In this document: one piece after another, positions 1-64,000 of the stretch
Position numbering within the stretch: position 1 is the stretch's first letter
Layout: each line of letters begins with the position of its first letter
Assembly (NCBI RefSeq): GCF_056746865.1
Contig: NZ_CM163382.1
Direction: 5' to 3' (one strand)
DNA length: 64,000 nucleotides
The notes under the pieces: generated by a model
What the model was told of the DNA's origin: nothing
The model's input: the letters and a program-made list of their open reading frames with translations, nothing else
Database searches by the model: none
Translations under genes and position numbers: made by a program

Positions 1-2
1 TA

Positions 3-686
3 GTGGTCATGCAAACCGTGCGTGACCAGATAGGCCAGCATGTGTTTACTGCTCATCGTCTGGACCGACCAACTTCTGGTGTGTTGTTGATGGGATTATC
101 CAGCGAGGCCGGACGGCTGCTGGCACAACAGTTTGAACAGCACCAAATCCAGAAACGTTACCATGCGATTGTGCGCGGCTGGTTGATGGAAGAAGCAGTT
201 CTGGATTATCCACTGGTGGAAGAACTGGACAAAATCGCTGATAAATTTGCCCGCGAAGATAAAGGCCCACAGCCAGCAGTGACGCATTATCGCGGTCTGG
301 CGACCGTAGAAATGCCGGTAGCGACCGGACGTTACCCGACCACGCGCTACGGCCTGGTGGAACTGGAGCCGAAAACCGGACGCAAGCACCAGCTCCGTCG
401 CCATCTTGCCCATTTGCGCCACCCGATTATTGGCGACAGCAAACATGGTGATTTACGCCAGAATCGCAGCGGTGCTGAACATTTTGGCCTTCAGCGGTTA
501 ATGTTGCATGCCAGTCAGTTGTCATTGACGCATCCTTTTACTGGCGAGCCGCTGACTATTCACGCGGGCCTGGACGACACCTGGATGCAGGCGTTATCAC
601 AATTTGGCTGGCGCGGTCTGCTTCCTGAAAATGAAAGGGTTGAGTTCAGTGCGCCATCGGGTCAGGATGGAGAGATAAGTTCCTAA
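3..686 (+). CDS. truC: tRNA pseudouridine synthase TruC (RluA family), 5'-truncated by window edge
   Basis: ORF open from the window start; translation has the RluA-family [12 protein letters not shown] motif and matches my recollection of E. coli TruC C-terminal ~227 aa; stop at 686. Confidence 0.85.
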
Positions 687-703
687 TCCAGGGAGAAAAC
701 GGT

Positions 704-1153
704 ATGGCGGAAATTGGTATTTTTGTCGGCACCATGTACGGAAATTCGCTGTTAGTGGCGGAAGAAGCAGAAGCAATTCTGACCGCACAGGGCCACAAAG
801 CAACGGTATTTGAAGATCCTGAATTAAGCGACTGGCTGCCCTATCAGGATAAGTATGTTCTGGTGGTTACGTCCACGACCGGGCAGGGCGACCTTCCTGA
901 TAGCATTGTGCCGCTCTTTCAGGGAATCAAAGATACCCTGGGCTTCCAGCCGAATCTGCGTTATGGCGTGATTGCGCTCGGCGACAGTAGTTATGTGAAT
1001 TTCTGCAATGGCGGCAAACAGTTCGATGCCTTGTTGCAGGAACAGAGCGCTCAGCGAGTGGGAGAAATGCTGTTGATTGACGCCAGTGAGAACCCGGAAC
1101 CGGAAACGGAATCAAATCCGTGGGTCGAACATTGGGGCACGCTGTTGTCCTGA
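704..1153 (+). CDS. yqcA: flavodoxin-like protein YqcA
   Basis: 149-aa ORF, ATG 18 bp after truC stop; short-chain flavodoxin-like sequence (GTMYGNS...[10 protein letters not shown]). Confidence 0.8.
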
Positions 1154-1167
1154 TACGTTCAGCGAGC

Positions 1168-1230
1168 GGTAAATGCCGTTTTAGCGGTGTAAATGCCGTT
1201 TTAGCGGTGTAAATGCCGTTTTAGCGGTGC
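1168..1230. repeat. tandem direct repeat, three copies of a ~20-bp unit GGTGTAAATGCCGTTTTAGC (first copy 18 bp)
   Basis: read directly: cggtaaatgccgttttagc / ggtgtaaatgccgttttagc / ggtgtaaatgccgttttagc / ggtgc, immediately 3' of yqcA. Confidence 0.8.
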
Positions 1231-1627
1231 TGAATCGAATCTTTTCAGGCAAATGCCAGTAAAAACTGCTTCATAGCGCGGATTTTTACTGGCGTTTGCC
1301 TGGAGTCAAGCGATCCATTTCATACTCTTCTTTATTTCTTCGTTTTAACCCTTCCTTTCTTGTTCTTGTTTTCATTTCCGTGAAGTGGATTCCACCGTCC
1401 AGGGCTAATGCCAAAATTGGGCCTCATTGAACGCATTAATGTTGTGTTGTTGCACGGTGAGCCGCTATGGCGCGCTTTTTATACTGCTATTGCCAGATAT
1501 AAACACGCGCCGTATTCGGCGAACGACCTATAAAAACGGCAAAAAACACCCTACGTCACCTCTGATTTCCTGGCGATGTCGCAGTCCAGAGTGAGCGTGG
1601 CTAACGCGAATTTTCAGGAGTGCAACA

Positions 1628-2980
1628 ATGAGTTCTTTAAGTCAGGCTGCGAGCAGTGTGGAAAAACGCACGAATGCTCGTTACTGGATAGTGGTGATGT
1701 TGTTTATCGTCACATCCTTCAACTACGGCGACCGCGCTACGCTTTCTATTGCCGGTTCGGAAATGGCCAAAGATATCGGCCTTGATCCCGTGGGAATGGG
1801 CTATGTGTTCTCTGCCTTCTCATGGGCTTATGTTATCGGGCAGATCCCTGGTGGTTGGTTGCTGGATCGTTTTGGTTCAAAACGCGTCTACTTCTGGTCG
1901 ATCTTTATCTGGTCGATGTTTACCTTGCTGCAAGGCTTCGTCGATATCTTTAGTGGATTCGGCATTATCGTTGCCCTGTTTACGCTGCGCTTCCTGGTCG
2001 GGCTTGCTGAAGCGCCATCTTTCCCCGGCAACAGTCGCATTGTTGCGGCCTGGTTTCCGGCGCAGGAAAGGGGAACGGCGGTGTCGATTTTTAACTCCGC
2101 TCAATACTTCGCAACGGTGATCTTCGCGCCGATTATGGGCTGGCTGACGCATGAAGTGGGCTGGTCACACGTCTTCTTCTTTATGGGCGGTCTGGGGATT
2201 GTCATCAGCTTTATCTGGTTGAAAGTCATCCACGAGCCAAATCAACATCCGGGGGTAAATCAGAAAGAGCTGGAGTACATCGCCGCGGGTGGCGCGCTGA
2301 TCAATATGGATCAGCAAAACACCAAAGTTAAAGTGCCGTTCAGCGTGAAGTGGGGGCAGATCAAACAACTGCTCGGGTCACGGATGATGATCGGCGTTTA
2401 TATCGGTCAGTACTGTATCAACGCCCTGACTTACTTCTTTATTACCTGGTTCCCGGTTTATCTGGTGCAGGCGCGTGGGATGTCGATTCTGAAAGCGGGC
2501 TTTGTGGCTTCCGTTCCGGCGGTTTGCGGTTTTATCGGCGGTGTGCTGGGTGGGATTATTTCCGACTGGCTGATGCGCCGCACGGGATCGCTGAACATTG
2601 CGCGTAAAACACCGATCGTAATGGGCATGTTGCTGTCGATGGTGATGGTGTTCTGCAACTACGTCAACGTTGAGTGGATGATCATCGGCTTTATGGCGCT
2701 GGCCTTCTTCGGTAAGGGCATCGGGGCGCTGGGTTGGGCAGTAATGGCAGATACCGCGCCAAAAGAGATCAGCGGTCTTTCCGGTGGCCTGTTCAACATG
2801 TTCGGTAACATTTCTGGCATCGTCACGCCAATCGCAATTGGTTATATCGTTGGCACGACTGGCTCCTTTAATGGGGCGCTGATTTATGTTGGTGTTCATG
2901 CCTTAATCGCGGTACTGAGCTACCTGGTGCTGGTGGGCGATATCAAGCGTATCGAGCTGAAACCTGTCGCGGGGCAATAA
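1628..2980 (+). CDS. gudP: glucarate/galactarate MFS transporter GudP
   Basis: 450-aa ORF; hydrophobic multi-TM MFS sequence matching recalled E. coli GudP. Confidence 0.9.
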
Positions 2981-2981
2981 G

Positions 2982-4322
2982 ATGACGACACAATCCAGTC
3001 CTGTTATTACTGATATGAAAGTCATTCCGGTCGCCGGGCACGATAGCATGTTGCTTAATATTGGTGGGGCGCATAACGCATATTTCACTCGCAATATTGT
3101 GGTACTCACCGATAACGCCGGGCATACCGGCATTGGTGAAGCGCCAGGCGGAGAGGTGATTTATCAGACATTGGTCGATGCTATTCCGATGGTGCTGGGC
3201 CAGGAAGTTGCGCGCCTGAATAAAGTGGTTCAGCAGGTGCATAAAGGTAATCAGGCAGCCGATTTTGATACCTTCGGCAAAGGTGCCTGGACTTTTGAAT
3301 TGCGCGTTAATGCCGTGGCGGCGCTGGAAGCCGCCTTGCTTGACCTGCTAGGTAAGGCGCTGAATGTTCCGGTCTGCGAACTGTTGGGGCCAGGCAAGCA
3401 ACGCGAGGCTATTACCGTCCTCGGTTATCTGTTTTATATCGGTGATCGGACCAAAACCGATCTTCCTTATCTGGAAAATACGCCGGGCAACCATGAGTGG
3501 TATCAATTGCGGCATCAGAAAGCGATGAACAGCGAAGCCGTTGTGCGTCTGGCGGAAGCTTCACAGGATCGCTATGGCTTTAAAGATTTCAAACTTAAGG
3601 GCGGGGTGTTACCTGGCGAGCAAGAAATCGACACTGTTCGTGCATTGAAGAAACGCTTCCCGGATGCGCGAATTACCGTTGATCCCAACGGTGCATGGCT
3701 GCTTGATGAAGCAATTTCTCTGTGCAAAGGGCTGAATGATGTTCTCACCTATGCTGAAGATCCATGCGGCGCTGAGCAGGGTTTCTCCGGTCGTGAAGTG
3801 ATGGCTGAGTTTCGACGGGCGACCGGCCTGCCCGTCGCGACCAACATGATTGCCACCAACTGGCGCGAAATGGGCCATGCGGTAATGCTTAATGCGGTGG
3901 ATATTCCACTTGCCGATCCGCATTTCTGGACGCTTTCCGGTGCAGTCCGCGTAGCGCAGCTTTGCGACGACTGGGGGCTGACCTGGGGCTGCCATTCCAA
4001 TAACCACTTTGATATCTCTCTGGCGATGTTTACCCATGTGGGTGCGGCGGCACCGGGTAATCCTACCGCTATCGATACCCACTGGATTTGGCAGGAGGGC
4101 GATTGTCGCCTGACCAAAAATCCGCTGGAGATTAAAAACGGAAAAATTGCCGTTCCTGATGCGCCCGGTCTGGGCGTGGAACTGGACTGGGAGCAGGTAC
4201 AAAAGGCGCATGAGGCCTATAAACGTCTGCCTGGCGGTGCGCGTAACGACGCGGGCCCGATGCAGTACCTGATCCCCGGCTGGACCTTTGACCGTAAACG
4301 TCCCGTTTTCGGCCGTCATTGA
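2982..4322 (+). CDS. gudX: glucarate dehydratase-related protein GudX (enolase superfamily)
   Basis: 446-aa ORF starting 2 bp after gudP stop; enolase-superfamily sequence, paralogous to downstream GudD. Confidence 0.9.
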
Positions 4323-4342
4323 TTTTGAAAAAGGACATAAAT

Positions 4343-5683
4343 ATGAGTTCTCAATTTACGACGCCTGTTGTTACTGAAATGCAGGTCATCCCGGTGGCGG
4401 GCCATGACAGTATGCTGATGAATCTGAGTGGTGCACACGCACCGTTCTTCACGCGTAATATTGTGATTATCAAAGATAATTCTGGTCACACTGGCGTAGG
4501 GGAAATTCCCGGCGGCGAGAAAATCCGTAAAACGCTGGAAGATGCGATTCCGCTGGTGGTGGGTAAAACGCTGGGTGAATACAAAAACGTTCTGACGCTG
4601 GTGCGTAATACATTTGCCGATCGTGATGCCGGCGGGCGCGGTTTGCAGACATTTGACCTGCGGACCACTATTCATGTGGTTACCGGGATAGAAGCGGCAA
4701 TGCTGGATCTGCTGGGGCAGCATCTGGGGGTTAACGTGGCATCGCTGCTGGGCGATGGTCAACAGCGTAGCGAAGTCGAAATGCTCGGTTATCTGTTCTT
4801 CGTCGGTAATCGCAAAGCCACACCGCTGCCGTATCAAAGCCAGCCGGATGATAAATGTGACTGGTATCGCCTGCGTCACGAAGAAGCGATGACGCCGGAT
4901 GCGGTGGTGCGCCTGGCGGAAGCGGCATATGAAAAATATGGCTTCAACGATTTCAAACTGAAGGGCGGTGTACTGGCCGGGGAAGAAGAAGCAGAATCTA
5001 TTGTGGCACTGGCGCAACGCTTCCCACAGGCGCGTATTACCCTCGATCCTAACGGTGCCTGGTCGCTGAACGAGGCGATTAAAATTGGTAAATACCTGAA
5101 AGGTTCGCTGGCTTATGCAGAAGATCCGTGTGGTGCGGAGCAAGGTTTCTCCGGGCGTGAAGTGATGGCAGAGTTCCGTCGCGCGACAGGTCTGCCGACT
5201 GCAACCAATATGATCGCCACCGACTGGCGGCAGATGGGCCATACGCTCTCCCTGCAATCCGTTGATATCCCGCTGGCGGATCCGCATTTCTGGACGATGC
5301 AAGGTTCGGTACGTGTGGCGCAAATGTGCCATGAATTTGGCCTGACCTGGGGTTCACACTCTAACAATCATTTCGATATTTCCCTGGCGATGTTTACCCA
5401 CGTTGCCGCTGCTGCACCGGGTAAAATTACTGCTATTGATACGCACTGGATCTGGCAGGAAGGCAATCAGCGTCTGACCAAAGAACCGTTTGAGATCAAA
5501 GGCGGGCTGGTACAGGTGCCGCAAAAACCAGGATTGGGCGTAGAAATCGATATGGATCAGGTGATGAAAGCCCACGAGCTGTATCAGAAACATGGGCTTG
5601 GTGCGCGTGACGATGCGATGGGAATGCAGTACCTGATTCCTGGCTGGACGTTTGATAACAAGCGCCCGTGCATGGTGCGTTAA
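4343..5683 (+). CDS. gudD: glucarate dehydratase GudD
   Basis: ORF 4319..5683; preferred start is the ATG at 4343 ([22 protein letters not shown]...) giving 446 aa, parallel to GudX N-terminus. Confidence 0.9.
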
Positions 5684-5696
5684 GACAGAAAACCAA

Positions 5697-5723
5697 AACC
5701 GGCTCTTTCAGGAGCCGGTTTGA
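5697..5723. terminator. hairpin after gudD (aaccggctc-tttcagg-agccggtt), weak T-tract
   Basis: inverted repeat read directly, lying between convergent gudD and barA. Confidence 0.45.
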
Positions 5724-5805
5724 GACTGATGCCAAACGCAAAATTGCCTGTTGCGCTACGTATCAGGCCAACATACTTTTTAATTCATTGAATTTAATTG
5801 GTTTT

Positions 5806-5841
5806 GTAGGCCGGATAAGGCGTTAACGCCGCATCCGGCAT
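5806..5841. repeat. REP-like palindromic unit (gtaggccggataaggcgttaacgccgcatccggcat)
   Basis: characteristic enterobacterial REP motif GCCGGATAAGGCG...GCATCCGGC between convergent genes. Confidence 0.6.
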
Positions 5842-5913
5842 AAACACAGGCACCTTGTCACCAATCTGAAACCAGCGTCATAAAAAGCCGATTGCTACTC
5901 GACAAGACGTCCA

Positions 5914-8670
5914 TTACCCGAGAATTTTGCTGGCTTCGCGCGCTACATTATCCATCTCGTCCAACAGTTCCAGCAGCTCCGGCTCCAAATCTTCTTCTTT
6001 AGTACCGCTACGTAGCTGTTGTTCGATCAGTTGGCAGAGATTCTTCATACGCGGCACACCGCTATAGCCGCAACTGCCATGCAGTTTATGAATCAAATCA
6101 ACCAGGCCTTCCGGGTTTTCTCCAACCAGCTGTTCCTCAACTTTGTTGCGAACTTCAGGCAGGAAATCGAGTAACATTTGCAGCATATCGCGCGCTAAAT
6201 CGGTTTTTCCTGCTGCCTGGCGTAGTGCCAGTTGCCAGTCGAGGGTCGCATTCGGGTTCACCACAATTTCGTTGACTTCGGGCGTCACGACGCGAGAGGA
6301 AATACCGCTGCCAGGCTTGTAGCGCAACAGCAAATTATGCAATCGTTCTTCTTCAATCGGTTTCGCCAGATAATCGCTCATCCCTGCGCCAAGCAGCTTC
6401 TCTTTTTGCCCGGCCATTGCATGCGCCGTTACCGCGATAACTGGCGTTTGTTGCTGATGGGGGAGCTGGTGGATGAGTTCGCAGGCCCGAATGCCGTCCA
6501 TGTCCGGCATTTGAATATCCATTAAGATCAAATCGAACGGCATCTGTTTCGCCCGTTCAACCGCCTGATGCCCGCTATCGCAAAGTTCCACATGTTGCAC
6601 CATATCTTCCAGCAATGCGCCGATAAGTTTCAGGTTAGCGGGGTTGTCATCAACCGCCATGACTGTCATTGCCAGCTTACTTTCATCGGTTACAGGCAAA
6701 AGCGTGTTTTGTTTGTGATGACAAAATTCCGTCAGGGCAGGTAACAGGCGCGTAGGTGTTAATGGTTTCAGCAGACACGCGCCGATACCATCTTGCTTAA
6801 GTTTTTCAGCATTGACTTGTGCATGGCAAGGAAGTGCCAGCATCAGAAAATCGGTCATCGATACCGCTTTCGCTAATCGCTCATGTTGCATTGTTAGCGG
6901 CTCGCGGAAGGTCACCGCAATGCCTAATAACATCATGTCGTAATGCGCGGGAGGCAGCGCGGAGAACGTTGGGCTATAAACCACTTCCAGCGGCGTTTCA
7001 CTTAAAATATCCAGCGTGCATTGCGCTGCTGCGGAGTTTGGTTCGACATAGGCCAGGCGCTTGCCGGCGAGGCATTGGGTGGATGGCCCTTCGATAATAA
7101 TGTTCGGATTCAGATCGAGATTAATGTGGAACCAGAAAGTTGAACCGCGATTCGGCTGGCTATGGAACGAAATATCGCCGCCCATTTCATTAACCAGTTT
7201 TTGTGTAATCACCAGCCCCAGCCCGGTGCCACCATGACGGCGGGAAATACTGGCATCAGCCTGTCGGAAGGCCTGGAATAAGCGCGATTGATCGCGTTCC
7301 GGAATACCAATGCCGGTATCCCGAATCTGCACTTCAATCTGCACTTTGGTATTACTCAGCGCACGTTTTTCTACCAGAATATCAATGTTGCCATTCTCGG
7401 TGAATTTAATTGCATTCCCTACCAGGTTAGTGATGATTTGCTGTAATCGTAGTGGGTCGCCGATAACGTTATCAGGCACGTCGCTTTTAATATTGAGCGT
7501 CAGTTCCAGCCCTTTATCGTGAGAAGAATGTGCCAGCAGGGTAACGACTTCATCCAGCGTGCTGCGTAGTGGGAATGGAATACTTTCCAGAATCAGCTTA
7601 CCTGCTTCCAGTTTCGAGAAGTCGAGAACATCATTAATAATTGCCAGCAAATTATTTGCCGAACGTTCAATCGTATTCAGGTGATCGCGCTGCGTTGGTG
7701 TTAATTCTGTTTTCAGCGTCAGGCGGGTAAAGCCAATAACACCATTCAGTGGTGTACGCAGTTCGTGTGACATATTTGCCAGAAACTCGGATTTAATACG
7801 CGCCGCTTCCTGGGCGCGCTTTTTCGCCAGATCCAACTCAACGTTCTGAATTTCCATCTGCTCCAGCGTTTCACGCAGATCGGACGTCGCCTGGTCGATA
7901 TTGTGCTGCATCTCTTCGTGATAAGCAGCCAGCGACATTGCCATCGAGTTGATACCGTTTTTCAGCATATCCAGCTCACCAAGCATAAATCCTTCCACCC
8001 GGCTGTCGAGTTGCCCGCGACGGATGCGGTCGACGGTATTCACCATGTTGCGAATCGGACCGGTTACATCGCGCATTAAGCGCCAGCCAAAAATAAGCGC
8101 AATACCGATACAAAACAGCATCATCACGCTGGAAATAAAGATCTCTTTATATTGCTGCAAGCGAACCGATTTAAGATCCAGCTCCAGCGCAATATATCCC
8201 AGCATATTTTGACTATTTTTGGCATCGCTACTGGGCGATTCGTCGGGGGAGTAACTCTCAGAAATAATCGGCGTGCGGAGGATCATAATATCGCCGTCAC
8301 GAGTGACAGTGAGCTGGCGAGGAAACGGCACGTTGCTGCCGAGCTGCATTGATGAGGGATCAAGATGAAAATTGGAAGTGACAAAGAGTCGGTTATTTTC
8401 ATCATAAACCGAAATCGCGCGAACAATATCGGAATGGCGACGATGCAGTACGCTTATTAACTGACCGATAGATTCGCGATTTTGCAGGCTCATGCCATAT
8501 TCAGTAGAAACTGCAAGCGGCTCAATAATGCTGGCTCCGGCATCTTCCAGTTGACGCTGCAAGTCGTTATAGCGATGCACAACGAAAAAGATACTCAGCA
8601 ATAAACCAATAAGGACGGTCGGTGCCAGGATCAGAATCATCATGCGTGCGCGCAGGCTGTAGTTGGTCAT
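5914..8670 (-). CDS. barA: hybrid sensor histidine kinase BarA
   Basis: 918-aa ORF; N-terminal TM segments, HAMP, HisKA (H-box [10 protein letters not shown]), HATPase, receiver and Hpt regions. Confidence 0.95.
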
Positions 8671-8726
8671 GGAGTTCCGTTATGGGACAATTAAGGTCAC
8701 ACTGTTAAATTGAGAAAGTCTCGCCA

Positions 8727-10028
8727 ATGGCGCAATTCTACTCTGCAAAACGACGCACGACGACGCGTCAGATCATAACTGTTTCAGTCAACGACCTCGA
8801 CTCTTTTGGTCAGGGCGTGGCACGACATAACGGCAAAGCGTTATTTATTCCTGGATTACTGCCACAGGAAAACGCGGAAGTTACTGTTACTGAAGATAAA
8901 AAACAATACGCCCGCGCTAAAGTCGTACGCCGGTTAAGCGATAGCCCGGAACGCGAAACGCCACGCTGCCCTCATTTTGGCGTATGCGGCGGCTGTCAGC
9001 AACAACACGCCAGCGAGGATTTACAGCAGCGAAGCAAAAGTGCGGCACTCGCCCGATTAATGAAACACGAGGTCTCTGAAGTGATCGCCGATGTTCCCTG
9101 GGGCTATCGCCGTCGCGCGCGTTTAAGTTTGAACTACTTACCGAAAACACAGCAACTTCAGATGGGGTTTCGCAAAGCGGGCTCCAGTGACATTGTCGAC
9201 GTTAAACAATGTCCCATTTTAGTGCCCCAACTTGAAGCATTGCTGCCCAAAGTCAGGGCATGCCTGGGCAGCTTACAAGCTATGCGCCATCTTGGTCATG
9301 TTGAACTGGTACAGGCAACCAGCGGCACGCTGATGATTTTGCGCCATACCGCACCGCTAAGTTCGGCAGATCGCGAAAAACTGGAACGCTTTTCGCATTC
9401 TGAAGGCCTGGATCTGTATCTCGCCCCCGATAGTGAGATACTCGAAACCGTCTCTGGTGAGATGCCCTGGTATGACTCAAACGGGTTGCGCTTAACTTTT
9501 AGCCCGCGCGATTTTATTCAGGTCAATGCGGGTGTGAACCAAAAAATGGTAGCGCGTGCGTTGGAATGGCTGGATGTGCAACCTGAAGATCGCGTACTGG
9601 ATCTGTTCTGCGGTATGGGCAACTTTACACTGCCATTGGCGACACAAGCTGCCAGTGTGGTGGGTGTAGAAGGTGTTCCGGCGCTGGTGGAAAAAGGCCA
9701 GCAGAATGCGCGTCTTAATGGCTTACACAATGTGACGTTTTATCACGAAAATCTTGAAGAAGATGTCACAAAGCAGCCGTGGGCGAAAAACGGCTTCGAT
9801 AAAGTGTTGCTGGACCCGGCGCGAGCAGGTGCCGCAGGAGTTATGCAGCAAATTATAAAACTGGAACCTATTCGTATAGTTTATGTATCCTGTAACCCTG
9901 CAACGCTGGCTCGGGATAGCGAAGCGTTATTAAAAGCAGGATATACCATTGCGCGACTGGCGATGCTGGATATGTTCCCACACACGGGACATCTGGAATC
10001 GATGGTACTTTTCTCGCGCGTTAAATAG
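8727..10028 (+). CDS. rlmD: 23S rRNA (uracil1939-C5)-methyltransferase RlmD (RumA)
   Basis: 433-aa ORF; TRAM-like N-terminus, Fe-S cysteines ([11 protein letters not shown]), SAM-MTase core. Confidence 0.95.
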
Positions 10029-10075
10029 TTACGATTTGCCGATTTCGGCAGGTCTGGTCCCTAAAGGAGAGGACG

Positions 10076-12310
10076 ATGGTTGCGGTAAGAAGTGCACATA
10101 TCAATAAGGCTGGTGAATTTGATCCGGAAAAATGGATCGCAAGTCTGGGTATTACCAGCCAGAAGTCGTGTGAGTGCTTAGCCGAAACCTGGGCGTATTG
10201 TCTGCAACAGACGCAGGGGCATCCGGATGCCAGTCTGTTATTGTGGCGTGGTGTTGAGATGGTGGAGATCCTCTCGACATTAAGTATGGACATTGACACG
10301 CTGCGGGCGGCGCTGCTGTTCCCTCTGGCGGATGCCAACGTAGTCAGCGAAGATGTGCTGCGTGAGAGCGTCGGTAAGTCGGTCGTTAACCTTATTCACG
10401 GCGTGCGTGATATGGCGGCGATCCGCCAGCTGAAAGCGACGCATACCGATTCTGTTTCCTCCGAGCAGGTCGATAACGTTCGCCGGATGTTATTGGCGAT
10501 GGTCGATGATTTTCGCTGCGTGGTCATCAAACTGGCAGAGCGTATTGCTCATCTGCGCGAAGTAAAAGACGCGCCGGAAGATGAACGCGTACTGGCGGCA
10601 AAAGAGTGCACCAATATCTACGCGCCGTTGGCGAACCGTCTTGGGATTGGACAACTGAAATGGGAGCTGGAAGATTACTGCTTCCGTTATCTCCACCCGA
10701 CCGAATACAAACGCATCGCAAAACTGCTGCATGAACGCCGTCTCGACCGCGAACACTATATCGAAGAGTTTGTCGGCCATCTGCGCGCTGAGATGAAAGC
10801 TGAAGGCGTTAAAGCTGAAGTGTATGGTCGACCGAAACACATCTACAGCATCTGGCGCAAAATGCAGAAAAAGAACCTCGCCTTCGATGAGCTGTTTGAT
10901 GTGCGTGCGGTACGTATTGTCGCCGAGCGTTTACAGGATTGTTATGCCGCACTGGGGATAGTGCACACTCACTATCGCCACCTGCCGGATGAGTTTGACG
11001 ATTACGTCGCTAACCCGAAACCAAACGGTTATCAGTCTATTCATACCGTGGTTCTGGGGCCGGGTGGAAAAACCGTTGAGATCCAAATCCGCACCAAACA
11101 GATGCATGAAGATGCAGAGTTGGGGGTTGCTGCGCACTGGAAATATAAAGAAGGCGCGGCAGCTGGCGGCGCACGTTCGGGACATGAAGACCGAATTGCC
11201 TGGCTGCGTAAACTGATTGCGTGGCAGGAAGAGATGGCTGATTCCGGCGAAATGCTCGACGAAGTACGCAGCCAGGTCTTTGACGACCGGGTGTACGTCT
11301 TTACGCCGAAAGGTGACGTCGTTGATTTGCCTGCGGGATCAACGCCGCTGGACTTCGCTTACCACATCCACAGTGATGTCGGGCACCGCTGCATCGGGGC
11401 AAAAATTGGCGGGCGCATTGTGCCGTTCACCTACCAGCTGCAGATGGGCGACCAGATTGAAATTATCACCCAGAAACAGCCGAACCCCAGCCGTGACTGG
11501 TTAAACCCAAACCTCGGTTACGTCACAACCAGCCGTGGGCGTTCGAAAATTCACGCCTGGTTCCGTAAACAGGACCGTGACAAAAACATTCTGGCTGGGC
11601 GGCAAATCCTTGACGACGAGCTGGAACATCTGGGGATCAGCCTGAAAGAAGCAGAAAAACATCTGCTGCCGCGTTACAACTTCAATGATGTCGACGAGTT
11701 GCTGGCGGCGATTGGTGGCGGGGATATCCGTCTCAATCAGATGGTGAACTTCCTGCAATCGCAATTTAATAAGCCGAGTGCCGAAGAGCAGGATGCCGCC
11801 GCGCTGAAGCAACTTCAGCAAAAAAGCTATACGCCGCAAAACCGCAGTAAAGATAACGGTCGTGTGGTGGTTGAAGGTGTCGGTAACCTGATGCACCACA
11901 TCGCGCGCTGCTGCCAGCCGATTCCTGGAGATGAGATTGTCGGCTTCATTACCCAGGGACGCGGTATTTCAGTACACCGCGCCGATTGCGAACAACTGGC
12001 GGAACTGCGCTCCCATGCGCCAGAACGTATTGTTGATGCGGTATGGGGCGAGAGCTACTCCGCCGGATATTCGCTGGTGGTCCGCGTGGTGGCTAATGAT
12101 CGTAGTGGGTTGTTACGTGATATCACGACCATTCTCGCCAACGAGAAGGTGAACGTACTTGGCGTTGCCAGCCGTAGCGACACCAAACAGCAACTGGCGA
12201 CCATCGACATGACCATTGAGATTTACAACCTGCAAGTGCTGGGCCGCGTGCTGGGTAAACTCAACCAGGTGCCGGATGTTATCGACGCGCGTCGGTTGCA
12301 CGGGAGTTAG
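10076..12310 (+). CDS. relA: GTP pyrophosphokinase RelA ((p)ppGpp synthetase I)
   Basis: 744-aa ORF with RelA/SpoT synthetase, TGS and ACT regions; matches recalled E. coli RelA. Confidence 0.95.
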   Translation: MVAVRSAHINKAGEFDPEKWIASLGITSQKSCECLAETWAYCLQQTQGHPDASLLLWRGVEMVEILSTLSMDIDTLRAALLFPLADANVVSEDVLRESVGKSVVNLIHGVRDMAAIRQLKATHTDSVSSEQVDNVRRMLLAMVDDFRCVVIKLAERIAHLREVKDAPEDERVLAAKECTNIYAPLANRLGIGQLKWELEDYCFRYLHPTEYKRIAKLLHERRLDREHYIEEFVGHLRAEMKAEGVKAEVYGRPKHIYSIWRKMQKKNLAFDELFDVRAVRIVAERLQDCYAALGIVHTHYRHLPDEFDDYVANPKPNGYQSIHTVVLGPGGKTVEIQIRTKQMHEDAELGVAAHWKYKEGAAAGGARSGHEDRIAWLRKLIAWQEEMADSGEMLDEVRSQVFDDRVYVFTPKGDVVDLPAGSTPLDFAYHIHSDVGHRCIGAKIGGRIVPFTYQLQMGDQIEIITQKQPNPSRDWLNPNLGYVTTSRGRSKIHAWFRKQDRDKNILAGRQILDDELEHLGISLKEAEKHLLPRYNFNDVDELLAAIGGGDIRLNQMVNFLQSQFNKPSAEEQDAAALKQLQQKSYTPQNRSKDNGRVVVEGVGNLMHHIARCCQPIPGDEIVGFITQGRGISVHRADCEQLAELRSHAPERIVDAVWGESYSAGYSLVVRVVANDRSGLLRDITTILANEKVNVLGVASRSDTKQQLATIDMTIEIYNLQVLGRVLGKLNQVPDVIDARRLHGS

Positions 12311-12405
12311 TCTTACATAGCTGGATATGGCGTCAGCCGTATCCAGCGATATCTTTTACTCGAAGGTATTACACCTGACAGACCCGCAATTTTCAGGACA
12401 TTCTA

Positions 12406-13197
12406 ATGAATCAAATCGACCGTTTGCTCACTATTATGCAGCGCCTGCGCGATCCGGAAAACGGCTGCCCGTGGGATAAAGAGCAGACATTTGCCACCAT
12501 TGCGCCTTACACCCTTGAAGAAACCTACGAGGTGCTGGACGCCATCGCCCGTGAAGATTTTGACGATCTTCGCGGTGAACTGGGCGATCTGCTGTTCCAG
12601 GTGGTGTTTTACGCACAAATGGCTCAGGAAGAAGGGCGCTTTGACTTTAATGATATATGCGCCGCGATCAGCGATAAATTAGAACGTCGCCATCCGCATG
12701 TTTTTGCTGACAGTTCTGCCGAAAATAGTAGTGAAGTGCTTGCCCGTTGGGAGCAAATCAAAACCGAAGAGCGCGCGCAGAAAGCGCAGCATTCGGCGCT
12801 GGACGATATTCCTCGTAGTTTACCGGCTTTAATGCGTGCGCAAAAAATCCAGAAACGTTGCGCCAACGTTGGTTTTGACTGGACGACGCTTGGTCCGGTA
12901 GTCGATAAAGTCTACGAAGAGATCGACGAGGTGATGTACGAGGCACGGCAGGCTGTTATCGACCAGGCTAAACTGGAGGAGGAAATGGGCGACCTGCTGT
13001 TTGCCACGGTCAATCTGGCTCGTCATTTAGGGACAAAAGCGGAAATCGCATTGCAAAAAGCGAACGAAAAATTCGAGCGTCGTTTTCGCGAAGTGGAGCG
13101 TATTGTTGCCGCGCGTGGACTGGAAATGACAGGTGTTGACCTCGAAACAATGGAAGAAGTCTGGCAACAGGTAAAACGGCAGGAAATTGATCTCTAA
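12406..13197 (+). CDS. mazG: nucleoside triphosphate pyrophosphohydrolase MazG
   Basis: 263-aa ORF with tandem MazG EE..E motifs; starts only 95 bp after relA stop. Confidence 0.9.
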   Translation: MNQIDRLLTIMQRLRDPENGCPWDKEQTFATIAPYTLEETYEVLDAIAREDFDDLRGELGDLLFQVVFYAQMAQEEGRFDFNDICAAISDKLERRHPHVFADSSAENSSEVLARWEQIKTEERAQKAQHSALDDIPRSLPALMRAQKIQKRCANVGFDWTTLGPVVDKVYEEIDEVMYEARQAVIDQAKLEEEMGDLLFATVNLARHLGTKAEIALQKANEKFERRFREVERIVAARGLEMTGVDLETMEEVWQQVKRQEIDL

Positions 13198-13409
13198 GGG
13201 AATTACGTGGTCAAGCGCGATTTGTGTCATTTTTTAAATGACAAGCGCTTGATTTGCGTCAAAAACATTTACCCCAAAGGGGCTATTTTCTCACTCCTGA
13301 TTTCAATAGTGCGCTGGCGAAGAGGAGGGATAATGAAAGTTTGTGGCACAGGTCATGTTCGGGTATACTGCTTTCCCGTCCTGGTTATTCCATCGTCTTT
13401 TCAACCTAA

Positions 13410-15062
<1,653 letters not shown>

Positions 15063-15081
15063 GAAAAAAGTTAGAACGGCA

Positions 15082-15110
15082 ACGCGTACCCTGGGTACGC
15101 GTTGTTTGTC
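15082..15110 (+). terminator. hairpin between pyrG and eno (acgcgtacc-ctg-ggtacgcgt) followed by T-rich tract
   Basis: perfect 9-bp inverted repeat read directly, then tgtttgtc. Confidence 0.45.
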
Positions 15111-15133
15111 TGGAGTTTCAGTTTAACTAGTGA

Positions 15134-16447
<1,314 letters not shown>

Positions 16448-16471
16448 GTCTGACTTTATCTGATTTAAAAA

Positions 16472-16498
16472 TGCCAGCCTTCGGGCTGGCATTTTTTA
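16472..16498 (+). terminator. rho-independent terminator after eno (gccagcc-ttcg-ggctggc + TTTTTT)
   Basis: GC stem and T-run read directly, 25 bp after eno stop. Confidence 0.8.
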
Positions 16499-16506
16499 TG
16501 GTTGAG

Positions 16507-17412
16507 TTACCAGCGACCGGACGCGCCGCCACCGCCAGAAGAACCGCCCCCGCCGCTAAAGCCACCGCCTGAGCCTCCGCCACTTGAGCCGCCACCGGAA
16601 GAGGATGAAGAAGAACCTTTTCTTGAAGCTCTTTCTTTACCGAGCTTCTTGTATTTAGCGCGTAGCTTTTTATTAACGATAAGCCAAAAAATAAGCAGTG
16701 GTACGATGGCAAAAGGCGTGAGCATACCGCAGGCAACGATTAAATTGGTCCATGGTCCTGGCTCGGCAACATAGAGGAATACCATCCCGTAAATGGCGCC
16801 AGTGAGAGTGATCCAGGGTAAATTCGACGGATCGGTAAAAACAATAAAATATGAAAGTACCGCCAGCAATATAATTACAGCAAGCGATAATGGAATAAAG
16901 GGATTGATACTGTAATAATCCCCCCTGTCTTCCGATAATTCACCATTCAACAGAAGCGCGCCGATATTTTCGCTTGCCAGTGTTAATCCACCCATCAGGT
17001 CATCACTTTTGAAGGCAGGGATCAAAATATCTCTGATAATCTTCGCCGCTTGCAGGTCGGTAACCACCCCTTCCAGCCCGTAGCCAACCTCAATACGAAC
17101 AGCATGCTCCTCCCAGGCAACCAGAAGTAAAATACCATCGTTTCTCTGCTTATCTCCCAGTTTCCAGCTATCAAAAACGCGTGCTGCATATTGTTCAATG
17201 GAATCGTCTCCGGTGGACGGCACTACTAATACAGCGACCTGCGCCCGTGTTTTATGTGTAATATCCTGCAGCTGCTGCGTTAGCGATTGCTGTTCAGACG
17301 TGCTTAACGTACCAGTAATATCAGTCACTTGTTGGCGCAGCTCCGGCACAGCAATTTGCTGGGCAAGCCCGGGAAGGCTCCACAAAGCAAGTAGAATAAA
17401 GATTAAGCGCAT
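16507..17412 (-). CDS. TPM-domain (YgcG-like) protein, paralog 1; signal peptide, C-terminal TM region, Gly/Ser tail ending SGRW
   Basis: ORF 16507..17424 uses a TTG start; preferred ATG at 17412 (MRLIFILLALWSLPGLAQQ...); TPM-like core (VAVLVVPSTGDDSIEQYA...LLLVAWEEHAVRIEVGYGLEG). Confidence 0.75.
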   Translation of the reverse strand: MRLIFILLALWSLPGLAQQIAVPELRQQVTDITGTLSTSEQQSLTQQLQDITHKTRAQVAVLVVPSTGDDSIEQYAARVFDSWKLGDKQRNDGILLLVAWEEHAVRIEVGYGLEGVVTDLQAAKIIRDILIPAFKSDDLMGGLTLASENIGALLLNGELSEDRGDYYSINPFIPLSLAVIILLAVLSYFIVFTDPSNLPWITLTGAIYGMVFLYVAEPGPWTNLIVACGMLTPFAIVPLLIFWLIVNKKLRAKYKKLGKERASRKGSSSSSSGGGSSGGGSGGGFSGGGGSSGGGGASGRW

Positions 17413-17417
17413 TACGA

Positions 17418-18566
17418 TCACCAACGGCCGGATGAACCGCCGCCTCCTGAAGAACCGCCACCACCGCGGAAAGAATTTCTCGACGAAGAGCGAGAATGAG
17501 CATTACGATTCCCCGTTTTCCTGTTGCTTTTTTCTCCTGATCCCAGCTTAAGATTGCCAGTAAATTTGGCCACAATGATCAGCAGAACGATGCCAGCAAT
17601 GGTTATTGGGCCGATAAAATGATCAATTAACCCAATAATTGTTGAGATGAATGCAATATCTTTATTACTGGCGAACACCAGGCACCATCCCACAATAATT
17701 ATCAGCATCACGACAAACAATGAATTTCGTCCTGATTCACGAACCTGCGGAGTCTTCTTTTGTTTTTTCACTTTAGCGTTTTTATTTTTTGGGGTCAGCA
17801 TCATAGGAAATACGCGGCACATATTAAAAACTACCGCGAGACGCTGCTTGCAGGTTGTTGCTAACAATAAACTAAAACAAACGACCGATACCCGCCGAAT
17901 GATGACATCGTCCTGAAAGGAGAAAAACCAGACCATAGGGGTAATCATCGATATCATCCATATGCCACGCCCTGGGCGGCTGGCAAATCGCCAGAGGACA
18001 ACGATGGCAACGATCATCAGCAGTGTCCAGGCAAGACAAGGCAGCGAACGTTGCGGATTAGCAAACAGATGATTGGCTAAAGCATCCAAAGGGCTAAGGT
18101 TCGCTTTGATATGGGTAAACTGTGCGATGCTTTCAATTCCGCCCGTTAATCCAGCAAAGAGATTGTTTTTTTCGAATTCTGGCTGCATATGGTAACGAAC
18201 AATTTGCGAAGCTTGTTCCGGCGGCAACATCTGTTCCAGTCCATGTCCAATCTTCATTGACGCCAGCCCTTCCGGCCATACGACGAGAATTAAGATACCT
18301 TCGCCATATCGCTTCTCTCCAACGGGTTTCCAGTGATATACCCCGTATCTCTGCGAGGCTGCAAGTTTAATGTTTTTGCCCCCTGTGGTCGGCGTGACCA
18401 ACACGGCCACCTGGAAGTGGTTTTGCTGCTCGAGAGTCTGTAATTGTTGAGTTAAAGCAGTTTGTTCTTCTGTCGTTAATGTCCCGGTTAAGTCAGTTAC
18501 TGAAGGCAATTGTTCAGCGAATACCTGAAAACCGCATAGCATCAGAAGTAAGAGAAAAATACGCAT
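17418..18566 (-). CDS. TPM-domain (YgcG-like) protein, paralog 2, with extended multi-TM C-terminal half; Gly/Ser tail ending SGRW
   Basis: 382-aa ORF; signal peptide; TPM-like core (VAVLVTPTTGG...LILVVWPEGLASMKIGHGLE); several hydrophobic segments. Confidence 0.75.
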   Translation of the reverse strand: MRIFLLLLMLCGFQVFAEQLPSVTDLTGTLTTEEQTALTQQLQTLEQQNHFQVAVLVTPTTGGKNIKLAASQRYGVYHWKPVGEKRYGEGILILVVWPEGLASMKIGHGLEQMLPPEQASQIVRYHMQPEFEKNNLFAGLTGGIESIAQFTHIKANLSPLDALANHLFANPQRSLPCLAWTLLMIVAIVVLWRFASRPGRGIWMISMITPMVWFFSFQDDVIIRRVSVVCFSLLLATTCKQRLAVVFNMCRVFPMMLTPKNKNAKVKKQKKTPQVRESGRNSLFVVMLIIIVGWCLVFASNKDIAFISTIIGLIDHFIGPITIAGIVLLIIVAKFTGNLKLGSGEKSNRKTGNRNAHSRSSSRNSFRGGGGSSGGGGSSGRW

Positions 18567-18580
18567 ATCAATTCCTTTTG

Positions 18581-19474
18581 TTACCAGCGCCCGGAAGCGC
18601 CACCGCCACCAGATGAACCGCCACCACCGCTGAAATTGTCATTGTTGAATGAAGAGGATGACGATGATGAATAGTGGGAGGAAGAATTGCTTCTTGTATG
18701 GCGTGATGGCTGGTTGGCATCACGCATCGAATCCCGAACCTTTTTGCCGAAGGGGGTAAAAGCGATGGCGACAGCCAGGAACGGTGTGGCGAAGCAGAGT
18801 AATGTTGCGAGTACTCCCCAGCTTCCGCTGAAGCCTGCTATAGGTAAAACAAAGGCCAGTACAATAGCTGCGAAGCAAATTACTCCCAGCGTTTTGATAT
18901 ATCCTCTGGCAGAAATAAACGTCAGTACTATCGCCCAGACTAACAAAGCCCACCAACCGCTAAAAGGCAAAGGGTGATCGGTCGGTGTTATCGTTGCTAA
19001 ATTATTCCCCGTCAGACGACTTTCAATATCGCTGATTCCCTTTTGCAAACCACCAGCCAGGTCCCCTTTTTTAAATGCCGGAATAATACTGTTGCGAATA
19101 ATTTTCCCGGACTGTGCATCCGTAATAATACCTTCCAGTCCGTAACCGATTTCAATACGCACGGTATGATCCTGCCAGGCGACTAACAGTAGAACGCCAT
19201 CATCGTGGTCTTTATCACCCGGTTTCCAGCTATCGAATACCCGCGTTGCGTACTGCTCGATGGTTTCATCGCCAGTTGTTTCAACCACTAACACGACCAA
19301 CTGTGCGTAGTTTTTTTGCGTCAGGGCTTTAATCTGGTTGGTCAGGGTGTTTACTTCGCTGTTTGTTAATGTGCCGGTTAAGTCATTCACATACTTGGGT
19401 GATTCAGGTACTGGAATTTGTGTGGCAAACACAGATGAACAGAAGAAAGCCATAAGGAAGATAAAATTTCGCAT
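18581..19474 (-). CDS. TPM-domain (YgcG-like) protein, paralog 3; Gly/Ser tail ending SGRW
   Basis: ORF 18581..19504; preferred ATG at 19474 (MRNFIFLMAFF...) preceded by GGGGAAG Shine-Dalgarno; TPM-like core (LVVLVVETTGDETIEQYA...LLLVAWQDHTVRIEIGYGLEG). Confidence 0.75.
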   Translation of the reverse strand: MRNFIFLMAFFCSSVFATQIPVPESPKYVNDLTGTLTNSEVNTLTNQIKALTQKNYAQLVVLVVETTGDETIEQYATRVFDSWKPGDKDHDDGVLLLVAWQDHTVRIEIGYGLEGIITDAQSGKIIRNSIIPAFKKGDLAGGLQKGISDIESRLTGNNLATITPTDHPLPFSGWWALLVWAIVLTFISARGYIKTLGVICFAAIVLAFVLPIAGFSGSWGVLATLLCFATPFLAVAIAFTPFGKKVRDSMRDANQPSRHTRSNSSSHYSSSSSSSFNNDNFSGGGGSSGGGGASGRW

Positions 19475-19487
19475 AGAACTTCCCCGC

Positions 19488-20090
19488 TTAATGAGCATTA
19501 GCATTCTGGCTAAAATCTATTGTTGGGGCTTTACTTACTGCGGCGACATCATCCGGCAAATAATTTTTCTTTGGTGTGTAATCCATGACCTTTGCGGTTA
19601 ACACAGCGGGGAATTTGCGGATAGTGACATTATATTGTTCAATGGCTTTAATATATCTTCCTCGCGCAACGGCAATCCGATTTTCACTTCCTTCAAGCTG
19701 TACCATTAAATTTTGATAGAGTTCCTGAGATTTTAACTCAGGGTAACGCTCACTAATTATCGTTAACTGACCGAGAGTGCGAGTCACCTGCGCTTGAGCC
19801 TGTTGCCAGGCTTGTAATTTTTGTTCATCGCCCGGAGTTTGCTGAAGATCGCTACTGGCGCGATTAGCCTGGCTACGAGCCAATGTTACGGCTTCCAGTA
19901 CATCTCGTTCATGGCTGGAATAACCTTTAATGCTGGCGACAAGATTAGGAATAAGATCGGCGCGACGTTGATATTGATTCAATACCTCAGACCAGGAGGC
20001 GTTAACCTGCTCATCATAGGTTTGAATATCGTTATATCCACAGCCTGATAAATTGAAAATAAATATAATTACGATGAATATTCTGAGCAT
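19488..20090 (-). CDS. LemA-family lipoprotein
   Basis: 200-aa ORF; lipobox LSGC; LemA-like sequence (WSEVLNQYQRRADLIPNLV...); first gene of the lemA-TPM-TPM-TPM string. Confidence 0.8.
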   Translation of the reverse strand: MLRIFIVIIFIFNLSGCGYNDIQTYDEQVNASWSEVLNQYQRRADLIPNLVASIKGYSSHERDVLEAVTLARSQANRASSDLQQTPGDEQKLQAWQQAQAQVTRTLGQLTIISERYPELKSQELYQNLMVQLEGSENRIAVARGRYIKAIEQYNVTIRKFPAVLTAKVMDYTPKKNYLPDDVAAVSKAPTIDFSQNANAH

Positions 20091-20262
20091 GTTTAAATCC
20101 CTTTTAATTAATTCCTTAAAACATAATACTCTGCTTCATTTTATTCTTTATGATCTAATCCACTTTTTGCCTTAAAACTGCCTGTAACAGAATGTTAATA
20201 AGACATGATTGTTGTGGCAGGATCTGCAATAATTAACAATTATCCACTTCACAGAGAATGCT

Positions 20263-20934
20263 ATGCAGTACCCGATTAACGAGATGTTCCAGACCCTGCA
20301 AGGTGAGGGTTACTTTACCGGCGTCCCCGCCATTTTTATTCGTTTACAGGGATGCCCGGTTGGCTGTGCCTGGTGCGACACCAAACACACCTGGGAAAAG
20401 CTTGAGGATCGGGAAGTCTCCCTTTTCAGCATTCTGGCGAAGACCAAAGAGAGTGATAAGTGGGGGGCGGCGAGCAGTGAAGACTTGCTGGCTGTCATTG
20501 GTCGCCAGGGATACACCGCGCGGCATGTGGTGATTACGGGTGGTGAGCCTTGCATTCATGATTTGCTGCCACTGACTGACCTGCTCGAAAAGAACGGTTT
20601 TAGCTGCCAGATCGAAACCAGTGGTACTCATGAGGTACGCTGCACACCGAATACCTGGGTTACCGTATCGCCAAAGCTGAACATGCGCGGCGGCTATGAA
20701 GTGTTGTCACAGGCACTGGAGCGAGCCAACGAAATCAAGCATCCAGTGGGACGCGTACGTGATATTGAAGCACTGGATGAACTTTTGGCGACGCTGACCG
20801 ATGATAAACCGCGAGTCATTGCACTGCAGCCGATTAGCCAAAAGGATGATGCCACACGATTGTGCATTGAAACCTGCATTGCTCGTAATTGGCGTTTGTC
20901 GATGCAAACACATAAATATCTAAATATTGCCTGA
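20263..20934 (+). CDS. queE: 7-carboxy-7-deazaguanine synthase QueE (radical SAM)
   Basis: 223-aa ORF; radical-SAM cysteine motif (CPVGCAWCDT). Confidence 0.9.
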   Translation: MQYPINEMFQTLQGEGYFTGVPAIFIRLQGCPVGCAWCDTKHTWEKLEDREVSLFSILAKTKESDKWGAASSEDLLAVIGRQGYTARHVVITGGEPCIHDLLPLTDLLEKNGFSCQIETSGTHEVRCTPNTWVTVSPKLNMRGGYEVLSQALERANEIKHPVGRVRDIEALDELLATLTDDKPRVIALQPISQKDDATRLCIETCIARNWRLSMQTHKYLNIA

Positions 20935-21099
20935 TTAAACATTTATAAGCGTTATAAATGGGTGGAACCTGTAAAGATTTCTACTCATTTATATTGTTTG
21001 TCGCCTCTGAAAACTCCTCCATTTTACCCATCCAGGGCTAATCATTAGCATTCTCTACAAATTCTGCGGCATTAATTTTTCGCTGGAGTGAAAATTATT

Positions 21100-21272
21100 G
21101 CGGTAAAGTTTGGTAGATTTTAGTCGGTATAGGATTACTTTAAATATTTAGCTTTTCAATCAATGGATTAAGTGCTCTTTAACATAATGGATGTGTTGTT
21201 TGTGTGATACTATAAAGTTGGTAGATTGTGACTGACTTAAAAAATCAATAATTAATAATAGGTTATGTTTAG
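21100..21272 (+). promoter_or_regulatory. AT-rich CRISPR leader upstream of first repeat
   Basis: strongly AT-rich tract directly abutting repeat 1; repeat orientation matches the transcribed E. coli I-E crRNA repeat. Confidence 0.5.
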
Positions 21273-21850
21273 TGAGTTCCCCGCGCCAGCGGGGATAAAC
21301 CGTCTGGGCCGGATTCGATCCCGCGCGTACCGGAGAGTTCCCCGCGCCAGCGGGGATAAACCGTACAATCCCGCATCGAAACTGAATACCCCGATGAGTT
21401 CCCCGCGCCAGCGGGGATAAACCGTTGCCCAGGCTTTTGCGAAAATTTGTGATTTGGAGTTCCCCGCGCCAGCGGGGATAAACCGACACGGGGCAGATTG
21501 AGCAGGACTGCGACCTCGAGTTCCCCGCGCCAGCGGGGATAAACCGGCAGCAGATTTACAAACAGATCGGAGATTACTGAGTTCCCCGCGCCAGCGGGGA
21601 TAAACCGCGCGGCCTGCGCTCGCGTAAAATCAGTTGCAGGAGTTCCCCGCGCCAGCGGGGATAAACCGTCCGCGCAAGCCTATATAAACCAGATTGATCA
21701 GAGTTCCCCGCGCCAGCGGGGATAAACCGCGAAATCGCACGCGCTTCCCGCATGGGGGAAAGAGTTCCCCGCGCCAGCGGGGATAAACCGTGTAAAAGTC
21801 TTGGTTTTGGCGCATCATTTGTGAGTTCCCCGCGCCAGCGGGGATAAACC
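21273..21850 (+). CRISPR. type I-E CRISPR array, 10 repeats of 29 bp (GAGTTCCCCGCGCCAGCGGGGATAAACCG), 9 spacers of 32 bp, terminal repeat degenerate (ends ...CCA)
   Basis: exact 61-bp periodicity; repeats start at 21273, 21334, 21395, 21456, 21517, 21578, 21639, 21700, 21761, 21822. Confidence 0.97.
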
Positions 21851-22283
21851 ACCATATAACCCGTTATCTCTTTCTCAAGTTTTTATATTAGCAGTACTCG
21901 TATTAAGCAATATATCCACGTAACACCTCATGTTCAAAATAGCTCTCCATATATGAGAAGTTCACAATTATCGATACAAAAAATCAAATTTAATTAAAGT
22001 GTTAGTTGTATGATACTTAAATCATTAAGAAATTATCATATATTATTTTTTTAATATTGAATTGATGTTTGTTAATTTTTTCTTTAGGATAGTAGTTTGT
22101 TTTTTAAGCTTATTATTCATTGATTAAGTAATAAATCTGGAAATTTGTCTTTGTTTTGAGGCTAATGAGTGGTTTTACATAATCGCCTCTATACGCTGTT
22201 GATGAATAGTTCTTATGAATAAAGATATCCAGTTCATACTTTAAGTGAAAATTGATAAAGTGCGATTCGTATTGTCTTTTATT

Positions 22284-22288
22284 CTAAA
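22284..22288. repeat. left 5-bp target-site duplication (CTAAA) of IS2
   Basis: CTAAA immediately flanks both IS2 ends. Confidence 0.8.
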
Positions 22289-22379
22289 TAGACTGGCCCC
22301 CTGAATCTCCAGACAACCAATATCACTTAAATAAGTGATAGTCTTAATACTAGTTTTTAGACTAGTCATTGGAGAGCAG

Positions 22380-22745
22380 ATGATTGATGTCTTAGGACCG
22401 GAGAAACGCAGACGGCGTACTACACAGGAAAAGATCGCTATTGTTCAGCAGAGTTTTGAACCGGGAATGACGGTCTCCCTTGTTGCCCGGCAACACGGTG
22501 TGGCAGCCAGCCAGTTATTTCTCTGGCGCAAGCAATACCAGGAGGGAAGTCTTACTGCTGTGGCCGCAGGAGAGCAGGTCGTTCCTGCCTCTGAACTTGC
22601 TGCTGCCATGAAGCAGATTAAAGAACTCCAGCGCCTGCTCGGCAAAAAAACGATGGAAAATGAACTCCTTAAAGAAGCCGTTGAATACGGGCGTGCAAAA
22701 AAGTGGATAGCGCACGCGCCCTTATTGCCCGGGGATGGGGAGTAA
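22380..22745 (+). CDS. insC: IS2 OrfA (InsC), helix-turn-helix transposase subunit
   Basis: ORF 22335..22745; preferred ATG at 22380 ([18 protein letters not shown]...), 121 aa. Confidence 0.85.
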
Positions 22746-23608
22746 GCTTAGTCAGCCGTTGTCTCCGGGTGTCGCGTGCGCAGTTGCACGTCATTCTCAG
22801 ACGAACCGATGACTGGAAAGATGGTCGCCGCAGCCGTCACTCAGATGATACGGATGTGCTTCTCCGTATACACCATGTTATCGGAGAGCTGCCCACGTAT
22901 GGTTATCGTCGGGTATGGGCGCTGCTTCGCAGACAGGCCGAACTTGATGGTATGCCTGCGATCAATGCCAAACGTGTTTACCGGATCATGCGCCAGAATG
23001 CGCTGTTGCTTGAGCGAAAAACCGCTGTACCGCCATCGAAACGGGCACATACTGGCAAAGTGGCCGTGAAAGAAAGCAATCAACGATGGTGCTCTGACGG
23101 GTTCGAGTTCCGCTGTGATAACGGAGAAAAACTGCGAGTCACGTTCGCGCTGGACTGCTGTGACCGTGAGGCACTGCACTGGGCAGTCACTACGGGCGGC
23201 TTCGACAGTGAAACAGTACAGGACGTAATGCTGGGAGCGGTGGAACGCCGCTTCGGCAACGAGCTTCCGGCGTCTCCAGTAGAGTGGCTGACGGATAATG
23301 GTTCATGCTACCGGGCTAATGAAACACGGCAGTTTGCCCGGATGTTGGGGCTTGAACCGAAGAACACGGCGGTGCGGAGTCCGGAGAGTAACGGCATAGC
23401 AGAGAGCTTCGTGAAAACGATAAAGCGTGACTACATCAGTATCATGCCTAAACCAGACGGGTTAACGGCAGCAAAGAACCTTGCAGAGGCGTTCGAGCAT
23501 TATAACGAATGGCATCCGCATAGTGCACTGGGTTATCGCTCGCCACGGGAATATCTACGGCAGCGGGCCAGTAATGGGTTAAGTGATAACAGGTGTCTGG
23601 AAATATAG
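22703..23608 (+). CDS. insD: IS2 OrfB (InsD), DDE transposase catalytic subunit, normally made as OrfAB by -1 frameshift
   Basis: 301-aa ORF overlapping orfA; rve/DDE-type sequence. Confidence 0.85.
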
Positions 23609-23619
23609 GGGCAAATCCA

Positions 23620-23624
23620 CTAAA
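23620..23624. repeat. right 5-bp target-site duplication (CTAAA) of IS2
   Basis: CTAAA read directly after the IS2 right end. Confidence 0.8.
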
Positions 23625-23641
23625 GACATCGAGTGTAGTTA

Positions 23642-23779
23642 ATATTCCTTGTAAAAACAGGGATAAACCGAACTAGTTAAAGTTTTTATTATGTTCCCTG
23701 CATCAGCGGGGATAAACCGGACTTGTTATCATTTTTTAAGTTGTCGAACTTATGTTCCCCGCGTCAGCGGGGATAACCA
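23642..23779 (+). CRISPR. degenerate CRISPR remnant: three decayed repeats (..cagggataaaccg; atgttccctgcatcagcggggataaaccg; atgttccccgcgtcagcggggataa-cca)
   Basis: partial matches to the 29-bp repeat at ~23642-23670, 23691-23719, 23752-23779; one 32-bp spacer between the last two. Confidence 0.6.
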
Positions 23780-23825
23780 TTCAGGTACGTTCATGCCGGG
23801 CAGTTTCCCGCCCGGCCTTCCTCAC

Positions 23826-25304
23826 TTACGCATTCGACCAGCTCTGGATCGAATCCGCATTCCCCAATTCCCCATGCATCACTTCATACGATTTTTTCAG
23901 GATTACATCAGTATGTTTGGTTAACTCCTTGAAAATGCCTTTATTCATCGCGTCGTAGCGTTTGGCATTGTTCTCAACAGGCATAAAGATATCTTTCACG
24001 CGAACCATTTTGTCGACAGCCGTTGCGTAATCCGGGTATAGCCCCAGACCTACCGCCGTATTGATCGCTGCCCCCAGACTTGCACAACCATTAATGGCGT
24101 TACGGCGTGCCGGAAGGTTGAACACGTCGGCAAAAATCTGCATAAACAGATCGCTGTTCGAACCGCCGCCAGTAATGATCACATGTTTGGCAAAGTGATT
24201 CATTTCATTACACATATTGTCGTAATTGTTCTTCAGCGTCAGCGCCACGCTTTCCAGTATCGAACGATATATCCATGCGTAATCCATGCTGGAATCAAAG
24301 CCGATCATAATCCCGCGTTTGTACGGTTCCCACGGATTGGTCAGCCAGTCCAGCACCGTCATCAGACCATTACAGCCAGGCGGCACACAAGACGCTTTCT
24401 TGTTGAGTAAATCTTCCGGTGAAAGATCCTGTGCTTTGGCATCCTGAATTAACGACTCGCCTAACATGTCGCGCAGCCAGCTCACTGTCCACATGCCTTT
24501 GCGGATACCGTAACCTTCATACAGCAATGTTTGCGGAATAGAAGACATAATTGGCCAGTACGCCACCGGATCTTTCGGCAGTGCTTTGCCGTTCATCATC
24601 AATGCGATGTAAGTGCCAAGAGAAATTACCGCAGTTTCATTATCCAGTAATCCGGCCCCCAGAGCTTCTACCGGTTTATCACTGGTGGTACAAACAACCG
24701 GCAGTCCTGCCGGGAAATGTGTCGCCAGTGCGGCTTGTGGTGTGATATGTCCGAGGACGGTGCCAGGCATTTGCACATCAAAAAGCATATGACGGGGGAT
24801 ATTAAACTTCTCCATGACTGCGGCATCTTCACTCCATGCCCAGGTCTTATAATCCACCGGCCACTGACCAAAATAGTTGGCGATATTGTCTTTAAACTCG
24901 CCGGTTAAGCGATGCGTCAGATAACCTGAAAAAGAGGTGACATATGCCACGTCAGGATTCGTATGTTCGTAAGGGCGTGTAACGCGTGCATCCTGCCAGC
25001 TAATCAACGGCGCAGCTGGCGTGCCATCGGCTTTCAATAACGCACGGCAGCAACGGATGGATCCCAGACCAATACCGACAATATCTTCTTTATTCCCGGC
25101 AAACTGACTCATCAAATCGTGACCGGCAAAACATAATGATGCCCATAAATCGTCGTCAGGATGTTCTGCGGTATCGGCATCTGGCGTGTGCATCGGCTGC
25201 AATAAGCCTTTGCCTTCGCAAACCACATTACCTTCCAGATCATACATCACCACTTTTGTGCTCTGACTTCCGCCATCAATCCCTATGATGTATTTTTTCG
25301 ACAT
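23826..25304 (-). CDS. ygcE: FGGY-family carbohydrate kinase YgcE
   Basis: 492-aa ORF; FGGY kinase N-terminus (KYIIGIDGGSQSTK). Confidence 0.85.
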   Translation of the reverse strand: MSKKYIIGIDGGSQSTKVVMYDLEGNVVCEGKGLLQPMHTPDADTAEHPDDDLWASLCFAGHDLMSQFAGNKEDIVGIGLGSIRCCRALLKADGTPAAPLISWQDARVTRPYEHTNPDVAYVTSFSGYLTHRLTGEFKDNIANYFGQWPVDYKTWAWSEDAAVMEKFNIPRHMLFDVQMPGTVLGHITPQAALATHFPAGLPVVCTTSDKPVEALGAGLLDNETAVISLGTYIALMMNGKALPKDPVAYWPIMSSIPQTLLYEGYGIRKGMWTVSWLRDMLGESLIQDAKAQDLSPEDLLNKKASCVPPGCNGLMTVLDWLTNPWEPYKRGIMIGFDSSMDYAWIYRSILESVALTLKNNYDNMCNEMNHFAKHVIITGGGSNSDLFMQIFADVFNLPARRNAINGCASLGAAINTAVGLGLYPDYATAVDKMVRVKDIFMPVENNAKRYDAMNKGIFKELTKHTDVILKKSYEVMHGELGNADSIQSWSNA

Positions 25305-25330
25305 GATTTTTCTCCTGTAATTTTCTGGAC

Positions 25331-26608
25331 TTACTTGCTGCTAGCCATAGCAGGGGCGCTATCAGCAGTACGAATTTTTTGGAACAGCAAAAAGGTAAAG
25401 ACGATCACCATGGCAAGCGCCGCCATGCCCATCAGCCACATATTGCGGTAGGCTTCTGCAGCGGGCAGGGTGTCTTGCCAGTAGCCGATAATCGGGTAAA
25501 CGAAGACATCCGGCAGGAATCCAATCACCGAACAAATACCTACCGTGGTGCCCATAATGTAAGACGGTGTTCTCGCTTCGCCAGGGCAGGCCCAGTACAG
25601 CCCGCGTGAGGCGTAACAGGTGAATCCCAGCAGTAAAATCAGGCCAATCCCCATCGCGACCGATTGCGGGTTAGAGTTCGTGACGAGCAGGGCAGTTAAC
25701 GCCAGCAAGCCGAGTACGGAAAGGATTTGGATCACGCGGGTAGGGGATTTCACTTTGCTGTAGGTGGTGATAATGCCACCAAGTGGGCCGCACAGTGCGC
25801 GGAAGATTTTGTTGATCACAATCCCCATGTAGCTCGCCGCCACCAGCGACATGCCGTACATTTCGGTCAGATAGTTGGTGGAGTAACTCAGAATGGCGTA
25901 GATGGTGAAGACACCAAAAATCACCATGCTGCAATACCAGGTGGTGCTGATGCGCAAAACAGCCAGGATGTCGCTAAGCTGGAATGACTGTTTTTCTTCG
26001 TTATTGGTATTGCGCAGGTTGTTGTTATCGCTAACAAAAAACCAACACAAAATGCCCAGCAGAATGTAAACCACACTATAGATAATAATGACCGTTTTCA
26101 GGCTGGCGCTGTCATCCGGTGCAAAGCGAGAAAAGACCCACATGGTAAACACCGCCAGCGACATTACACCGACGCCGCGCAGCCCTTCCATCCAGCCCAT
26201 AATTTTCCCTTGCTCGCTATGATCGCCCAGCAACGAGGCGGCTTTAATCGACACCGACCACAGCATTAAAATCGTCGTTATCGCAAAGGCGACCTGAATA
26301 CAGAGCATTACCCACAGCGGTGGATATGTTGCCATTAACAGACCCAGTAATCCGGTAATGATCATCGCGGAAGTAATCATTTTGCGGTGTGAAAATTTAT
26401 CGGCAATAACGCCGCTGGGGGCATAAAGAATAATAGCCGCAATACCAAAGGTACTCATTATTAAACCTATCTCGGTATTGCTGAATCCCATAAATTTCGC
26501 CATGGGAATTTGATAAATATAACGTAAATAAGCCAGGTCGAAACTAACGCCGCCGCTAAAACTAATTATCGCGAGGGTTATCCAACGGCGATATGAGTTG
26601 TGTTGCAT
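25331..26608 (-). CDS. yqcE: MFS transporter YqcE
   Basis: 425-aa polytopic membrane ORF. Confidence 0.8.
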   Translation of the reverse strand: MQHNSYRRWITLAIISFSGGVSFDLAYLRYIYQIPMAKFMGFSNTEIGLIMSTFGIAAIILYAPSGVIADKFSHRKMITSAMIITGLLGLLMATYPPLWVMLCIQVAFAITTILMLWSVSIKAASLLGDHSEQGKIMGWMEGLRGVGVMSLAVFTMWVFSRFAPDDSASLKTVIIIYSVVYILLGILCWFFVSDNNNLRNTNNEEKQSFQLSDILAVLRISTTWYCSMVIFGVFTIYAILSYSTNYLTEMYGMSLVAASYMGIVINKIFRALCGPLGGIITTYSKVKSPTRVIQILSVLGLLALTALLVTNSNPQSVAMGIGLILLLGFTCYASRGLYWACPGEARTPSYIMGTTVGICSVIGFLPDVFVYPIIGYWQDTLPAAEAYRNMWLMGMAALAMVIVFTFLLFQKIRTADSAPAMASSK

Positions 26609-26926
26609 ATCGTATTCCCATTTGTAATAGACAAAAAAAAGAGAAAAGTAAGCCGCCCTTTCAGGTGGATTACTTTTCTCAGGTCTCTAGTAATTGCAAT
26701 AAGAAATAACATGGAAAGCAGTGGTGTTGTGTGAGAGTAATCACGCTTCTGCTTTTTAAAATTATTTGACAATTCGAATATAACACTGTGATTACGATCA
26801 CATTAGCGATTATGCCCTTATGATAAAAATTATCTCCAGTTACCAGAGATAATGAGAAAGGTAACTTCCCTCTCGCGGGGGAAGTTACCTTTCTTTTTTT
26901 TTGCCTTACGGAAATTGGAGCTAACT

Positions 26927-27712
26927 ATGTCAATCGAATCTCTCAATGCGTTCTCAATGGATTTTTTCTCCCTGAAAGGTAAAACCGCAATTGTTACCGG
27001 CGGGAATAGCGGTTTAGGCCAGGCATTTGCCATGGCGCTGGCCAAAGCAGGCGCAAATATCTTTATTCCAAGCTTCGTTAAAGATAACGGCGAAACAAAG
27101 GAAATGATTGAAAAACAGGGTGTTGAGGTGGACTTCATGCAGGTGGATATCACCGCAGAAGGCGCGCCGCAGAAGATAATCGCCGCCTGTTGCGAACGTT
27201 TCGGTACCGTCGATATTCTGATTAACAATGCCGGTATTTGTAAGCTGAATAAGGTGCTGGACTTCGGTCGTGCCGACTGGGACCCGATGATTGATGTGAA
27301 CCTGACCGCCGCATTCGAGTTAAGCTATGAAGCTGCAAAAATTATGATCCCGCAGAAAAGCGGTAAAATCATTAATATCTGTTCATTATTCTCTTACTTA
27401 GGTGGACAATGGTCACCTGCATATTCTGCCACTAAACATGCTCTTGCCGGATTCACCAAAGCTTACTGTGATGAACTAGGTCAATATAATATTCAGGTAA
27501 ATGGTATTGCCCCTGGCTATTATGCAACAGATATTACGCTGGCGACACGCAGTAATCCAGAAACCAATCAGCGCGTTCTTGATCATATTCCGGCAAACCG
27601 TTGGGGCGATACTCAGGATTTAATGGGCGCAGCCGTATTCCTCGCAAGTCCGGCATCGAATTATGTCAACGGACATTTATTAGTGGTTGATGGTGGTTAT
27701 TTAGTGCGCTAA
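26927..27712 (+). CDS. ygcW: short-chain dehydrogenase/reductase YgcW
   Basis: ORF 26852..27712; preferred ATG at 26927 with GGAG Shine-Dalgarno; Rossmann TGGNSGLG and catalytic YxxxK (YSATK). Confidence 0.85.
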   Translation: MSIESLNAFSMDFFSLKGKTAIVTGGNSGLGQAFAMALAKAGANIFIPSFVKDNGETKEMIEKQGVEVDFMQVDITAEGAPQKIIAACCERFGTVDILINNAGICKLNKVLDFGRADWDPMIDVNLTAAFELSYEAAKIMIPQKSGKIINICSLFSYLGGQWSPAYSATKHALAGFTKAYCDELGQYNIQVNGIAPGYYATDITLATRSNPETNQRVLDHIPANRWGDTQDLMGAAVFLASPASNYVNGHLLVVDGGYLVR

Positions 27713-27781
27713 TCCATAACGGTGGTTTCTGTTTTCTCTTATTAATGATTATTCCATTTTTATTATCAGGAAGGAATTACT

Positions 27782-29236
27782 ATGTCTTTATCTCGCGCAG
27801 CGATTGTCGACCAGCTAAAGGAAATTGTTGGTGCAGATCGCGTAATTACCGATGAAACAGTATTAAAGAAGAACAGTATTGACCGTTTTCGCAAATTTCC
27901 GGATATTCATGGCATTTATACTTTGCCGATTCCGGCAGCGGTCGTAAAACTCGGTTCCACAGAACAAGTATCCCGTGTGCTGAATTTTATGAATGCGCAC
28001 AAAATTAACGGTGTGCCGCGTACCGGTGCTTCCGCTACCGAAGGTGGGCTGGAAACCGTTGTGGAAAACTCGGTGGTGCTCGACGGCTCTGCCATGAATC
28101 AAATCATTAATATTGATATTGAGAATATGCAGGCCACGGCGCAATGCGGAGTTCCGCTGGAAGTGCTGGAAAACGCGTTGCGTGAAAAAGGTTACACCAC
28201 GGGGCATTCTCCGCAGTCAAAGCCGCTGGCGCAGATGGGCGGCCTGGTAGCAACCCGCAGTATCGGGCAGTTCTCCACACTCTACGGCGCAATCGAAGAT
28301 ATGGTCGTTGGTCTGGAAGCAGTATTGGCTGATGGCACCGTAACACGCATTAAAAACGTACCACGCCGCGCGGCAGGCCCGGACATTCGTCACATCATCA
28401 TCGGCAACGAAGGTGCATTGTGCTATATCACTGAAGTAACTGTGAAAATCTTTAAGTTCACCCCGGAAAACAACCTCTTCTACGGCTATATCCTGGAAGA
28501 CATGAAAACCGGCTTCAACATCCTGCGTGAAATCATGGTGGAAGGGTATCGTCCGTCGATCGCTCGTTTGTATGACGCTGAAGATGGCACCCAACACTTC
28601 ACCCATTTTGCTGACGGAAAATGCGTGCTGATCTTTATGGCTGAAGGTAACCCTCGCATTGCGAAGGCGACGGGCGAAGGGATTGCTGAAATCGTGGCAC
28701 GTTACCCGCAATGCCAGCGAGTGGACAGCAAGCTGATCGAAACCTGGTTTAACAACCTGAACTGGGGACCGGATAAAGTAGCTGCCGAACGTGTGCAGAT
28801 CCTCAAAACCGGCAACATGGGCTTTACCACCGAAGTGTCCGGCTGCTGGAGCTGCATTCACGAAATCTACGAAAGCGTTATTAACCGTATTCGTACCGAG
28901 TTCCCGCACGCCGACGACATCACCATGCTGGGCGGTCACTCCTCTCACAGCTACCAGAACGGCACCAACATGTACTTCGTTTACGACTACAACGTTGTTG
29001 ACTGTAAGCCGGAAGAGGAAATCGACAAGTACCACAATCCGCTCAACAAAATCATCTGCGAAGAAACCATTCGCCTCGGTGGTTCGATGGTGCACCACCA
29101 CGGCATTGGTAAACATCGCGTTCACTGGAGCAAGCTGGAACACGGCAGCGCGTGGACGTTGCTGGAAGGTCTGAAAAAGCAGTTCGATCCTAACGGCATT
29201 ATGAATACGGGTACTATCTATCCGATTGAAAAATAA
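27782..29236 (+). CDS. ygcU: FAD-linked oxidase YgcU (alkyl-DHAP-synthase-like)
   Basis: 484-aa ORF with FAD-binding-type sequence. Confidence 0.8.
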   Translation: MSLSRAAIVDQLKEIVGADRVITDETVLKKNSIDRFRKFPDIHGIYTLPIPAAVVKLGSTEQVSRVLNFMNAHKINGVPRTGASATEGGLETVVENSVVLDGSAMNQIINIDIENMQATAQCGVPLEVLENALREKGYTTGHSPQSKPLAQMGGLVATRSIGQFSTLYGAIEDMVVGLEAVLADGTVTRIKNVPRRAAGPDIRHIIIGNEGALCYITEVTVKIFKFTPENNLFYGYILEDMKTGFNILREIMVEGYRPSIARLYDAEDGTQHFTHFADGKCVLIFMAEGNPRIAKATGEGIAEIVARYPQCQRVDSKLIETWFNNLNWGPDKVAAERVQILKTGNMGFTTEVSGCWSCIHEIYESVINRIRTEFPHADDITMLGGHSSHSYQNGTNMYFVYDYNVVDCKPEEEIDKYHNPLNKIICEETIRLGGSMVHHHGIGKHRVHWSKLEHGSAWTLLEGLKKQFDPNGIMNTGTIYPIEK

Positions 29237-29329
29237 TGTGTCAGGCAGCGTTCCGCGATGACGGGGCGTTGCCTTTTCGGCTTCTCAGGCGAGAAGCCGT
29301 TCTTATTACCGGACAATGAAGGGATAAAG

Positions 29330-30667
29330 ATGAACACTTCACCGGTGCGAATGGATGATTTACCACTTAACCGTTTTCACTGCCGCATTGCTGCGCTCAC
29401 TTTCGGCGCACACCTGACCGACGGTTATGTCCTCGGCGTCATTGGTTACGCCATTATTCAGCTTACGCCCGCCATGCAACTGACGCCGTTTATGGCGGGA
29501 ATGATTGGCGGCTCAGCACTCCTTGGTTTGTTTCTTGGCAGCCTGGTTCTGGGCTGGATCTCCGACCATATTGGGCGACAAAAAATCTTCACCTTCAGCT
29601 TTTTGCTGATTACGCTTGCTTCGTTTTTACAATTTTTTGCCACCACGCCAGAGCATCTTATTGGACTGCGCATTTTGATTGGCATTGGTCTGGGAGGCGA
29701 TTACTCAGTCGGTCACACCTTGCTGGCTGAATTTTCCCCGCGCCGCCACCGCGGTATTTTGCTGGGCGCGTTCAGCGTGGTGTGGACTGTAGGCTATGTG
29801 CTGGCAAGTATTGCCGGACATCACTTTATTAGCGAAAGCCCGGAGGCCTGGCGCTGGCTGCTGGCATCGGCAGCTCTGCCCGCATTGTTGATTACGTTAT
29901 TACGCTGGGGAACGCCAGAATCGCCACGCTGGCTACTGCGCCAGGGGCGTTTTGCAGAAGCTCACGCTATCGTGCATCGCTATTTTGGTCCCCATGTTTT
30001 ACTGGGCGATGAAGTGGCAACGGCGACCCATAAACACATCAAAACCTTGTTCTCTTCGCGCTACTGGCGGCGCACAGCGTTTAACAGCGTCTTCTTTGTC
30101 TGCCTCGTAATCCCATGGTTTGTGATTTATACCTGGCTGCCAACTATCGCCCAGACTATTGGTCTGGAAGATGCGTTGACCGCTAGCCTGATGCTTAATG
30201 CGTTGTTAATTGTGGGTGCGCTGCTGGGATTAGTTCTGACGCACCTGCTGGCACATCGCAAATTTTTGCTGGGAAGTTTTTTGCTGCTGGCGGCAACGCT
30301 GGTAGTGATGGCTTGTTTGCCTTCCGGCAGTTCATTAACGCTGCTGCTTTTTGTTCTCTTCAGCACCACCATTTCGGCAGTCAGTAATCTGGTGGGCATT
30401 TTGCCTGCGGAAAGTTTTCCTACTGACATTCGCTCGCTGGGCGTCGGTTTTGCCACCGCCATGAGTCGGTTGGGCGCGGCGGTAAGTACTGGCCTGCTGC
30501 CGTGGGTGCTGGCGCAGTGGGGAATGCAAGTCACCTTATTGCTCCTGGCGGCAGTGTTGTTGGTTGGTTTTGTCGTGACCTGGCTATGGGCACCAGAAAC
30601 CAAAGCACTCCCGCTGGTGGCGGCGGGAAATGTTGGAGGTGCGAATGAACATTCTGTTAGCGTTTAA
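29330..30667 (+). CDS. ygcS: MFS transporter YgcS
   Basis: ORF 29258..30667; preferred ATG at 29330 (MNTSPVRMDDL...), 445 aa; polytopic. Confidence 0.8.
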   Translation: MNTSPVRMDDLPLNRFHCRIAALTFGAHLTDGYVLGVIGYAIIQLTPAMQLTPFMAGMIGGSALLGLFLGSLVLGWISDHIGRQKIFTFSFLLITLASFLQFFATTPEHLIGLRILIGIGLGGDYSVGHTLLAEFSPRRHRGILLGAFSVVWTVGYVLASIAGHHFISESPEAWRWLLASAALPALLITLLRWGTPESPRWLLRQGRFAEAHAIVHRYFGPHVLLGDEVATATHKHIKTLFSSRYWRRTAFNSVFFVCLVIPWFVIYTWLPTIAQTIGLEDALTASLMLNALLIVGALLGLVLTHLLAHRKFLLGSFLLLAATLVVMACLPSGSSLTLLLFVLFSTTISAVSNLVGILPAESFPTDIRSLGVGFATAMSRLGAAVSTGLLPWVLAQWGMQVTLLLLAAVLLVGFVVTWLWAPETKALPLVAAGNVGGANEHSVSV

Positions 30668-31424
30668 AGCCGAACCGGATGCCGGAATGCTGGCGGAAAA
30701 AGAGTGGCAGGCGGCGGCTCAGGGTAATAGCGGACCGGATGTTTCGCTTCTGCGAAGTTTGCTCGGTGCTGATGAACAGGCTGCCGCCGCGCTGCTGTTG
30801 GCGCAGAGAAAAAACGGTACGTCGATGTCTTTAACCGCGTTGAGCATGGGGGATGAACGGGCGTTGCACTGGCTGCGCTATCTTATGGCTCTTGGGTTTG
30901 AGGAAGCTGTATTGCTGGAGACGGCGGCAGATCTGCGCTTTGCGCCGGAATTTGTCGCTCGCCATATTGCCGAATGGCAGTACCAGAATCCGCTGGAGCT
31001 GATAATTACTGGCTGCCAAAGCAGCGAAGGGCAGAATGGGCAAACGCCATTTTTGCTGGCGGAAATGCTGGGCTGGCCCTGCTTCACCCAGGTGGAGCGT
31101 TTTACTCTCGACGCGCCGTTTATCACCCTTGAACAGCGTACTGAAAACGGGCTGCGCTGTTGCCGGGTTCGCTTGCCTGCGGTGATTGCCGTGCGTCAGT
31201 GTGGTGAAGTGGCCTTGCCAGTACCGGGAATGCGCCAGCGAATGGCTGCGGGGAAAGCAGCAATTATCCGTAAAACTGTTGCTGCCGAATCGCCAGCGAT
31301 GCAGTGTCGGCAACTGGCAAGAGCAGAGCAACGACGCGGAGCGACGCTGATTGATGGGCAAACGGTAGCAGAAAAAGCGCAAAAGCTATGGCAGGACTAT
31401 TTACGCCAAAGGATGCAGCCATGA
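30645..31424 (+). CDS. ygcR: electron-transfer flavoprotein beta-subunit-like YgcR
   Basis: ORF 30630..31424; preferred ATG at 30645 (MNILLAFKAEPD...). Confidence 0.75.
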   Translation: MNILLAFKAEPDAGMLAEKEWQAAAQGNSGPDVSLLRSLLGADEQAAAALLLAQRKNGTSMSLTALSMGDERALHWLRYLMALGFEEAVLLETAADLRFAPEFVARHIAEWQYQNPLELIITGCQSSEGQNGQTPFLLAEMLGWPCFTQVERFTLDAPFITLEQRTENGLRCCRVRLPAVIAVRQCGEVALPVPGMRQRMAAGKAAIIRKTVAAESPAMQCRQLARAEQRRGATLIDGQTVAEKAQKLWQDYLRQRMQP

Positions 31425-32281
31425 ATATCGCAATTGTGACAATAAATCAGGAGAATGCCGCAATAGCGAGCTGGCAGGCGGCGCAGGATTTCAGCGGTTG
31501 TACCCTGGCGCACTGGAAGATTGAACCTCAGCCCGCTGTGGCGGAACAGGTGCTGGATGCGCTGGTGGAACAGTGGCAGCGAACGCCTGCGGACGTTGTT
31601 CTCTTTCCGCCGGGAACGTTTGGCGATGAACTGTCGACCCGGCTGGCCTGGCGTTTACATGGTGCAAGCATCTGCCAGGTGACTTCGTTAGATATTCCAA
31701 CCGTAAGCGTGCGCAAATCCCACTGGGGAAATGCGCTAACGGCGACGCTGCAAACAGAAAAACGCCCGCTATGCCTTTCCCTGGCGCGTCAGGCGGGAGC
31801 AGCGAAAAACGCCACGTTGCCCTCTGGTATGCAGCAACTGAACATTGTCCCAGGTGCGCTTCCCGACTGGCTGGTTAGCACAGAGGATCTGAAAAATGTT
31901 ACCCGTGACCCATTAGCTGAGGCCAGACGGGTGCTGGTGGTGGGGCAGGGCGGAGAGGCAGATAACCAGGAAATCGCTATGCTGGCAGAAAAGCTGGGAG
32001 CCGAAGTGGGCTATAGTCGGGCGCGAGTAATGAACGGTGGCGTTGATGCCGAAAAAGTGATTGGTATTTCCGGACATTTGCTGGCACCTGAGGTGTGTAT
32101 TGTTGTTGGCGCTTCCGGCGCAGCAGCGTTAATGGCGGGCGTACGCAATAGCAAGTTTGTGGTGGCGATTAATCATGACGCCAGCGCGGCGGTATTTTCA
32201 CAGGCAGATGTTGGCGTGGTTGATGACTGGAAAGCGGTGCTGGAGGCACTGGTGACAACCATTCACGCAGATTGCCAATAA
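31421..32281 (+). CDS. ygcQ: electron-transfer flavoprotein alpha-subunit-like YgcQ
   Basis: ORF 31388..32281; preferred ATG at 31421 (MNIAIVTINQ...) overlapping ygcR stop (ATGA). Confidence 0.75.
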   Translation: MNIAIVTINQENAAIASWQAAQDFSGCTLAHWKIEPQPAVAEQVLDALVEQWQRTPADVVLFPPGTFGDELSTRLAWRLHGASICQVTSLDIPTVSVRKSHWGNALTATLQTEKRPLCLSLARQAGAAKNATLPSGMQQLNIVPGALPDWLVSTEDLKNVTRDPLAEARRVLVVGQGGEADNQEIAMLAEKLGAEVGYSRARVMNGGVDAEKVIGISGHLLAPEVCIVVGASGAAALMAGVRNSKFVVAINHDASAAVFSQADVGVVDDWKAVLEALVTTIHADCQ

Positions 32282-32289
32282 CGTGCTGC

Positions 32290-32400
32290 CGGATGATCCT
32301 GCCTACGGTTCTGGCCTGGGGACTTGTAGGCCTGATAAGACGCGTCAAGCGTCGCATCAGACGCTGAATGTCGGATGTGGCGTGCAGCCTACAAATCACA
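32290..32400. repeat. REP/BIME-like palindromic elements between ygcQ and ygcP
   Basis: gtaggcctgataagacgcgtcaagcgtcgcatcagacgc plus a second diverged copy. Confidence 0.6.
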
Positions 32401-32427
32401 CAAATTCAATTCGTTACGATTATCCCG

Positions 32428-33003
32428 TCAAAGCAATTTTTTCGCTAGCGTCCAGACCCCGGTATTCGTGGTGGAAAGCGCCACGACACCTGCGTTAATC
32501 GCATTACGCGCATCTTCTTCATCGCACACCAGCCCGCCAGCAATCAGCGGTTGGCGGATTTTCTCCGTCACCCAGCCCAGCACTTTGGGCATACAGCCTG
32601 GCAGGATCTCAATACAATCCGGATTCGATTGCGCAACTTGCTTATCAATGTTGTGAAACGAAATTGAATCAACAATAAACAGGCGATGAATACAGAAAAA
32701 ACCTTCCGCTCTTGCCGCTTTCAACATTGAGGCTTTGGTACTGATAATGCCGTCCGCCTCAGTCACCAGTTTCAAAAACTGAATCACCACTTCTTTATTT
32801 GACGCGCCTTCCAGCAAATCAACATGAATAAAAGCATATTTTCCGGCGTTCTTAATCTTTTTAACGATATTACTGATGGTGCAGATATTGCCGTACAACA
32901 CGGAAATAAACTGGCATTCAGAGTCGATTGCCAGTTGCAGGCTGGCATTATCTTTAACGGCAGCAATCACCGGATTCTGGCGGAGCAGGTGTAAGAGGGG
33001 CAT
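32428..33003 (-). CDS. ygcP: GlpP-like glycerol-3-phosphate-responsive antiterminator family protein YgcP
   Basis: 191-aa ORF; gene order matches K-12. Confidence 0.75.
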   Translation of the reverse strand: MPLLHLLRQNPVIAAVKDNASLQLAIDSECQFISVLYGNICTISNIVKKIKNAGKYAFIHVDLLEGASNKEVVIQFLKLVTEADGIISTKASMLKAARAEGFFCIHRLFIVDSISFHNIDKQVAQSNPDCIEILPGCMPKVLGWVTEKIRQPLIAGGLVCDEEDARNAINAGVVALSTTNTGVWTLAKKLL

Positions 33004-33019
33004 AAATTATCCTTATTAT

Positions 33020-33280
33020 TTATCCAAAACGGTAGGTGATGCCGAATCCGGAAGGCGGATAGCGCCACTGTTGTAGTGTTGATTCGTCGCACAGCAAACG
33101 GCAGGTGCCACACTCCAGGCAGCCGCGATAATCAACGCGTAAGTCACCTTCCGGTGTGAGCGAAAAAAGACCAGCCGGACAAGCGTTAATCAACCGTTGT
33201 ACCGTCTGACGCTCAACGGAGTCAGCCGGAACAATGTGCGGCGCATCGGCAACGCGCCAGAGATTACGGGCTACAGACAT
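33020..33280 (-). CDS. ygcO: ferredoxin-like protein YgcO (FixX-like)
   Basis: ORF 33020..33316; preferred start MSVARNL... (86 aa); 4-Cys cluster CxxCxxC(R)LLC. Confidence 0.7.
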   Translation of the reverse strand: MSVARNLWRVADAPHIVPADSVERQTVQRLINACPAGLFSLTPEGDLRVDYRGCLECGTCRLLCDESTLQQWRYPPSGFGITYRFG

Positions 33281-34542
33281 CGCAGACTCATGATAACATC
33301 GCCCGCCAGATGCCACAGGCCGTGACGACGTAAATGACGCCAGAATAACTGGCGCAGCGGTGGAACAGGTTTATCACCCTGATCCCATAAATCACGGGAA
33401 ATATCCTGCATTAACGCAGGCCATGCACGGTACCATCCAGGGCGTTGCAAAAGCGCCGGAACATGCTGATAACGTTGTAGAACATCCCATAGCAGGCTGC
33501 GCTCTATGTTGTGATGATAAAGCGCAAACAGATTTTGCGGCTCGCGGTGCTGGCAGGCGCTTATCAGCGTTTGTGCCGCCGCCTGCGCGCCAGTCAGCGC
33601 CATATCCATGCCGCGCACGGAAATTCCGGTATTGACGCAACTGCGCAACGCATCGCCCAGCAGCAGCCAGCCGTTACCGGCGTATTGCACCGGCATACTG
33701 TGCAAGCCACCTTCTGGCACCAGATGCGCACCATACTCCAGTGATTCCGTGTTTTTGATAAGCGGGCGCACTGCCGGATGCGTTTTAAAGCGAGCCAGCA
33801 GCTCGCTTGCCGGAACACGACTTTGCGTAAGGGAAGAGAGCGGGCAAACAATCCCTAACGAGAGCGTTTGTTGATTAGTATAAAGAAATGTGCCGCCGGG
33901 TAAGTCATCACAGATCCCGCCGCTGAACAGCAACGCTGCGCCTTCGTTATTCTCCAGATGAAAACGTTCTTCAATAGCGGATGTTTCAAGCGCCAGCACT
34001 TCTTTGATCCCCAACGCCATCGCTTCGCCAGCAGGACGAGTCACTAACCCGTGACGTTCAGCCAGGACGCTGTTGGCTCCTTCTGCCAGCACCACATAAC
34101 GGGCGCGGAGAATATCGTCACCACAAATGACACCACACACCCTGCCGTTTTCTTCATACAGCGCATCCACCGTCGCACCGGGGATGCATTCGACACCTTC
34201 TTTTTCGGCTTCGGCAACCAGCCACGGATCGAACCGTGCACGTAATACACTCCAGGATTCACCGCCGGGCTGTAAGCTGGAAAACGTCGTTGCGCCATCC
34301 GGCGTTAACAGGGAAAGGCTTTCGTGAGTGATGCGTCGTTCAAGAGGCGCGGTCAGATGAAATTGTGGGAGGAGTTCCGCGAGCGCCTGGGTATATAAAC
34401 GCCCGCCGGAAAGATTTTTGCTGCCGGGGATTTCAGCGCGTTCCAGTAACAAAACGGATAAACCCGCTCGCGCGCAGCGTAACGCGCAAGCGGTGCCTGC
34501 AATACCGGCACCAATAATAATAATGTCGCAGTCGTCTTCCAT
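33271..34542 (-). CDS. ygcN: FAD-dependent oxidoreductase YgcN (FixC-like)
   Basis: ORF 33271..34572; preferred start MEDDCDIIIIGAGIAGTACA (FAD dinucleotide-binding motif). Confidence 0.8.
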   Translation of the reverse strand: MEDDCDIIIIGAGIAGTACALRCARAGLSVLLLERAEIPGSKNLSGGRLYTQALAELLPQFHLTAPLERRITHESLSLLTPDGATTFSSLQPGGESWSVLRARFDPWLVAEAEKEGVECIPGATVDALYEENGRVCGVICGDDILRARYVVLAEGANSVLAERHGLVTRPAGEAMALGIKEVLALETSAIEERFHLENNEGAALLFSGGICDDLPGGTFLYTNQQTLSLGIVCPLSSLTQSRVPASELLARFKTHPAVRPLIKNTESLEYGAHLVPEGGLHSMPVQYAGNGWLLLGDALRSCVNTGISVRGMDMALTGAQAAAQTLISACQHREPQNLFALYHHNIERSLLWDVLQRYQHVPALLQRPGWYRAWPALMQDISRDLWDQGDKPVPPLRQLFWRHLRRHGLWHLAGDVIMSLRCL

Positions 34543-34619
34543 GTCATGCCCCAGATATCCAGAACACAACACCCTAACATAGCGTTACTTAAGGGAAATT
34601 GACCGCCGACACACTCTTA

Positions 34620-34985
34620 TCATTCGCCGCGATAGATGCAACCTGCGGTGCAGGTTTCTTTCACCATAACCGCACTTAACAGCGGAACAACCGGTTTAAC
34701 CTGATCCCAAATCCATTTTGCTAAAACCTCGCTGGTCGGGTTTTCCAGGCCAGGAATATCATTGAGATAATAGTGATCGAGGCGCTCGTAGGTTGGCTTA
34801 AACGCCGCTTTTAGTTCAGCGAAATCGATAATCCAGCCCGTATGCGGATCGACTTCCCCGGTAATTTCCAGTCGCACCATAAAGGAATGCCCGTGCAGGC
34901 GACCACATTTATGCCCTTCCGGGACGTGTGGTAAGCGGTGAGCGGCTTCGAAGGTGAAATCTTTAAATAACGTGGTGGACATCAT
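34620..34985 (-). CDS. queD: 6-carboxy-5,6,7,8-tetrahydropterin synthase QueD
   Basis: ORF 34620..35069; preferred start [10 protein letters not shown]... giving 121 aa; conserved Cys/His motif ([18 protein letters not shown]). Confidence 0.85.
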
Positions 34986-35300
34986 AATTTCTCTACAGGA
35001 CGATAAAACCGCCGTAGAGTACCGGAAAGGCTGTTTTTTCGCATTATCTAAAACGACTTTGTTGCGCAAAATCGCTGATTTATCTTAATGATTGGCTAAA
35101 TTCATTTGTTTTTCATTGGGTTGGTTAATCTGTTTTGTTGTTAAAGACTATTGCTAAAACAGGTTAGTCGATTTGGTTATTAGTTATCGCTATCCCGTCT
35201 TTAATCCACACCGTTCACCCCGTTAACCTTACCTTCTCTTCTGTTTTATGGGCGCTGACAGGGCGCAGAAACAGCTTTGCTTACTGGAACATAACGACGC

Positions 35301-37100
35301 ATGACGACACAGGTCCCACCTTCCGCGTTGCTTCCGTTGAACCCGGAGCAACTGGCACGCCTTCAGGCGGCCACGACCGATTTAACTCCCACCCAGCTTG
35401 CCTGGGTTTCTGGCTATTTCTGGGGCGTGCTCAACCAGCAGCCTGCTGCGCTTGCAGCGACGCCAGCGCCCGCCGCAGAAATGCCGGGTATAACTATTAT
35501 CTCCGCCTCGCAAACCGGCAATGCGCGCCGGGTTGCTGAAGCATTACGCGATGATTTATTGGCGGCAAAACTGAACGTTAAGCTGGTGAACGCGGGCGAC
35601 TATAAATTCAAACAAATCGCCAGCGAAAAACTGCTTATCGTGGTGACGTCAACGCAAGGGGAAGGGGAACCGCCGGAAGAAGCCGTCGCGCTGCATAAGT
35701 TCCTGTTCTCCAAAAAAGCGCCGAAGCTGGAAAACACCGCATTTGCCGTGTTTAGCCTCGGCGATAGCTCTTATGAATTTTTCTGCCAGTCCGGGAAAGA
35801 TTTTGACAGCAAGCTGGCGGAACTGGGCGGTGAACGCCTGCTCGACCGTGTCGATGCCGACGTTGAATACCAGGCTGCTGCCATCGAGTGGCGCGCCCGC
35901 GTGGTTGATGTTCTGAAGTCCCGTGCGCCTGTCGCGGCACCTTCGCAATCCGTCGCTACTGGCGCGGTAAATGAAATCCACACCAGCCCGTACAGCAAAG
36001 ACGCGCCGCTGGTGGCGAGCCTTTCGGTTAACCAGAAAATTACCGGGCGTAACTCTGAAAAAGACGTTCGCCATATCGAAATTGACTTAGGTGACTCTGG
36101 CCTGCGTTATCAGCCGGGTGACGCGCTGGGCATATGGTATCAGAACGATCCGGCACTGGTGAAAGAACTTGTCGAACTGCTGTGGCTGAAAGGCGATGAA
36201 ACTGTCACCGTTGACGGCAAAACGCTGACCCTGAGCGAAGCGCTCCAGTGGCACTTTGAACTGACCGTCAACACCGCCAACATTGTTGAGAACTACGCCA
36301 CGCTTACCCGCAGCGAAACGCTGCTGCCGCTGGTGGGCGATAAAGCGAAGTTACAGCATTACGCCGCGACCACGCCGATTGTTGACATGGTGCGTTTCTC
36401 TCCGGCGCAACTGGATGCCGAAGCGCTGATTAATCTGCTGCGCCCGCTGACCCCGCGCCTGTATTCCATCGCCTCCTCGCAGGCGGAAGTCGAGAACGAA
36501 GTGCACGTTACCGTTGGTGTGGTGCGTTACGACGTGGAAGGCCGCGCCCGTGCGGGTGGTGCCTCCAGCTTCCTCGCGGATCGTGTGGAAGAAGAGGGTG
36601 AAGTCCGCGTCTTTATCGAACATAACGATAACTTCCGCCTGCCAGCCAATCCGGAAACGTCGGTGATTATGATTGGCCCAGGCACCGGCATCGCGCCGTT
36701 CCGCGCCTTTATGCAGCAACGCGCCGCCGACGAAGCGCCGGGGAAAAACTGGCTGTTCTTTGGCAACCCGCACTTTACGGAAGATTTCCTCTACCAGGTG
36801 GAATGGCAGCGCTACGTCAAAGAGGGCGTGCTGACGCGTATCGATCTTGCCTGGTCGCGCGATCAAAAAGAAAAAATTTACGTACAAGACAAACTGCGCG
36901 AACAGGGCGCGGAGCTGTGGCGCTGGATCAATGACGGTGCCCACATTTATGTCTGCGGCGACGCTAATCGCATGGCGAAAGATGTTGAGCAGGCACTTCT
37001 GGAAGTGATTGCCGAATTTGGTGGCATGGACACCGAAGCGGCGGATGAATTTTTAAGTGAGCTGCGCGTAGAGCGCCGTTATCAGCGAGATGTCTACTAA
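35301..37100 (+). CDS. cysJ: sulfite reductase [NADPH] flavoprotein alpha component CysJ
   Basis: 599-aa ORF; flavodoxin-like FMN domain plus FAD/NADPH reductase domain. Confidence 0.95.
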
Positions 37101-38812
37101 TGAGCGAAAAACATCCAGGGCCTTTAGTGGTCGAAGGAAAACTGACAGACGCCGAGCGCATGAAGCTTGAAAGCAACTACCTGCGCGGCACCATTGCGGA
37201 AGATTTAAACGACGGTCTGACCGGCGGCTTTAAGGGCGATAACTTTCTGCTGATCCGCTTCCACGGCATGTATCAACAGGATGACCGCGACATTCGCGCC
37301 GAACGTGCTGAACAGAAGCTGGAGCCGCGCCACGCGATGCTGTTGCGCTGCCGTCTGCCGGGTGGCGTGATCACCACCAAACAGTGGCAGGCGATCGATA
37401 AATTTGCCGGTGAAAACACCATTTATGGCAGCATTCGCCTGACCAACCGCCAGACGTTCCAGTTCCACGGCATTCTGAAAAAGAACGTCAAACCGGTGCA
37501 CCAGATGCTGCACTCGGTCGGTCTTGATGCGCTGGCGACTGCTAACGACATGAACCGTAACGTACTCTGCACCTCGAACCCTTACGAGTCGCAGTTGCAC
37601 GCGGAAGCATATGAATGGGCGAAGAAAATCTCTGAACATCTGCTGCCGCGTACCCGCGCGTATGCGGAGATCTGGCTCGATCAGGAAAAAGTCGCCACCA
37701 CCGATGAAGAACCGATCCTCGGTCAGACTTATTTGCCGCGTAAATTCAAAACCACGGTAGTGATCCCGCCGCAGAACGATATCGATCTGCACGCCAACGA
37801 CATGAACTTCGTGGCGATCGCCGAAAACGGCAAGCTGGTGGGCTTTAACCTGCTGGTGGGCGGTGGGCTTTCCATCGAGCACGGCAACAAGAAAACCTAC
37901 GCCCGCACGGCGAGTGAGTTTGGTTATCTGCCGCTGGAGCATACGCTGGCGGTGGCAGAAGCCGTCGTGACGACTCAGCGCGACTGGGGTAACCGTACCG
38001 ATCGTAAAAATGCCAAAACCAAATACACGCTGGAGCGCGTGGGGGTTGAGACGTTTAAAGCGGAAGTGGAGCGTCGCGCGGGGATCAAATTTGAACCGAT
38101 CCGTCCATATGAGTTCACCGGACGCGGCGATCGTATTGGCTGGGTTAAAGGCATTGATGATAACTGGCACCTGACGCTGTTTATCGAAAATGGTCGCATC
38201 CTTGATTATCCTGGGCGTCCGCTGAAAACCGGCCTGCTGGAGATCGCGAAGATCCACAAAGGTGATTTCCGCATTACGGCGAACCAGAATCTGATCATCG
38301 CCGGAGTGCCGGAAAGCGAGAAAGCGAAGATCGAGAAGATCGCCAAAGAGAGCGGGTTAATGAATGCCGTCACGCCACAGCGTGAAAACTCAATGGCCTG
38401 CGTGTCATTCCCGACTTGCCCGCTGGCGATGGCCGAAGCGGAGCGTTTCCTGCCGTCTTTTATCGACAACATCGATAATTTAATGGCGAAACATGGTGTC
38501 AGCGATGAGCATATCGTGATGCGTGTAACAGGCTGCCCGAACGGTTGTGGTCGCGCGATGCTGGCGGAAGTGGGCCTGGTGGGTAAAGCGCCGGGTCGCT
38601 ACAACCTGCATCTTGGCGGCAACCGCATTGGGACACGTATCCCACGGATGTATAAAGAAAACATCACCGAACCGGAAATCCTGGCGTCGCTTGATGAACT
38701 GATAGGGCGCTGGGCGAAAGAGCGCGAAGCGGGTGAAGGCTTCGGCGACTTTACGGTGCGTGCGGGCATCATTCGCCCGGTGCTCGATCCGGCGCGCGAT
38801 TTGTGGGATTAA
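37100..38812 (+). CDS. cysI: sulfite reductase hemoprotein beta component CysI
   Basis: 570-aa ORF starting at cysJ stop overlap; sirohaem/4Fe-4S cysteines (CVSFPTC...CPNGC). Confidence 0.95.
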
Positions 38813-38826
38813 CCATCAGCCCGGTC

Positions 38827-38864
38827 TTGTAGGCCTGATAAGACGCGTGAGCGTCGCATCAGGC
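38827..38864. repeat. REP-like palindromic unit between cysI and cysH
   Basis: cttgtaggcctgataagacgcgtgagcgtcgcatcaggca. Confidence 0.6.
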
Positions 38865-38885
38865 AAGGCAAACAGTGAGGAATCT

Positions 38886-39620
38886 ATGTCCAAACTCGAT
38901 CTAAACGCCCTGAACGAACTGCCGAAGGTAGATCGCATTCTGGCGCTGGCAGAAACTAACGCCGAACTGGAAAAACTGGACGCTGAAGGCCGCGTTGCCT
39001 GGGCGCTGGATAATCTGCCCGGTGAATATGTACTTTCTTCCAGTTTCGGCATTCAGGCGGCGGTGAGCCTGCATCTGGTGAATCAGATTCGCCCGGATAT
39101 TCCAGTGATCCTCACCGATACGGGTTACTTGTTCCCGGAAACCTACCGCTTTATTGACGAGTTAACGGACAAACTCAAACTCAACCTGAAAGTGTACCGT
39201 GCTACCGAAAGCGCAGCCTGGCAGGAAGCACGCTACGGTAAACTATGGGAGCAGGGCGTTGAAGGCATTGAAAAGTACAATGACATCAACAAAGTCGAAC
39301 CGATGAACCGGGCGCTGAAAGAACTGAATGCGCAAACGTGGTTTGCTGGCCTGCGCCGCGAACAATCCGGCAGTCGCGCCAATTTACCGGTGCTGGCAAT
39401 TCAGCGTGGCGTATTTAAAGTGCTGCCGATTATCGACTGGGATAACCGAACGATATATCAGTATCTGCAAAAACATGGCCTGAAATATCACCCATTATGG
39501 GATGAAGGATATTTATCGGTCGGTGATACCCATACAACCCGTAAATGGGAACCCGGCATGGCGGAAGAAGAAACGCGTTTCTTTGGCTTAAAAAGAGAAT
39601 GTGGGTTACACGAAGGGTAA
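38886..39620 (+). CDS. cysH: phosphoadenosine phosphosulfate (PAPS) reductase CysH
   Basis: ORF 38733..39620; preferred ATG at 38886 ([15 protein letters not shown]...) giving 244 aa; C-terminal ECGLH motif. Confidence 0.9.
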
Positions 39621-39637
39621 ATATTGCCGGATAAATT

Positions 39638-39677
39638 AAACGCCTCTGTCAGAAATGATGGGGGCGTTTTTATTTTG
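39638..39677 (+). terminator. probable cysH terminator (aaacgcc ... ggcgttt + TTTTATTTT)
   Basis: 7-bp stem with long loop then T-run, 18 bp after cysH stop. Confidence 0.45.
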
Positions 39678-39884
39678 CGAGCAGCATTCCTGATTTTAAA
39701 CGTGAACGCCGCTGGAAGAATTATCAGGTATAGAATGGCGTTGGGTGCTTGAGGCTGTCTGGCGTTAAGCATTCGCGAGGTTCCAGATGGACAAAAGCCC
39801 CAGGCGATATTTCTATCAACCTGAGGCCAGCGTTCGAACCTAAGCAATTCGAATGTTAGTCTCTTCTTTGCAGGGAGGCAAGAC

Positions 39885-40037
39885 ATGCTGACAAAATATG
39901 CCCTTGTGGCAATCATCGTACTGTGTTGTACAGTACTGGGATTCACGCTGATGGTAGGCGACTCGTTGTGTGAGTTGAGTATCAGAGAACGTGGTATGGA
40001 GTTTAAGGCAGTTCTCGCTTACGAATCGAAGAAGTAG
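39885..40037 (+). CDS. Hok/Gef-family type I toxin (HokE-like), 50 aa
   Basis: ATG at 39885 preceded by AGGGAGG Shine-Dalgarno; [50 protein letters not shown] has the single TM helix and the Hok signature ...SLCE...E..AVLAYES.K; not listed in the ORF track because it is under the length cutoff. Confidence 0.75.
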
Positions 40038-40048
40038 CCACCACGCGG

Positions 40049-40058
40049 GGGTAAAACC
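40049..40058. repeat. left target-site duplication of IS186 (GGGTAAAACC)
   Basis: identical 10-bp sequence flanks both IS186 ends; an 11th base is ambiguous. Confidence 0.75.
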
Positions 40059-41397
40059 CATAAGCGCTAACTTAAGGGTTGTGGTATTACGCCTGATATG
40101 ATTTAACGTGCCGATGAATTACTCTCACGATAACTGGTCAGCAATTCTGGCCCATATTGGTAAGCCCGAAGAACTGGATACTTCGGCACGTAATGCCGGG
40201 GCTCTAACCCGCCGCCGCGAAATTCGTGATGCTGCAACTCTGCTACGTCTGGGGCTGGCTTACGGCCCCGGGGGGATGTCATTACGTGAAGTCACTGCAT
40301 GGGCTCAGCTCCATGACGTTGCAACATTATCTGACGTGGCTCTCCTGAAGCGGCTGCGGAATGCCGCCGACTGGTTTGGCATACTTGCCGCACAAACACT
40401 TGCTGTACGCGCCGCAGTTACGGGTTGTACAAGCGGAAAGAGATTGCGTCTTGTCGATGGAACAGCAATCAGTGCGCCCGGGGGCGGCAGCGCTGAATGG
40501 CGACTACATATGGGATATGATCCTCATACCTGTCAGTTCACTGATTTTGAGCTAACCGACAGCAGAGACGCTGAACGGCTGGACCGATTTGCGCAAACGG
40601 CAGACGAGATACGCATTGCTGACCGGGGATTCGGTTCGCGTCCCGAATGTATCCGCTCACTTGCTTTTGGAGAAGCTGATTATATCGTCCGGGTTCACTG
40701 GCGAGGATTGCGCTGGTTAACTGCAGAAGGAATGCGCTTTGACATGATGGGTTTTCTGCGCGGGCTGGATTGCGGTAAGAACGGTGAAACCACTGTAATG
40801 ATAGGCAATTCAGGTAATAAAAAAGCCGGAGCTCCTTTTCCGGCACGTCTCATTGCCGTATCACTTCCTCCCGAAAAAGCATTAATCAGTAAAACCCGAC
40901 TGCTCAGCGAGAATCGTCGAAAAGGACGAGTAGTTCAGGCGGAAACGCTGGAAGCAGCGGGCCATGTGCTATTGCTAACATCATTACCGGAAGATGAATA
41001 TTCAGCAGAGCAAGTGGCTGATTGTTACCGTCTGCGATGGCAAATTGAACTGGCTTTTAAGCGGCTCAAAAGTTTGCTGCACCTGGATGCTTTGCGTGCA
41101 AAGGAACCTGAACTCGCGAAAGCGTGGATATTTGCTAATCTACTCGCCGCATTTTTAATTGACGACATAATCCAGCCATCGCTGGATTTCCCCCCCAGAA
41201 GTGCCGGATCCGAAAAGAAGAACTAACTCGTTGTGGAGAATAACAAAAATGGTCATCTGGAGCTTACAGGTGGCCATTCGTGGGACAGTATCCCTGACAG
41301 CCTACAAAACGCAATTGAAGAACGCGAGGCATCGTCTTAACGAGGCACCGAGGCGTCGCATTCTTCAGATGGTTCAACCCTTAAGTTAGCGCTTATG
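40059..41397 (+). mobile_element. IS186 (IS4 family), ~1.34 kb
   Basis: 23-bp terminal inverted repeats CATAAGCGCTAACTTAAGGGTTG / CAACCCTTAAGTTAGCGCTTATG; transposase matches recalled IS186 InsL; inserted in a G-run/C-run palindrome. Confidence 0.9.
40114..41226 (+). CDS. IS186 transposase
   Basis: ORF 40108..41226 begins at a GTG; preferred ATG at 40114 (MNYSHDNWSAILAHIGKPEEL...). Confidence 0.85.
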   Translation: MNYSHDNWSAILAHIGKPEELDTSARNAGALTRRREIRDAATLLRLGLAYGPGGMSLREVTAWAQLHDVATLSDVALLKRLRNAADWFGILAAQTLAVRAAVTGCTSGKRLRLVDGTAISAPGGGSAEWRLHMGYDPHTCQFTDFELTDSRDAERLDRFAQTADEIRIADRGFGSRPECIRSLAFGEADYIVRVHWRGLRWLTAEGMRFDMMGFLRGLDCGKNGETTVMIGNSGNKKAGAPFPARLIAVSLPPEKALISKTRLLSENRRKGRVVQAETLEAAGHVLLLTSLPEDEYSAEQVADCYRLRWQIELAFKRLKSLLHLDALRAKEPELAKAWIFANLLAAFLIDDIIQPSLDFPPRSAGSEKKN

Positions 41398-41407
41398 GGG
41401 TAAAACC
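41398..41407. repeat. right target-site duplication of IS186 (GGGTAAAACC)
   Basis: read directly after the right inverted repeat. Confidence 0.75.
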
Positions 41408-41580
41408 CCGCGTATTGAATTGTGATGGTTTGGTCTCCTGCACCCTTTTTTAATTTATATTGTTTATGTGAATATTATGCCTATGTTTATTATTCATATA
41501 TATTACTGATGAAAATTATTTGATTATTCATAATGTAAATATTTTATTGGACGATATATATCACAGATAATTTTTAATAT

Positions 41581-44280
41581 ATGCGTAAATATCCTTTAAG
41601 TTTACTGAAGGATAAAAATATTGTGACTTTTTTTGATTTCTGGGGAAAAACCCGACGCGGCGAGAAAGACGGGGGCGACGACTATCACCTTCTTTGCTGG
41701 CATTCGCTGGATGTAGCCGCGATGGGCTATTTAATGGTTAAAAGCAATTGCTTCGGACTGGCTGACTATTTTCGTCAATTAGAGATTTCTGACAAGGAAC
41801 AGGCGGCTCAATTTTTCGCCTGGTTGTTGTGCTGGCACGATACTGGTAAATTTGCCCGCTCATTTCAGCAACTTTACCTGCACCCGAAACTCAGGGTTCC
41901 GGAAGGTGCTAGAAAAAATTACGAAAAAATCTCTCATTCAACGCTGGGCTACTGGTTGTGGCATCATTATTTAAGTGAATGTCAGGAGTTACTTCCTTCC
42001 TCTTCACTCTCTCCCCGCAAACTTACACGTGTAATAGCGATGTGGATGCCCATAACTACCGGGCATCATGGTCGCCCGCCTGACCGTATTGATGAACTGG
42101 ATAATTTTCTGCCTGAAGACAAAGCTGCCGCGCGAGATTTTCTTCTTGAAATCAAACCACTGTTTCCGCTCATAGAGATCCCCGCATTCTGGGATGATGA
42201 TGAGGGCATTGAACTTATAAAACACCTTTCCTGGTATATCTCTGCAACCGTCGTACTCGCAGACTGGACGGGATCGTCAGCGCGGTTTTTTCCACGCGTT
42301 GCACAGGCAATGGATATTAAAGATTACTGGCAGAAGGCTTTAGTTCAGGCTCAAAACGCCTTAACCGTCTTTCCTCCAAAAGCACAAACCGCGCCTTTCA
42401 CCGGAATTAATACGCTGTTTCCTTTTATTGAGAATCCGACACCGTTACAGCAAAAGGTGCTGGATCTGGATATCAGCCAGCCAGGGCCACAGTTATTTAT
42501 TCTGGAAGATGTGACTGGCGCAGGTAAAACGGAAGCGGCGCTTATCCTGGCGCACAGGTTGATGGCTGCGGGTAAAGCGCAGGGTTTGTTTTTTGGCCTG
42601 CCAACAATGGCAACGGCCAATGCCATGTACGATCGACTGGTCAAAACCTGGCTTGCTTTCTATTCGCCAGAGTCCCGCCCCAGCCTGGTGCTGGCACACA
42701 GTGCCCGAACATTAATGGACCGCTTTAATGAATCACTCTGGTCCGGTGATTTAGTCGGGTCAGAAGAACCGGATGAACAAACGTTCAGTCAGGGATGTGC
42801 GGCCTGGTTTGCCGACAGTAACAAGAAGGCGCTACTGGCTGAAATTGGCGTCGGCACGCTGGATCAGGCGATGATGGCTGTGATGCCGTTCAAACATAAT
42901 AATCTGCGGCTTCTGGGACTGAGTAACAAAATCCTGCTGGCTGATGAGATCCATGCCTGTGACGCTTACATGTCATGCATTCTTGAAGGGCTGATCGAGC
43001 GGCAGGCGCGTGGCGGAAACAGCGTCATTTTGCTTTCTGCCACGTTATCTCAACAGCAGTGCGACAAACTCGTTGCTGCCTTTGCGCGTGGTACAGAGGG
43101 CCAGCAAGAAGCTCCGTTCCTGGAAAAGGATGATTACCCCTGGCTGACGCACGTTACGAAATCCGATGTGCATTCACACCGGGTAGCGACGCGCAAAGAC
43201 GTTGAGCGTAGCGTGAGCGTGGGTTGGCTTCATAGCGAACAAGAATGTATTGCGCGTATCGAATCGGCAGTAAGTCAGGGGAAATGCATCGCCTGGATCC
43301 GGAATTCTGTCGATGACGCTATTAAGGTTTATCGTCAGTTGCTTGCCCGCGGCGTCATTCCTGCTTCCAGCCTTTCTCTGTTTCATAGCCGCTTTGCTTT
43401 TAGCGATCGCCAGCGAATTGAAACGGAAACGCTGGCACGCTTCGGTAAAGAAGATAGCTCACAGCGTGCCGGAAAAGTCCTCATTTGTACTCAGGTCTTA
43501 GAGTCGAGCGTTGATTGCGATATGGACGAAATGATTTCCGACCTGGCCCCTGTTGATTTGCTGATCCAGCGAGCGGGGCGATTACAGCGGCATATCCGCG
43601 ATATTAATGGTCAGTTAAAGCGTGACGGAAAAGACGAGCGTTCCCCTCCTGAATTGCTGATTCTGGCCCCCGTCTGGGACGACGCTCCAGGTGACGAATG
43701 GTTCGGCAGTGCCATGCGTAACAGTGCATATGTCTATCCCGATCATGGACGAATCTGGCTGACGCAGCGTGTACTGCGTGAGCAAGGCGCTATTCAAATG
43801 CCACACGCAGCCCGCCTTCTTATTGAATCAGTCTACGGTGAGGACGTGGTAATGCCGGAAGGATTTGCCCGCAGCGAGCAGGAGCAAGTGGGCAAATATT
43901 ACTGCGATCGCGCAATGGCTAAAAAGTTTGTGCTGAACTTCAGGCCTGGCTATGCCGCCAATATCAACGATTACCTTCCGGAAAAGCTGTCGACACGTCT
44001 GGCGGAGGAGTCTGTTTCCCTGTGGCTGGCTACCTGTATTGCCAGTGTGGTGAAGCCTTATGCCAACGGTGCTCACGCATGGGAAATGAGCGTTGTCAGA
44101 GTGCGTCGAAGCTGGTGGAAAAAACATCGGGATGAGTTTTCTTTACTGGAAGGGGAAGCGTTCAGGCAGTGGTGCATTGAACAGCGGAAAGATCCGGAGA
44201 TGGCAAACGTGATTTTAGTTACCGATGACGAAAGTTGCGGGTATTCGGCTATGGAAGGATTGACTGGCAAGGTTGGTTGA
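41581..44280 (+). CDS. cas3: CRISPR-associated nuclease/helicase Cas3 (type I-E)
   Basis: 899-aa ORF; N-terminal HD-type histidines (HSLDVA, WHDTGK, TGHHGRP); helicase Walker A (GAGKTEA) and DExH-like box (LADEIHACD); AT-rich upstream region. Confidence 0.9.
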   Translation: MRKYPLSLLKDKNIVTFFDFWGKTRRGEKDGGDDYHLLCWHSLDVAAMGYLMVKSNCFGLADYFRQLEISDKEQAAQFFAWLLCWHDTGKFARSFQQLYLHPKLRVPEGARKNYEKISHSTLGYWLWHHYLSECQELLPSSSLSPRKLTRVIAMWMPITTGHHGRPPDRIDELDNFLPEDKAAARDFLLEIKPLFPLIEIPAFWDDDEGIELIKHLSWYISATVVLADWTGSSARFFPRVAQAMDIKDYWQKALVQAQNALTVFPPKAQTAPFTGINTLFPFIENPTPLQQKVLDLDISQPGPQLFILEDVTGAGKTEAALILAHRLMAAGKAQGLFFGLPTMATANAMYDRLVKTWLAFYSPESRPSLVLAHSARTLMDRFNESLWSGDLVGSEEPDEQTFSQGCAAWFADSNKKALLAEIGVGTLDQAMMAVMPFKHNNLRLLGLSNKILLADEIHACDAYMSCILEGLIERQARGGNSVILLSATLSQQQCDKLVAAFARGTEGQQEAPFLEKDDYPWLTHVTKSDVHSHRVATRKDVERSVSVGWLHSEQECIARIESAVSQGKCIAWIRNSVDDAIKVYRQLLARGVIPASSLSLFHSRFAFSDRQRIETETLARFGKEDSSQRAGKVLICTQVLESSVDCDMDEMISDLAPVDLLIQRAGRLQRHIRDINGQLKRDGKDERSPPELLILAPVWDDAPGDEWFGSAMRNSAYVYPDHGRIWLTQRVLREQGAIQMPHAARLLIESVYGEDVVMPEGFARSEQEQVGKYYCDRAMAKKFVLNFRPGYAANINDYLPEKLSTRLAEESVSLWLATCIASVVKPYANGAHAWEMSVVRVRRSWWKKHRDEFSLLEGEAFRQWCIEQRKDPEMANVILVTDDESCGYSAMEGLTGKVG

Positions 44281-44377
44281 GATGCCTGCGACAGGGCTCT
44301 CTGAATAGTTGATACACCGAAAAGGATGGAATGATGGACAACCGACCTAGGATGGTCTTTTTTACGAGAGGATGCGT

Positions 44378-45940
44378 ATGAACTCGTTTTCACTTCTGAC
44401 AACCCCGTGGTTGCCCGTTCGTTATAAAGACGGAACGACAGGCAAACTGGCGCCTGTCGATCTGGCGGATGAAAATGTTGTCGATATTGCTGCGCCACGG
44501 GCAGATCTCCAGGGAGCGGCATGGCAGTTTTTGCTGGGGCTACTACAAACCAGCTTTGCGCCAAAAGATCATCGTCGTTGGGATGATATCTGGGAAGACG
44601 GACTGGAATCTGAAAAGCTACGGGAAGCATTGCTGTCCTTAGAACACGCTTTCCAGTTTGGGCCAGATTCCCCTTCATTTATGCAGGATTTCGAGGCGCT
44701 CACAGGAGATAAAGTTCAGGTCGCTTCGCTACTGCCTGAGATTCCCGGCGCTCAAACAACGAAGTTTAATAAAGACCACTTTATCAAGCGTGGTGTAACG
44801 GAATACCTGTGCCCACATTGTTCTGCGTTAGCTCTGTTCTCCCTACAGTTAAATGCGCCGTCAGGTGGTAAAGGCTACCGCACCGGTTTACGCGGCGGTG
44901 GGCCGATGACCACTCTGATTGAATTACAGGAATATCAGGGCAATCAACAAACGCCCTTGTGGCGCAAACTGTGGCTCAATGTGATGCCGCAGGACGAAGC
45001 CGACTTACCGCTACCCAAAAAATTTGACGATCTGGTTTTCCCCTGGCTTGGCCCGACGCGTACCAGCGAACTGGCCGGTGCGGTGGTAACCGATGATCAG
45101 GTTAATAAACTCCAGGCGTACTGGGGAATGCCGCGGCGTATTCGTATTGATTTTAATACCACGACAGTCGGCAACTGCGATATTTGCGGCGAGCAGAACG
45201 ACGCGCTCCTGAGCCTGATGACGACCAAAAATTACGGCGCGAATTATGCCATGTGGCAGCATCCCTTAACGCCTTACCGTGTACCCCTTAAAGAGGGCGG
45301 CGAGTTTTACTCGGTCAAACCACAACCAGGCGGTTTAATCTGGCGCGACTGGTTAGGCCTTATCGAAACGGGTAAATCAGAAAACAATACGGAACTTCCC
45401 GCGCTGGTGGTGAAACTCTTTAATGCCAGCAGTCTCAAGCAGGCAAAAGTGGGCCTGTGGGGATTTGGTTATGATTTTGACAACATGAAAGCGCGCTGTT
45501 GGTACGAACACCATTTTCCGCTGCTGCTCGATAAAAAAGAAGGCCAGATACCGAAGCTGCGGCTGGCTGCGCAAACGGCTTCACGGATTCTGAGTCTGTT
45601 ACGGAGTGCATTGAAAGAAGCGTGGTTCTCCGATCCAAAAGGTGCACGGGGTGATTTCAGTTTTGTGGATATCGACTTCTGGAACAAAACTCAGCATCGC
45701 TTCCTGAGGTTAGTGCGCCACATTGAAGAAGGTCAGGATGCGGATGAATTACTCAGCAAATGGCAAAAGGAAATTTGGTTATTCGCGCGTCAGGATTTTG
45801 ACGAGCGTGTCTTCACCAATCCATATGAGCCCGTTGATTTGAAACGCGTCATGACCGCGCGCAAGAAATATTTTACAACATCGGCGGAGAAGCAAAATGC
45901 TAAAGCCGCCAGGGAGAAAAAGCAGGAGGCTGCTGAATGA
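44378..45940 (+). CDS. cse1: Cascade large subunit Cse1 (CasA)
   Basis: ORF 44372..45940; ATG at 44378 has better Shine-Dalgarno spacing (GAGAGG); position after cas3 and size ~520 aa; sequence diverges from the K-12 CasA I recall. Confidence 0.8.
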   Translation: MNSFSLLTTPWLPVRYKDGTTGKLAPVDLADENVVDIAAPRADLQGAAWQFLLGLLQTSFAPKDHRRWDDIWEDGLESEKLREALLSLEHAFQFGPDSPSFMQDFEALTGDKVQVASLLPEIPGAQTTKFNKDHFIKRGVTEYLCPHCSALALFSLQLNAPSGGKGYRTGLRGGGPMTTLIELQEYQGNQQTPLWRKLWLNVMPQDEADLPLPKKFDDLVFPWLGPTRTSELAGAVVTDDQVNKLQAYWGMPRRIRIDFNTTTVGNCDICGEQNDALLSLMTTKNYGANYAMWQHPLTPYRVPLKEGGEFYSVKPQPGGLIWRDWLGLIETGKSENNTELPALVVKLFNASSLKQAKVGLWGFGYDFDNMKARCWYEHHFPLLLDKKEGQIPKLRLAAQTASRILSLLRSALKEAWFSDPKGARGDFSFVDIDFWNKTQHRFLRLVRHIEEGQDADELLSKWQKEIWLFARQDFDERVFTNPYEPVDLKRVMTARKKYFTTSAEKQNAKAAREKKQEAAE

Positions 45941-46473
45941 GTATTGTAAAAGAGGAGCACAAAGCCACGCTGCGTAAATGGCACGAAGAGTTGCAGGAAA
46001 AACGCGGCAATCGTGCCAGTCTGCGGCGTAGCACAACGGTTAATGATGTTTGTCTGTCAGAAGGGTTTCGTTCTCTGCTGATGCAGACCCACACTTTGTG
46101 GAAAATTGAAGCACAAGAGTGGCGTTTTACCGCACTGGCGCTGGTCGCCGCAGTTAGCGCCAATGTTAAAGCTATTGATGAACGGCAGCCTTTTGCCGCG
46201 CAGCTGGCGGCGGTAATGTCGGAGGGGCGTTTTACTCGCCTGTCGGCAGTAAAAACGCCTGATGATTTACTGCGTCAGTTACGTCGCGCGGTCAAATTAT
46301 TAAATGGTTCCGTCAATCTTATCTCTTTGGCAGAAGATATTTTCCGCTGGTGCCAGGAGAGCGACGACCTGCTCAATCATCACCGCCGCCAGCAGCGGCC
46401 AACAGAATTTATCCGTATCCGCTGGGCGCTGGAATATTACCAGGCTGGCGACGCCGATAACGAACAAAATTAA
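45937..46473 (+). CDS. cse2: Cascade small subunit Cse2 (CasB)
   Basis: 178-aa ORF, start overlaps cse1 stop (ATGA), AGGAGG Shine-Dalgarno; operon position. Confidence 0.8.
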   Translation: MSIVKEEHKATLRKWHEELQEKRGNRASLRRSTTVNDVCLSEGFRSLLMQTHTLWKIEAQEWRFTALALVAAVSANVKAIDERQPFAAQLAAVMSEGRFTRLSAVKTPDDLLRQLRRAVKLLNGSVNLISLAEDIFRWCQESDDLLNHHRRQQRPTEFIRIRWALEYYQAGDADNEQN

Positions 46474-46487
46474 TAAAGGACTATCTC

Positions 46488-47543
46488 ATGACGACATTTA
46501 TTCAGCTTCATTTGTTAACCGCTTACCCTGCTGCCAACCTTAACCGTGATGACACCGGTGCGCCAAAAACTGTGGTACTGGGTGGAGCAACGCGTCTGCG
46601 CGTTTCCTCACAAAGTCTGAAACGTGCGTGGCGCACTTCTGCACTTTTTGAACAGGCACTGGCGGGCCATATTGGTATTCGCAGTGGGCGTATTGCGCGT
46701 GAGGCGGCAACTATCCTGATTGAGAAAGGCATCGAAGAGAAAAAAGCCATCGAATGGGCGGCAAAAATTGCGGATTATCTTGGGAAAGCTAAAAACGACA
46801 AAAAACCAAAAGATCCGCTCACTAACGCCGAAACTGAACAGCTAGTCCATATCAGCCCGGCAGAATTTGACGCCGTAAAAGCGCTGGCCCATCAACTGGC
46901 CGAAGAAAAGCGCGCGCCAAAAGAGGAAGATCTCGCTTTGTTACGTAAAGATCGCATGGCGGTAGATATCGCTATGTTTGGTCGTATGCTGGCGAATAAA
47001 CCCGAATTTAATGTTGAAGCCGCCTGCCAGGTCGCGCATGCATTTGGTGTCAGTGAAACGATTGTCGAAGATGATTTTTTCACCGCCGTTGATGATTTGC
47101 GCCAGGCTTCTGAAGATGCCGGTGCCGGGCATCTTGGTGAAACCGGATTCGGTTCTGCGCTGTTCTACACCTATATCTGCATCGATAAAGATCTGCTGGT
47201 CGAAAACCTCGGCGGTGACGAAGCGTTAGCTAATCAGACCTTGCGCGCCTTTACGGAAGCCGCACTTAAAGTCTCCCCAACCGGCAAACAGAACAGCTTT
47301 GCCAGCCGTGCCTACGCCTCCTGGGCGCTGGCAGAAAAAGGCACTGAACAACCACGCTCTCTGGCGGCGGCTTTCTATGAACCCATTAATGGCACCCGGC
47401 AGTTAGATGTGGCGGTGCAGCGTATTACAACGCTTCGCGAAAATATGAATACGGTCTATGAACAGAAGACCGAATGCGCAAGCTTTGACGTGATGAACAA
47501 ACAGGGAAGCATGAAGGACGTGCTGGACTTTATCTGCGCGTAA
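46488..47543 (+). CDS. cas7e: Cascade backbone Cas7e (CasC/Cse4)
   Basis: 351-aa ORF; N-terminus ...LNRDDTGAPK...GGATRLRVSSQSLKRAWR parallels K-12 CasC (...LNRDDLGKPK...GGVERGRVSSQCWKRAIR). Confidence 0.9.
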   Translation: MTTFIQLHLLTAYPAANLNRDDTGAPKTVVLGGATRLRVSSQSLKRAWRTSALFEQALAGHIGIRSGRIAREAATILIEKGIEEKKAIEWAAKIADYLGKAKNDKKPKDPLTNAETEQLVHISPAEFDAVKALAHQLAEEKRAPKEEDLALLRKDRMAVDIAMFGRMLANKPEFNVEAACQVAHAFGVSETIVEDDFFTAVDDLRQASEDAGAGHLGETGFGSALFYTYICIDKDLLVENLGGDEALANQTLRAFTEAALKVSPTGKQNSFASRAYASWALAEKGTEQPRSLAAAFYEPINGTRQLDVAVQRITTLRENMNTVYEQKTECASFDVMNKQGSMKDVLDFICA

Positions 47544-47553
47544 GGGGCGGCTA

Positions 47554-47630
47554 ATGAGCCAATATTTGATTTTTCAGCTTCATGGGCCAATGGCATCCTG
47601 GGGCGTCGATGCCCCGGCGAAGGGAACAAT
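47554..47630 (+). pseudogene. cas5e: cas5e (casD) 5' fragment: only about 24 N-terminal codons retained; breakpoint approximate
   Basis: MSQYLIFQLHGPMASWGVDAPAKG parallels the Cas5e N-terminus (MRSYLILRLAGPMQAWG...); the frame then runs into unrelated low-complexity sequence and stops at 107 aa; no cas6e/cas1/cas2 follow. Confidence 0.7.
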
Positions 47631-48113
47631 ACAACATCACACAAGGCCAGTAATAGCGCGAATCCTGCGAGTTCTAAAATCAATTCTATACACATTTCTA
47701 TACACATTTATCCCTCGCTTGAGGGTTATGCGTCATCGTTATCGGCTATCTCGCTGGTGGATGATCACGGATGGCCTGATATCTACAGCCGCCTTAAAAA
47801 GCTGTACCCGACAAGCATTACTGCGTATCGGGTTCGTTCGCTCTTTCTACTCGTGGCAGATGAGTTTATCGGTGTGATTTTATCGGGCGAGGGTATTGTA
47901 TCAGGCATCCCCTTTTCTATGCAGATTTGCATAGTTCCGAATGGTGGCGTTATGGAAGCCTCCCATATCAGCATCATGCCCACCAGCGTGAAGTATTTTT
48001 TTATTTCGCGGGTGTAAAAATTTGACGAGGCGGGCGGTCCCATAAGCAATGGATTGTAGGGATTTCGCTCCCCCCCTCCTGAATGCAATTTTTCGTATAT
48101 ATATACAAAACAG

Positions 48114-48270
48114 TGCGGGTTATGCGGGTTACCGGGTTATCTTAGTATGCTAACTATTTTTTGTTCTTTAGTATCAATATGTTGCAAAATACACTGTTCA
48201 TTATTCAAGCATCACATAACCCGCAAAACATCCCAAATAACCCGCAAACGCCCCAAAATAACCCGCAAAC
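48114..48270. repeat. iteron cluster A: GCGGGTTA(T/C) direct copies (48114-48140) and three inverted copies phased at 21 bp (48216, 48237, 48258), next to an AT-rich TATATATATA tract
   Basis: read directly: cagtgcgggttatgcgggttaccgggttat ... cataacccgcaaaacatcccaaataacccgcaaacgccccaaaataacccgcaaac. Confidence 0.65.
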
Positions 48271-48878
48271 ACATTGCTGAAAGCAGGGGTTGATAGTTCC
48301 ACTGGTGCCACAGAACGGCTGAATACGGTAACTGTTGCTGGTGGTCTGTCCTGTTGTCGTTCCAGTCTCATCAAATTGAGAGGCAAGACAAAGTGCATTT
48401 TTGCACTATAGCCAAAGCCTCATAAAACAGAGTTACCCCCACAGGCTGGCAAACCATTACCCAACGCAATTAAGTGCGTCAGAATCGATTACAGCGCGTT
48501 CCTGTGGCACGTTGTTGCCGTTCTCAGCAGTGAAAGGAGAGAGTGAAAAGCGCATATCTATTACTGTTGAGGGGTGTAGCGGCATATATCGCGAATATCC
48601 ACGCCCTTAATCCCGATACCGTCACGGCGCATTGAGATCCACCAGAAGATTAAGATAGTTTTTACCTGAAATTATCCAAATAATTGTTTTAACTGATTAA
48701 TTTTTCGAATATCTATTGTTAGGGAATAAATCATCAGATACACCATAAAACGACATCTTTCAGGGTGTAGAAGATGCAAAGCCGGTACTGAAGAAAAGAC
48801 AAAGAATATGAATGGCTGGCCACACGATGGAAGGATTGTCCATTGAAGGATAAATCCCCGTGGTACAAGTTTTGGTAA

Positions 48879-48899
48879 GCCCGCAGCGCGGGCTTTTTT
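48879..48899 (+). terminator. rho-independent terminator on + strand (gcccgc-agc-gcgggc + TTTTTT)
   Basis: read directly; no convincing ORF upstream of it. Confidence 0.65.
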
Positions 48900-48971
48900 G
48901 TGGACGAAACAAAAGTCAGTGCTACATTCATTGACGCCACATCGAGGTGGCTTATAGATGGAAATTTCACA

Positions 48972-49133
48972 ATGAAAAAAGCATTTGCTGCACTGTTCGT
49001 TTTGTTGTCTCTGGTAGCTTCAACTCAGGCCTTTGCCGGTCGTTGTCAGCACGACAGCGATACTGCCGCTGACGGCTCCCGCTGCGGTGGGCGTTCTGCG
49101 GATTCCCGCCCGGGCGGCGGTGGCATTCGTTAA
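48972..49133 (+). CDS. small secreted peptide (53 aa precursor): signal peptide then ~30-aa Cys-containing, Gly-rich mature region
   Basis: ATG at 48972 inside ORF 48900..49133; MKKAFAALFVLLSLVASTQAFA | GRCQHDSDTAADGSRCGGRSADSRPGGGGIR; followed by a hairpin terminator. Confidence 0.45.
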   Translation: MKKAFAALFVLLSLVASTQAFAGRCQHDSDTAADGSRCGGRSADSRPGGGGIR

Positions 49134-49136
49134 AAA

Positions 49137-49156
49137 CAAGGCCGCGAAAGCGGCCT
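49137..49156. terminator. bidirectional hairpin terminator (aggccgc-gaaa-gcggcct) between convergent small-peptide gene and cargo operon
   Basis: perfect 7-bp stem; T-tracts on both strands. Confidence 0.7.
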
Positions 49157-49162
49157 GTTTGA

Positions 49163-50014
49163 TCACTGTGCAGTTTTCGCTGATCGATTTTCAGCTCTAA
49201 ATTCAAGAACCGTTTCAATATTTCTTTCCTTCAGCATATCAATAACATTTTTATTCATTTGACTATCACTGGTTAATAACTGGTAAACGTTGCTTCTCTC
49301 TTTATCAGAATTTTCTTTAACAGCTGCTTTGCATGCCAAATGCTTATTGAAATTTTCTACATCGCTAGTACAGGAATTTACGGCTGCTGATGAAATATCA
49401 GACGCTGAAGAAACACCATCATCCAAACGTTTTATAGCATTTTCTATACATGAGTTAAGGGAATAAACGACAACTGAGCGATACCCTTCAGACGCACACC
49501 ATTCTAAATTTCTTGAAGGATCGAGTGGTTTTACTTCGCTGGATTGAATTAACTTGTCAAAAACTGACTTATATTCAATCTGTTTTTTATCTATAGCCCA
49601 TACTTCAGTAGCTGATTTATAATTCCCCGTATGCCTATTAACATCAAATCCATGTTTTATAAGCAAATCTGCCCATGAAAGATTTATTGATTCATTGTTA
49701 TGAGGCCATTTTCCTGTCAGAACCGCCCCCATAGACCCCATATATCCGCCATATGATGGTATAGCACCATGGCTCAGTAACTTCTCAGCAACCACAGGGC
49801 AATTAATTACATAAGAGGCGTAAAGCCCATTCCATAAAGCCCCTCTATAGTAATCGCCACGATTAGGTTCTTTTAAGTCGATAGCCTTTGATAATTGTTC
49901 ACACGTTTTGCATGCATCAAAGTTATCCTTATTGCATTGCAATGAACTGGCGGCTGTAGGATTTACAGAGACTATTGAAAGCACTATGCCAAAAAACAAA
50001 TTTATTTTTTTCAT
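49163..50014 (-). CDS. secreted Cys-rich protein of unknown function (283 aa), last gene of cargo operon
   Basis: N-terminal signal peptide (MKKINLFFGIVLSIVSVNPTAA); 8 Cys; strongly AT-rich codon usage; ATG one base after upstream stop (TAGGATG). Confidence 0.7.
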   Translation of the reverse strand: MKKINLFFGIVLSIVSVNPTAASSLQCNKDNFDACKTCEQLSKAIDLKEPNRGDYYRGALWNGLYASYVINCPVVAEKLLSHGAIPSYGGYMGSMGAVLTGKWPHNNESINLSWADLLIKHGFDVNRHTGNYKSATEVWAIDKKQIEYKSVFDKLIQSSEVKPLDPSRNLEWCASEGYRSVVVYSLNSCIENAIKRLDDGVSSASDISSAAVNSCTSDVENFNKHLACKAAVKENSDKERSNVYQLLTSDSQMNKNVIDMLKERNIETVLEFRAENRSAKTAQ

Positions 50015-50015
50015 C

Positions 50016-53000
50016 CTATTTCATCTGCTCTTCAACTTTATTTAGTAATGGTGATATCGCCCACAGATTCTGAAAAGGTAGCATTTTACGGACAGCGTGG
50101 GTTTGCTGGCTGTCAAATTCTCCGTTAAGTACACCATTTGCAACCGTCGCGGCATCACCGCCAAGATCAAAGGTAGGACCAAGTAAAGCACCAATAGCAT
50201 TACGACTCTGAAACCTTGATACCGGAGGCGCACCAAACATCGCGCCAAGACCAAACCTACCGCCGCTTATGTTCTCAACGGTATTCAGCGGCTCAGAGAG
50301 CCAGCCAAGCATTCCGCCCCGGTCGATCCCCTCTTTCACAAGGTTATTCCAGCTGTAGTCGATATCGCGACCGCTTAACTTCTGTTTCATCATATAGACC
50401 ATTGAGCCAAGCGCAATCGTGCCAAGCGCACCAAGATAGAATGAAGCATCGCCCTGCTGGATACCAGATACCAACACCCTGTTATGCTGTGCGAAGATAA
50501 ACGTTTTGAACTGCGTGATCATCTTCCAGCCTTCTTTACTAAAAAACAGCGGTGTATCACCTACGCCAGGCGTTACAATCACTGAGTCTACATCTTTCAG
50601 CACTGCAGACTGGAAAATCTCTCTAGCGAAACGGTCATCCCACAGATGACTATGCCCGGTTAACAGCCCGTCCATATCCTCTCCGTGCTTCCCGAATTGC
50701 TCCCCGATTCGGCGCAGAACATCTTCATTGATGCCGACCTGTGCCATCTTCCGCATTTCACTTTTGGCGAGCGTGCCACCAGCAGAAACCTGGCGAGCCG
50801 CGTCAAGTATCCTCGACTGCACTATCATCCCGGACCATGATTTAAGTGCGCTGTTCCACTGATTCATCAGCGTCCAGTTACCGAATTTCTGCGTCATCCA
50901 GTTCAGGCCTCGCTCAGCGGCGCTTCTCCGGCTATAGGGGTCAGTAAGATCCGCTATAGCCTTTGTACGCGTAGACAGGACATAATCAAGCCCAACGGCC
51001 ATTTCTCGCAAATCCCTGGTTGCAATTTTCACTGAGTCCATATTTTTAAGCATGCTTACCATTGGTCCGAGAGATTTTCTCAGGCCATGCTGCATCATCG
51101 GTCGCATCAGATCAGTTGCAGCGGAGACGGTCATTCCACCAAGCAAACGGAGGAAGTTAATATTCCTAGCAACTCGCCCGGCACGAACAAAGAAACTGCG
51201 TGGATCTTGAGGTGCGCCGTAAGTACCAAGCAGTCGGTCACGCATAGCCGTAATATCCCTAATATCAGCCTCCCGTTGCTTCTCAAGAGCTGCACGTCGT
51301 TTAGGTGTTTTAGCCTCTTTTATTAGCCGGGTATATTCCTCACTAACCTGACGGATTTGCTCCCCCATATCTTTACGGCCAAACTGCGCAGTCAGCTCAA
51401 TTTCTGGTGCCACCTGCCGGAGATAACTTTCCATGATGTAGTTAACATCTGATTCAAGAAAATCTTCTATACGCTCATCAGGAATAAGCAGCGTTCGGCT
51501 TTTAGTGAAACCAGCCCGACCAACGAGTCTCTCTGGGATAATATCGGCTGGTACAAGCCCGGAAGGTGCGCCTATTATTTTATTCACGATCTCGTCAGCA
51601 GCGTCCTCTGCTTCCTCTCGGGATAGAGGCTCCATCTGCTTCAGTGCTCGCTCGCGGCTTGCATTCAGCCTTGTGGTTGAATTTGCCCGTTTTTGCAGTC
51701 GGCGAAGCTCAGAACGATATTTCCGTGGATTATCCAGCAACTCCATATGGCGCTGATAGACAGGAAGCTCACTCTTTGCCTGCGCTATATCATCAAGGCG
51801 TGTTTTAAGGTCAGAGCTTTCTTTCATCATTCTTGCCTGAAGTTTTTCTGATGAAGTCTCGGCCAACTCTTTTTCTATTCTTGTAAGACGCGCCTGTGTG
51901 TCAGTCTCCTGAGATATAAGCTTATTTCGTTTATCCAGTTCTTCCATGAGTAGAATTTTTTTACCAGACCATTTCTCCGCTTCAGCGATTTCACTAGCGA
52001 GAGCATCAGCGCGCGGTGCCGATTCCTCTGCAGTTTTTAGCAATGAATTTATCCTTTCAATTCGCTGACCTGCTTTGTCAGCACCTTTGGCACTAATCCC
52101 TTGTATCCAGTTGGCAATTCGCCCTCTGAATTCAGTGCGGTCGGAAAGTATCTTATCGAACTTATAAATGCGGGGAAGATAACTTTTCGCCGTCACGACA
52201 TCGATATCCTCAGGAAGGATCCCCAGTTCCTGCATACGGGCTTTTGTGGTCTCGAAAATGGGGCGGATTCTGGCGGCTGCTTGTGAAACCTCAGGAATAT
52301 CACTCTGATCACCACGGCGCATAGCCATGCCAACAGCTTCATTGAAATCAATAAAGCTCATCCTCTTCACGCCGCGGGCGCTGACAGATTTGCTGTACTG
52401 CTGGTAAGCATCACGAGTGGCTTCCATCTGCTTATAAAGCATGGCGTCGTATTGCTTAATCTTAGTCTCGACTGCCGTAAACGTAGCCAACCCCTCATCA
52501 TTTTTGGCGAAGAAATAGTTATTTTCGGCAAGCTGCTGGTTAATCTGACGGGAGACAAGAGATGGTGATTGCGCCAAGCGGCCAGCAGGAGTGACACTCA
52601 ACGTTTTGTTAGCAAGTCCAAGTCCAGCGAGCTGTTCCTGATCGAGTGTGGTATTGAAAACCTGAGCTGCACCAATGCTTTGAGGAGAATCCATACCTCG
52701 CAAATGATTACCTACTGAGTTAACCACTGCCTCGCGCGCGCTAGGTCCAGCAAGTAGCTGTGCACCAGCACCAAGGATCCCACCAACGAGAGCATCAACA
52801 ACAACGTTCGATACGCTCTCCATCGGTGAGCGAGCTTCCTGAGTGGCCTGCAATGCGGCCTCTGAAGCAACACTGCCAGCAGCATTGGCTAAAGCAAAAC
52901 GTCCGGCTGTTTCTGCAATACGACCGCCACGAACGACAGCGCCGAACGGAATAAACATAGAAATCGCATTGAATGGATCTGCTAATCTCATTGCTACAGA

Positions 53001-53405
53001 AGAGACTGTACCAGCAAATCCCAAGCCTGAATTGTATTCCATGTCAGCTCTCTGCTGATCGATTCGATGTTTAATTGCCATTGTTTCTTCAGGCGAACCG
53101 GAGTTGATAAACGAATCTGCAAAATCTTCATAGCCTTTAATATCTGCTGCATCGTTATCAAATGGGTTATATCCTTCAATCCTGTCAAACTGACTGAAAG
53201 GAGCACTGGCAATAAAGCTACCCAGCGTGTTATCTATACGAAATGCTGCTTGTCTAGACCTTTGAACGCGTTGATCACTGGTAAATGGGTTCACAGCAGA
53301 AAGCAAAGAAGGTGTTTCCATATAGAAATTACTGTCATCAGGTGCTGCTATTTGCTGAATATCCTCGCCAAGCAACTCTTTAGGATCCTGTTCATATATC
53401 GGCAT
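50016..53405 (-). CDS. large protein of unknown function (1129 aa), predicted alpha-helical with Gly-rich hydrophobic C-terminal region
   Basis: long uninterrupted ORF; start overlaps upstream stop (TAATG); Q/A/E/R-rich; C-terminal hydrophobic/glycine-rich segments (GALGTIALGSMVYMM, GGRFGLGAMFGAPP); no NTPase motifs seen. Confidence 0.8.
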   Translation of the reverse strand: MPIYEQDPKELLGEDIQQIAAPDDSNFYMETPSLLSAVNPFTSDQRVQRSRQAAFRIDNTLGSFIASAPFSQFDRIEGYNPFDNDAADIKGYEDFADSFINSGSPEETMAIKHRIDQQRADMEYNSGLGFAGTVSSVAMRLADPFNAISMFIPFGAVVRGGRIAETAGRFALANAAGSVASEAALQATQEARSPMESVSNVVVDALVGGILGAGAQLLAGPSAREAVVNSVGNHLRGMDSPQSIGAAQVFNTTLDQEQLAGLGLANKTLSVTPAGRLAQSPSLVSRQINQQLAENNYFFAKNDEGLATFTAVETKIKQYDAMLYKQMEATRDAYQQYSKSVSARGVKRMSFIDFNEAVGMAMRRGDQSDIPEVSQAAARIRPIFETTKARMQELGILPEDIDVVTAKSYLPRIYKFDKILSDRTEFRGRIANWIQGISAKGADKAGQRIERINSLLKTAEESAPRADALASEIAEAEKWSGKKILLMEELDKRNKLISQETDTQARLTRIEKELAETSSEKLQARMMKESSDLKTRLDDIAQAKSELPVYQRHMELLDNPRKYRSELRRLQKRANSTTRLNASRERALKQMEPLSREEAEDAADEIVNKIIGAPSGLVPADIIPERLVGRAGFTKSRTLLIPDERIEDFLESDVNYIMESYLRQVAPEIELTAQFGRKDMGEQIRQVSEEYTRLIKEAKTPKRRAALEKQREADIRDITAMRDRLLGTYGAPQDPRSFFVRAGRVARNINFLRLLGGMTVSAATDLMRPMMQHGLRKSLGPMVSMLKNMDSVKIATRDLREMAVGLDYVLSTRTKAIADLTDPYSRRSAAERGLNWMTQKFGNWTLMNQWNSALKSWSGMIVQSRILDAARQVSAGGTLAKSEMRKMAQVGINEDVLRRIGEQFGKHGEDMDGLLTGHSHLWDDRFAREIFQSAVLKDVDSVIVTPGVGDTPLFFSKEGWKMITQFKTFIFAQHNRVLVSGIQQGDASFYLGALGTIALGSMVYMMKQKLSGRDIDYSWNNLVKEGIDRGGMLGWLSEPLNTVENISGGRFGLGAMFGAPPVSRFQSRNAIGALLGPTFDLGGDAATVANGVLNGEFDSQQTHAVRKMLPFQNLWAISPLLNKVEEQMK

Positions 53406-56152
53406 TATTTGCCCCCTGCGTATATATTGCTCGGAAGGTAATTGGCTGAACCATAACCGAATGGTTTGGTCAGATCTGGAGGAGTATATCCATCTTTATT
53501 GCTGAACTGCGGCAGCGGATTGCCTTCTCTCCGCACTCTAGCCTCATCAACACGCTGTTGCTGGAACTGAATGGTTTGCCTGTACATTGGAGATGTCAGC
53601 TGATCCGGCTTGAAACGAACAGGGAGACCATTTTCTCCAATATAATTTCTCGGTTCTATCGCTCCGTTTGCGTCAGGCTGTAAAACCATAACAGCATAAC
53701 TCCTATCCCTTGCCGTAAGGCCATCAGAAACAAGTATTAAGTCCGTATCACTGCGAGGACCGCCAAAGGATTTTGATTTAAGCTCGCGTTTTTCCTGCTC
53801 CCACTGCCCCTGTATCCAGTTACCAGCACCATTATTTACTCCGTACAATGCCTCAGGTGCATACTTCATAACCTCTGCTTTGCCATTAACCGTAGAAACT
53901 CCCCAGGTGGTTCTGATCATGGCATTGGTCATTTTCTCAGCCTGTTCTGCATCGCCACCTGTCTGTACAAAGTTAGCATCGTAAATTGTCTGGTAATCTC
54001 GCTGATAGGCCGCATTTGATTTTCCTGGATCGGTAATATCCGGAGACCACGAACCAAAGGAAGTCAGACTGCTGGCGTTATTTTGTGCAGCAGTTACCCT
54101 CGCCGCGACATATTTTTTGTCTCGCATGGCAGTGGAAAGCATCTGTTTCATTCGGTCATCCTGTTGGAACACCTGACTGTAAGCCATATCAACAGCCTTA
54201 TCCTCCGGCACGCCAGCGCGGGAATAATCGTAAACCTTGCCATAAAATGCCATCGTACTTTTATCAAGTGTTGCCGCTGCCGCCGGATTATTATCGAATA
54301 ACTGACCGTAGAATTTTGCCATCGGGACAACCAGCGCAGGATCTCTTGATGTTGCTCCACTGTTAAGCATTGTTTTAACCTGAGTTGGTATCATGCCGCT
54401 TTTAGTTGTGACGGTGACCAGTGTATTGATGCTCTGCGGATCAGATATGGAAAACGAAGGCGCGATATCCTGCGCGAAATAACGGTCTACCGCTGCCTGA
54501 TTGTTTTTGTCGTTCGGGTCCAGCGGGAAGTTATTTTGCATTGAAGACACGAACCTGTTTCTTCCCTGCTGAATCTCCCACTCCCTATCCATCTCTTTAA
54601 ATTTGGCCTGCATTTTCTCCCAGCGTTGCTGGTTAGCAGCAAATCCAGGAGCATTTGGATCCTGTGGACGTAAACGTTCAAGAATGTCTTGTCGTCCTTC
54701 TGGAGTGAGGTCTTTAGCGGCACCAATGACACCTCCATATTGTATCTGCGCCTGCATATCCTTCCACTTCATAGCGCCAATGCGCGGACCATTGGCCCGG
54801 ATAAAATCGTCCTCAGAAGGTAACTTCTCAGGTTTCAATCCTTCATCAAGGGCTGAATATGCATCTTTAACTACGGTGCTAAGCTGGTCCGCATACTGCT
54901 GGCGGTACTGATTTCTCAGCTCATTAGCCTGCCTCAATGCCTGTATTTGCATTTGAGGGCTCATAGCATCAAATGCCGCATTGCCCGTATAACGCTTAGG
55001 TGAATCAAGGTTAGTTAGACCAAGGGCTGCCGAGATACCAGTTTCAAGCTGTTCGGTGCTATAAGGCATACTGCCATTTTCGTGTTTAATAATCCCAGCA
55101 CATAAAGCAGCTAGTGTCTTTGGGTTAGAGATATCAAGCTGATCATTCTCCCCAACACCAAGCTCACCACACAATGCCCTAATATAAGCATCAGTATTAT
55201 TACCATCACTAGCCGGAGCATAGCGATTAACAATCTCGCTAACGGTGTCATAGCCTTGACGCTGGTAAGACAACATATTTTTACCCAACGCGCGGATTCC
55301 ATGCTCAGGGGTAGCAAACGTTGCAAAACGTCCATCGCTACCGATCTGACCTTCCCACGGGTTAGATTTGCTCGCTTCAATATTACCAGGGTTATTATTA
55401 CGTAAACCACGAGCATCCAATGAATTACCATGTGATATTGCACGACTCACACCATCAAGATCCCCTGGCTCTCCATTAACCTGAAGAAACTCGTTGTATT
55501 TTTGAGCGATATTTCCTATCCATGCTTGCTGCCCCATTTGTTCCTTGAGCTGAGTTTTCTGCTGAACACGCCACTCATCAGGAAGCCCATGCGCATCAGC
55601 GTATTGATCAATAGATTCAAATCGCTGCTTGGCTAAATCGACAAATGCTTGGTTATAGCTATATAGCCCCGCAGACTGAGTGACAGCCAATGCATTTCCT
55701 GACAAATACGTTTGATCTTGGAATTGCTGAAACTGCCCAACTTCATATCGACGTGCCTGATTGTAATAAGACTGCATAGACTGCTGGAGTTGAAAGGATA
55801 ATTTATTCCTTTCCTCACTTTCAGGGATTGAGCCTAATAATGCCTGAGCCCTTTCCTGCATATTTTTCATAACAGCGTCACTCTGACCAAGAGCGTTTTT
55901 ACCCTGTTTAGAAATCAGCCCATTTTCAGGGTTGTTAATCTGGTCATCTGCAAATTGGTTAAATTGCAGTAACGCCTCCTGGGCCATAGCAACATTCGCT
56001 TTCTGCCTGGCTTCACCATATGCCACCGCATACTGATCTGCGACATTCGCCAGCACCTGACCTGCTTGAGGAACATCGAAGGTCTGAAAACCACCGGTTT
56101 GCACACCACGACTTTGCACCTGGCGTCCGGATGTAGTAGGAACAACAAGCAT
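53405..56152 (-). CDS. large protein of unknown function (915 aa), Q/N/A-rich
   Basis: ATG at 56152 preceded by TAGGAGGT Shine-Dalgarno; contains conserved-looking block RGLRNNNPGNIEASKSNPWEGQ...; no NTPase motifs seen. Confidence 0.8.
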   Translation of the reverse strand: MLVVPTTSGRQVQSRGVQTGGFQTFDVPQAGQVLANVADQYAVAYGEARQKANVAMAQEALLQFNQFADDQINNPENGLISKQGKNALGQSDAVMKNMQERAQALLGSIPESEERNKLSFQLQQSMQSYYNQARRYEVGQFQQFQDQTYLSGNALAVTQSAGLYSYNQAFVDLAKQRFESIDQYADAHGLPDEWRVQQKTQLKEQMGQQAWIGNIAQKYNEFLQVNGEPGDLDGVSRAISHGNSLDARGLRNNNPGNIEASKSNPWEGQIGSDGRFATFATPEHGIRALGKNMLSYQRQGYDTVSEIVNRYAPASDGNNTDAYIRALCGELGVGENDQLDISNPKTLAALCAGIIKHENGSMPYSTEQLETGISAALGLTNLDSPKRYTGNAAFDAMSPQMQIQALRQANELRNQYRQQYADQLSTVVKDAYSALDEGLKPEKLPSEDDFIRANGPRIGAMKWKDMQAQIQYGGVIGAAKDLTPEGRQDILERLRPQDPNAPGFAANQQRWEKMQAKFKEMDREWEIQQGRNRFVSSMQNNFPLDPNDKNNQAAVDRYFAQDIAPSFSISDPQSINTLVTVTTKSGMIPTQVKTMLNSGATSRDPALVVPMAKFYGQLFDNNPAAAATLDKSTMAFYGKVYDYSRAGVPEDKAVDMAYSQVFQQDDRMKQMLSTAMRDKKYVAARVTAAQNNASSLTSFGSWSPDITDPGKSNAAYQRDYQTIYDANFVQTGGDAEQAEKMTNAMIRTTWGVSTVNGKAEVMKYAPEALYGVNNGAGNWIQGQWEQEKRELKSKSFGGPRSDTDLILVSDGLTARDRSYAVMVLQPDANGAIEPRNYIGENGLPVRFKPDQLTSPMYRQTIQFQQQRVDEARVRREGNPLPQFSNKDGYTPPDLTKPFGYGSANYLPSNIYAGGK

Positions 56153-56248
56153 CAGTAACCTCCTATTTTGAATCGGGAGTCAGAATTCATAAAACCTGAG
56201 TTAGATAACATTGGCGTCCCTCTGCTTTGATGCTGTACCAGCGATTCA

Positions 56249-56455
56249 TTACTCACCCCCCGATGCAAAACCATTCTGATTAAGCCAGGCGTTTACGGCA
56301 TGTCTGACAATCTGCGCCACGCCTGGTAATGGCTGATCAGGGTGATTGTTCACATGGTCGATTCTGTACTGCTTAAGGCGCATCACGGTCTGTGCATCCA
56401 GATGAACGGAACCACCTCTGACATCGCCTGTGTTCAGGTCGTTAATACAATTCAC
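56249..56455 (-). CDS. small protein of unknown function (68 aa), first gene of cargo operon, GTG start
   Basis: GTG start preceded by AAGAGGAAA Shine-Dalgarno at optimal spacing; AT-rich putative promoter region upstream (56456-56554). Confidence 0.55.
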   Translation of the reverse strand: MNCINDLNTGDVRGGSVHLDAQTVMRLKQYRIDHVNNHPDQPLPGVAQIVRHAVNAWLNQNGFASGGE

Positions 56456-56554
56456 AGCAATTTCCTCTTACTGACTAAACTATGCACATTATTGATCTGA
56501 AAAAGTGGTAGATAAACATATTTCTATCACAAAAACAGATTAATTGATTTCAGC

Positions 56555-56580
56555 CAAAAAAAAGCCGGATTGCTCCGGCT
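56555..56580 (-). terminator. rho-independent terminator on minus strand (agccgga-ttgc-tccggct with A-run on + strand)
   Basis: read directly; separates the IS200/IS605 element from the cargo-operon promoter. Confidence 0.6.
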
Positions 56581-56785
56581 CTGTGCTTACTTCTGGTAGT
56601 TACGCCATACTGATTTCCCGATCCCATCTATCCCCATTTCTTTTTCAGTGCGTTTAAGCGACCGTTTCAGGTCTTCTAAATTATCCGGTTGCTTCGGTGG
56701 CCTCTGTGCCTTCCTGGAACATTCCAGTCGTCGCATTGATATTTGACATCCTCCACGCCCTGAAGGACGTGGATTCCTGCTACGT

Positions 56786-57994
56786 TCAGGCTGTCGCCTG
56801 AATCATTTCGGTGGGTTCCTGCTTCAACGGGCGGCCTGACTGCACCATCCCTCCACAGGCAAGAACGGCGTGCCCCGCCGCTAAAATGTTACGAGCGCCG
56901 TTTACATCGGCGTTCGCTGTATATCCACATACCTGGCATCTGAATTGACTTTGTGACAGGCGATTTTCTTTCGCTGTATGACCACAGCACGCGCAACGCT
57001 GGCTTGTGTACGCTGGCGGAACAGCAAGCACCTGACCGCCACACCAGAGCTGCTTGTACTCAAGCTGACGGCGCATTTCATACCAGCCCTGATCCAGTAT
57101 CGAACGGTTTAAACCTGATTTTGCCCGGACATTGCGCCCCGGCTGGCTGACCGTACCCGAGGCTGACTTTGACATGTTGCTGACCTTCAAATCCTCAATG
57201 ACTATCATTGCGTGGTTTTTGCTGATGGTCGTTGTGACTTTGTGAAGGTAGTCCCTGCGGATATTTGCGATACGGGAATGCAGTCGCTGTATTTTGCGTT
57301 TCTGCTTCTGCCAGTTGTTGCTGAATTTAACCTTGCGGCTTAACTGGCGCTGAAGTCTCGCCAGCTTCTTCTGGTTTTTATGAAAACTGTTTACAGGCTC
57401 AAAGACCGTGCCATCTGACAGCGTGGCGAGTTTAGCCACGCCAGCATCCAGCCCGACCATTAATGCTGAAGGGTGAACCGGAGTTGATACTTCACTTTCT
57501 GTCTGAATACTGATGTACCACTTACCGCAGGACTGGCTGACAGTGACATTTTTCACAACACCCGTGACCTGACGGCTGTTCCGGTAGCGCATCCAGCCCA
57601 GTTTCGGCAGAAAAATACGGCTGTTTTCCTGATCGAGCTTAACACCCTGCGGATAGCGGAATGCATCATGCTGTCCCCGCTTTTTGAATCGGGGAAAAGC
57701 GGCACGCTTCTGAAAGAAATTTTTGTAGGCTCGCTCAAGGTCTTTCAGTGACTGCTGCAATGGCTGTGAGGGAGAATCTTTAAGCCATTGCGTTTCAGTA
57801 GCATTTTTCCATTCAACCAGCCAGGAAGTCATCTTTGCATAAGAAATATATTTGTTCCCGGCCTCATGATTCTCATTCTGAAGCGCCAGAGCACGATTGA
57901 AAACGAAACGACATGCGCCCGCGAAGCGCCTCATTTCACGCTCCTGTTTTCCATTTGGTCTTAACTGGAATTTGAAAGCTTGTAGTCGTTTCAT
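56786..57994 (-). CDS. tnpB: TnpB (OrfB), RuvC-like RNA-guided nuclease of IS200/IS605 elements
   Basis: 402-aa ORF; C-terminal zinc-finger cysteines (CACCGH...CQVCGY) and RuvC-like blocks. Confidence 0.85.
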
Positions 57995-58016
57995 ATGCCA
58001 AATTATACTTTGGCCT

Positions 58017-58433
58017 ATGAAAAAAGAAACCGATATCCGACGTGGAAGGCACTGTGTCTTCCTGATGCACGTTCACCTGGTCTTTGTTACCAAGTACCGA
58101 CGCCAGATTTTTGACCATGACGCAATAGAAAAACTACGCACTTACTTTTCAAGTGTATGTGCTGATTTTGAAGCTGAACTGGTTGAAATGGATGGAGAAC
58201 GAGATCACGTTCACCTGCTAATTAACTATCCTCCCAAATTGGCGATATCCACCCTGGTGAACAGTCTCAAGGGCGTATCGAGTAGATTATTGCGACGAGA
58301 TCGACCAGATATTGCAGTCAGGTATTACTACAAAGGCGTTTTATGGAGTCCCAGCTATTTTGCCAGTAGCTGCGGAGGTGCGCCAATATCCATCATCCGC
58401 CAATACATTGAACAACAGCAAACACCTAGTTAG
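58017..58433 (+). CDS. tnpA: IS200/IS605 TnpA, Y1 HuH transposase
   Basis: ORF 57897..58433; preferred ATG at 58017 (MKKETDIRRGRH...); HuH motifs (HVHLVF, HVHLLI) and C-terminal catalytic Tyr region (RQYIEQQ). Confidence 0.85.
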   Translation: MKKETDIRRGRHCVFLMHVHLVFVTKYRRQIFDHDAIEKLRTYFSSVCADFEAELVEMDGERDHVHLLINYPPKLAISTLVNSLKGVSSRLLRRDRPDIAVRYYYKGVLWSPSYFASSCGGAPISIIRQYIEQQQTPS

Positions 58434-58516
58434 GTGGAAAACCGCGCCTTATATCCCCGACCTGAAGGACGGGGCTTTACGGCGCACTGGGTAATTACTC
58501 TGTTCGCTGTTGTGAA

Positions 58517-58942
58517 TTAAAACGGTATCCCGTCCCCGTACGGATCATCGTGCTGGCCTGTCTGTTGCTTTGCCCTGTTCAGTGCATCAGTAGCCTGCCC
58601 CTGCTGGCCTTTTTTGCCGCCCGGTCGCGCCGTTCGCGCACTGATTACGCTGTCTGCGATAACCTGCCATCCCTGCCTCGTTTCGCCGTTCTGGCCCGTC
58701 CACCAGCTCACCTGCATGTTACCGGCCACGCTCACCAGTTCGCCTTTGTGGTGTTTTGCCAGTGCGTCAGCCTGTCTGCCAAACGCCAGGACGGATAACC
58801 ACATCGTCGCCGTTCCGTCATCTGTCTGATTGCATGGAAGGGGGACCGCCATACTCGCCATCGCCATTTGTGTGCCCTTGCTGGTGGTCTTTAACTGCGG
58901 GTCAGCCACCAGCCGCCCGTAAGCTGATATTTGCGCCGTCAT
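58517..58942 (-). CDS. ssb: single-stranded DNA-binding protein (SSB-like), 141 aa
   Basis: OB-fold-like sequence and C-terminal acidic tip ending ...DDPYGDGIPF (compare E. coli SSB ...DDDIPF). Confidence 0.75.
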   Translation of the reverse strand: MTAQISAYGRLVADPQLKTTSKGTQMAMASMAVPLPCNQTDDGTATMWLSVLAFGRQADALAKHHKGELVSVAGNMQVSWWTGQNGETRQGWQVIADSVISARTARPGGKKGQQGQATDALNRAKQQTGQHDDPYGDGIPF

Positions 58943-59001
58943 GCTGTTTGTTCTCCGGTTTTAACGTGATAGTTACGCTTGTTTACACTCTTACAGTGAA
59001 A

Positions 59002-59129
59002 TTTTGCGGGTTACAATCGCACATTTGCGGGTTATAACTGCCGTTTTGCGGGTTACGTGCGGGTTATTAATTTCCTTTTTAATCATTCAGTTAATTAACT
59101 TATGCACAGGATAACCCGCATAACCCGCA
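59002..59129. repeat. iteron cluster B: four direct copies of TTTGCGGGTTA(C/T) plus two inverted copies (ATAACCCGCA), immediately 3' of the primase-helicase gene
   Basis: read directly: ttttgcgggttac ... tttgcgggttat ... tttgcgggttac gtgcgggttat ... ataacccgcataacccgca. Confidence 0.7.
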
Positions 59130-59152
59130 ACTTTTTACCTCACACAGGGAAG

Positions 59153-61279
59153 TTAATCTTCTGCTTCAGGCTGGAACATCAGCACGTAAAAAATATGTTG
59201 CTTCCCGCCAATCCTGCCGAGCGCCTTTTTCTTGTAACGGCGGTCGCCTCCCGCTTCCAGCATTCCGGCTGCACTCAACGCGCGGGCAAAGTGAGACGGA
59301 TTAAATCCCTGTGCTATCTCACCCTCAAACACATGCGGGAACGTGTAAAAACGGAACTCGTCATCTTCGTTTCTGATACTCCCCTTTCTGTATCCGGCAA
59401 GGTCTTTAATCGGTAAATCACGCTCGTCGCTGTTTGGATAGGGAAGGTATCGACTGAACCCGAACGACGACAAAAACGCCTCAGCCTGTTCAACCATCTG
59501 TTTAAACTCCCTGTTCCCCGTGCCGAACTCCTTCACCCAGGCATTAAAATTATGCTGAATGGCATCGCGGCATTCCTGCTCATCCCAGCCAGTAACATGA
59601 CCGGAAAGTACAAGCGCGGCCTCCAGTATGGCGAATCGTTCCCCCACACGGTGAACCTGTTCGCCGTAGCTCTCCGGTATCAGGTTGCGCCACCGCTCGC
59701 GACATGCCCTTACCGCGTCCTTTGCCTCCTGCTGGTGTTCTGCCAGCCATTTAACCCACTCACGACCTGCCGCCCCGTGATTTTCTGTCCAGGCATCTTT
59801 TAACGCGTCTGCGTGCGCCTTTCCGGTGCTGTATTCGTGAAACTGCGAGGCCTTTTCCATCGGCACGTTAAGCAGACGGACAAGCTGCCCCGCTTTAATT
59901 TTTATCCCTTCCGTTTTGAGGAATGTTTCAACGTCCATTTCTCCGGTGCTGATTGCCACCGTGCGCCAGTGTTTTATCTCCCTGTTGCCGCCGTCCTTCG
60001 CCCCCTGTAATTTCCCCGAACCGTTAAACAGCGTATAGGCTGACGTGGACACCTCCCGCGCGTTTCCGGCCTGGCCTATTTCATCCAGGGGTAACAGCCC
60101 GTCATTATGTGCTTCGGCCTCGTTGGCGATACCTAACGCCGTTCCGTACCAGGTCAGCCGTTGCGCGTCCGGCTCTCCCCATAAACTTGATGCAATGTTC
60201 TGTGTGGTGGTTTTACCTGCTGATGATTGCTCAAAAAGATGAACCCCGAAGCCGTCAGCACCCACCAGCCCGATTAATGGTGCAGATAGCGATACCGCCA
60301 CACCCAGCATCATGGACGGATTACCACCAGCCAGCCGTGCCACGGTATCGCGCCAGCCCTCCGCTGTTCCCGCCACGGAATAGCCATTAACAGCGGCAGT
60401 TTTTCCGGTAAACAGGATGGGTTTCTCTGATTCACCGATGATCGAACCATCCGGCATGATGTACGCACCAAAATGCCACCCCGTTGTTGTGCTTAACTGC
60501 CATTCCTCATGGTTTCCGCTTAACTGCATCCAGTCAGCCAGGATAGCCCTGTATTTGCCGTTGGTCGTCACGTTAAGGCCGTGGTCTTTCAGCAACCGCC
60601 AGCCGTCACGGTCACCAATGCCTCCGCACGGGACCGCCATTGTAATGACCTCATGGTTTGCTGGTTTTTTCCAGCGCATCACGCGGTAATGCTCTTTGCC
60701 GATTGTTCCTGTTCCCAGTAGTTCAAGCGGAGAACATAACCACGTCTCAGGCCGGATAATTTCGCCTGACTGCTTGTCCACTTTGGGCGTTACCCAGAAA
60801 ACACCATCGACGCGACTTTCAACACGAGGCTTTAATTCGTCATCATAATTTCCGGTGAAATTTGTCTTCGCCGGAAGGTTGATCACCAGACTGTTACCGC
60901 GTTCCGCATCATACTTCAGTCCAGCCATGCGCGGAGTCCAGTCCTCCGGCTGCTGATCAACAAAGCTGCGGTAGCAACGCGCCTCCTTCACACCCGCCAC
61001 TGCAAGCAGTGTCGCTATCTGTGTAAGGTGCTGCTCTGATATTTCACCAGCACGATAAATGCGCACGTAATAGCGTCCTTTGTCGATGATTTGCGTGTCT
61101 GCCAGACTCGCCAGTTGTTCCGGTCCAAGAATAACTGGATGTGTATCATCTGCCGCAATATGCTTTCCGGCCCATTCGCTCCACTCTTTCGCATGTGCCC
61201 AGGCATCACTACCCGCAAAGATAATCACCTCCGTCATTTTGTCTTTCGGCTGGTGCTTTAAATTCGGTGCGCGTTTCAT
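59153..61279 (-). CDS. replication primase-helicase (P4 alpha-like)
   Basis: 708-aa ORF; helicase Walker A-like (SSAGKTT) and Walker B-like (LLPLDEI) blocks; adjacent iterons; typical of satellite/island replication modules. Confidence 0.8.
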   Translation of the reverse strand: MKRAPNLKHQPKDKMTEVIIFAGSDAWAHAKEWSEWAGKHIAADDTHPVILGPEQLASLADTQIIDKGRYYVRIYRAGEISEQHLTQIATLLAVAGVKEARCYRSFVDQQPEDWTPRMAGLKYDAERGNSLVINLPAKTNFTGNYDDELKPRVESRVDGVFWVTPKVDKQSGEIIRPETWLCSPLELLGTGTIGKEHYRVMRWKKPANHEVITMAVPCGGIGDRDGWRLLKDHGLNVTTNGKYRAILADWMQLSGNHEEWQLSTTTGWHFGAYIMPDGSIIGESEKPILFTGKTAAVNGYSVAGTAEGWRDTVARLAGGNPSMMLGVAVSLSAPLIGLVGADGFGVHLFEQSSAGKTTTQNIASSLWGEPDAQRLTWYGTALGIANEAEAHNDGLLPLDEIGQAGNAREVSTSAYTLFNGSGKLQGAKDGGNREIKHWRTVAISTGEMDVETFLKTEGIKIKAGQLVRLLNVPMEKASQFHEYSTGKAHADALKDAWTENHGAAGREWVKWLAEHQQEAKDAVRACRERWRNLIPESYGEQVHRVGERFAILEAALVLSGHVTGWDEQECRDAIQHNFNAWVKEFGTGNREFKQMVEQAEAFLSSFGFSRYLPYPNSDERDLPIKDLAGYRKGSIRNEDDEFRFYTFPHVFEGEIAQGFNPSHFARALSAAGMLEAGGDRRYKKKALGRIGGKQHIFYVLMFQPEAED

Positions 61280-61578
61280 TTCTTGCCCCTGAATGCGTTA
61301 ATCATGTTCTTTATTACCTGAATATTTGCCCGTGCTTTCTCTTTACTGGTGGGCTTACTGCGTGGTGCTGCACATACCAGTGAAAAATCACGCCGGAACT
61401 GATGAACGGGCATCACACAGTCATAGTCGTACCCTGCGCGGCGGTATGTAATGTGCCGTTCATACACGGAATTAATAACCACGCTGTCGCCATATTTATC
61501 CCGGAAAATATCCCCGATCCTGATTTTCGGATGAGTCTGTCCGCTGGCATTTAAGCCAGTAAATTTAATCTTCTTCAT
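61276..61578 (-). CDS. hypothetical protein (100 aa), translationally coupled to primase-helicase
   Basis: ATG start; stop overlaps downstream start. Confidence 0.55.
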   Translation of the reverse strand: MKKIKFTGLNASGQTHPKIRIGDIFRDKYGDSVVINSVYERHITYRRAGYDYDCVMPVHQFRRDFSLVCAAPRSKPTSKEKARANIQVIKNMINAFRGKK

Positions 61579-61580
61579 GT

Positions 61581-61838
61581 TTATTTCCCGGTGTGAGGTT
61601 CTTCTTTATATTTATGGGCTAACAAATCTGGTAATTGCCTGTATTTATCCTCGGCAATATATTCAGAATAATCGACAGCACTGTTCAGTATATCTAACGC
61701 CGTTTCATGCTCCAGATTCGAAACTATAAGGAACGTTGCTACTTTTAGCATATTCGCGATATGCAAAAGAGCATCAATTTCATTTTTTGGCGCTTCACTG
61801 AATTTTTGCTCCAGAAGAATAAATCGTTCATCACGCAT
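61581..61838 (-). CDS. hypothetical protein (85 aa)
   Basis: ATG start; 2-bp gap to next gene. Confidence 0.55.
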   Translation of the reverse strand: MRDERFILLEQKFSEAPKNEIDALLHIANMLKVATFLIVSNLEHETALDILNSAVDYSEYIAEDKYRQLPDLLAHKYKEEPHTGK

Positions 61839-62034
61839 AGTATTCCCCCTGACGGATGCGGGCAGTAAATACCATCACGCAGCCAGCCGGGGATTGCTGG
61901 CGTGCTTCCTGTTCGCTGGTGGCCACGATGGTAATCACACGCGGTTTTGCGGCGCTCAGGGCGATAAAACGCCAGGCGAATTTATTCAGGTTGTGCGAAT
62001 CCCGCCCTTGCGGGTGTATGGTATGATTTCTCAT
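61831..62034 (-). CDS. hypothetical protein (67 aa), likely first gene of the replication operon
   Basis: internal ATG at 62034 of the 415-aa ORF 61831..63078; stop overlaps next start (ATGCGTGA); the upstream 348 codons overlap the operator and the Arc-like gene and are unlikely to be real. Confidence 0.4.
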   Translation of the reverse strand: MRNHTIHPQGRDSHNLNKFAWRFIALSAAKPRVITIVATSEQEARQQSPAGCVMVFTARIRQGEYYA

Positions 62035-62129
62035 AGCTACCTCGATACTCTCGTTATCGTTGGTGGTTAGAAGCCCTGCGAGTGGTAACGACACTTGCGG
62101 GGCTTTGTTTTTTGTTGCACTTACTGTTA

Positions 62130-62175
62130 ATGTACGTACGTAATATTGATGATAATAGGAGTTACGTACGTACAT
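62130..62175. promoter_or_regulatory. perfect 14-bp inverted repeat ATGTACGTACGTAA (18-bp spacer), putative operator
   Basis: half-sites 62130-62143 and 62162-62175 read directly; overlaps the start codon of the Arc-like gene and sits upstream of the divergent replication operon. Confidence 0.6.
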
Positions 62176-62365
62176 GTCAACATTAAAGCGGGATAAATCA
62201 CCACGCGGCGAGGGATGGTCGCCGACATTCCAGATACGAATTAGCAAAGAACTACGCCAGCAAGTAAACGAGGCAGCAACCGCCGATGGCCTAACCCTCG
62301 GCAATTGGTTTAAAGAATTAGCTCGTGCCGAACTAAAGCGACGCGGCATTGAACCTAAAGGCTGA
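62174..62365 (+). CDS. Arc/Mnt-like ribbon-helix-helix DNA-binding protein (63 aa)
   Basis: ...PTFQIRISKELRQQVNEAATADGLTLGNWFKELARAELKRRG resembles P22 Arc (...PQFNLRWPREVLDLVRKVAEENGRSVNSEIYQRVMESFKKEG); divergent from the minus-strand operon. Confidence 0.6.
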   Translation: MSTLKRDKSPRGEGWSPTFQIRISKELRQQVNEAATADGLTLGNWFKELARAELKRRGIEPKG

Positions 62366-62917
62366 TGTATGACTGAAAAGCAGACCGATAACAAACTTTC
62401 TCTACCAGAGAATAAACCAGCAGGCTTCTTACCAAGAAAAATCCTTGATGAGATCAAACGCCGCCAGCGGCGCAAGGCCAAAGAGCAGGAGTAACCATCA
62501 CCAGCGCCGTGGTGCGGTGAACTGTGGCGCACAGGGTTACAGGTATCTACGATGACTGACAAATCATTAAAGAAATTATCCTCATCCAGGAAAAAACAAC
62601 GCAAAAATGCGGTAAGCGAACAAGAACAGGAAAGATTTGCGCCATGTGCGTTTGTCCTTGAGAAGTTCTTAAAAGAGTACAGGCGCACAAAAATGGAATC
62701 GCATACCTGGAAAACATCGCAGTATGGCGATGCTAAAGAGCAGGAATAGCCCACCAGCAAGCCAGCACACTGATCACATTGCCCACCAGCCGCAAATCTG
62801 GCATTGTTGGCGATGCGTTTGATTTCCTTTGTTCCCACTGGCGACCTATCCCGGTCGCCTTTGTTTTGCCTGTTATCCAGCAACGGGGCGCTTTTTCTTT
62901 CTGTAACGTTCGGATCG

Positions 62918-63475
62918 TTACACATTGCTTTCACCCTCCAGAAAATCAGGCTGATATTTACGCCATAGCGCCCGCTCTTCTCGTTCCAGTGCATCTTTTG
63001 CCTCTTTGCATTGCTGTAACCTGTAACCGCGTTTGCTGGCTTCCTGTTGATATGCAGCCTGACGTTTACTGAAATCATTCAGCATGGCAAACGGAACACC
63101 ATAACCCCCCGTTTTGCGGATTGAAGGAATCACCTCGCGGAATACCCAGTTACTGAAACGGTGCGCAAATGTGCCTGGTGTGGAAGCTTTACGGCTGCGG
63201 GCGATCAGTTTGTAGAAACCTGATTCAGAGACAACATTCCAGCTTCTGGCACCACCACGCTTACCGGAATGACCCTCGGTTAAAGCTAGGGTCATTACCT
63301 CATCGTTATCCAGAACTGAAACGGCATCAGTAACATTGCTGATTTCCAGCGCGGCACACACATCAGCGCCAACAAACCACGGCTCGCCGTTGATACTCAC
63401 TATGCGCACCTGAATGTCATCGAATTTAATGACAGAGATTTCAGTGCGACCGGCATAAAAGACAGGTTTACGCAT
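62918..63475 (-). CDS. Bro-N domain protein (phage antirepressor-like)
   Basis: 185-aa ORF; Bro-N-like N-terminus (...[37 protein letters not shown]...). Confidence 0.7.
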
Positions 63476-63950
63476 GGCTGCTCACCTCCATGCGGCGGGC
63501 TAACCAGCGTTGCGAAAGACGAATTAATTCAGCTTTCCGCTGGTGGTAGTCCTGGCCTAACTCAATCAGCGTGATATTGCTCTGCTCAAGGTAAGAAAGG
63601 TGCTCAAGCTGCAGCGTGCTCATGTGGTCGCGTGGTTCGCCTGTGATGCCGTTCGCCTGCGCCCACTGTTTTGCATTCATGCCACCCAGCACGATACGCG
63701 CCAGCATATTGGCTTCCGTGGTGTAGTGGTGCTGGAGCGTGTTTTTACCCAGTTCAGCCCGGTACGCCTCCAGCGCGGCACACATTGGCTTAAAGTAGCT
63801 GGCTACGGTGATACGGGCTTTCAGTTCCCGGCGTAACGCTGCGGAACGTACAGGCGCTACCTTGTGTAGCTCCTCCTCGCATTTGATGAAGTACTGACGA
63901 ACGGCGCGGCCCTGTTCGGTGCGTTCGATCATTGCCAGTTCTTTCGCCAT
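63468..63950 (-). CDS. hypothetical phage-like regulatory protein (160 aa)
   Basis: ATG-initiated ORF overlapping the Bro-N gene start by 8 bp; no motif I can assign. Confidence 0.5.
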
Positions 63951-64000
63951 TCCGACACTTAACAGATAGTCTTTACCGGGTCTGCCAGAGTGCTTAATCT

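What the first reader, a model, noticed from the sequence alone, without database searches (positions are those of the whole stretch)
1168..1230. Three tandem 20-bp repeats immediately 3' of yqcA
Near-perfect direct repeats in the yqcA-gudP intergenic region, upstream of the glucarate operon promoter. They could be a repeated regulator binding site or a simple tandem duplication.
Basis: seen in the sequence. Interest (0 to 1): 0.2.

Follow-up and report, generated by a model that had tools for sequence, protein, structure and literature searches.

The report
Strain-variable 20-bp tandem repeat after yqcA
The three perfect 20-bp repeats just after the yqcA gene are real. They are an ordinary copy-number-variable tandem duplication found in about 3% of E. 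coli genomes, not a conserved control element for the glucarate operon.

Summary
Confirmed: window 1169-1229 holds 3.05 perfect head-to-tail copies of GTAAATGCCGTTTTAGCGGT. The array starts 15 nt after the yqcA stop codon and ends 398 nt before the gudP ATG.

Across 5,426 complete E. coli genomes the unit is normally single-copy:
- about 5,242 genomes (96.6%, K-12 included) have one copy;
- 170 (3.1%) have 2-6 perfect copies;
- 13 have a different, shorter spacer.

Every sampled genome with 3-6 copies, like the window itself, belongs to one near-identical clone. These genomes differ by 0-3 SNPs in 19.8 kb, and one of them is the strain named "O15:H18 strain ST69". Copy number therefore changes faster than point mutation. 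The 2-copy genomes have diverged flanks but share an identical core of at least 2.2 kb around the array, which suggests one founding duplication followed by slippage.

The unit is absent outside Escherichia. It sits in the only poorly conserved spacer of an otherwise very conserved intergenic region. It is not dispersed elsewhere, cannot code, and has no promoter or terminator signature.

Best reading: a neutral lineage-marking VNTR. The one unexcluded twist is that the expanded array folds into a sense-strand-specific RNA hairpin in the yqcA 3' region. Low interest.

The parts
704..1153 (+). yqcA (flavodoxin) coding sequence; stop codon TGA at 1151-1153
   Evidence: ORF list; RefSeq annotation of orthologous loci
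1154..1168 (.). 15-nt unique spacer between the yqcA stop codon and the first repeat unit (TACGTTCAGCGAGCG)
   Evidence: Sequence; alignment with K-12 and M-17
1169..1188 (.). Repeat unit 1, GTAAATGCCGTTTTAGCGGT
   Evidence: TRF; exact pattern match
1189..1208 (.). Repeat unit 2, identical to unit 1
1209..1228 (.). Repeat unit 3, identical. In single-copy strains only one of the three units is present.
1229..1229 (.). G that repeats the first base of the unit (the only microhomology at the duplication junction). It is also the first base of the conserved downstream module GCTGAATCG...
   Evidence: Sequence; comparison of 1-, 2-, 3- and 6-copy alleles
1229..1318 (.). Neighbouring conserved ~90-nt module, not part of the repeat. 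It includes the 27-bp-stem inverted repeat 1247-1305 and the GTCAAGCGA box, and it marks the 3' limit of the variable spacer.
   Evidence: Cross-genus comparison; RNA folds
1628..2980 (+). gudP (galactarate/glucarate/glycerate transporter), first gene of gudPXD
   Evidence: ORF list; RefSeq annotation

Best explanation
The array is a lineage-specific variable-number tandem repeat (VNTR) in the short, poorly constrained spacer between the yqcA stop codon and a conserved intergenic module. Proposed history: one illegitimate duplication of a 20-bp segment, with only a single G of microhomology at the junction, produced a 2-copy allele in one local haplotype. Replication slippage or unequal sister-strand exchange between the now-identical 20-bp copies then expanded it stepwise to 3-6 copies in one clone, to which the window belongs. 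The array most likely has no regulatory role and is useful only as a strain marker. Shown here: the copy-number polymorphism, its restriction to a clade, and the lack of conservation. Inferred: the slippage mechanism and the neutrality.
For: Population counts:
- The locus is present in 5,425 of 5,426 complete E. coli genomes.
- Only 170 of them hold two or more tandem copies of the unit.
- An even-step sample of 60 of those 170 had array spans of 121, 101, 81, 61 and 41 bp, that is 6, 5, 4, 3 and 2 copies, in 1, 1, 5, 29 and 24 rows. Exact copy counts were verified on 15 fetched loci with two or more copies.
- A query with the alternative-spacer allele split the genomes into 5,242 (ordinary spacer, gapped alignment spans of 136, or 133 in rows where the match stops at query position 118), 170 and 13. 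I read these classes as one copy, multi-copy and alternative spacer.
- K-12 MG1655 has one copy, carrying a C>T change. No genome has a tandem array of that T-variant unit.

Clonal structure:
- All 11 sampled genomes with 3-6 copies differ by 0-3 SNPs over 19.8 kb of flanks, and they match the window with 0-1 SNPs over 9.9 kb. Four copy-number alleles thus exist on one haplotype.
- The four sampled 2-copy genomes have flanks diverged by 90-281 SNPs per 19.8 kb. They are nevertheless identical to the 3-6-copy haplotype for at least 1,367 bp on the left and 821 bp on the right of the array.
- The 1-copy genomes with the closest short flanks already differ within 43-189 bp of the array.

Lack of functional signatures:
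- The unit is not conserved outside Escherichia. Other genera have a terminator-like hairpin or REP-like sequence in this spacer.
- No promoter-like or terminator-like site lies in the array, and there is no Rfam match.
- The unit is not found elsewhere in the window.
- The single-stranded DNA fold is not significant on either strand.
- A period of 20 is not a multiple of 3, and TAA and TAG in the unit stop every reading frame within two units (sequence).
Against: Neutrality is inferred, not measured; no expression data were available. As sense-strand RNA, the 3-copy array with short flanks folds at -34.7 kcal/mol with z = -4.5, whereas the antisense strand does not (z = -0.4). The 1-copy allele gives only weak local pairing. 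An effect on the yqcA transcript is therefore not excluded. Three copies, not two, is the commonest expanded allele; that could reflect clonal sampling or weak selection. Copy numbers for all 170 genomes were estimated from a sample, not counted one by one.
Confidence: 0.85

Rival explanations
1. The repeats are an array of binding sites for a regulator of the gudPXD operon (CdaR or another factor), with copy number tuning expression.
For: The array lies in the yqcA-gudP intergenic region, upstream of gudP. Three identical sites at 20-bp spacing would sit on roughly the same face of the helix (inference).
Against: The unit is single-copy in about 96.6% of E. coli genomes, including K-12. Copy number ranges from 1 to 6 and varies within one clone. 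The unit is absent in other genera that keep gudP and a conserved gudP-proximal block at window ~1376-1470. The array ends 398 bp before the gudP ATG and is separated from the proximal block by a long conserved hairpin module. In K-12 the unit carries a substitution. No literature support was found.
Confidence: 0.03
2. The expanded array acts at the RNA level. In the yqcA 3' untranslated region it forms a copy-number-dependent stem-loop that changes mRNA stability, 3'-end formation or read-through towards gudP.
For: The sense-strand RNA of the 3-copy allele folds at -34.7 kcal/mol with z = -4.5, and 0 of 200 shuffles fold as well. The antisense strand gives z = -0.4, so the structure is strand-specific through G-U pairs. 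The single-copy allele shows only weak local pairing. E. coli has no obvious canonical terminator between the yqcA stop codon and the array, so the array is probably transcribed (inference).
Against: Any tandem repeat whose unit contains GCGG and GCCG will fold like this. There is no conservation or covariation to test, because the copies are identical. Ninety-seven per cent of strains do without it. Copy number drifts within one clone. No transcript data were available.
Confidence: 0.07
3. The repeat is an assembly or sequencing artefact of this one genome.
For: None beyond the general fact that short tandem repeats can be mis-assembled.
Against: Perfect arrays of 2-6 copies occur at the same position in 170 independently assembled complete genomes from many laboratories.
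Confidence: 0.01

Closest known systems
Intergenic VNTR loci of enterobacteria, as used in MLVA strain typing (general knowledge; no specific published locus was matched)
   Same: Perfect head-to-tail copies of a short non-coding unit at one chromosomal site. Copy number is polymorphic among strains and changes faster than flanking point mutations.
   Different: Polymorphism is low. 96.6% of genomes have a single copy, and expansion is confined to one local haplotype or clone. I found no record of this locus in the searchable literature.
Operator or iteron arrays (repeated protein-binding sites upstream of promoters or origins)
   Same: Directly repeated ~20-bp units in an intergenic region upstream of a regulated operon.
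   Different: Copy number and presence are not conserved. The array is far from the conserved gudP-proximal block. No recognisable factor motif was identified.
Dispersed intergenic repeats of E. coli (REP/BIME, ERIC and similar)
   Same: Non-coding sequence located just after a stop codon. REP-like elements occupy the same spacer in Enterobacter and some Citrobacter.
   Different: The unit occurs at only one place in the window, and every megablast match in E. coli genomes is at this locus. It has no strong palindrome at the DNA level.

Membership tests
VNTR (variable-number tandem repeat) | Head-to-tail copies of one unit without spacers | tested here: met
   TRF: period 20, 3.0 copies, 100% identity, no indels
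VNTR (variable-number tandem repeat) | Copy number differs among strains at the same locus | tested here: met
   1 to 6 copies among complete E. coli genomes
VNTR (variable-number tandem repeat) | Copy number changes on a background that is otherwise identical, i.e. faster than point mutation | tested here: met
   3, 4, 5 and 6 copies among 11 genomes with 0-3 SNPs per 19.8 kb of flanks
VNTR (variable-number tandem repeat) | Changes arise by replication slippage or unequal exchange | not testable with these tools
   Inferred from the stepwise series 2-3-4-5-6 of perfect copies; it needs fluctuation assays
Repeated regulator-binding site (operator or UAS array) | Unit and copy number conserved among strains and related species that keep the regulated operon | tested here: not met
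   Single copy in ~96.6% of E. coli; unit absent outside Escherichia although yqcA-gudP synteny is kept
Repeated regulator-binding site (operator or UAS array) | Demonstrated binding of a factor to the unit | not testable with these tools
   No footprint data found; it needs EMSA or footprinting
Dispersed repeat families (REP/BIME, ERIC) | Many copies scattered over the genome | tested here: not met
   No other copy in 64 kb with up to 3 mismatches. All E. coli matches to the array query are at this locus, though that query detects only tandem copies, not single units
Intrinsic terminator | G+C-rich hairpin followed by a T run | tested here: not met
   The consensus scan finds no terminator-like site in 1154-1236 on either strand
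Coding tandem repeat | Period a multiple of 3 and an open frame through the array | tested here: not met
   Period is 20. TAA and TAG in the unit close every frame within two units (sequence), and no ORF spans the array
Known RNA family (Rfam) | Match to a curated covariance model | tested here: not met
   Only two chance-level miRNA matches (E 0.4-0.7), both on the neighbouring hairpin and none on the array

The most novel reading that the evidence does not exclude
Expansion of the repeat creates a stable, sense-strand-specific RNA stem-loop in the yqcA 3' region, whose size depends on copy number. It would act as a heritable, quickly mutable dial on yqcA mRNA stability or on transcriptional read-through towards the gud operon in the ST69-like clone.
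Probability: 0.06. Interest if true: 0.35.

Novelty: new member of a known kind. Interest (0 to 1): 0.1.

Why it matters
It matters little biologically. It is one more intergenic VNTR, and the evidence argues against a role in glucarate regulation. Its practical value is as a cheap PCR-length marker. Three or more copies appear to mark one clone (the one containing 'O15:H18 strain ST69'), and copy number differs among near-identical isolates of that clone, which could help fine typing. It also illustrates the two-step birth of a VNTR: a rare founding duplication with almost no microhomology, then frequent slippage.

Tried and rejected
- Flanked queries with 1, 2 or 3 units, meant to count each allele exactly. 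The tool joins overlapping pieces, so the coverage counts did not separate alleles. These short queries also found only 4,870 genomes, probably for lack of an exact 28-mer in SNP-bearing strains (not resolved). They were replaced by the unit x10 query and the alternative-allele query.
- Rfam scan of 600-2000 at E<=1: nothing relevant.
- Promoter and terminator scan: nothing in the array.
- Single-stranded DNA folding of the array as a slippage-prone hairpin: not significant.
- Literature searches for yqcA+gudP, the unit sequence, yqcA+tandem repeat, CdaR+gudP binding sites and Cra+gudP. I found no data on this region. Monterrubio et al. 2000 (PubMed 10762278) is not held, and Rogers et al. 2015 (PMC4551912) does not describe the gudP upstream region.
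- Consensus RNA structure of the neighbouring conserved module across 19 sequences: none, and 0 compensatory pairs. An sRNA or riboswitch reading of that module is therefore not supported.
- Cra/FruR-like box at 1229-1242: one mismatch to the consensus recalled from memory. Such matches are frequent (26 in the window against 14 expected), so this is only a weak lead.

Full report
**Observation**

The window begins inside truC. It continues with yqcA (704-1153, flavodoxin), a 474-bp intergenic region, and then gudP (1628-2980) and gudX. Tandem Repeats Finder reports one array in this region: 1169-1229, period 20, 3.0 copies, 100% matches, score 122, unit GTAAATGCCGTTTTAGCGGT. The unit is found nowhere else in the 64-kb window with up to three mismatches, and shuffled controls gave no matches. 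It starts 15 nt after the yqcA stop codon and ends 398 nt before the gudP start codon.

**Copy number in E. coli**

A 701-bp query across the region matched 5,425 of 5,426 complete E. coli genomes. In an even-step sample of 40 genomes, 37 had a span 40-41 bp shorter than the window, which corresponds to one copy. Alignment with K-12 MG1655 and strain M-17 shows exactly one unit in each; the K-12 unit carries a C>T change.

A query of ten tandem units matched only 170 genomes. In an even-step sample of 60 of these, the array spans corresponded to 6, 5, 4, 3 and 2 copies in 1, 1, 5, 29 and 24 genomes. Scaled to 170, that is about 3, 3, 14, 82 and 68 genomes. Exact copy counts were verified on 15 fetched loci with two or more copies.

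A query carrying an alternative spacer allele (strain N96) split the 5,425 genomes into three classes:
- 5,242 genomes with the ordinary spacer (alignment span 136, or 133 in rows where the match stops at query position 118);
- 170 genomes, a number that equals the multi-copy count, as expected if arrays split the alignment into two pieces;
- 13 genomes with the N96-type spacer.

No genome has a tandem array of the K-12-type T-variant unit. The three-copy state of the window is thus a minority allele, present in roughly 1.5% of genomes.

**Who carries the array**

I fetched 10 kb on each side of the array for 17 genomes and aligned the flanks.
- All 11 genomes with 3-6 copies differ from each other by 0-3 SNPs in 19.8 kb.
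- They differ from the window by 0-1 SNPs in 9.9 kb.
- One of them is named "O15:H18 strain ST69". The window therefore comes from this clone, and four different copy numbers sit on what is effectively one haplotype.
- The four 2-copy genomes have flanks diverged by 90-281 SNPs per 19.8 kb. All of them are nevertheless identical to the clone for at least 1,367 bp on the left and 821 bp on the right of the array.
- The 1-copy genomes with the most similar short flanks (EC476 and 405) already differ within 43-189 bp of the array.

The simplest reading is one founding duplication in one local haplotype, later shuffled by recombination in its outer flanks, and then stepwise expansion in one clone. 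The junction shares only one base (G1169 and G1229). The first duplication was therefore an illegitimate event, and the later steps had 20-bp identical copies to slip on (inference).

**Other species**

I fetched the region downstream of yqcA from 80 species representatives and read it.
- Within Escherichia, the 3' half of the unit (AAATG[C/T]CGTTTTAGCGG) is recognisable in the cryptic-clade representatives and E. whittamii. It is never duplicated there. The E. albertii representative (L021) shows no unit or module after yqcA.
- One E. coli-like representative (E69), and 13 E. coli genomes, have a different spacer that is 15 nt shorter.
- In Citrobacter, Salmonella, Enterobacter and beyond, the spacer instead holds a terminator-like hairpin (CCCTCCC...GGGAGGG) or REP-like sequence, and the unit is absent.
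- Sequence conservation begins exactly at the base after the array ([G/A]CTGAATCG) and continues through most of the remaining intergenic region.

The array therefore occupies the one stretch of this intergenic region that is free to vary.

**Functional signatures**

- No promoter-like or terminator-like site lies in the array.
- There is no Rfam match on it.
- No ORF crosses it. A 20-bp period with TAA and TAG in the unit closes all frames within two units.
- Single-stranded DNA folding is not significant on either strand.
- As sense-strand RNA, the three-copy array with short flanks folds at -34.7 kcal/mol (z = -4.5), while the antisense strand does not (z = -0.4). The one-copy allele shows only weak local pairing. 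This follows from the GCGG and GCCG blocks in the unit pairing across copies through G-U pairs. It is the only hint of a possible consequence of expansion, and I keep it as a low-probability rival.

**Regulator-site idea**

The array ends about 150 bp upstream of the gudP-proximal block that is conserved across genera (window ~1376-1470, TTTCCGTGAA...AATGTTGTGTT..TGCACGGTGAG). The conserved module 1229-1318, with its long hairpin, lies between them. Strains and genera with a working gud operon have one unit or none. I found no published footprints for this region.

**Verdict**

This is an ordinary intergenic VNTR, new as a described locus but of a well-known kind. It arose from a rare duplication and then slippage, and it marks an ST69-like clone. 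My confidence is 0.85 in that reading, 0.07 in an RNA-level effect on yqcA, and 0.03 in a regulator-site array. Interest is low.

Noticed in passing
window 1229-1318: A ~90-nt non-coding module starts at the base after the array. Its conserved pieces are [G/A]CTGAATCG.GT.AGC, GGCAnnTGCC, GCATTT.CA and GTCAAGCGAC. It keeps a fixed ~76-nt spacing in Escherichia, Citrobacter, Salmonella, Silvania, Kosakonia, Phytobacter and Superficieibacter. It has no Rfam match and no cross-genus consensus RNA structure, so it looks like DNA-level sites of unknown function.
   Followed up: partly
window 1247-1305: A very stable inverted repeat with a 27-bp stem. RNA folding gives -40.3 kcal/mol (z = -9.9) on the + strand and -31.7 kcal/mol (z = -8.0) on the - strand. 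The arms appear to change in a compensating way in some Citrobacter and Salmonella (by eye, e.g. CCAGTAAAA/TTTTACTGG versus CCTGTAAAA/TTTTACAGG), but the hairpin is not conserved in more distant genera. It may be a bidirectional terminator or a protein site.
   Followed up: partly
window 1229-1242: GCTGAATCGAATCT matches the Cra/FruR consensus RSTGAAWCSNTHHW (recalled from memory) with one mismatch. Such matches are common: 26 in the window against 14 expected. No literature link between Cra and gudP was found.
   Followed up: partly
L005 (NZ_CP095856, E. coli EC6563), locus 1654-2027: This genome lacks gudP, gudX and gudD. yqcA lies directly next to barA, and the intergenic sequence breaks off shortly after the conserved hairpin.
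   Followed up: no
L004 (E. coli N96) 389-430; L009 (E. coli E69): Thirteen of 5,426 E. coli genomes carry a different spacer after yqcA that is 15 nt shorter: TGA[A/C]AAATTGCCGTTTTAAGCAAACTGAATCG. It keeps only the GCCGTTTTA core of the unit.
   Followed up: partly
window 1376-1470: The block TTTCCGTGAAG...GGGCTAATGCC...AATGTTGTGTTGTTGCACGGTGAG is conserved upstream of gudP in nearly all Enterobacteriaceae examined. It is a candidate for the core regulatory region of gudP (possibly a CdaR site). It was not tested.
   Followed up: no
window 1893-1922: A 15-bp x2 direct repeat (93% identity) inside gudP, in frame and coding for the [10 protein letters not shown] segment. It appears trivial.
   Followed up: no
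E. coli genome searches: Short 100-140-nt queries over the spacer missed 556 genomes that longer or different queries found. The likely cause is that SNPs leave no exact 28-mer for megablast, but this was not resolved.
   Followed up: no

Follow-up and report, generated by a model that had tools for sequence, protein, structure and literature searches.

In the K-12 strain MG1655, the genes relA, mazE, mazF and mazG are annotated in this order, together with an antisense RNA (aMEF). The locus analyzed here raises the question of what stands between relA and mazG when this toxin-antitoxin (TA) pair is missing, and of how such an arrangement relates to that of K-12. It lies in a stretch of 64 kb (hereafter the window), in the gene context barA, rlmD, relA, mazG, pyrG and eno. 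The region is 100% identical to that of Escherichia coli 118UI, which was isolated from urine in Mexico City. A sequence-only reading of the window had given the K-12 gene order, correctly, and had proposed that relA is followed directly by mazG without mazEF. The features of the junction are the following:

10076-12310, + strand: relA, GTP diphosphokinase, 744 aa (open reading frame list; NF008124 equivalog, 1678 bits, full length; PGAP annotation of 118UI)
12308-12310, + strand: relA stop codon TAG
12311-12405, + strand: relA-mazG intergenic region of 95 bp without mazE or mazF (sequence; open reading frames; negative tblastn; no Rfam match)
12311-12362, + strand: segment of about 52 bp specific to the mazEF-free allele (pairwise alignment to K-12; 85-bp query)
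12320-12347, + strand: palindrome, probably REP-derived, with a 12-bp stem (12320-12331/12336-12347) and a 4-nt loop (GTCA)
12348-12357, + strand: post-stem tail GATATCTTTT, T-rich, with the T run not at its start
12348-12370, + strand: weaker second hairpin, the 5' arm of which is the tail GATATCTTTT
12363-12405, + strand: mazG leader common to both alleles (alignments to K-12, E. albertii and other empty alleles; sequence)
12395-12398, + strand: Shine-Dalgarno sequence AGGA, 7 nt ahead of the mazG ATG
12406-13197, + strand: mazG, nucleoside triphosphate pyrophosphohydrolase, 263 aa (TIGR00444, 419 bits; NF007113, 370 bits; PGAP)

It is plain from these features that RelA and MazG are intact and that the locus makes no MazE or MazF. 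The open reading frames of the window, its sequence and tblastn all agree on the direct succession of relA and mazG, and the distance between the relA stop and the mazG start is exactly the 95 bp that had been claimed. The K-12 proteins MazE (best E = 1.0) and MazF (best E = 3.1) gave no tblastn match in the 64-kb window. Downstream of relA, positions 12311-12405 contain no open reading frame for the ~82-aa antitoxin MazE (AbrB/MazE fold), and no mazF open reading frame (PemK/MazF endoribonuclease, about 111 aa) overlapping a mazE stop is present in the window. The PGAP annotation of 118UI has the same relA and mazG coding sequences with none in between, and an Rfam scan of 12200-12500 with E-values up to 1 returned no match. 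The promoter/operator palindrome of mazE after the relA stop is absent as well, the window sequence TCTTACATAGCTGG... being dissimilar to GCCGAAATTTGCTCGTATCTACAATGTAGATTG... of K-12. The statement that the gap contains no open reading frame holds for real genes but not literally: one frame of 50 aa (12327-12479) starts in it, the only one of at least 20 aa to do so. We rejected this frame as a gene; it enters mazG out of frame, matches no NCBIfam model, and its ATG sits in an arm of the hairpin and is ACG in the empty allele of the Escherichia strain SCPM-O-B-8794 (L003). Another frame of 34 aa with a TTG start (12216-12320) exits the 3' end of relA and merely touches the gap.

Alignment of the interval with K-12 and other E. 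coli, which the sequence-only reading had suggested as a check, places mazEF in K-12 and not in the window. Window and K-12 have orthologous relA and mazG genes, the DNA of the flanks being 97.5-98% identical, and apart from a few SNPs they also share the final ~32 bp of the mazG leader, Shine-Dalgarno sequence included. The alignment to K-12 shows identity up to the relA stop plus one base and is then lost. Similarity is back at ~12363-12374, diverged over 12363-12373 and solid from CCTGACAG (12374) onward. The K-12 counterpart of 12311-12362 comprises ~690 bp, containing the mazE P2/P3 promoter/operator, mazE, mazF, the antisense aMEF locus and ~30 bp of downstream sequence, whereas the window has a segment of ~52 bp with a REP-like hairpin. 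Because these ~52 bp are specific to the allele and consist mostly of what appears to be a degenerate REP palindrome, the window junction is not a clean excision from the K-12 sequence.

The inverted repeat described in the gap by the sequence-only reading is real but longer than stated. It begins 9 bp past the relA stop and consists of GCTGGATATGGC, the loop GTCA and GCCGTATCCAGC, with 11 Watson-Crick pairs and one G-U pair. The 106-nt stretch 12305-12410 folds at -33.9 kcal/mol, whereas dinucleotide shuffles give -19.0 +/- 2.7 kcal/mol (z = -5.5) and none of 200 reaches the native value. When the relA-mazG gaps of different species are aligned, the palindrome falls on canonical REPs (GTAGGCCGGATAAGGCG...CGCCGCATCCGGC) that occupy the corresponding position in E. 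albertii and several Citrobacter species, and its local alignment to the E. albertii REP has a score of 31 that none of 2000 shuffles reached. It also agrees with a canonical REP elsewhere in the window (5810-5839) at 23 of 28 positions by manual count. Like REP/BIME elements, it is an extragenic imperfect palindrome, here of ~28 bp, past a stop codon; unlike them, it has GCTGGATA instead of GCCGGATA, a head ATAG instead of GTAG, and a shortened loop. The head tetranucleotide GTAG/CTAC, which reads ATAG in the window, is GTAG in SCPM-O-B-8794, whose empty allele also has GCCGGATA and is thus nearer to the REP consensus. Judged from this comparison of ATAG with GTAG, the window palindrome is a degenerate, i.e., decayed, REP. 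This variant occurs as a single copy in the 64 kb, even with three mismatches allowed. With the pattern used, one canonical REP was found in the window; this perfect copy (GCCGGATAAGGCGTTAACGCCGCATCCGGC, 5810-5839) is located just below the low-coordinate end of an open reading frame of 918 aa on the - strand (5914-8670). Across seven empty alleles, all 84 pair cells of the stem pair, with one compensatory change (UA to CG) and four wobble changes, although 75 of 500 shuffles are as good and seven sequences are too few for the pattern to be statistically significant.

The distribution of this junction was determined among 5,426 complete E. coli genomes, of which 5,425 contain the relA/mazG region. 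An 85-bp query across the empty junction, which has no match in mazEF-bearing genomes, matched 1,006 genomes (18.5%), with one match per genome, all full-length and all chromosomal. The K-12 mazEF segment matches 4,419 genomes. Since 1,006 and 4,419 add up to 5,425, the two alleles behave as mutually exclusive. A repeated mazEF search by blastn with 11-base words, reaching down to ~65-70% identity, still gave 4,419 genomes, hence no diverged mazEF copy is hidden in genomes with an empty junction. The seven plasmid matches to mazEF are all in genomes already counted. The counts argue, at the level of DNA similarity, that genomes with an empty junction lack the TA genes; for 118UI, the absence of mazEF elsewhere in the genome is based on these population counts, and the search covers mazEF DNA down to the identity given above, MazF-family paralogues below ~65% DNA identity (chpB, pemK) being outside it. 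A search of the rest of the genome for mazEF, suggested alongside the alignment, is answered to the same extent: in genomes of this kind, no mazEF copy at another site is apparent.

The empty allele is carried by, among others, CFT073, ATCC 25922, uk_P46212 (ST131) and a strain of APEC O78:H4. The junctions of CFT073 and ST131 differ from that of the window by one or two bases in the first 84 positions of the 85-bp query. On the other hand, mazEF is present in some B2 strains, namely UPEC 536 and, according to the literature, NRG857c, so the distribution is not simply phylogenetic. The empty allele is a lineage-level trait that is concentrated in extraintestinal pathogenic lineages and is not strictly phylogroup-defining. 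TA content thus does differ between strains, as had been proposed, but the difference is better described as a two-allele polymorphism between lineages than as a strain-level one. The relA stop codon was considered as a marker of the allele and rejected. It is TAG in the window, K-12, 536, E. albertii and the APEC O78:H4 strain (empty), and TAA in SCPM-O-B-8794, E69 (L004), 2017-02-2CC, CFT073 (empty) and ST131 (empty); it is a free SNP and silent on the direction of change. At the 92 sites in the flanks where the window and K-12 differ, both 536 (B2, with mazEF) and 2017-02-2CC (empty) are mosaic and give no guide to the direction of change, and no clear recombination tract next to the junction was seen at these sites in the two strains. 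Three mazEF-positive genomes have partial coverage of the cassette. In one of them, E. coli SW07163 (NZ_CM129852.1, ~1018132-1019050), the locus gives two separate matches and the alignment is limited to the mazF half, an indication of a disrupted or rearranged mazE.

We are highly confident that the window carries a mazEF-free allele, one of two segregating in E. coli, and the same counts bear on two other explanations. The mazEF pair might have been relocated to a chromosomal or plasmid site outside the window, given that the direct view covers 64 kb only and that plasmids and islands can carry toxins of the MazF family. This is very improbable, as empty and mazEF-positive genomes together account for every genome with the locus, the search with 11-base words adds no genome, and the seven plasmid matches are in genomes already counted. 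A collapse or mis-join during assembly or sequencing that dropped ~690 bp has nothing more in its favor than being a general possibility, and it is hardly credible: 1,006 independent complete genomes and two divergent Escherichia records have this junction in full length, and it has 52 bp of its own, beyond what a collapse could create.

To see which state is found outside E. coli, the neighborhoods of mazG were compared in 80 GTDB species representatives ranging from Escherichia to Moellerella, including Citrobacter, Salmonella, Klebsiella, Enterobacter, Pantoea, Erwinia and Pectobacterium; the type genomes of E. fergusonii, E. marmotae, E. ruysiae and E. whittamii were not identified among these loci. 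relA is located upstream of mazG in 79 of the 80 representatives, and in none of the 79 with both genes in the fetched stretch is MazE or MazF encoded between them. The gap measures 43-421 bp in 76 of the 79. Over the sequences compared, the direct neighborhood of relA and mazG without mazEF is shown to be the rule across Enterobacterales.

Two of the representatives, SCPM-O-B-8794 and E69, are titled Escherichia coli and have the same 95-bp empty allele with the palindrome and the leader. Their identity to the window is 92.8% and 96.6%, respectively, in relA and 95.5% in mazG-pyrG, well below the within-species values of 97.5-98.6% in this analysis; they are therefore probably cryptic Escherichia clades filed as E. 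coli. Relatives of MazF with ~72% amino-acid identity are encoded on plasmids of Pantoea, Rahnella, Brenneria, Citrobacter and Providencia, in keeping with a mobile origin. One further record in PLSDB (NZ_OL790696.1), a "plasmid" of 4.8 Mb with a 98% MazF match and no gene listed, is almost certainly an E. coli chromosome misfiled as a plasmid.

Some loci of this comparison have larger gaps. In Buttiauxella agrestis ATCC 33320 (L042, 1841-3428), the relA-mazG gap is ~1.8 kb long and contains three co-directional open reading frames, encoding Hcp (PF05638, E = 2e-20), a DUF4225 protein (E = 1e-46) and a hydrophobic protein of 109 aa. The set resembles an Hcp-effector-immunity cassette of type VI secretion and suggests that the relA-mazG site receives other small toxin/immunity modules too. 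The gap of two Superficieibacter species (L016 and L018) is ~950 bp long. A hydrophobic open reading frame of 112 aa in the first of them (L016, 3066-3404) is weakly similar to the Buttiauxella 109-aa frame (29% over 94 aa, E = 0.003) and is possibly an orphan immunity gene. Klebsiella spallanzanii SB6411 (L032) is the sole locus of the 80 without a relA C-terminus within 3.5 kb upstream of mazG; the site may have been rearranged there or have taken up a larger insertion.

As the outgroups are without mazEF, SCPM-O-B-8794 and E69 are empty, REPs occupy the same position in other species and relatives of MazF are found on plasmids, we consider it likely that the empty site is ancestral and that the mazEF cassette of ~690 bp is a later insertion within Escherichia that took the place of the REP segment and was spread or lost by recombination. 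The mazEF-free allele of the window consists of relA, 9 bp, the degenerate REP palindrome, and the conserved mazG leader with its ribosome-binding site. The cassette would have been inserted with its own promoter and operator into an ancestral relA-REP-mazG arrangement, displacing the REP segment, and recombination through the flanking genes would then have spread or removed it.

The main competing account is a secondary loss, in which the ancestor of the lineage had relA-mazEF-mazG, the cassette was deleted or replaced by a REP, and the 95-bp gap is the scar. Its best argument comes from an outgroup of E. coli, E. albertii NBRC 107761 (L005, 3240-3500), whose relA-mazG gap of 264 bp contains a scar of the mazEF cassette. 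The gap starts with a remnant of the K-12 mazE operator region (AAATTTGTTCGTGTCTACAAGTAGATTGA versus AAATTTGCTCGTATCTACAATGTAGATTGA); at its other end, 14 nt from the 3' end of mazF (GGAATTACAACTCA) are joined to cassette downstream sequence, a fusion that corresponds to a deletion between two AACTCA repeats; two REPs (BIME) stand in place of mazE and mazF, flanked by these remnants. The cassette was therefore once present in E. albertii and is old in the genus, where it has been lost at least once. In addition, the window sequence AAGGTATTACA (12363-12373) resembles the mazF 3' remnant of E. albertii (AAGGAATTACA) at the corresponding place, and the REPs of the window and E. albertii share an unusual ...ATCCAGC end. 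We did not adopt AAGGTATTACA as a scar of the mazF 3' end, however. The 11-nt match is not significant (131 of 2000 shuffles as good for E. albertii, p ~0.07; 830 of 2000 for K-12, p ~0.4), and the same bases are explained equally well as a diverged continuation of the right flank (CAGGT-TTCCA in K-12). There is, moreover, no trace of the mazE promoter/operator beside the relA stop, the compact allele is also present in the divergent SCPM-O-B-8794 and E69, and REPs occupy the same intergenic position in Citrobacter, in which mazEF was never seen at this locus. A secondary loss is accordingly rated as unlikely, and "never inserted" probably fits the window better than "lost," although the direction of change in its lineage is not proven.

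The arrangement also bears on how mazG would be expressed. relA and mazG are both on the + strand, 95 bp apart, and none of the positions from 11900 to 12600 resembles a sigma-70 promoter. Given that no such promoter lies in the gap and that the AGGA leader is conserved, read-through from relA would be the simplest route for mazG transcription in the empty allele, as the literature has it for strains without mazEF (PMC7167474). The REP hairpin might then set the ratio of relA to mazG, either as a partial terminator or by stabilizing the 3' end of the RNA. In K-12, in contrast, the autoregulated mazEF promoter lies upstream of mazG. A consensus scan found the palindrome as the single terminator-like match in 11900-12600, with 0.7 expected by chance. 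Seven of the 12 stem pairs are G-C; in the tail GAUAUCUUUU, four U follow only after six nt. Given this poor U-tract, a function as intrinsic terminator is uncertain, and the hairpin may, by analogy with other REPs, terminate transcription in part or stabilize the relA mRNA by blocking 3' exonucleases. That it is a maintained attenuator or RNA stabilizer setting the amount of mazG per relA transcript, rather than decaying junk, appears doubtful. If it were true, the mazEF insertion would have replaced the hairpin and put mazG under an autoregulated TA promoter, and the difference between the two alleles would extend beyond toxin content to MazG and (p)ppGpp homeostasis.

That relA and mazG are separated by mazEF in some E. 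coli and not in others is already described, and the allele of the window is common and ordinary. relA-mazG forms an undisturbed bicistronic operon in many strains without these TA systems, e.g., UTI89, and the insertion of TA genes is probably independent of the functions of the operons (Fraikin, Goormaghtigh, Van Melderen 2020, PMC7167474). The classic relA-adjacent mazF is not encoded by CFT073 (Bustamante et al. 2020, PMC7232551), and MazF is listed as absent from this strain in Table 2 of an earlier survey (Van Melderen and Saavedra De Bast 2009, PMC2654758). The window is like the UTI89/CFT073 arrangement (PMC7167474) in locus, gene order and lack of mazEF, and nothing substantive separates them, the relA stop of the window being TAG instead of TAA and the leader having a few SNPs. 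A comparable case is dinB-yafN-yafO-yafP versus dinB-yafP, in which a type II TA pair likewise lies inside a host operon in some E. coli only (PMC7167474), but at another locus and with another TA family.

What is added here are the allele counts (18.5% of 5,426 genomes empty, the two alleles being mutually exclusive), the exact breakpoints, the probable identity of the palindrome as a decayed REP, and comparative evidence for the empty state as the general enterobacterial condition. In the literature, the polymorphism serves as an argument for regarding chromosomal TA modules as accessory, mobile insertions rather than components of the stringent-response operon. MazEF-dependent phenotypes of K-12 are consequently not transferable to large ExPEC lineages (ST131, ST73 and others), which have no MazF from this locus.

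What the first reader, a model, noticed from the sequence alone, without database searches (positions are those of the whole stretch)
16507..20090. lemA plus three tandem TPM-domain paralogs where K-12 has a single ygcG
Four co-oriented genes, lemA then three TPM-domain proteins, lie between eno and queE. All three TPM proteins have a signal peptide, a C-terminal hydrophobic region, and a Gly/Ser-rich tail ending in the identical motif ...GGGG(A/S)SGRW. The middle paralog carries an extra multi-TM module. LemA-TPM pairs are widespread but functionally poorly defined, and the shared C-terminal tail suggests a common sorting or interaction signal. From memory, K-12 has only ygcG here.
Basis: partly seen in the sequence, partly recalled or inferred. 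Interest (0 to 1): 0.5.

Follow-up and report, generated by a model that had tools for sequence, protein, structure and literature searches.

The report
LemA plus three TPM membrane proteins
Between eno and queE this E. coli strain carries an intact four-gene envelope operon (a LemA lipoprotein and three membrane-anchored TPM-domain paralogs) that laboratory K-12 keeps only as a decayed remnant; the genes belong to known, already annotated families, so the locus is fairly ordinary apart from a conserved C-terminal tail whose role is unknown.

Summary
Window 16507-20090 (minus strand) encodes LemA and three TPM-domain proteins. Each has a signal peptide, a TPM domain, a hydrophobic block and a Gly/Ser tail ending GGGGSSGGGG[AS]SGRW. 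The middle paralog has two extra predicted helices.

This form is in about 20% of 5,426 complete E. coli genomes, including O157:H7. About 72-79% have the K-12 form (ygcG plus yqcG) and 6% a third form.

E. albertii is colinear with the window at 89.6% identity. The four-gene form is therefore old and K-12 is the reduced one. K-12's small gene yqcG derives from the lemA 5' end. Allele breakpoints fall in the conserved TPM core and in the tail-coding DNA.

The tail is not special to these paralogs. It marks the whole LemA-linked TPM family, which has over 10,000 cluster representatives. The usual operon also has a small cytoplasmic TPM gene that Escherichia lacks.

The most likely function is inferred, not shown: a periplasm-facing, metal-binding accessory module for membrane complexes, linked to envelope stress.

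One result is unexplained. The tail's penultimate residue covaries with a periplasmic TPM hairpin residue, and AlphaFold docks the tail there, yet topology places the tail in the cytoplasm.

Interest is modest.

The parts
19488..20090 (-). lemA: a 200-aa LemA-family protein with a lipoprotein signal peptide (MLRIFIVIIFIFNLSG|C). It is the first gene of the operon.
   Evidence: Pfam PF04011 at E 4.6e-48 over profile positions 1-149 of 149. It matches the solved LemA structure 2etd at 7.7e-32. The lipobox L[ST]GC followed by GYN is present in 77 of 80 related loci, and all 80 keep the Cys. dN/dS against E. albertii is 0.03.
18581..19474 (-). TPM1: a 297-aa protein with a signal peptide, a periplasmic TPM domain, three hydrophobic helices, a basic stretch, a Ser-rich stretch and the Gly tail ...FSGGGGSSGGGGASGRW.
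   Evidence: Pfam PF04536 at 2.9e-40. There are 13 nt between the lemA stop and the ATG. The gene carries a nonsense mutation in O157:H7 (codon 225, TTA to TGA) and is a pseudogene in the third allele.
17418..18566 (-). TPM2: a 382-aa divergent TPM paralog with five predicted membrane helices and the tail ...FRGGGGSSGGGGSSGRW.
   Evidence: Pfam PF04536 at 1.7e-21. The AlphaFold model has pLDDT 72 and pTM 0.49. Foldseek matches BA41, 7tbr and 2kw7 at E about 1e-8. There are 14 nt between the TPM1 stop and its ATG. A TPM2-type middle paralog appeared only in E. coli and E. albertii among the loci examined.
17562..18056 (-). Membrane region of TPM2 (residues about 171-335). It holds helices 171-195, 202-216, 221-251, 280-299 and 302-335 and the basic loop TPKNKNAKVKKQKKTPQVRESGRN. 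This is the 'extra multi-TM module': two helices more than in TPM1 and TPM3.
   Evidence: Secondary structure and low-pLDDT segments of the AlphaFold model. Insertions relative to the paralogs are visible in alignment A1.
16507..17412 (-). TPM3: a 301-aa protein with a signal peptide, a TPM domain, three helices (175-191, 198-216, 220-258), a K/R cluster and the Gly/Ser tail ...FSGGGGSSGGGGASGRW.
   Evidence: Pfam PF04536 at 9.1e-38. The closest solved homologs are 7tbr (4.3e-23) and BA41 (8.3e-20). The AlphaFold model has pLDDT 79.7, with the TPM domain at 93-98. The TPM2 stop overlaps or abuts the TPM3 start.
16507..16560 (-). Tail-coding repeat of TPM3. Equivalent copies lie at 17418-17471 (TPM2) and 18581-18634 (TPM1). 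The K-12 allele breakpoint at 16578 lies just inside this gene's tail-coding region.
   Evidence: The three DNA copies are only 75-84% identical, although 16 of the 17 tail residues are the same in all three. The peptide is therefore held by selection, not by recent gene conversion. K-12 homology (98%) runs from eno to 16578.
16467..16497 (.). Bidirectional terminator hairpin between the TPM3 stop and the eno stop: an A-tract, TGCCAGCC-CGAA-GGCTGGCA, then a T-tract.
   Evidence: Read directly from the sequence printed. The pattern scan did not list it, probably because the A and T tracts extend the stem.
20091..20262 (.). Divergent lemA-queE intergenic region, presumed to hold the promoter of the operon. 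It is identical to K-12 for about 85 nt next to queE and only about 72% identical nearer lemA.
   Evidence: Alignment. In K-12 this region is bound by PhoP-P in EMSA, and deleting yqcG raises queE expression (PMC4974570). It also carries a sigma-S ChIP-seq peak (PMC4447067). The promoter consensus scan was uninformative.

Best explanation
The four genes form one operon that encodes an envelope module.

LemA is exported and lipid-anchored, and faces the periplasm. Each of the three TPM proteins is exported by a cleavable signal peptide. Each displays a TPM domain that probably binds a divalent metal in the periplasm. Each is held in the inner membrane by an odd number of helices (3, 5, 3) and ends in a disordered Gly/Ser tail with an almost invariant terminus, ...GGGGxxGGGG[AS]SGxW.

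The operon is the Escherichia version of the widespread proteobacterial operon lemA / tail-bearing TPM / small cytoplasmic TPM. In Escherichia the small cytoplasmic TPM gene is missing and the membrane TPM gene has been multiplied by old tandem duplications.

The locus is a recombining paralog array. Crossovers in the conserved TPM core and in the tail-coding DNA have produced several alleles. K-12's yqcG-ygcG is the most reduced of them.

The function is inferred, not shown. Other TPM proteins are accessory subunits or assembly and repair factors on the outer face of energy-transducing membrane complexes: Psb32/TLP18.3 for photosystem II, Msmeg_4692 in the CIII2CIV2 supercomplex, CcoZ for the cbb3 oxidase, and YdjH with PspA. 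By analogy, the module most likely acts as a chaperone-like accessory of inner-membrane complexes. Expression is probably driven from the stress-responsive promoter region that in K-12 drives yqcG-ygcG.
For: Operon structure:
- All four genes are on the same strand, with gaps of 13 and 14 nt and an overlapping junction, and a single hairpin terminator after TPM3.

Family assignment:
- Pfam, PDB sequence matches and Foldseek on the TPM2 model.

Localisation:
- The LemA lipobox is present in 77-80 of 80 loci, and the TPM proteins have signal peptides.
- K/R clusters follow the last helix. The helix count is 1 in BA41, 3 in the usual family member and 5 in TPM2.

Metal site:
- D31, L36 and E40 are invariant in the four E. 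coli paralogs.
- By my reading of the alignment to 7tbr, they fall at the Asp / Leu-carbonyl / Glu site described for CrLMTP1 and Rhom172_1776 in bioRxiv 10.1101/2024.10.28.620569.

Usual three-gene operon:
- A tail-bearing TPM follows lemA in 70 of 80 loci, and a small TPM without a signal peptide follows in 56 of those 70.

Age and selection:
- E. albertii is colinear at 89.6%, and dN/dS is 0.03-0.27.

Allele series and breakpoints:
-.

Functional analogy:
- Foldseek hits include Psb32 (8c7i), TLP18.3, LMTP1 and accessory chains of the actinobacterial supercomplex (8ovc_V, 8hcr_J, 6hwh_O, 6adq_J).
- CcoZ and Msmeg_4692 are described in PMC8267372. A chaperone-like role for TPM is proposed in bioRxiv 10.1101/2020.09.24.301986.

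Stress link:
- RefSeq names yqcG a cell envelope stress response protein. The sigma-S peak is and PhoP binding.
- lemA and a TPM gene are both up-regulated in a Flavobacterium sppA mutant.
Against: - No experiment bears on these genes. The partner complex is unknown, and the function rests on analogy with distant TPM proteins (10-28% identity).
- The module is dispensable in E. coli. K-12 has lost lemA. TPM1 carries a nonsense mutation in O157:H7 and is a pseudogene in the third allele.
- Transcription as one unit, and control by the K-12 promoter, are both inferred. The promoter-proximal part has diverged to about 72%, and the promoter scan found nothing above chance.
- The tail-hairpin covariation is not accounted for by this model.
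Confidence: 0.45

Rival explanations
1. The TPM domains are periplasmic metal-dependent phosphatases or nucleotidases (ecto-ATPase/ADPase type). The three paralogs have diverged in substrate, and LemA is a scaffold.
For: - The family is named for a phosphatase activity.
- The closest solved homologs are BA41 and Rhom172_1776.
- The D/L/E residues at the proposed metal site are invariant in all paralogs, and a metal site of this kind is described.
[quoted passage not shown] That BA41 is an ATPase/ADPase is my recollection, not checked here.
Against: - The same preprint states that there is no consensus on the role of the TPM domain, nor a single function attributable to it.
- TPM proteins seen in solved complexes are non-catalytic accessory subunits.
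- TPM2 has diverged in conserved motifs (GHGLE in place of GYGLE; 77 bits against about 130).
- An enzyme role does not explain the membrane block or the invariant tail.
Confidence: 0.2
2. The conserved C-terminus is a tethered ligand. The last residues (..ASGxW) add a beta strand to the sheet of a TPM domain, in cis or between protomers and paralogs. This latches or oligomerises the proteins, so the three paralogs with identical termini form mixed assemblies.
For: - Both AlphaFold models put the last five residues in a strand with raised confidence. In TPM3, residues 291-300 average pLDDT 72 and W301 scores 94, after a stretch at 34-40. The only other strands belong to the TPM domain.
- The penultimate residue covaries with the residue in the turn between TPM strands C and D. 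When the tail residue is R or K, the turn residue is basic in 6 of 42 representatives. Otherwise it is basic in 82 of 88. This is the top mutual-information column.
- Among the 42 closest pairs that differ in tail class, 32 change in the expected direction and none in the reverse. The best control column gives 14 against 1.
- All four E. coli paralogs have R in the tail and a non-basic turn residue.
Against: - Topology places the tail and the TPM domain on opposite sides of the membrane. The helix count is odd (1, 3 or 5), and K/R clusters follow the last helix in BA41 (TTKKGRG), TPM1, TPM2 and TPM3.
- AlphaFold and the covariation use related alignments, so they are not independent.
- No matching covariation was seen with the small cytoplasmic TPM protein.
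Confidence: 0.2
3. The interval is a variable accessory island under diversifying pressure, for example an anti-phage defence or a phage or colicin target. The paralog turnover would reflect an arms race.
For: The locus is multi-allelic with mosaic recombinants. It sits next to a CRISPR array and an IS element.
Against: - No protein matches any PADLOC defence model.
- The interval holds no integrase or other mobility gene.
- The arrangement is syntenic with E. albertii at the identity expected between the two species.
- dN/dS is well below 1.
- The same operon type is a conserved chromosomal feature across Proteobacteria.
Confidence: 0.05
4. The array is decaying and contributes nothing in E. 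coli. The intact copies in this strain have simply not been lost yet.
For: lemA is lost in K-12-type strains (72-79% of genomes). TPM1 carries a nonsense mutation in O157:H7 and is a pseudogene in 340 genomes. In E. albertii the terminal Trp codon of TPM2 is a stop codon.
Against: All four ORFs are intact here and are under purifying selection over the E. coli-E. albertii divergence (dN/dS 0.03-0.27). The tail peptide is conserved despite 16-25% DNA divergence between the copies.
Confidence: 0.1

Closest known systems
E. coli K-12 ygcG / yqcG (the same locus)
   Same: Same position between eno and queE, and the same flanks (98% and 95% identity). YgcG has the same architecture and an identical tail ...FSGGGGSSGGGGASGRW. 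The upstream region is shared.
   Different: - K-12 has one TPM gene instead of three, and no lemA.
- YgcG is only 31-41% identical to TPM1-3. It behaves as a fourth paralog type that also occurs as a chimera behind TPM2 or TPM3 in other strains.
- The 5' two-thirds of yqcG derive from the lemA leader and signal-peptide coding region. The lipobox Cys is lost and a new upstream start codon is used.
Usual proteobacterial operon: lemA / tail-bearing TPM (COG1512, YgcG type) / small TPM
   Same: lemA comes first and has the lipobox LSGC-GYN. It is followed directly by a TPM protein of 280-300 aa with a signal peptide, a hydrophobic block of about 60-75 aa and the tail GGGGxxGGGG[AS]SGxW.
   Different: - Escherichia has three (elsewhere two or one) tail-bearing TPM genes instead of one.
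- It lacks the small cytoplasmic TPM of about 165 aa, which is present in 56 of 70 loci.
- LemA is only about 50% identical to the nearest homologs outside Enterobacteriaceae, and close homologs are rare within the family.
BA41 of Bizionia argentinensis (PDB 5anp) and Rhom172_1776 (PDB 7tbr)
   Same: These are the closest solved TPM domains (E 8.3e-20 and 4.3e-23; Foldseek TM-score on the target 0.79-0.87). Full-length BA41 has the same plan: a signal sequence, a TPM domain, a membrane helix and a Gly tail ending GGGGASGGW.
   Different: BA41 has one membrane helix, not three or five. Identity is 22-28%. No LemA context was examined for either protein.
Psb32 / TLP18.3, Msmeg_4692 and CcoZ (TPM accessory proteins of photosystem II and respiratory complexes)
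   Same: The same fold, on the outer (lumenal or periplasmic) face of an energy-transducing membrane, and membrane-anchored.
   Different: Sequence identity is 10-17%. The NCBIfam Psb32 model scores 31-40 bits against a cut-off of 160. These proteins have no Gly tail and no LemA partner, and no partner complex is known for the E. coli proteins.
MamQ (LemA-family magnetosome protein)
   Same: It shares the LemA domain (NCBIfam MamQ model, E 1.5e-25).
   Different: The score is 89.9 bits against a cut-off of 250, so this is not an equivalog. There is no magnetosome context.

Membership tests
LemA family (Pfam PF04011) | Match to the family profile above the gathering score, over the whole domain | tested here: met
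   163.3 bits against a cut-off of 26.2; E 4.6e-48; profile positions 1-149 of 149.
LemA family (Pfam PF04011) | N-terminal membrane anchor. In Proteobacteria this is a lipoprotein signal peptide. | tested here: met
   MLRIFIVIIFIFNLSG|CGYN. The same lipobox is in 77 of 80 related loci, and all 80 keep the Cys. Lipidation itself cannot be tested here.
LemA family (Pfam PF04011) | Relationship to the solved LemA structure | tested here: met
   phmmer against 2etd_A gives E 7.7e-32, aligning residues 22-178. No structure was predicted for this protein.
TPM domain family (Pfam PF04536) | Match to the family profile above the gathering score | tested here: met
   137.6, 77.0 and 129.5 bits against a cut-off of 22.1 for TPM1, TPM2 and TPM3.
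TPM domain family (Pfam PF04536) | The alpha/beta TPM fold | tested here: met
   The TPM-domain parts of the AlphaFold models are confident: 10-residue block means mostly 91-97 in TPM2 and 93-98 in TPM3. The TPM2 model matches 5anp, 7tbr, 2kw7, 3pvh, 2lt2 and 8c7i with probability 1.0.
TPM domain family (Pfam PF04536) | Divalent-metal site (Asp, Leu carbonyl, Glu) as in Rhom172_1776 and CrLMTP1 | tested here: met
   D31, L36 and E40 are invariant in TPM1-3 and YgcG. Mapping them onto the described site is my reading of the alignment to 7tbr. The site is described in bioRxiv 10.1101/2024.10.28.620569. Binding itself is not testable here.
TPM domain family (Pfam PF04536) | Phosphatase or nucleotidase activity | not testable with these tools
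   This needs enzyme assays. The literature read here reports no consensus on activity.
YgcG-type tail-bearing TPM proteins (COG1512 architecture) | Signal peptide, TPM domain, hydrophobic block, and a Gly-rich tail ending [AS]SGxW at the C-terminus | tested here: met
   All three paralogs have it. The tail logo was built from 66 sequences. 137 of the 150 best representatives end G[AS]SGxW.
Usual three-gene operon: lemA / tail-bearing TPM / small TPM | lemA immediately upstream of the tail-bearing TPM gene | tested here: met
   The gap is 13 nt in the window. The same order holds in 70 of 80 loci, and most of the rest are cut by contig ends.
Usual three-gene operon: lemA / tail-bearing TPM / small TPM | Third gene: a small TPM protein (about 165 aa) without a signal peptide | tested here: not met
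   Present in 56 of 70 loci. Absent from the E. coli, E. albertii, Entomohabitans, Pseudomonas nitroreducens-group and Erwinia persicina loci. In the window, eno follows TPM3 directly.
Photosystem II repair protein Psb32 (NCBIfam NF047379, equivalog) | Score above the curated cut-off | tested here: not met
   33.8 bits for TPM1 and 31.2 for TPM3 against a cut-off of 160; TPM2 has no hit. These are only distant TPM relatives.
MamQ (NCBIfam NF040966, equivalog) | Score above the curated cut-off | tested here: not met
   89.9 bits against a cut-off of 250.
Known anti-phage defence systems (PADLOC-DB 2.0) | Match of any component to a defence-protein model | tested here: not met
   No families matched any of the four proteins, or the 120-aa protein of the third allele, at E <= 0.01.

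The most novel reading that the evidence does not exclude
The nearly invariant C-terminus of LemA-linked TPM proteins (GGGGxxGGGG[AS]SGxW) is a tethered beta-strand ligand that docks next to the strand C-D turn of a TPM domain. Charge compensation between the penultimate tail residue and the turn residue would reflect this contact.

If real, one of two things follows. Either the accepted topology of a family with more than 10,000 cluster representatives is wrong and the tail returns to the periplasm, or the tail binds a TPM fold in trans.

In Escherichia, the three paralogs with identical termini would then cross-dock into mixed assemblies. That would give the first concrete handle on what LemA-TPM modules do.
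Probability: 0.2. Interest if true: 0.6.

Novelty: new member of a known kind. Interest (0 to 1): 0.33.

Why it matters
- LemA and TPM proteins are among the common bacterial envelope families still without a function. Here E. coli offers natural alleles with three, two, one or zero intact partners, which is a ready-made genetic series.
- The work shows that K-12, the usual model, carries the degraded form. Its 'small stress protein' YqcG is built from the leftover leader of lemA. This matters for how YqcG and the neighbouring PhoP-controlled queE promoter are interpreted.
- The tail-hairpin covariation gives a specific, cheap experiment for a very large family.
- None of this changes the basic verdict. 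The genes are known, annotated families in a known variable interval.

Tried and rejected
- **Defence system:** PADLOC gave no hits. Rejected.
- **Equivalogs:** the NCBIfam Psb32 and MamQ models both score far below their cut-offs. No membership is claimed.
- **Bacteriocin:** the weak Pfam hit of the TPM3 tail to YxzE-like bacteriocin (21.8 bits against a cut-off of 40) was treated as a compositional artefact.
- **Promoter and terminator scan:** four promoter-like sites were found against 6.3 expected, and the obvious terminator hairpin was missed. Uninformative.
- **yqcG as an internal deletion of lemA:** I tested whether the 3' third of yqcG is the 3' end of lemA. The alignments are too weak and gappy. 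Only the 5' homology is claimed.
- **Tail against the small cytoplasmic TPM:** no charge-type pattern appeared in 56 operon pairs.
- **Literature:** searches for TPM with LemA, ygcG, yqcG and the COG/DUF identifiers found no study of this operon.
- **Model coordinates:** they are not exposed, so the strand that pairs with the C-terminus could not be identified.
- **Ancestral array:** I considered a five-gene ancestor (lemA-TPM1-TPM2-TPM3-YgcG) to explain the chimeras. It is plausible, but no such genome was looked for.

Full report
**1. What is in the sequence**

Between eno (15149-16447, +) and queE (20263-20934, +) lie four minus-strand ORFs:
- lemA, 19488-20090
- TPM1, 18581-19474 (the ORF can extend to 19504)
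- TPM2, 17418-18566
- TPM3, 16507-17412 (the ORF can extend to 17424)

Pfam assigns the first to LemA (E 4.6e-48, full profile). It assigns the other three to the TPM domain (2.9e-40, 1.7e-21, 9.1e-38).

The genes are packed tightly. There are 13 nt between lemA and TPM1 and 14 nt between TPM1 and TPM2, and the TPM2 stop touches the TPM3 start. A single A-tract/hairpin/T-tract terminator (16467-16497) is shared with eno.

The three TPM proteins are 36-44% identical to each other. Each has:
- a Sec-type signal peptide
- the TPM domain
- a hydrophobic block
- a K/R-rich and Ser-rich stretch
- the ending FxGGGGSSGGGG[AS]SGRW

**2. The middle paralog**

The AlphaFold model of TPM2 (pLDDT 72) shows a confident TPM domain followed by five helices: 171-195, 202-216, 221-251, 280-299 and 302-335. 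A disordered, strongly basic loop lies at 252-279.

TPM3 (pLDDT 79.7) has three helices: 175-191, 198-216 and 220-258. The 'extra multi-TM module' is real and adds exactly two helices, so the side of the membrane on which the tail ends up is unchanged.

**3. How the locus varies in E. coli**

Among 5,426 complete genomes:
- The whole interval is covered at 80% or more in 1,102 genomes. TPM2/TPM3 DNA is found in 1,114, including O157:H7, O55:H7, O145 and APEC O18.
- The K-12-specific ygcG-yqcG DNA is found in 4,290 genomes, and at 80% coverage or more in 3,929.
- A third allele occurs in 340 genomes. It has lemA, a TPM1 pseudogene and an unrelated 120-aa membrane ORF.

It is not an insertion either. 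E. albertii is colinear with the window from queE to eno at 89.6% identity over 6.2 kb. That is about the divergence expected between the two species. All four genes are under purifying selection across it (dN/dS 0.03, 0.19, 0.27, 0.15).

**4. How K-12 relates to it**

K-12 matches the window from eno up to 16578, which is 24 codons into the tail-coding end of TPM3. It matches again from 20056, inside the first codons of lemA, onward.

The start of K-12's yqcG aligns with the untranslated leader of lemA. After a 1-nt deletion, yqcG codons 13 to about 27 align in frame with the LemA signal peptide: VKTFTKIIFIF against LRIFIVIIFIF. The lipobox Cys is gone. The 46-residue 'cell envelope stress response protein' YqcG is thus largely a relic of lemA.

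K-12 YgcG has the same architecture and tail, but it is only 31-41% identical to TPM1-3. Other strains show that it is a further paralog type:
- Strain 25DN has lemA-TPM1-TPM2 followed by a chimera. The first 60 or so codons are TPM3-like and the rest is 96.6% identical to K-12 ygcG.
- The GTDB reference E. coli has lemA-TPM1-TPM3-like followed by the same kind of chimera.

The recurrent crossover points are the conserved TPM core (..IEQYAxRVFD..) and the tail-coding DNA. The locus is a tandem paralog array reshaped by unequal and allelic recombination.

Decay is also seen. In O157:H7, TPM1 codon 225 is TGA instead of TTA. In E. albertii the terminal Trp codon of TPM2 is TAG.

**5. The wider family**

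A scan of one genome per species with LemA found homologs above 70% identity in only four loci: E. coli, E. albertii, Entomohabitans and one Enterobacteriaceae MAG. The next best hits, at about 50%, are in Pseudomonas, Burkholderiales and Xanthomonadales.

In 70 of 80 loci, lemA is followed directly by a TPM protein of about 280-330 aa that ends GGGGxxGGGG[AS]SGxW. Most of the other loci are cut by contig ends. In 56 of the 70, a third gene encodes a TPM protein of about 165 aa with no signal peptide or membrane segment, so presumably cytoplasmic. Escherichia and its nearest LemA relatives lack this gene.

The LemA lipobox L[ST]GC-GYN is present in 77 of 80 loci, and all 80 keep the Cys.

The tail logo over 66 sequences is nearly invariant: four Gly, two variable residues, four Gly, A/S, S, G, x, W. 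A profile search of 1.84 billion cluster representatives finds 36,283 relatives at E <= 1e-3 and 10,740 at E <= 1e-30. Of the 150 best, 137 end G[AS]SGxW. The Bacteroidota protein BA41 (PDB 5anp) has one membrane helix and the same ending.

The tail is therefore a hallmark of the family, not of these paralogs. Within the window the three tail-coding stretches are only 75-84% identical in DNA, although 16 of the 17 tail residues are the same in all three. Selection on the peptide, not recent gene conversion, keeps them alike.

**6. Topology**

Signal peptides put the TPM domains in the periplasm, and the lipobox puts LemA there too.

The number of helices between the TPM domain and the tail is one in BA41, three in the usual family member and five in TPM2. 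The family-wide hydrophobic profile reads as a 16-residue segment, a loop of the form RxxxGR, then 38 hydrophobic residues with an SGS turn.

K/R clusters follow the last helix in BA41 (TTKKGRG), TPM1, TPM2 and TPM3. By the positive-inside rule the tail is cytoplasmic. This is inference; no experiment was found.

**7. An unexplained signal**

Both AlphaFold models place the last five residues in a beta strand with raised confidence. In TPM3, residues 291-300 average pLDDT 72 and W301 scores 94, after a stretch at 34-40. The only other strands are those of the TPM domain.

I then looked for covariation. In 59 operon-linked proteins, the penultimate residue x of ..SGxW tracks the residue in the turn between strands C and D, in the motif KDDR-[x]-xRIEVGYGLEG.

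In an independent set of 130 representatives, no two more than about 50% identical, the result holds:

| Tail residue x | Turn residue basic |
|---|---|
| R or K | 6 of 42 |
| Any other | 82 of 88 |

This is the top mutual-information column.

Among the 42 closest pairs that differ in tail class, 32 change in the expected direction and none in the reverse. The best of 21 control columns gives 14 against 1. All four E. coli paralogs follow the rule, with R in the tail and T or A in the turn.

This looks like charge compensation across a contact, yet the topology above puts the two residues on opposite sides of the membrane. The small cytoplasmic TPM shows no matching pattern. I could not inspect coordinates or run complex predictions. 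AlphaFold and the covariation draw on related alignments, so they are one signal, not two.

**8. Function**

No paper on this operon was found.

Evidence from the proteins:
- The closest solved relatives are TPM domains of unknown or debated activity.
- D31, L36 and E40 are invariant in the E. coli paralogs. By my reading of the alignment to 7tbr, they correspond to the Asp / Leu-carbonyl / Glu metal site described for CrLMTP1 and Rhom172_1776.
- Foldseek also matches Psb32, TLP18.3, LMTP1 and accessory chains of the actinobacterial CIII2CIV2 supercomplex.

Evidence from the literature:
- Msmeg_4692 is identified as the TPM protein of that supercomplex. The TPM protein CcoZ is needed for normal cbb3 oxidase activity in C. 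jejuni (PMC8267372).
- A comparative study of PspA proposes a chaperone-like role for TPM proteins in assembling membrane complexes.
- In K-12 the shared upstream region binds PhoP-P, and its deletion raises queE expression (PMC4974570). The region carries a sigma-S ChIP peak (PMC4447067).
- RefSeq names yqcG a cell envelope stress response protein.
- lemA and a TPM gene rise together in a Flavobacterium sppA mutant with membrane stress.

I therefore favour a periplasm-facing, metal-binding accessory or assembly module for inner-membrane complexes that is expressed under envelope stress. My confidence is about 0.45, and most of the doubt is in the function. The rivals are a periplasmic phosphatase or nucleotidase, a tethered-ligand or oligomerisation device, a defence or arms-race island (no PADLOC hit), and a decaying array.

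**9. Verdict**

The genes belong to known families and are annotated as such in RefSeq genomes, including O157:H7.

What the analysis adds:
- the allele series and its breakpoints
- the ancestry of the four-gene form
- the origin of yqcG
- the family-wide nature of the tail
- the missing third gene
- a robust but topologically puzzling covariation

Interest is modest at 0.33. I rate it a new member of a known kind.

Noticed in passing
L001 (K-12) 2567-2634, against window 20056-20123: The K-12 small gene yqcG (46 codons, annotated as a cell envelope stress response protein) aligns with the leader and signal-peptide coding region of lemA. It is in the same frame after a 1-nt deletion and has lost the lipobox Cys. 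It looks like a relic of lemA rather than an independent gene family.
   Followed up: yes
window 20091-20262 (lemA-queE intergenic region): The region is identical to K-12 for about 85 nt next to queE, then only about 72% identical. In K-12 this DNA binds PhoP-P, and deleting yqcG raises queE expression (PMC4974570). The alleles of this locus may therefore differ in how queE, and the queE-dependent division block, is regulated.
   Followed up: no
window 21274-21845: A CRISPR array of 10 repeats (GAGTTCCCCGCGCCAGCGGGGATAAACCG, 61-nt period) lies downstream of queE. K-12 has an annotated CRISPR at the same place.
   Followed up: partly
window 22335-23608: An IS3-family insertion sequence lies just beyond the CRISPR array. 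Its two overlapping ORFs carry the HTH_Tnp_1 domain and the rve integrase core.
   Followed up: partly
L002 1604-1966 (strain GCM74-1-1; the same DNA in 340 E. coli genomes): In the third allele, TPM2 and TPM3 are replaced by 428 nt. This DNA encodes a 120-aa hydrophobic protein with no Pfam, NCBIfam or PADLOC match, and the adjacent TPM1 is a pseudogene.
   Followed up: partly
L003 (O157:H7 DEC4E), equivalent to window TPM1 codon 225: TPM1 is cut short by TTA to TGA. This removes the last helix and the tail, and RefSeq annotates a 225-codon CDS.
   Followed up: yes
L006 4976-4980 (E. albertii NBRC 107761): The terminal Trp codon of the TPM2 ortholog is TAG instead of TGG. This copy lacks the otherwise nearly invariant last residue.
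   Followed up: yes
L021-L084, immediately downstream of the tail-bearing TPM gene (for example L022 8414-8923): A conserved third gene encodes a TPM protein of about 165 aa with no signal peptide, the motifs WDTExNNGVLIYLLLADR and ADRGI, and the ending NELPDxPVxL. It is present in 56 of 70 loci and absent from Escherichia.
   Followed up: partly
H1 (NZ_AP022173.1, strain WP7-S17-ESBL-01): This is the only listed genome 100% identical to the window over the interval. Its match is split into two pieces, and an IS4 transposase is annotated within it.
   Followed up: no

Follow-up and report, generated by a model that had tools for sequence, protein, structure and literature searches.

Position of the locus and structure of the array

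The 64,000-nt stretch of DNA analysed here (the window) carries a CRISPR array, a copy of IS2 and three degenerate repeats at some distance from an interrupted set of cas genes. Two questions are raised by this arrangement: whether the array still serves immunity or is a record of past encounters, and whether the insertion sequence cut the degenerate repeats off from it. The locus is, with high confidence, the type I-E CRISPR-II locus of E. coli, ~20 kb from cas, in which the array is most likely an inactive and frozen record, a strain-specific IS2 occupies the gap and at least two classes of invader are recorded. The features on which its placement depends are as follows.

20263..20934, plus strand: queE (ygcF), 223-aa ORF, leader-side flank
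20935..21273, plus strand: leader2.3 region, from the queE stop codon to the first repeat
21274..21851, plus strand: CRISPR2.3 array, 10 repeats of 29 nt and 9 spacers of 32 nt
23826..25304, minus strand: ygcE (FGGY-family sugar kinase), 492-aa ORF, trailer-side flank

The queE product was identified with NCBIfam TIGR04322 (QueE; score 368 bits, cutoff 200) and that of ygcE by matches to FGGY-kinase families. In the annotation of relatives, queE and ygcE are found at the same flanks and the array is entered as 'CRISPR'. A description of the E. coli CRISPR-II locus was reportedly given by Diez-Villasenor et al. in 2010. The locus, also described by Almendros et al. in 2014, consists of CRISPR2.2 and CRISPR2.3, lying 0.5 kb apart in the ygcE-ygcF interval, the leader facing ygcF (PMC3903273), and CRISPR2.2 was found to hold three repeats and two invariable spacers in 100 strains (PMC4489801). 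The array of the window occupies this position, between ygcE and queE with its leader toward ygcF. The type of locus, its leader, CRISPR2.2 and sporadic IS insertions are already known, both the conservation of leader2.3 and the sporadic IS elements at CRISPR-II having been published (PMC3903273, PMC4489801, PMC3737337). Composed of ordinary, published parts, the locus is of little importance beyond bookkeeping.

The original prediction, made from the sequence alone, was of a cas-distal array of 10 repeats and 9 spacers with an AT-rich leader beside queE, and this description holds. A search with the pattern GTTCCCCGCGCCAGCGGGGATAAACC found 10 perfect copies (0 mismatches) spaced by exactly 61 nt (21276...21850) and, with 3 mismatches allowed, two further copies at 23693 and at 23754, against 0 matches in shuffled sequence. 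The full repeat is 29 nt long (GAGTTCCCCGCGCCAGCGGGGATAAACCG, at 21274+61i) and its terminal copy (21823-21851) closes in ...CCA. It is of the 'A' variant (GAGTT...), reads from left to right and matches exactly the type I-E sequence GWGTTCCCCGCGCCAGCGGGGATAAACCG expected of a Cas6e substrate. It is predicted to form a 7-bp stem capped by a tetraloop (minimum free energy of -15.1 kcal/mol, z = -3.6). Regular repeats of ~29 nt with nine distinct 32-nt spacers identify the array as type I-E, and the pattern search found no other type I-E repeats in the rest of the window. Rfam returned only sok and two chance matches for the whole window at the gathering threshold, without a CRISPR repeat family, as did an E-value scan of 20900-24000; this blank is read as a limitation of the library or the threshold.

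The core of the leader (21074-21273) has a GC content of 28%. Between queE and the first repeat, 327 of 339 positions (96.5%) are identical to the K-12 CRISPR2.3 leader, with 57/60 in the 60 bp adjoining the first repeat, and the blocks AATCAAT, CTCTTTAA and AGTTGGTAGATTGT are shared when the region is aligned with leader2.3 of K-12 and with a leader of CRISPR2.1. A predicted IHF site (AATCAATGGATTA, 21158-21170) matches the IHF consensus WATCAANNNNTTR, and a stretch resembling a promoter (21232-21259) was recognised solely by its match to the consensus. The region is thus AT-rich, homologous to a known leader and in direct contact with the first repeat. Judged by their sequence, the array's own signals (leader and all repeats) are intact.

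CRISPR-II of K-12 has the same site between ygcE and ygcF/queE, the same 29-nt type-2 repeat and 32-nt spacers, a near-identical leader, and the same ~0.5-kb gap and three-repeat CRISPR2.2 with two invariable spacers, CRISPR2.2 being 100% identical. The locus described here differs in its nine spacers, of which 0 are in common with the six of K-12, in its 'A' repeat variant as opposed to the 'T' variant (GTGTT) of K-12, and in the strain-specific IS2 inside the gap.

Conservation of the array among related genomes

Some 100 RefSeq genomes already contain, with annotation, exactly this array of nine spacers. Comparison of its spacer content with related strains, which the original prediction had proposed as a check, located the same nine spacers within the same 520-bp span in ~105 of 5,426 genomes, while the remaining variants seen in relatives are deletions or subsets. 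At least 80% of the spacer set is held by 114 of the 165 spacer-matching genomes, and all nine spacers lie in the 520-bp span in 38 of 60 evenly spaced rows of these genomes. After removal of IS2, the whole 2,665-bp locus is 100% identical in at least 30 listed RefSeq genomes, whose hosts, among the matches listed, are humans, chickens and a kite. One array-sharing genome is labelled 'O15:H18 strain ST69'.

The array can serve as a stable lineage marker. In two strains with the same array, 118UI and SW071620, cas1e is a pseudogene with an internal stop. The proposal that the array is probably a non-functional historical record gains comparative support from this pseudogene and from the invariance of the nine-spacer set.

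Interruption of the cas operon in cas5e

The cas genes and the element that follows them are arranged as below.

40108-41226: IS421, upstream of the cas operon
41581..47543, plus strand: intact part of the type I-E cas operon
41581-44280, plus strand: cas3, with Cas3 core and HD domains
44372-45940, plus strand: casA/cse1, above the NCBIfam cutoff
45937-46473, plus strand: casB/cse2, above the NCBIfam cutoff
46488-47543, plus strand: cas7e, above the NCBIfam cutoff
47554..47622, plus strand: 5' stump of cas5e, ~23 codons, ending in GGCGAAG (47616-47622)
47623..64000, no strand assigned: integrative island with a primase-like gene, an Icd-like gene, phage-like cargo and an extra TnpB insertion, running off the window

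By analogy with the family, the array would be transcribed from left to right from a promoter in the leader, and Cas6e would cut the transcript at the base of each repeat hairpin, giving 61-nt crRNAs. Cascade (CasA, CasB, Cas7, Cas5e and Cas6e) with a crRNA would then engage protospacers with an AAG-type PAM, the target being degraded by Cas3, and new spacers would be inserted at the leader-repeat junction by Cas1-Cas2 together with IHF. Cas5e is a required subunit of Cascade, and the I-E system of E. coli K-12 is silenced by H-NS.

Within the window, only cas3, casA, casB and cas7 of this set are intact, and cas6e, cas1, cas2 and CRISPR2.1 are absent from its 64,000 nt. The intact part, which has hok/sok upstream (sok identified by Rfam), is 99.98% identical to that of strain SW071620. 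As cas5e is cut after ~23 codons, Cascade cannot assemble from this locus. The original prediction of a truncated cas operon is therefore borne out inside the window, where cas5e ends at 47622, while the distal genes may persist beyond the island or at another place in the genome.

The sequence is homologous to intact cas5e as far as 47622 and to the CS5L island from 47616 onward, and a three-way alignment showed the 7-bp GGCGAAG to be the overlap of cas5e and the island att core. This heptamer lies within the 19-bp core TTGGAGCGGGCGAAGGGAA, which flanks the island in CS5L and equals the 3' end of tRNA-Gly; the junction fits a tRNA-associated island at a secondary site. Immediately to its left, relatives read CCCCC and the window CCCC. 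The 107-aa chimeric ORF that spans the junction matches no family. The island shares 5 blocks at 98% identity with the glyU-associated one of CS5L, and the window stops ~3 kb short of where that copy has its integrase. Its cargo was also considered as a defence system, which was rejected: there was no PADLOC match, and PHROG gave phage internal-virion and endolysin-like families, with Pfam matches as well.

The island would have interrupted cas5e and left the array behind as an inactive record. Inactivity of the array is considered most likely because cas5e is cut, the window lacks cas6e, cas1 and cas2, the cas1e of close relatives with the identical array is a pseudogene and the lineage shows no change in its spacer set.

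The break might instead stem from a large rearrangement, either a ~100-kb integrase-mediated inversion (cas5e pseudo-att with the distal att of the glyU island) or a deletion, leaving the array as a true orphan in place. CS5L has the same island at glyU, which we take to be ~100 kb from the cas locus on the K-12 map; the strand relationship at the junction can be reasoned to fit such an inversion, and the missing C beside it is a small irregularity. Nonetheless, entry of an excised island circle into a secondary site happens more often than rearrangement, and a simple deletion cannot give the observed strand switch, making this origin possible though unlikely. Were the island simply inserted, its integrase end should be followed by TTGGAGCG-GGCGAAG-TGCGTCATACC, the rest of cas5e.

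Simple insertion also admits a partly functional array, in which cas6e, cas1 and cas2 would persist downstream and be expressed, for instance from internal promoters or by transcription reading out of the island, so that pre-crRNA would be processed and the array possibly extended, with Cascade-dependent interference lost. The location of the junction exactly in the att core is the signature of an integrase-mediated insertion with the DNA on both sides conserved, and the leader and every repeat are undamaged. On such an insertion, cas6e-cas1-cas2-CRISPR2.1 may survive a few kb past the window, and Cas6e might process the pre-crRNA. This is judged improbable, given the remaining ~23 codons for a required Cascade subunit, a cas1e that was already a pseudogene in relatives, an array that is invariant in the lineage and distal cas genes that are not seen in the window.

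Still less credence is given to the idea that a glyU-type island used the 7-bp pseudo-att in cas5e to disable Cascade and orphan the array, as a case of a mobile element disarming type I-E immunity of its host and not of random decay. The cas5e-island junction is unique among 5,426 genomes and hence offers no evidence for a recurrent or selected strategy. Prophage integration has reportedly been seen in CRISPR loci of Streptococcus pyogenes; the cases are alike in that an element with a tyrosine-integrase-type att core interrupts an immune locus, and differ in the target, here a 7-bp pseudo-att inside cas5e. E. coli BL21, a cas-less strain with an orphan CRISPR2.3, is similar in that leader and array are kept and the Cas machinery is missing or broken. 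In contrast to BL21, cas3, casA, casB and cas7 are intact here and, instead of a loss of the whole operon, the damage consists of an island junction inside cas5e. The break at the att-core junction is a neat example of damage to CRISPR-Cas by a mobile element.

Origin of the spacers

The original prediction had also suggested that the spacers could reveal past invaders or self-targets, among them the mobile element of the window. The spacers, separated by N, served as queries (E <= 10) against the phages of INPHARED, the plasmids of PLSDB and 5,426 E. coli genomes, and two of them gave matches outside arrays.

21303..21334, plus strand: spacer S1, leader-proximal and newest, TCTGGGCCGGATTCGATCCCGCGCGTACCGGA
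21486..21517, plus strand: spacer S4, ACACGGGGCAGATTGAGCAGGACTGCGACCTC, in-frame translation TGQIEQDCDL

S1 is matched at 32/32 positions, with AAG immediately upstream, in the terminase large-subunit gene that a P2-like prophage carries in E. coli N1420 (L010 12002-12033). A mobile-element origin with an AAG-type PAM is thereby provided by S1, and this newest spacer marks an encounter with a P2-like phage at a canonical AAG PAM. S4 matches 24-29 of 32 positions in genes for DnaB-like replicative helicases of temperate phages, phage-plasmids and lambdoid E. coli prophages. Leaving aside the last codon, its mismatches fall mainly at third codon positions; the homologues have GCG or GAG upstream, not AAG, and one seed mismatch. 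From these matches, at least two classes of past invader appear to be recorded, namely a P2-like phage (S1) and a lambdoid phage or phage-plasmid (S4).

The other seven spacers had no non-array match in INPHARED, PLSDB or the 5,426 E. coli genomes (E <= 10). Where PLSDB gave matches to these spacers, the entries were chromosomes of E. coli listed there as plasmids. Eight exact scans of IMG/VR (S1-S3 and S5-S9, with N at every sixth position) returned zero matches, the S1 control included, and are of low power. The expectation of past invaders was thus borne out by S1 and S4, and that of self-targets was not within the window, where the nine spacers and the two remnant spacers matched nothing longer than 13-14 nt beyond themselves (blastn-short). 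No spacer target was present in the IS2, IS421, TnpB element or island sequence of the window.

IS2 and the CRISPR2.2 remnant

Downstream of the array, the window contains the following features.

21852..22288, no strand assigned: inter-array region, AT-rich (26% GC), its final 5 bp being the IS2 target CTAAA
22289..23619, plus strand: IS2 (IS3 family), 1331 bp, intact, with CTAAA copies at 22284-22288 and 23620-23624
22380-22745, plus strand: tnpA/insC of IS2, 121 aa (NCBIfam NF006928, IS2 TnpA, 1-121/121, 276 bits against a cutoff of 229)
22703-23608, plus strand: tnpB/insD of IS2, 301 aa (NCBIfam NF006918, IS2 TnpB, 1-301/301, 708 bits against a cutoff of 597)
23642..23780, plus strand: CRISPR2.2 remnant, with degenerate repeats at 23642-23670, 23691-23719 and 23752-23780 and 'spacers' of 20 nt and 32 nt

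The inter-array region is 92.2% identical to K-12 over 437 bp, a length that agrees with the ~440 bp originally estimated between array and IS2. With IS2 and a single copy of CTAAA taken out, CRISPR2.3 and CRISPR2.2 are 459 bp apart, the gap in K-12 being ~0.45 kb. Similarity of the region to the leader is weak and non-significant (best 32 nt at 78%, E = 0.018), and its interpretation as a decayed leader of CRISPR2.2 was rejected as unsupported.

IS2 had been predicted to be intact and flanked by a CTAAA duplication, and it proved to be so, with both copies of the duplication and full-length TnpA and TnpB. Its left end (TAGACTGG...) starts at 22289 and its right end (...GGGGCAAATCCA) lies at 23619, with terminal inverted repeats of 33 nt that are 79% complementary. 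In its size of ~1.3 kb, inverted repeats, 5-bp duplication and full-length, overlapping tnpA and tnpB it is a member of IS2, sharing with the known IS2 of E. coli the 1331 bp, the imperfect inverted repeats, the overlapping frames of 121 and 301 aa and the 5-bp duplication; nothing about it is notable except the new insertion site. Relatives have the empty site with a single CTAAA, their 2,665-bp match corresponding to 4,001 - 1,331 - 5, and IS2 was found at this site in 0 of 5,426 complete genomes. The insertion is strain-specific, and together with the cas5e-island junction it provides unique strain markers. IS2 entered the AT-rich gap by transposition at a point 17 bp upstream of CRISPR2.2, duplicating CTAAA; array and leader are both untouched by it.

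The three decayed repeats, located next to ygcE as predicted, have start spacings of 49 and 61 nt and end 45 bp short of the ygcE stop codon. With three repeats, two invariable spacers and a distance of ~0.5 kb from CRISPR2.3, they constitute CRISPR2.2, which is fixed throughout the species, and the remnant is identical at 161/161 positions to K-12 W3110 and 118UI. That IS2, from its place between array and remnant, split one continuous array and left the decayed repeats as its severed tail has practically no chance of being correct and is refuted by the empty site in relatives: IS2-less K-12 and 118UI have the same ~0.45-kb AT-rich gap and a base-identical remnant, CRISPR2.2 consists of 3 repeats together with two unvarying spacers across 100 strains (PMC4489801), and the clean 5-bp duplication and exact empty site mean that no sequence was lost to IS2. 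The remnant is thus not separated from the array by IS2, as had originally been claimed, the gap and the remnant being ancestral and present in K-12.

Folding indicated that the 7-bp hairpin is retained by all three CRISPR2.2 repeats, the most decayed of which keeps it by way of two double changes. Compensatory change was considered and set aside as not significant, GC-to-AT decay alone giving the same outcome with a probability of ~0.2. The perfect identity of CRISPR2.2 to K-12 stands against flanks that are 92-96% identical, and as a weaker possibility this invariant mini-array may have a selected, non-immune role. If it does, the IS2 lying 17 bp upstream would be a natural perturbation of it.

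Locus identity and array structure

From its flanking genes, repeat, leader and layout, this locus is the published E. coli CRISPR-II, which lies between ygcE and ygcF, with CRISPR2.2 and CRISPR2.3 0.5 kb apart, a leader beside CRISPR2.3 that every strain has in similar form, and a 'sporadic presence of insertion elements' (Almendros et al., PMC3903273). Within 21100-23779 only known kinds of element are present, namely the CRISPR-II locus and an IS2, and about a hundred public genomes already have the nine-spacer array in their annotation.

Features of the CRISPR-II region
20263-20934, queE, upstream flank of the leader
21074-21273, AT-rich leader stretch directly after queE, 28% GC
21274-21851, CRISPR2.3 array
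22284-22288 and 23620-23624, CTAAA target duplication
22289-23619, IS2, 1331 bp, with imperfect terminal inverted repeats
23642-23670, 23691-23719 and 23752-23780, degenerate repeats of CRISPR2.2, ending 45 bp before the ygcE stop codon
23826-25304, ygcE, convergent gene on the trailer side

The ten repeats, nine spacers and queE-side leader of the original prediction were all confirmed, as were the intact IS2 and the three decayed repeats beyond it. Ten perfect copies of a 26-nt core of the E. coli type I-E repeat follow one another with an exact 61-nt period (21276-21850), and two further copies (23693 and 23754) carry three mismatches each; shuffled sequence gave no copies, and no other I-E repeats were found anywhere in the 64-kb window. 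In full the repeat is 29 nt long (GAGTTCCCCGCGCCAGCGGGGATAAACCG; copy ten terminates ...CCA), and it folds into the expected 7-bp stem and tetraloop (-15.1 kcal/mol, z = -3.6); the spacers are each 32 nt, no two alike. Within the leader, AATCAATGGATTA (21158-21170) fits the IHF consensus WATCAANNNNTTR, and the leader has sequence blocks in common with a CRISPR2.1 leader. The repeats are of the 'A' variant (GAGTT), whereas K-12 has the 'T' variant (GTGTT) (PMC3737337).

Comparison with K-12 W3110 showed 327/339 identical positions from the queE stop to the first repeat (57/60 in the 60 bp adjoining it) and 92.2% identity in the AT-rich gap 3' of the array. Identity is 161/161 over 23620-23780, a stretch that starts at the IS2 target and ends with the third degenerate repeat: CRISPR2.2 and its short flank are unchanged over 161 bp, while the flanks diverge by 4-8%. 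This invariance is numerically striking and known from the literature, where CRISPR2.2 is described as three repeats with two spacers that do not vary across 100 strains (Garcia-Gutierrez et al., PMC4489801); comparing a single pair of sequences proves little when the genome is a mosaic. All three CRISPR2.2 repeats keep a 7-bp hairpin, the most decayed one via two double substitutions (estimated probability by chance about 0.2).

IS2 insertion

The IS2 encodes full-length TnpA (121 aa) and TnpB (301 aa), both over the NCBIfam IS2 cutoffs, and begins 437 bp past the array, ending 17 bp before CRISPR2.2. A 4-kb query around the locus was searched against 5,426 complete RefSeq E. coli genomes. 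None covered at least 80% of it, and many matched at 100.0% identity in two pieces totalling 2,665 bp, that is, 4,001 less the IS2 (1,331) and one duplication copy (5). The unoccupied target, ...TTCTAAAGACATC..., is present in K-12 and in strain 118UI. Together, the two-piece match and the empty target make the IS2 a strain-specific simple insertion into a pre-existing gap. It does sit between array and remnant, as predicted; that it split a single array is ruled out by that gap and the empty target elsewhere, and no sequence was lost.

Spacer targets

Searched against the rest of the window, the nine spacers (S1-S9, S1 leader-proximal) and the two of CRISPR2.2 gave nothing beyond 13-14 nt, so the suggested self-targets are absent from the IS2, the IS421, the TnpB element and the island. 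Past invaders, also suggested, were found for two spacers.

For S1, the newest spacer, a 32/32 match lies in the gene for the terminase large subunit of a P2-like E. coli N1420 prophage (10771-12534 of the retrieved N1420 region), in the context ...GGGGAAG-TCTGGGCC.... The AAG immediately upstream is the canonical I-E PAM. The exact protospacer was found only in this prophage, whose sequence is in neither INPHARED nor IMG/VR; for E. coli spacers, prophages of complete bacterial genomes were more informative than dedicated viral collections.

S4 reads in frame as TGQIEQDCDL and matched DnaB-like replicative helicase genes at 24-29/32 in temperate phages of Enterobacter, Klebsiella, Citrobacter and Vibrio, in phage-plasmids and in lambdoid E. 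coli prophages such as that of EC21Z-063 (which has bet, gam, ninG and Q). Mismatches fall mostly at third codon positions, the last codon aside, the pattern expected when a gene is a homologue. In the database copies the upstream triplet is GCG or GAG and position 5 of the seed is mismatched, which points to a relative as yet unsequenced as the true source. For S2, S3 and S5-S9, no match came from INPHARED, PLSDB or the E. coli genomes (E <= 10), nor from IMG/VR, where the null is weak because the scans missed S1 too.

Conservation of the spacer set

Among the genomes listed, at least 30 carry the whole locus at 100% identity, from humans, chickens, a black kite and wastewater on several continents. 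A spacers-only search matched 165 genomes, 114 of them with 80% or more of the set, and all nine spacers lay in the same 520-bp span in 38 of 60 evenly spaced rows. The other array-type matches are subsets, consistent with deletions or with common older spacers (S3-S9 or S7-S9 only, for example), and no extra spacers were seen between leader and S1 in relatives. Both 118UI and SW071620 have the identical array, and in both the annotation gives cas1e as a pseudogene interrupted by an internal stop (17830-18753 and 3598-4521 of the two retrieved regions), which would explain the absence of new acquisitions. These comparative data, all indirect, support the predicted reading of the array as a probably non-functional, frozen record.

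The cas operon and island junction

Features from hok/sok to the island
39743-39900, sok of hok/sok (Rfam, 111.7 bits), downstream of cysJIH
40108-41226, IS421 (IS4 family), after hok/sok and immediately upstream of cas3
41581-47543, cas3, casA, casB and cas7e, intact
49163-56152, - strand, three large island genes (283, 1129 and 915 aa)
56786-57994, - strand, IS200/IS605-type TnpB, 402 aa
59153-61279, primase-like gene of the island

IS421 may affect cas3 expression; it is found in some relatives (SW071620, PKF4, PKF11, AST262) and absent from 118UI, marking a sub-lineage.

Just one feature is mildly unusual, and it falls outside the CRISPR-II stretch: the break of cas5e at an att core. The gene starts at 47554, and homology to the intact SW071620 operon stops at 47622, after about 23 codons; from 47616 on, the window is 98% identical to an island in strain CS5L. 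That island adjoins tRNA-Gly, and the 19-bp direct repeat TTGGAGCGGGCGAAGGGAA at both its ends (5994-6012 and 24524-24542 of the CS5L region) is the tRNA 3' end. The junction reads cas5e...GATGCCCC-GGCGAAG-GGAACAATAC...island, the shared GGCGAAG being 47616-47622, which places the crossover within 7 bp of identity inside the island's att core. Such a junction suggests integrase-mediated recombination at a secondary site, a pseudo-att in a cas gene. Complete RefSeq E. coli genomes gave no example of it. Left of the junction the window has CCCC and relatives CCCCC.

Insertion of the island into cas5e would produce this junction, and so, in keeping with the strand relationships, would an inversion of about 100 kb involving an island resident at glyU. 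Under either, cas5e, which encodes an essential Cascade subunit, is destroyed. The predicted truncation of the cas operon therefore stands for the window only: the window ends about 3 kb short of the island's integrase end, and the cas5e remainder, cas6e, cas1, cas2 and CRISPR2.1 may survive outside it.

Other island cargo

The three large genes are almost without Pfam matches and have no PADLOC match; their PHROG labels are 'internal virion protein with endolysin domain', 'endolysin' and 'head protein'. By these annotations the cargo looks phage-ejection-protein-like and the rest of the island satellite-like. The TnpB has HTH_OrfB_IS605, OrfB_IS605 and Cas12f1-like TNB domains, and lies in a 1.75-kb segment that the CS5L island, 98% identical elsewhere, lacks; the CS5L copy has Icd-like and AntA/BRO genes.
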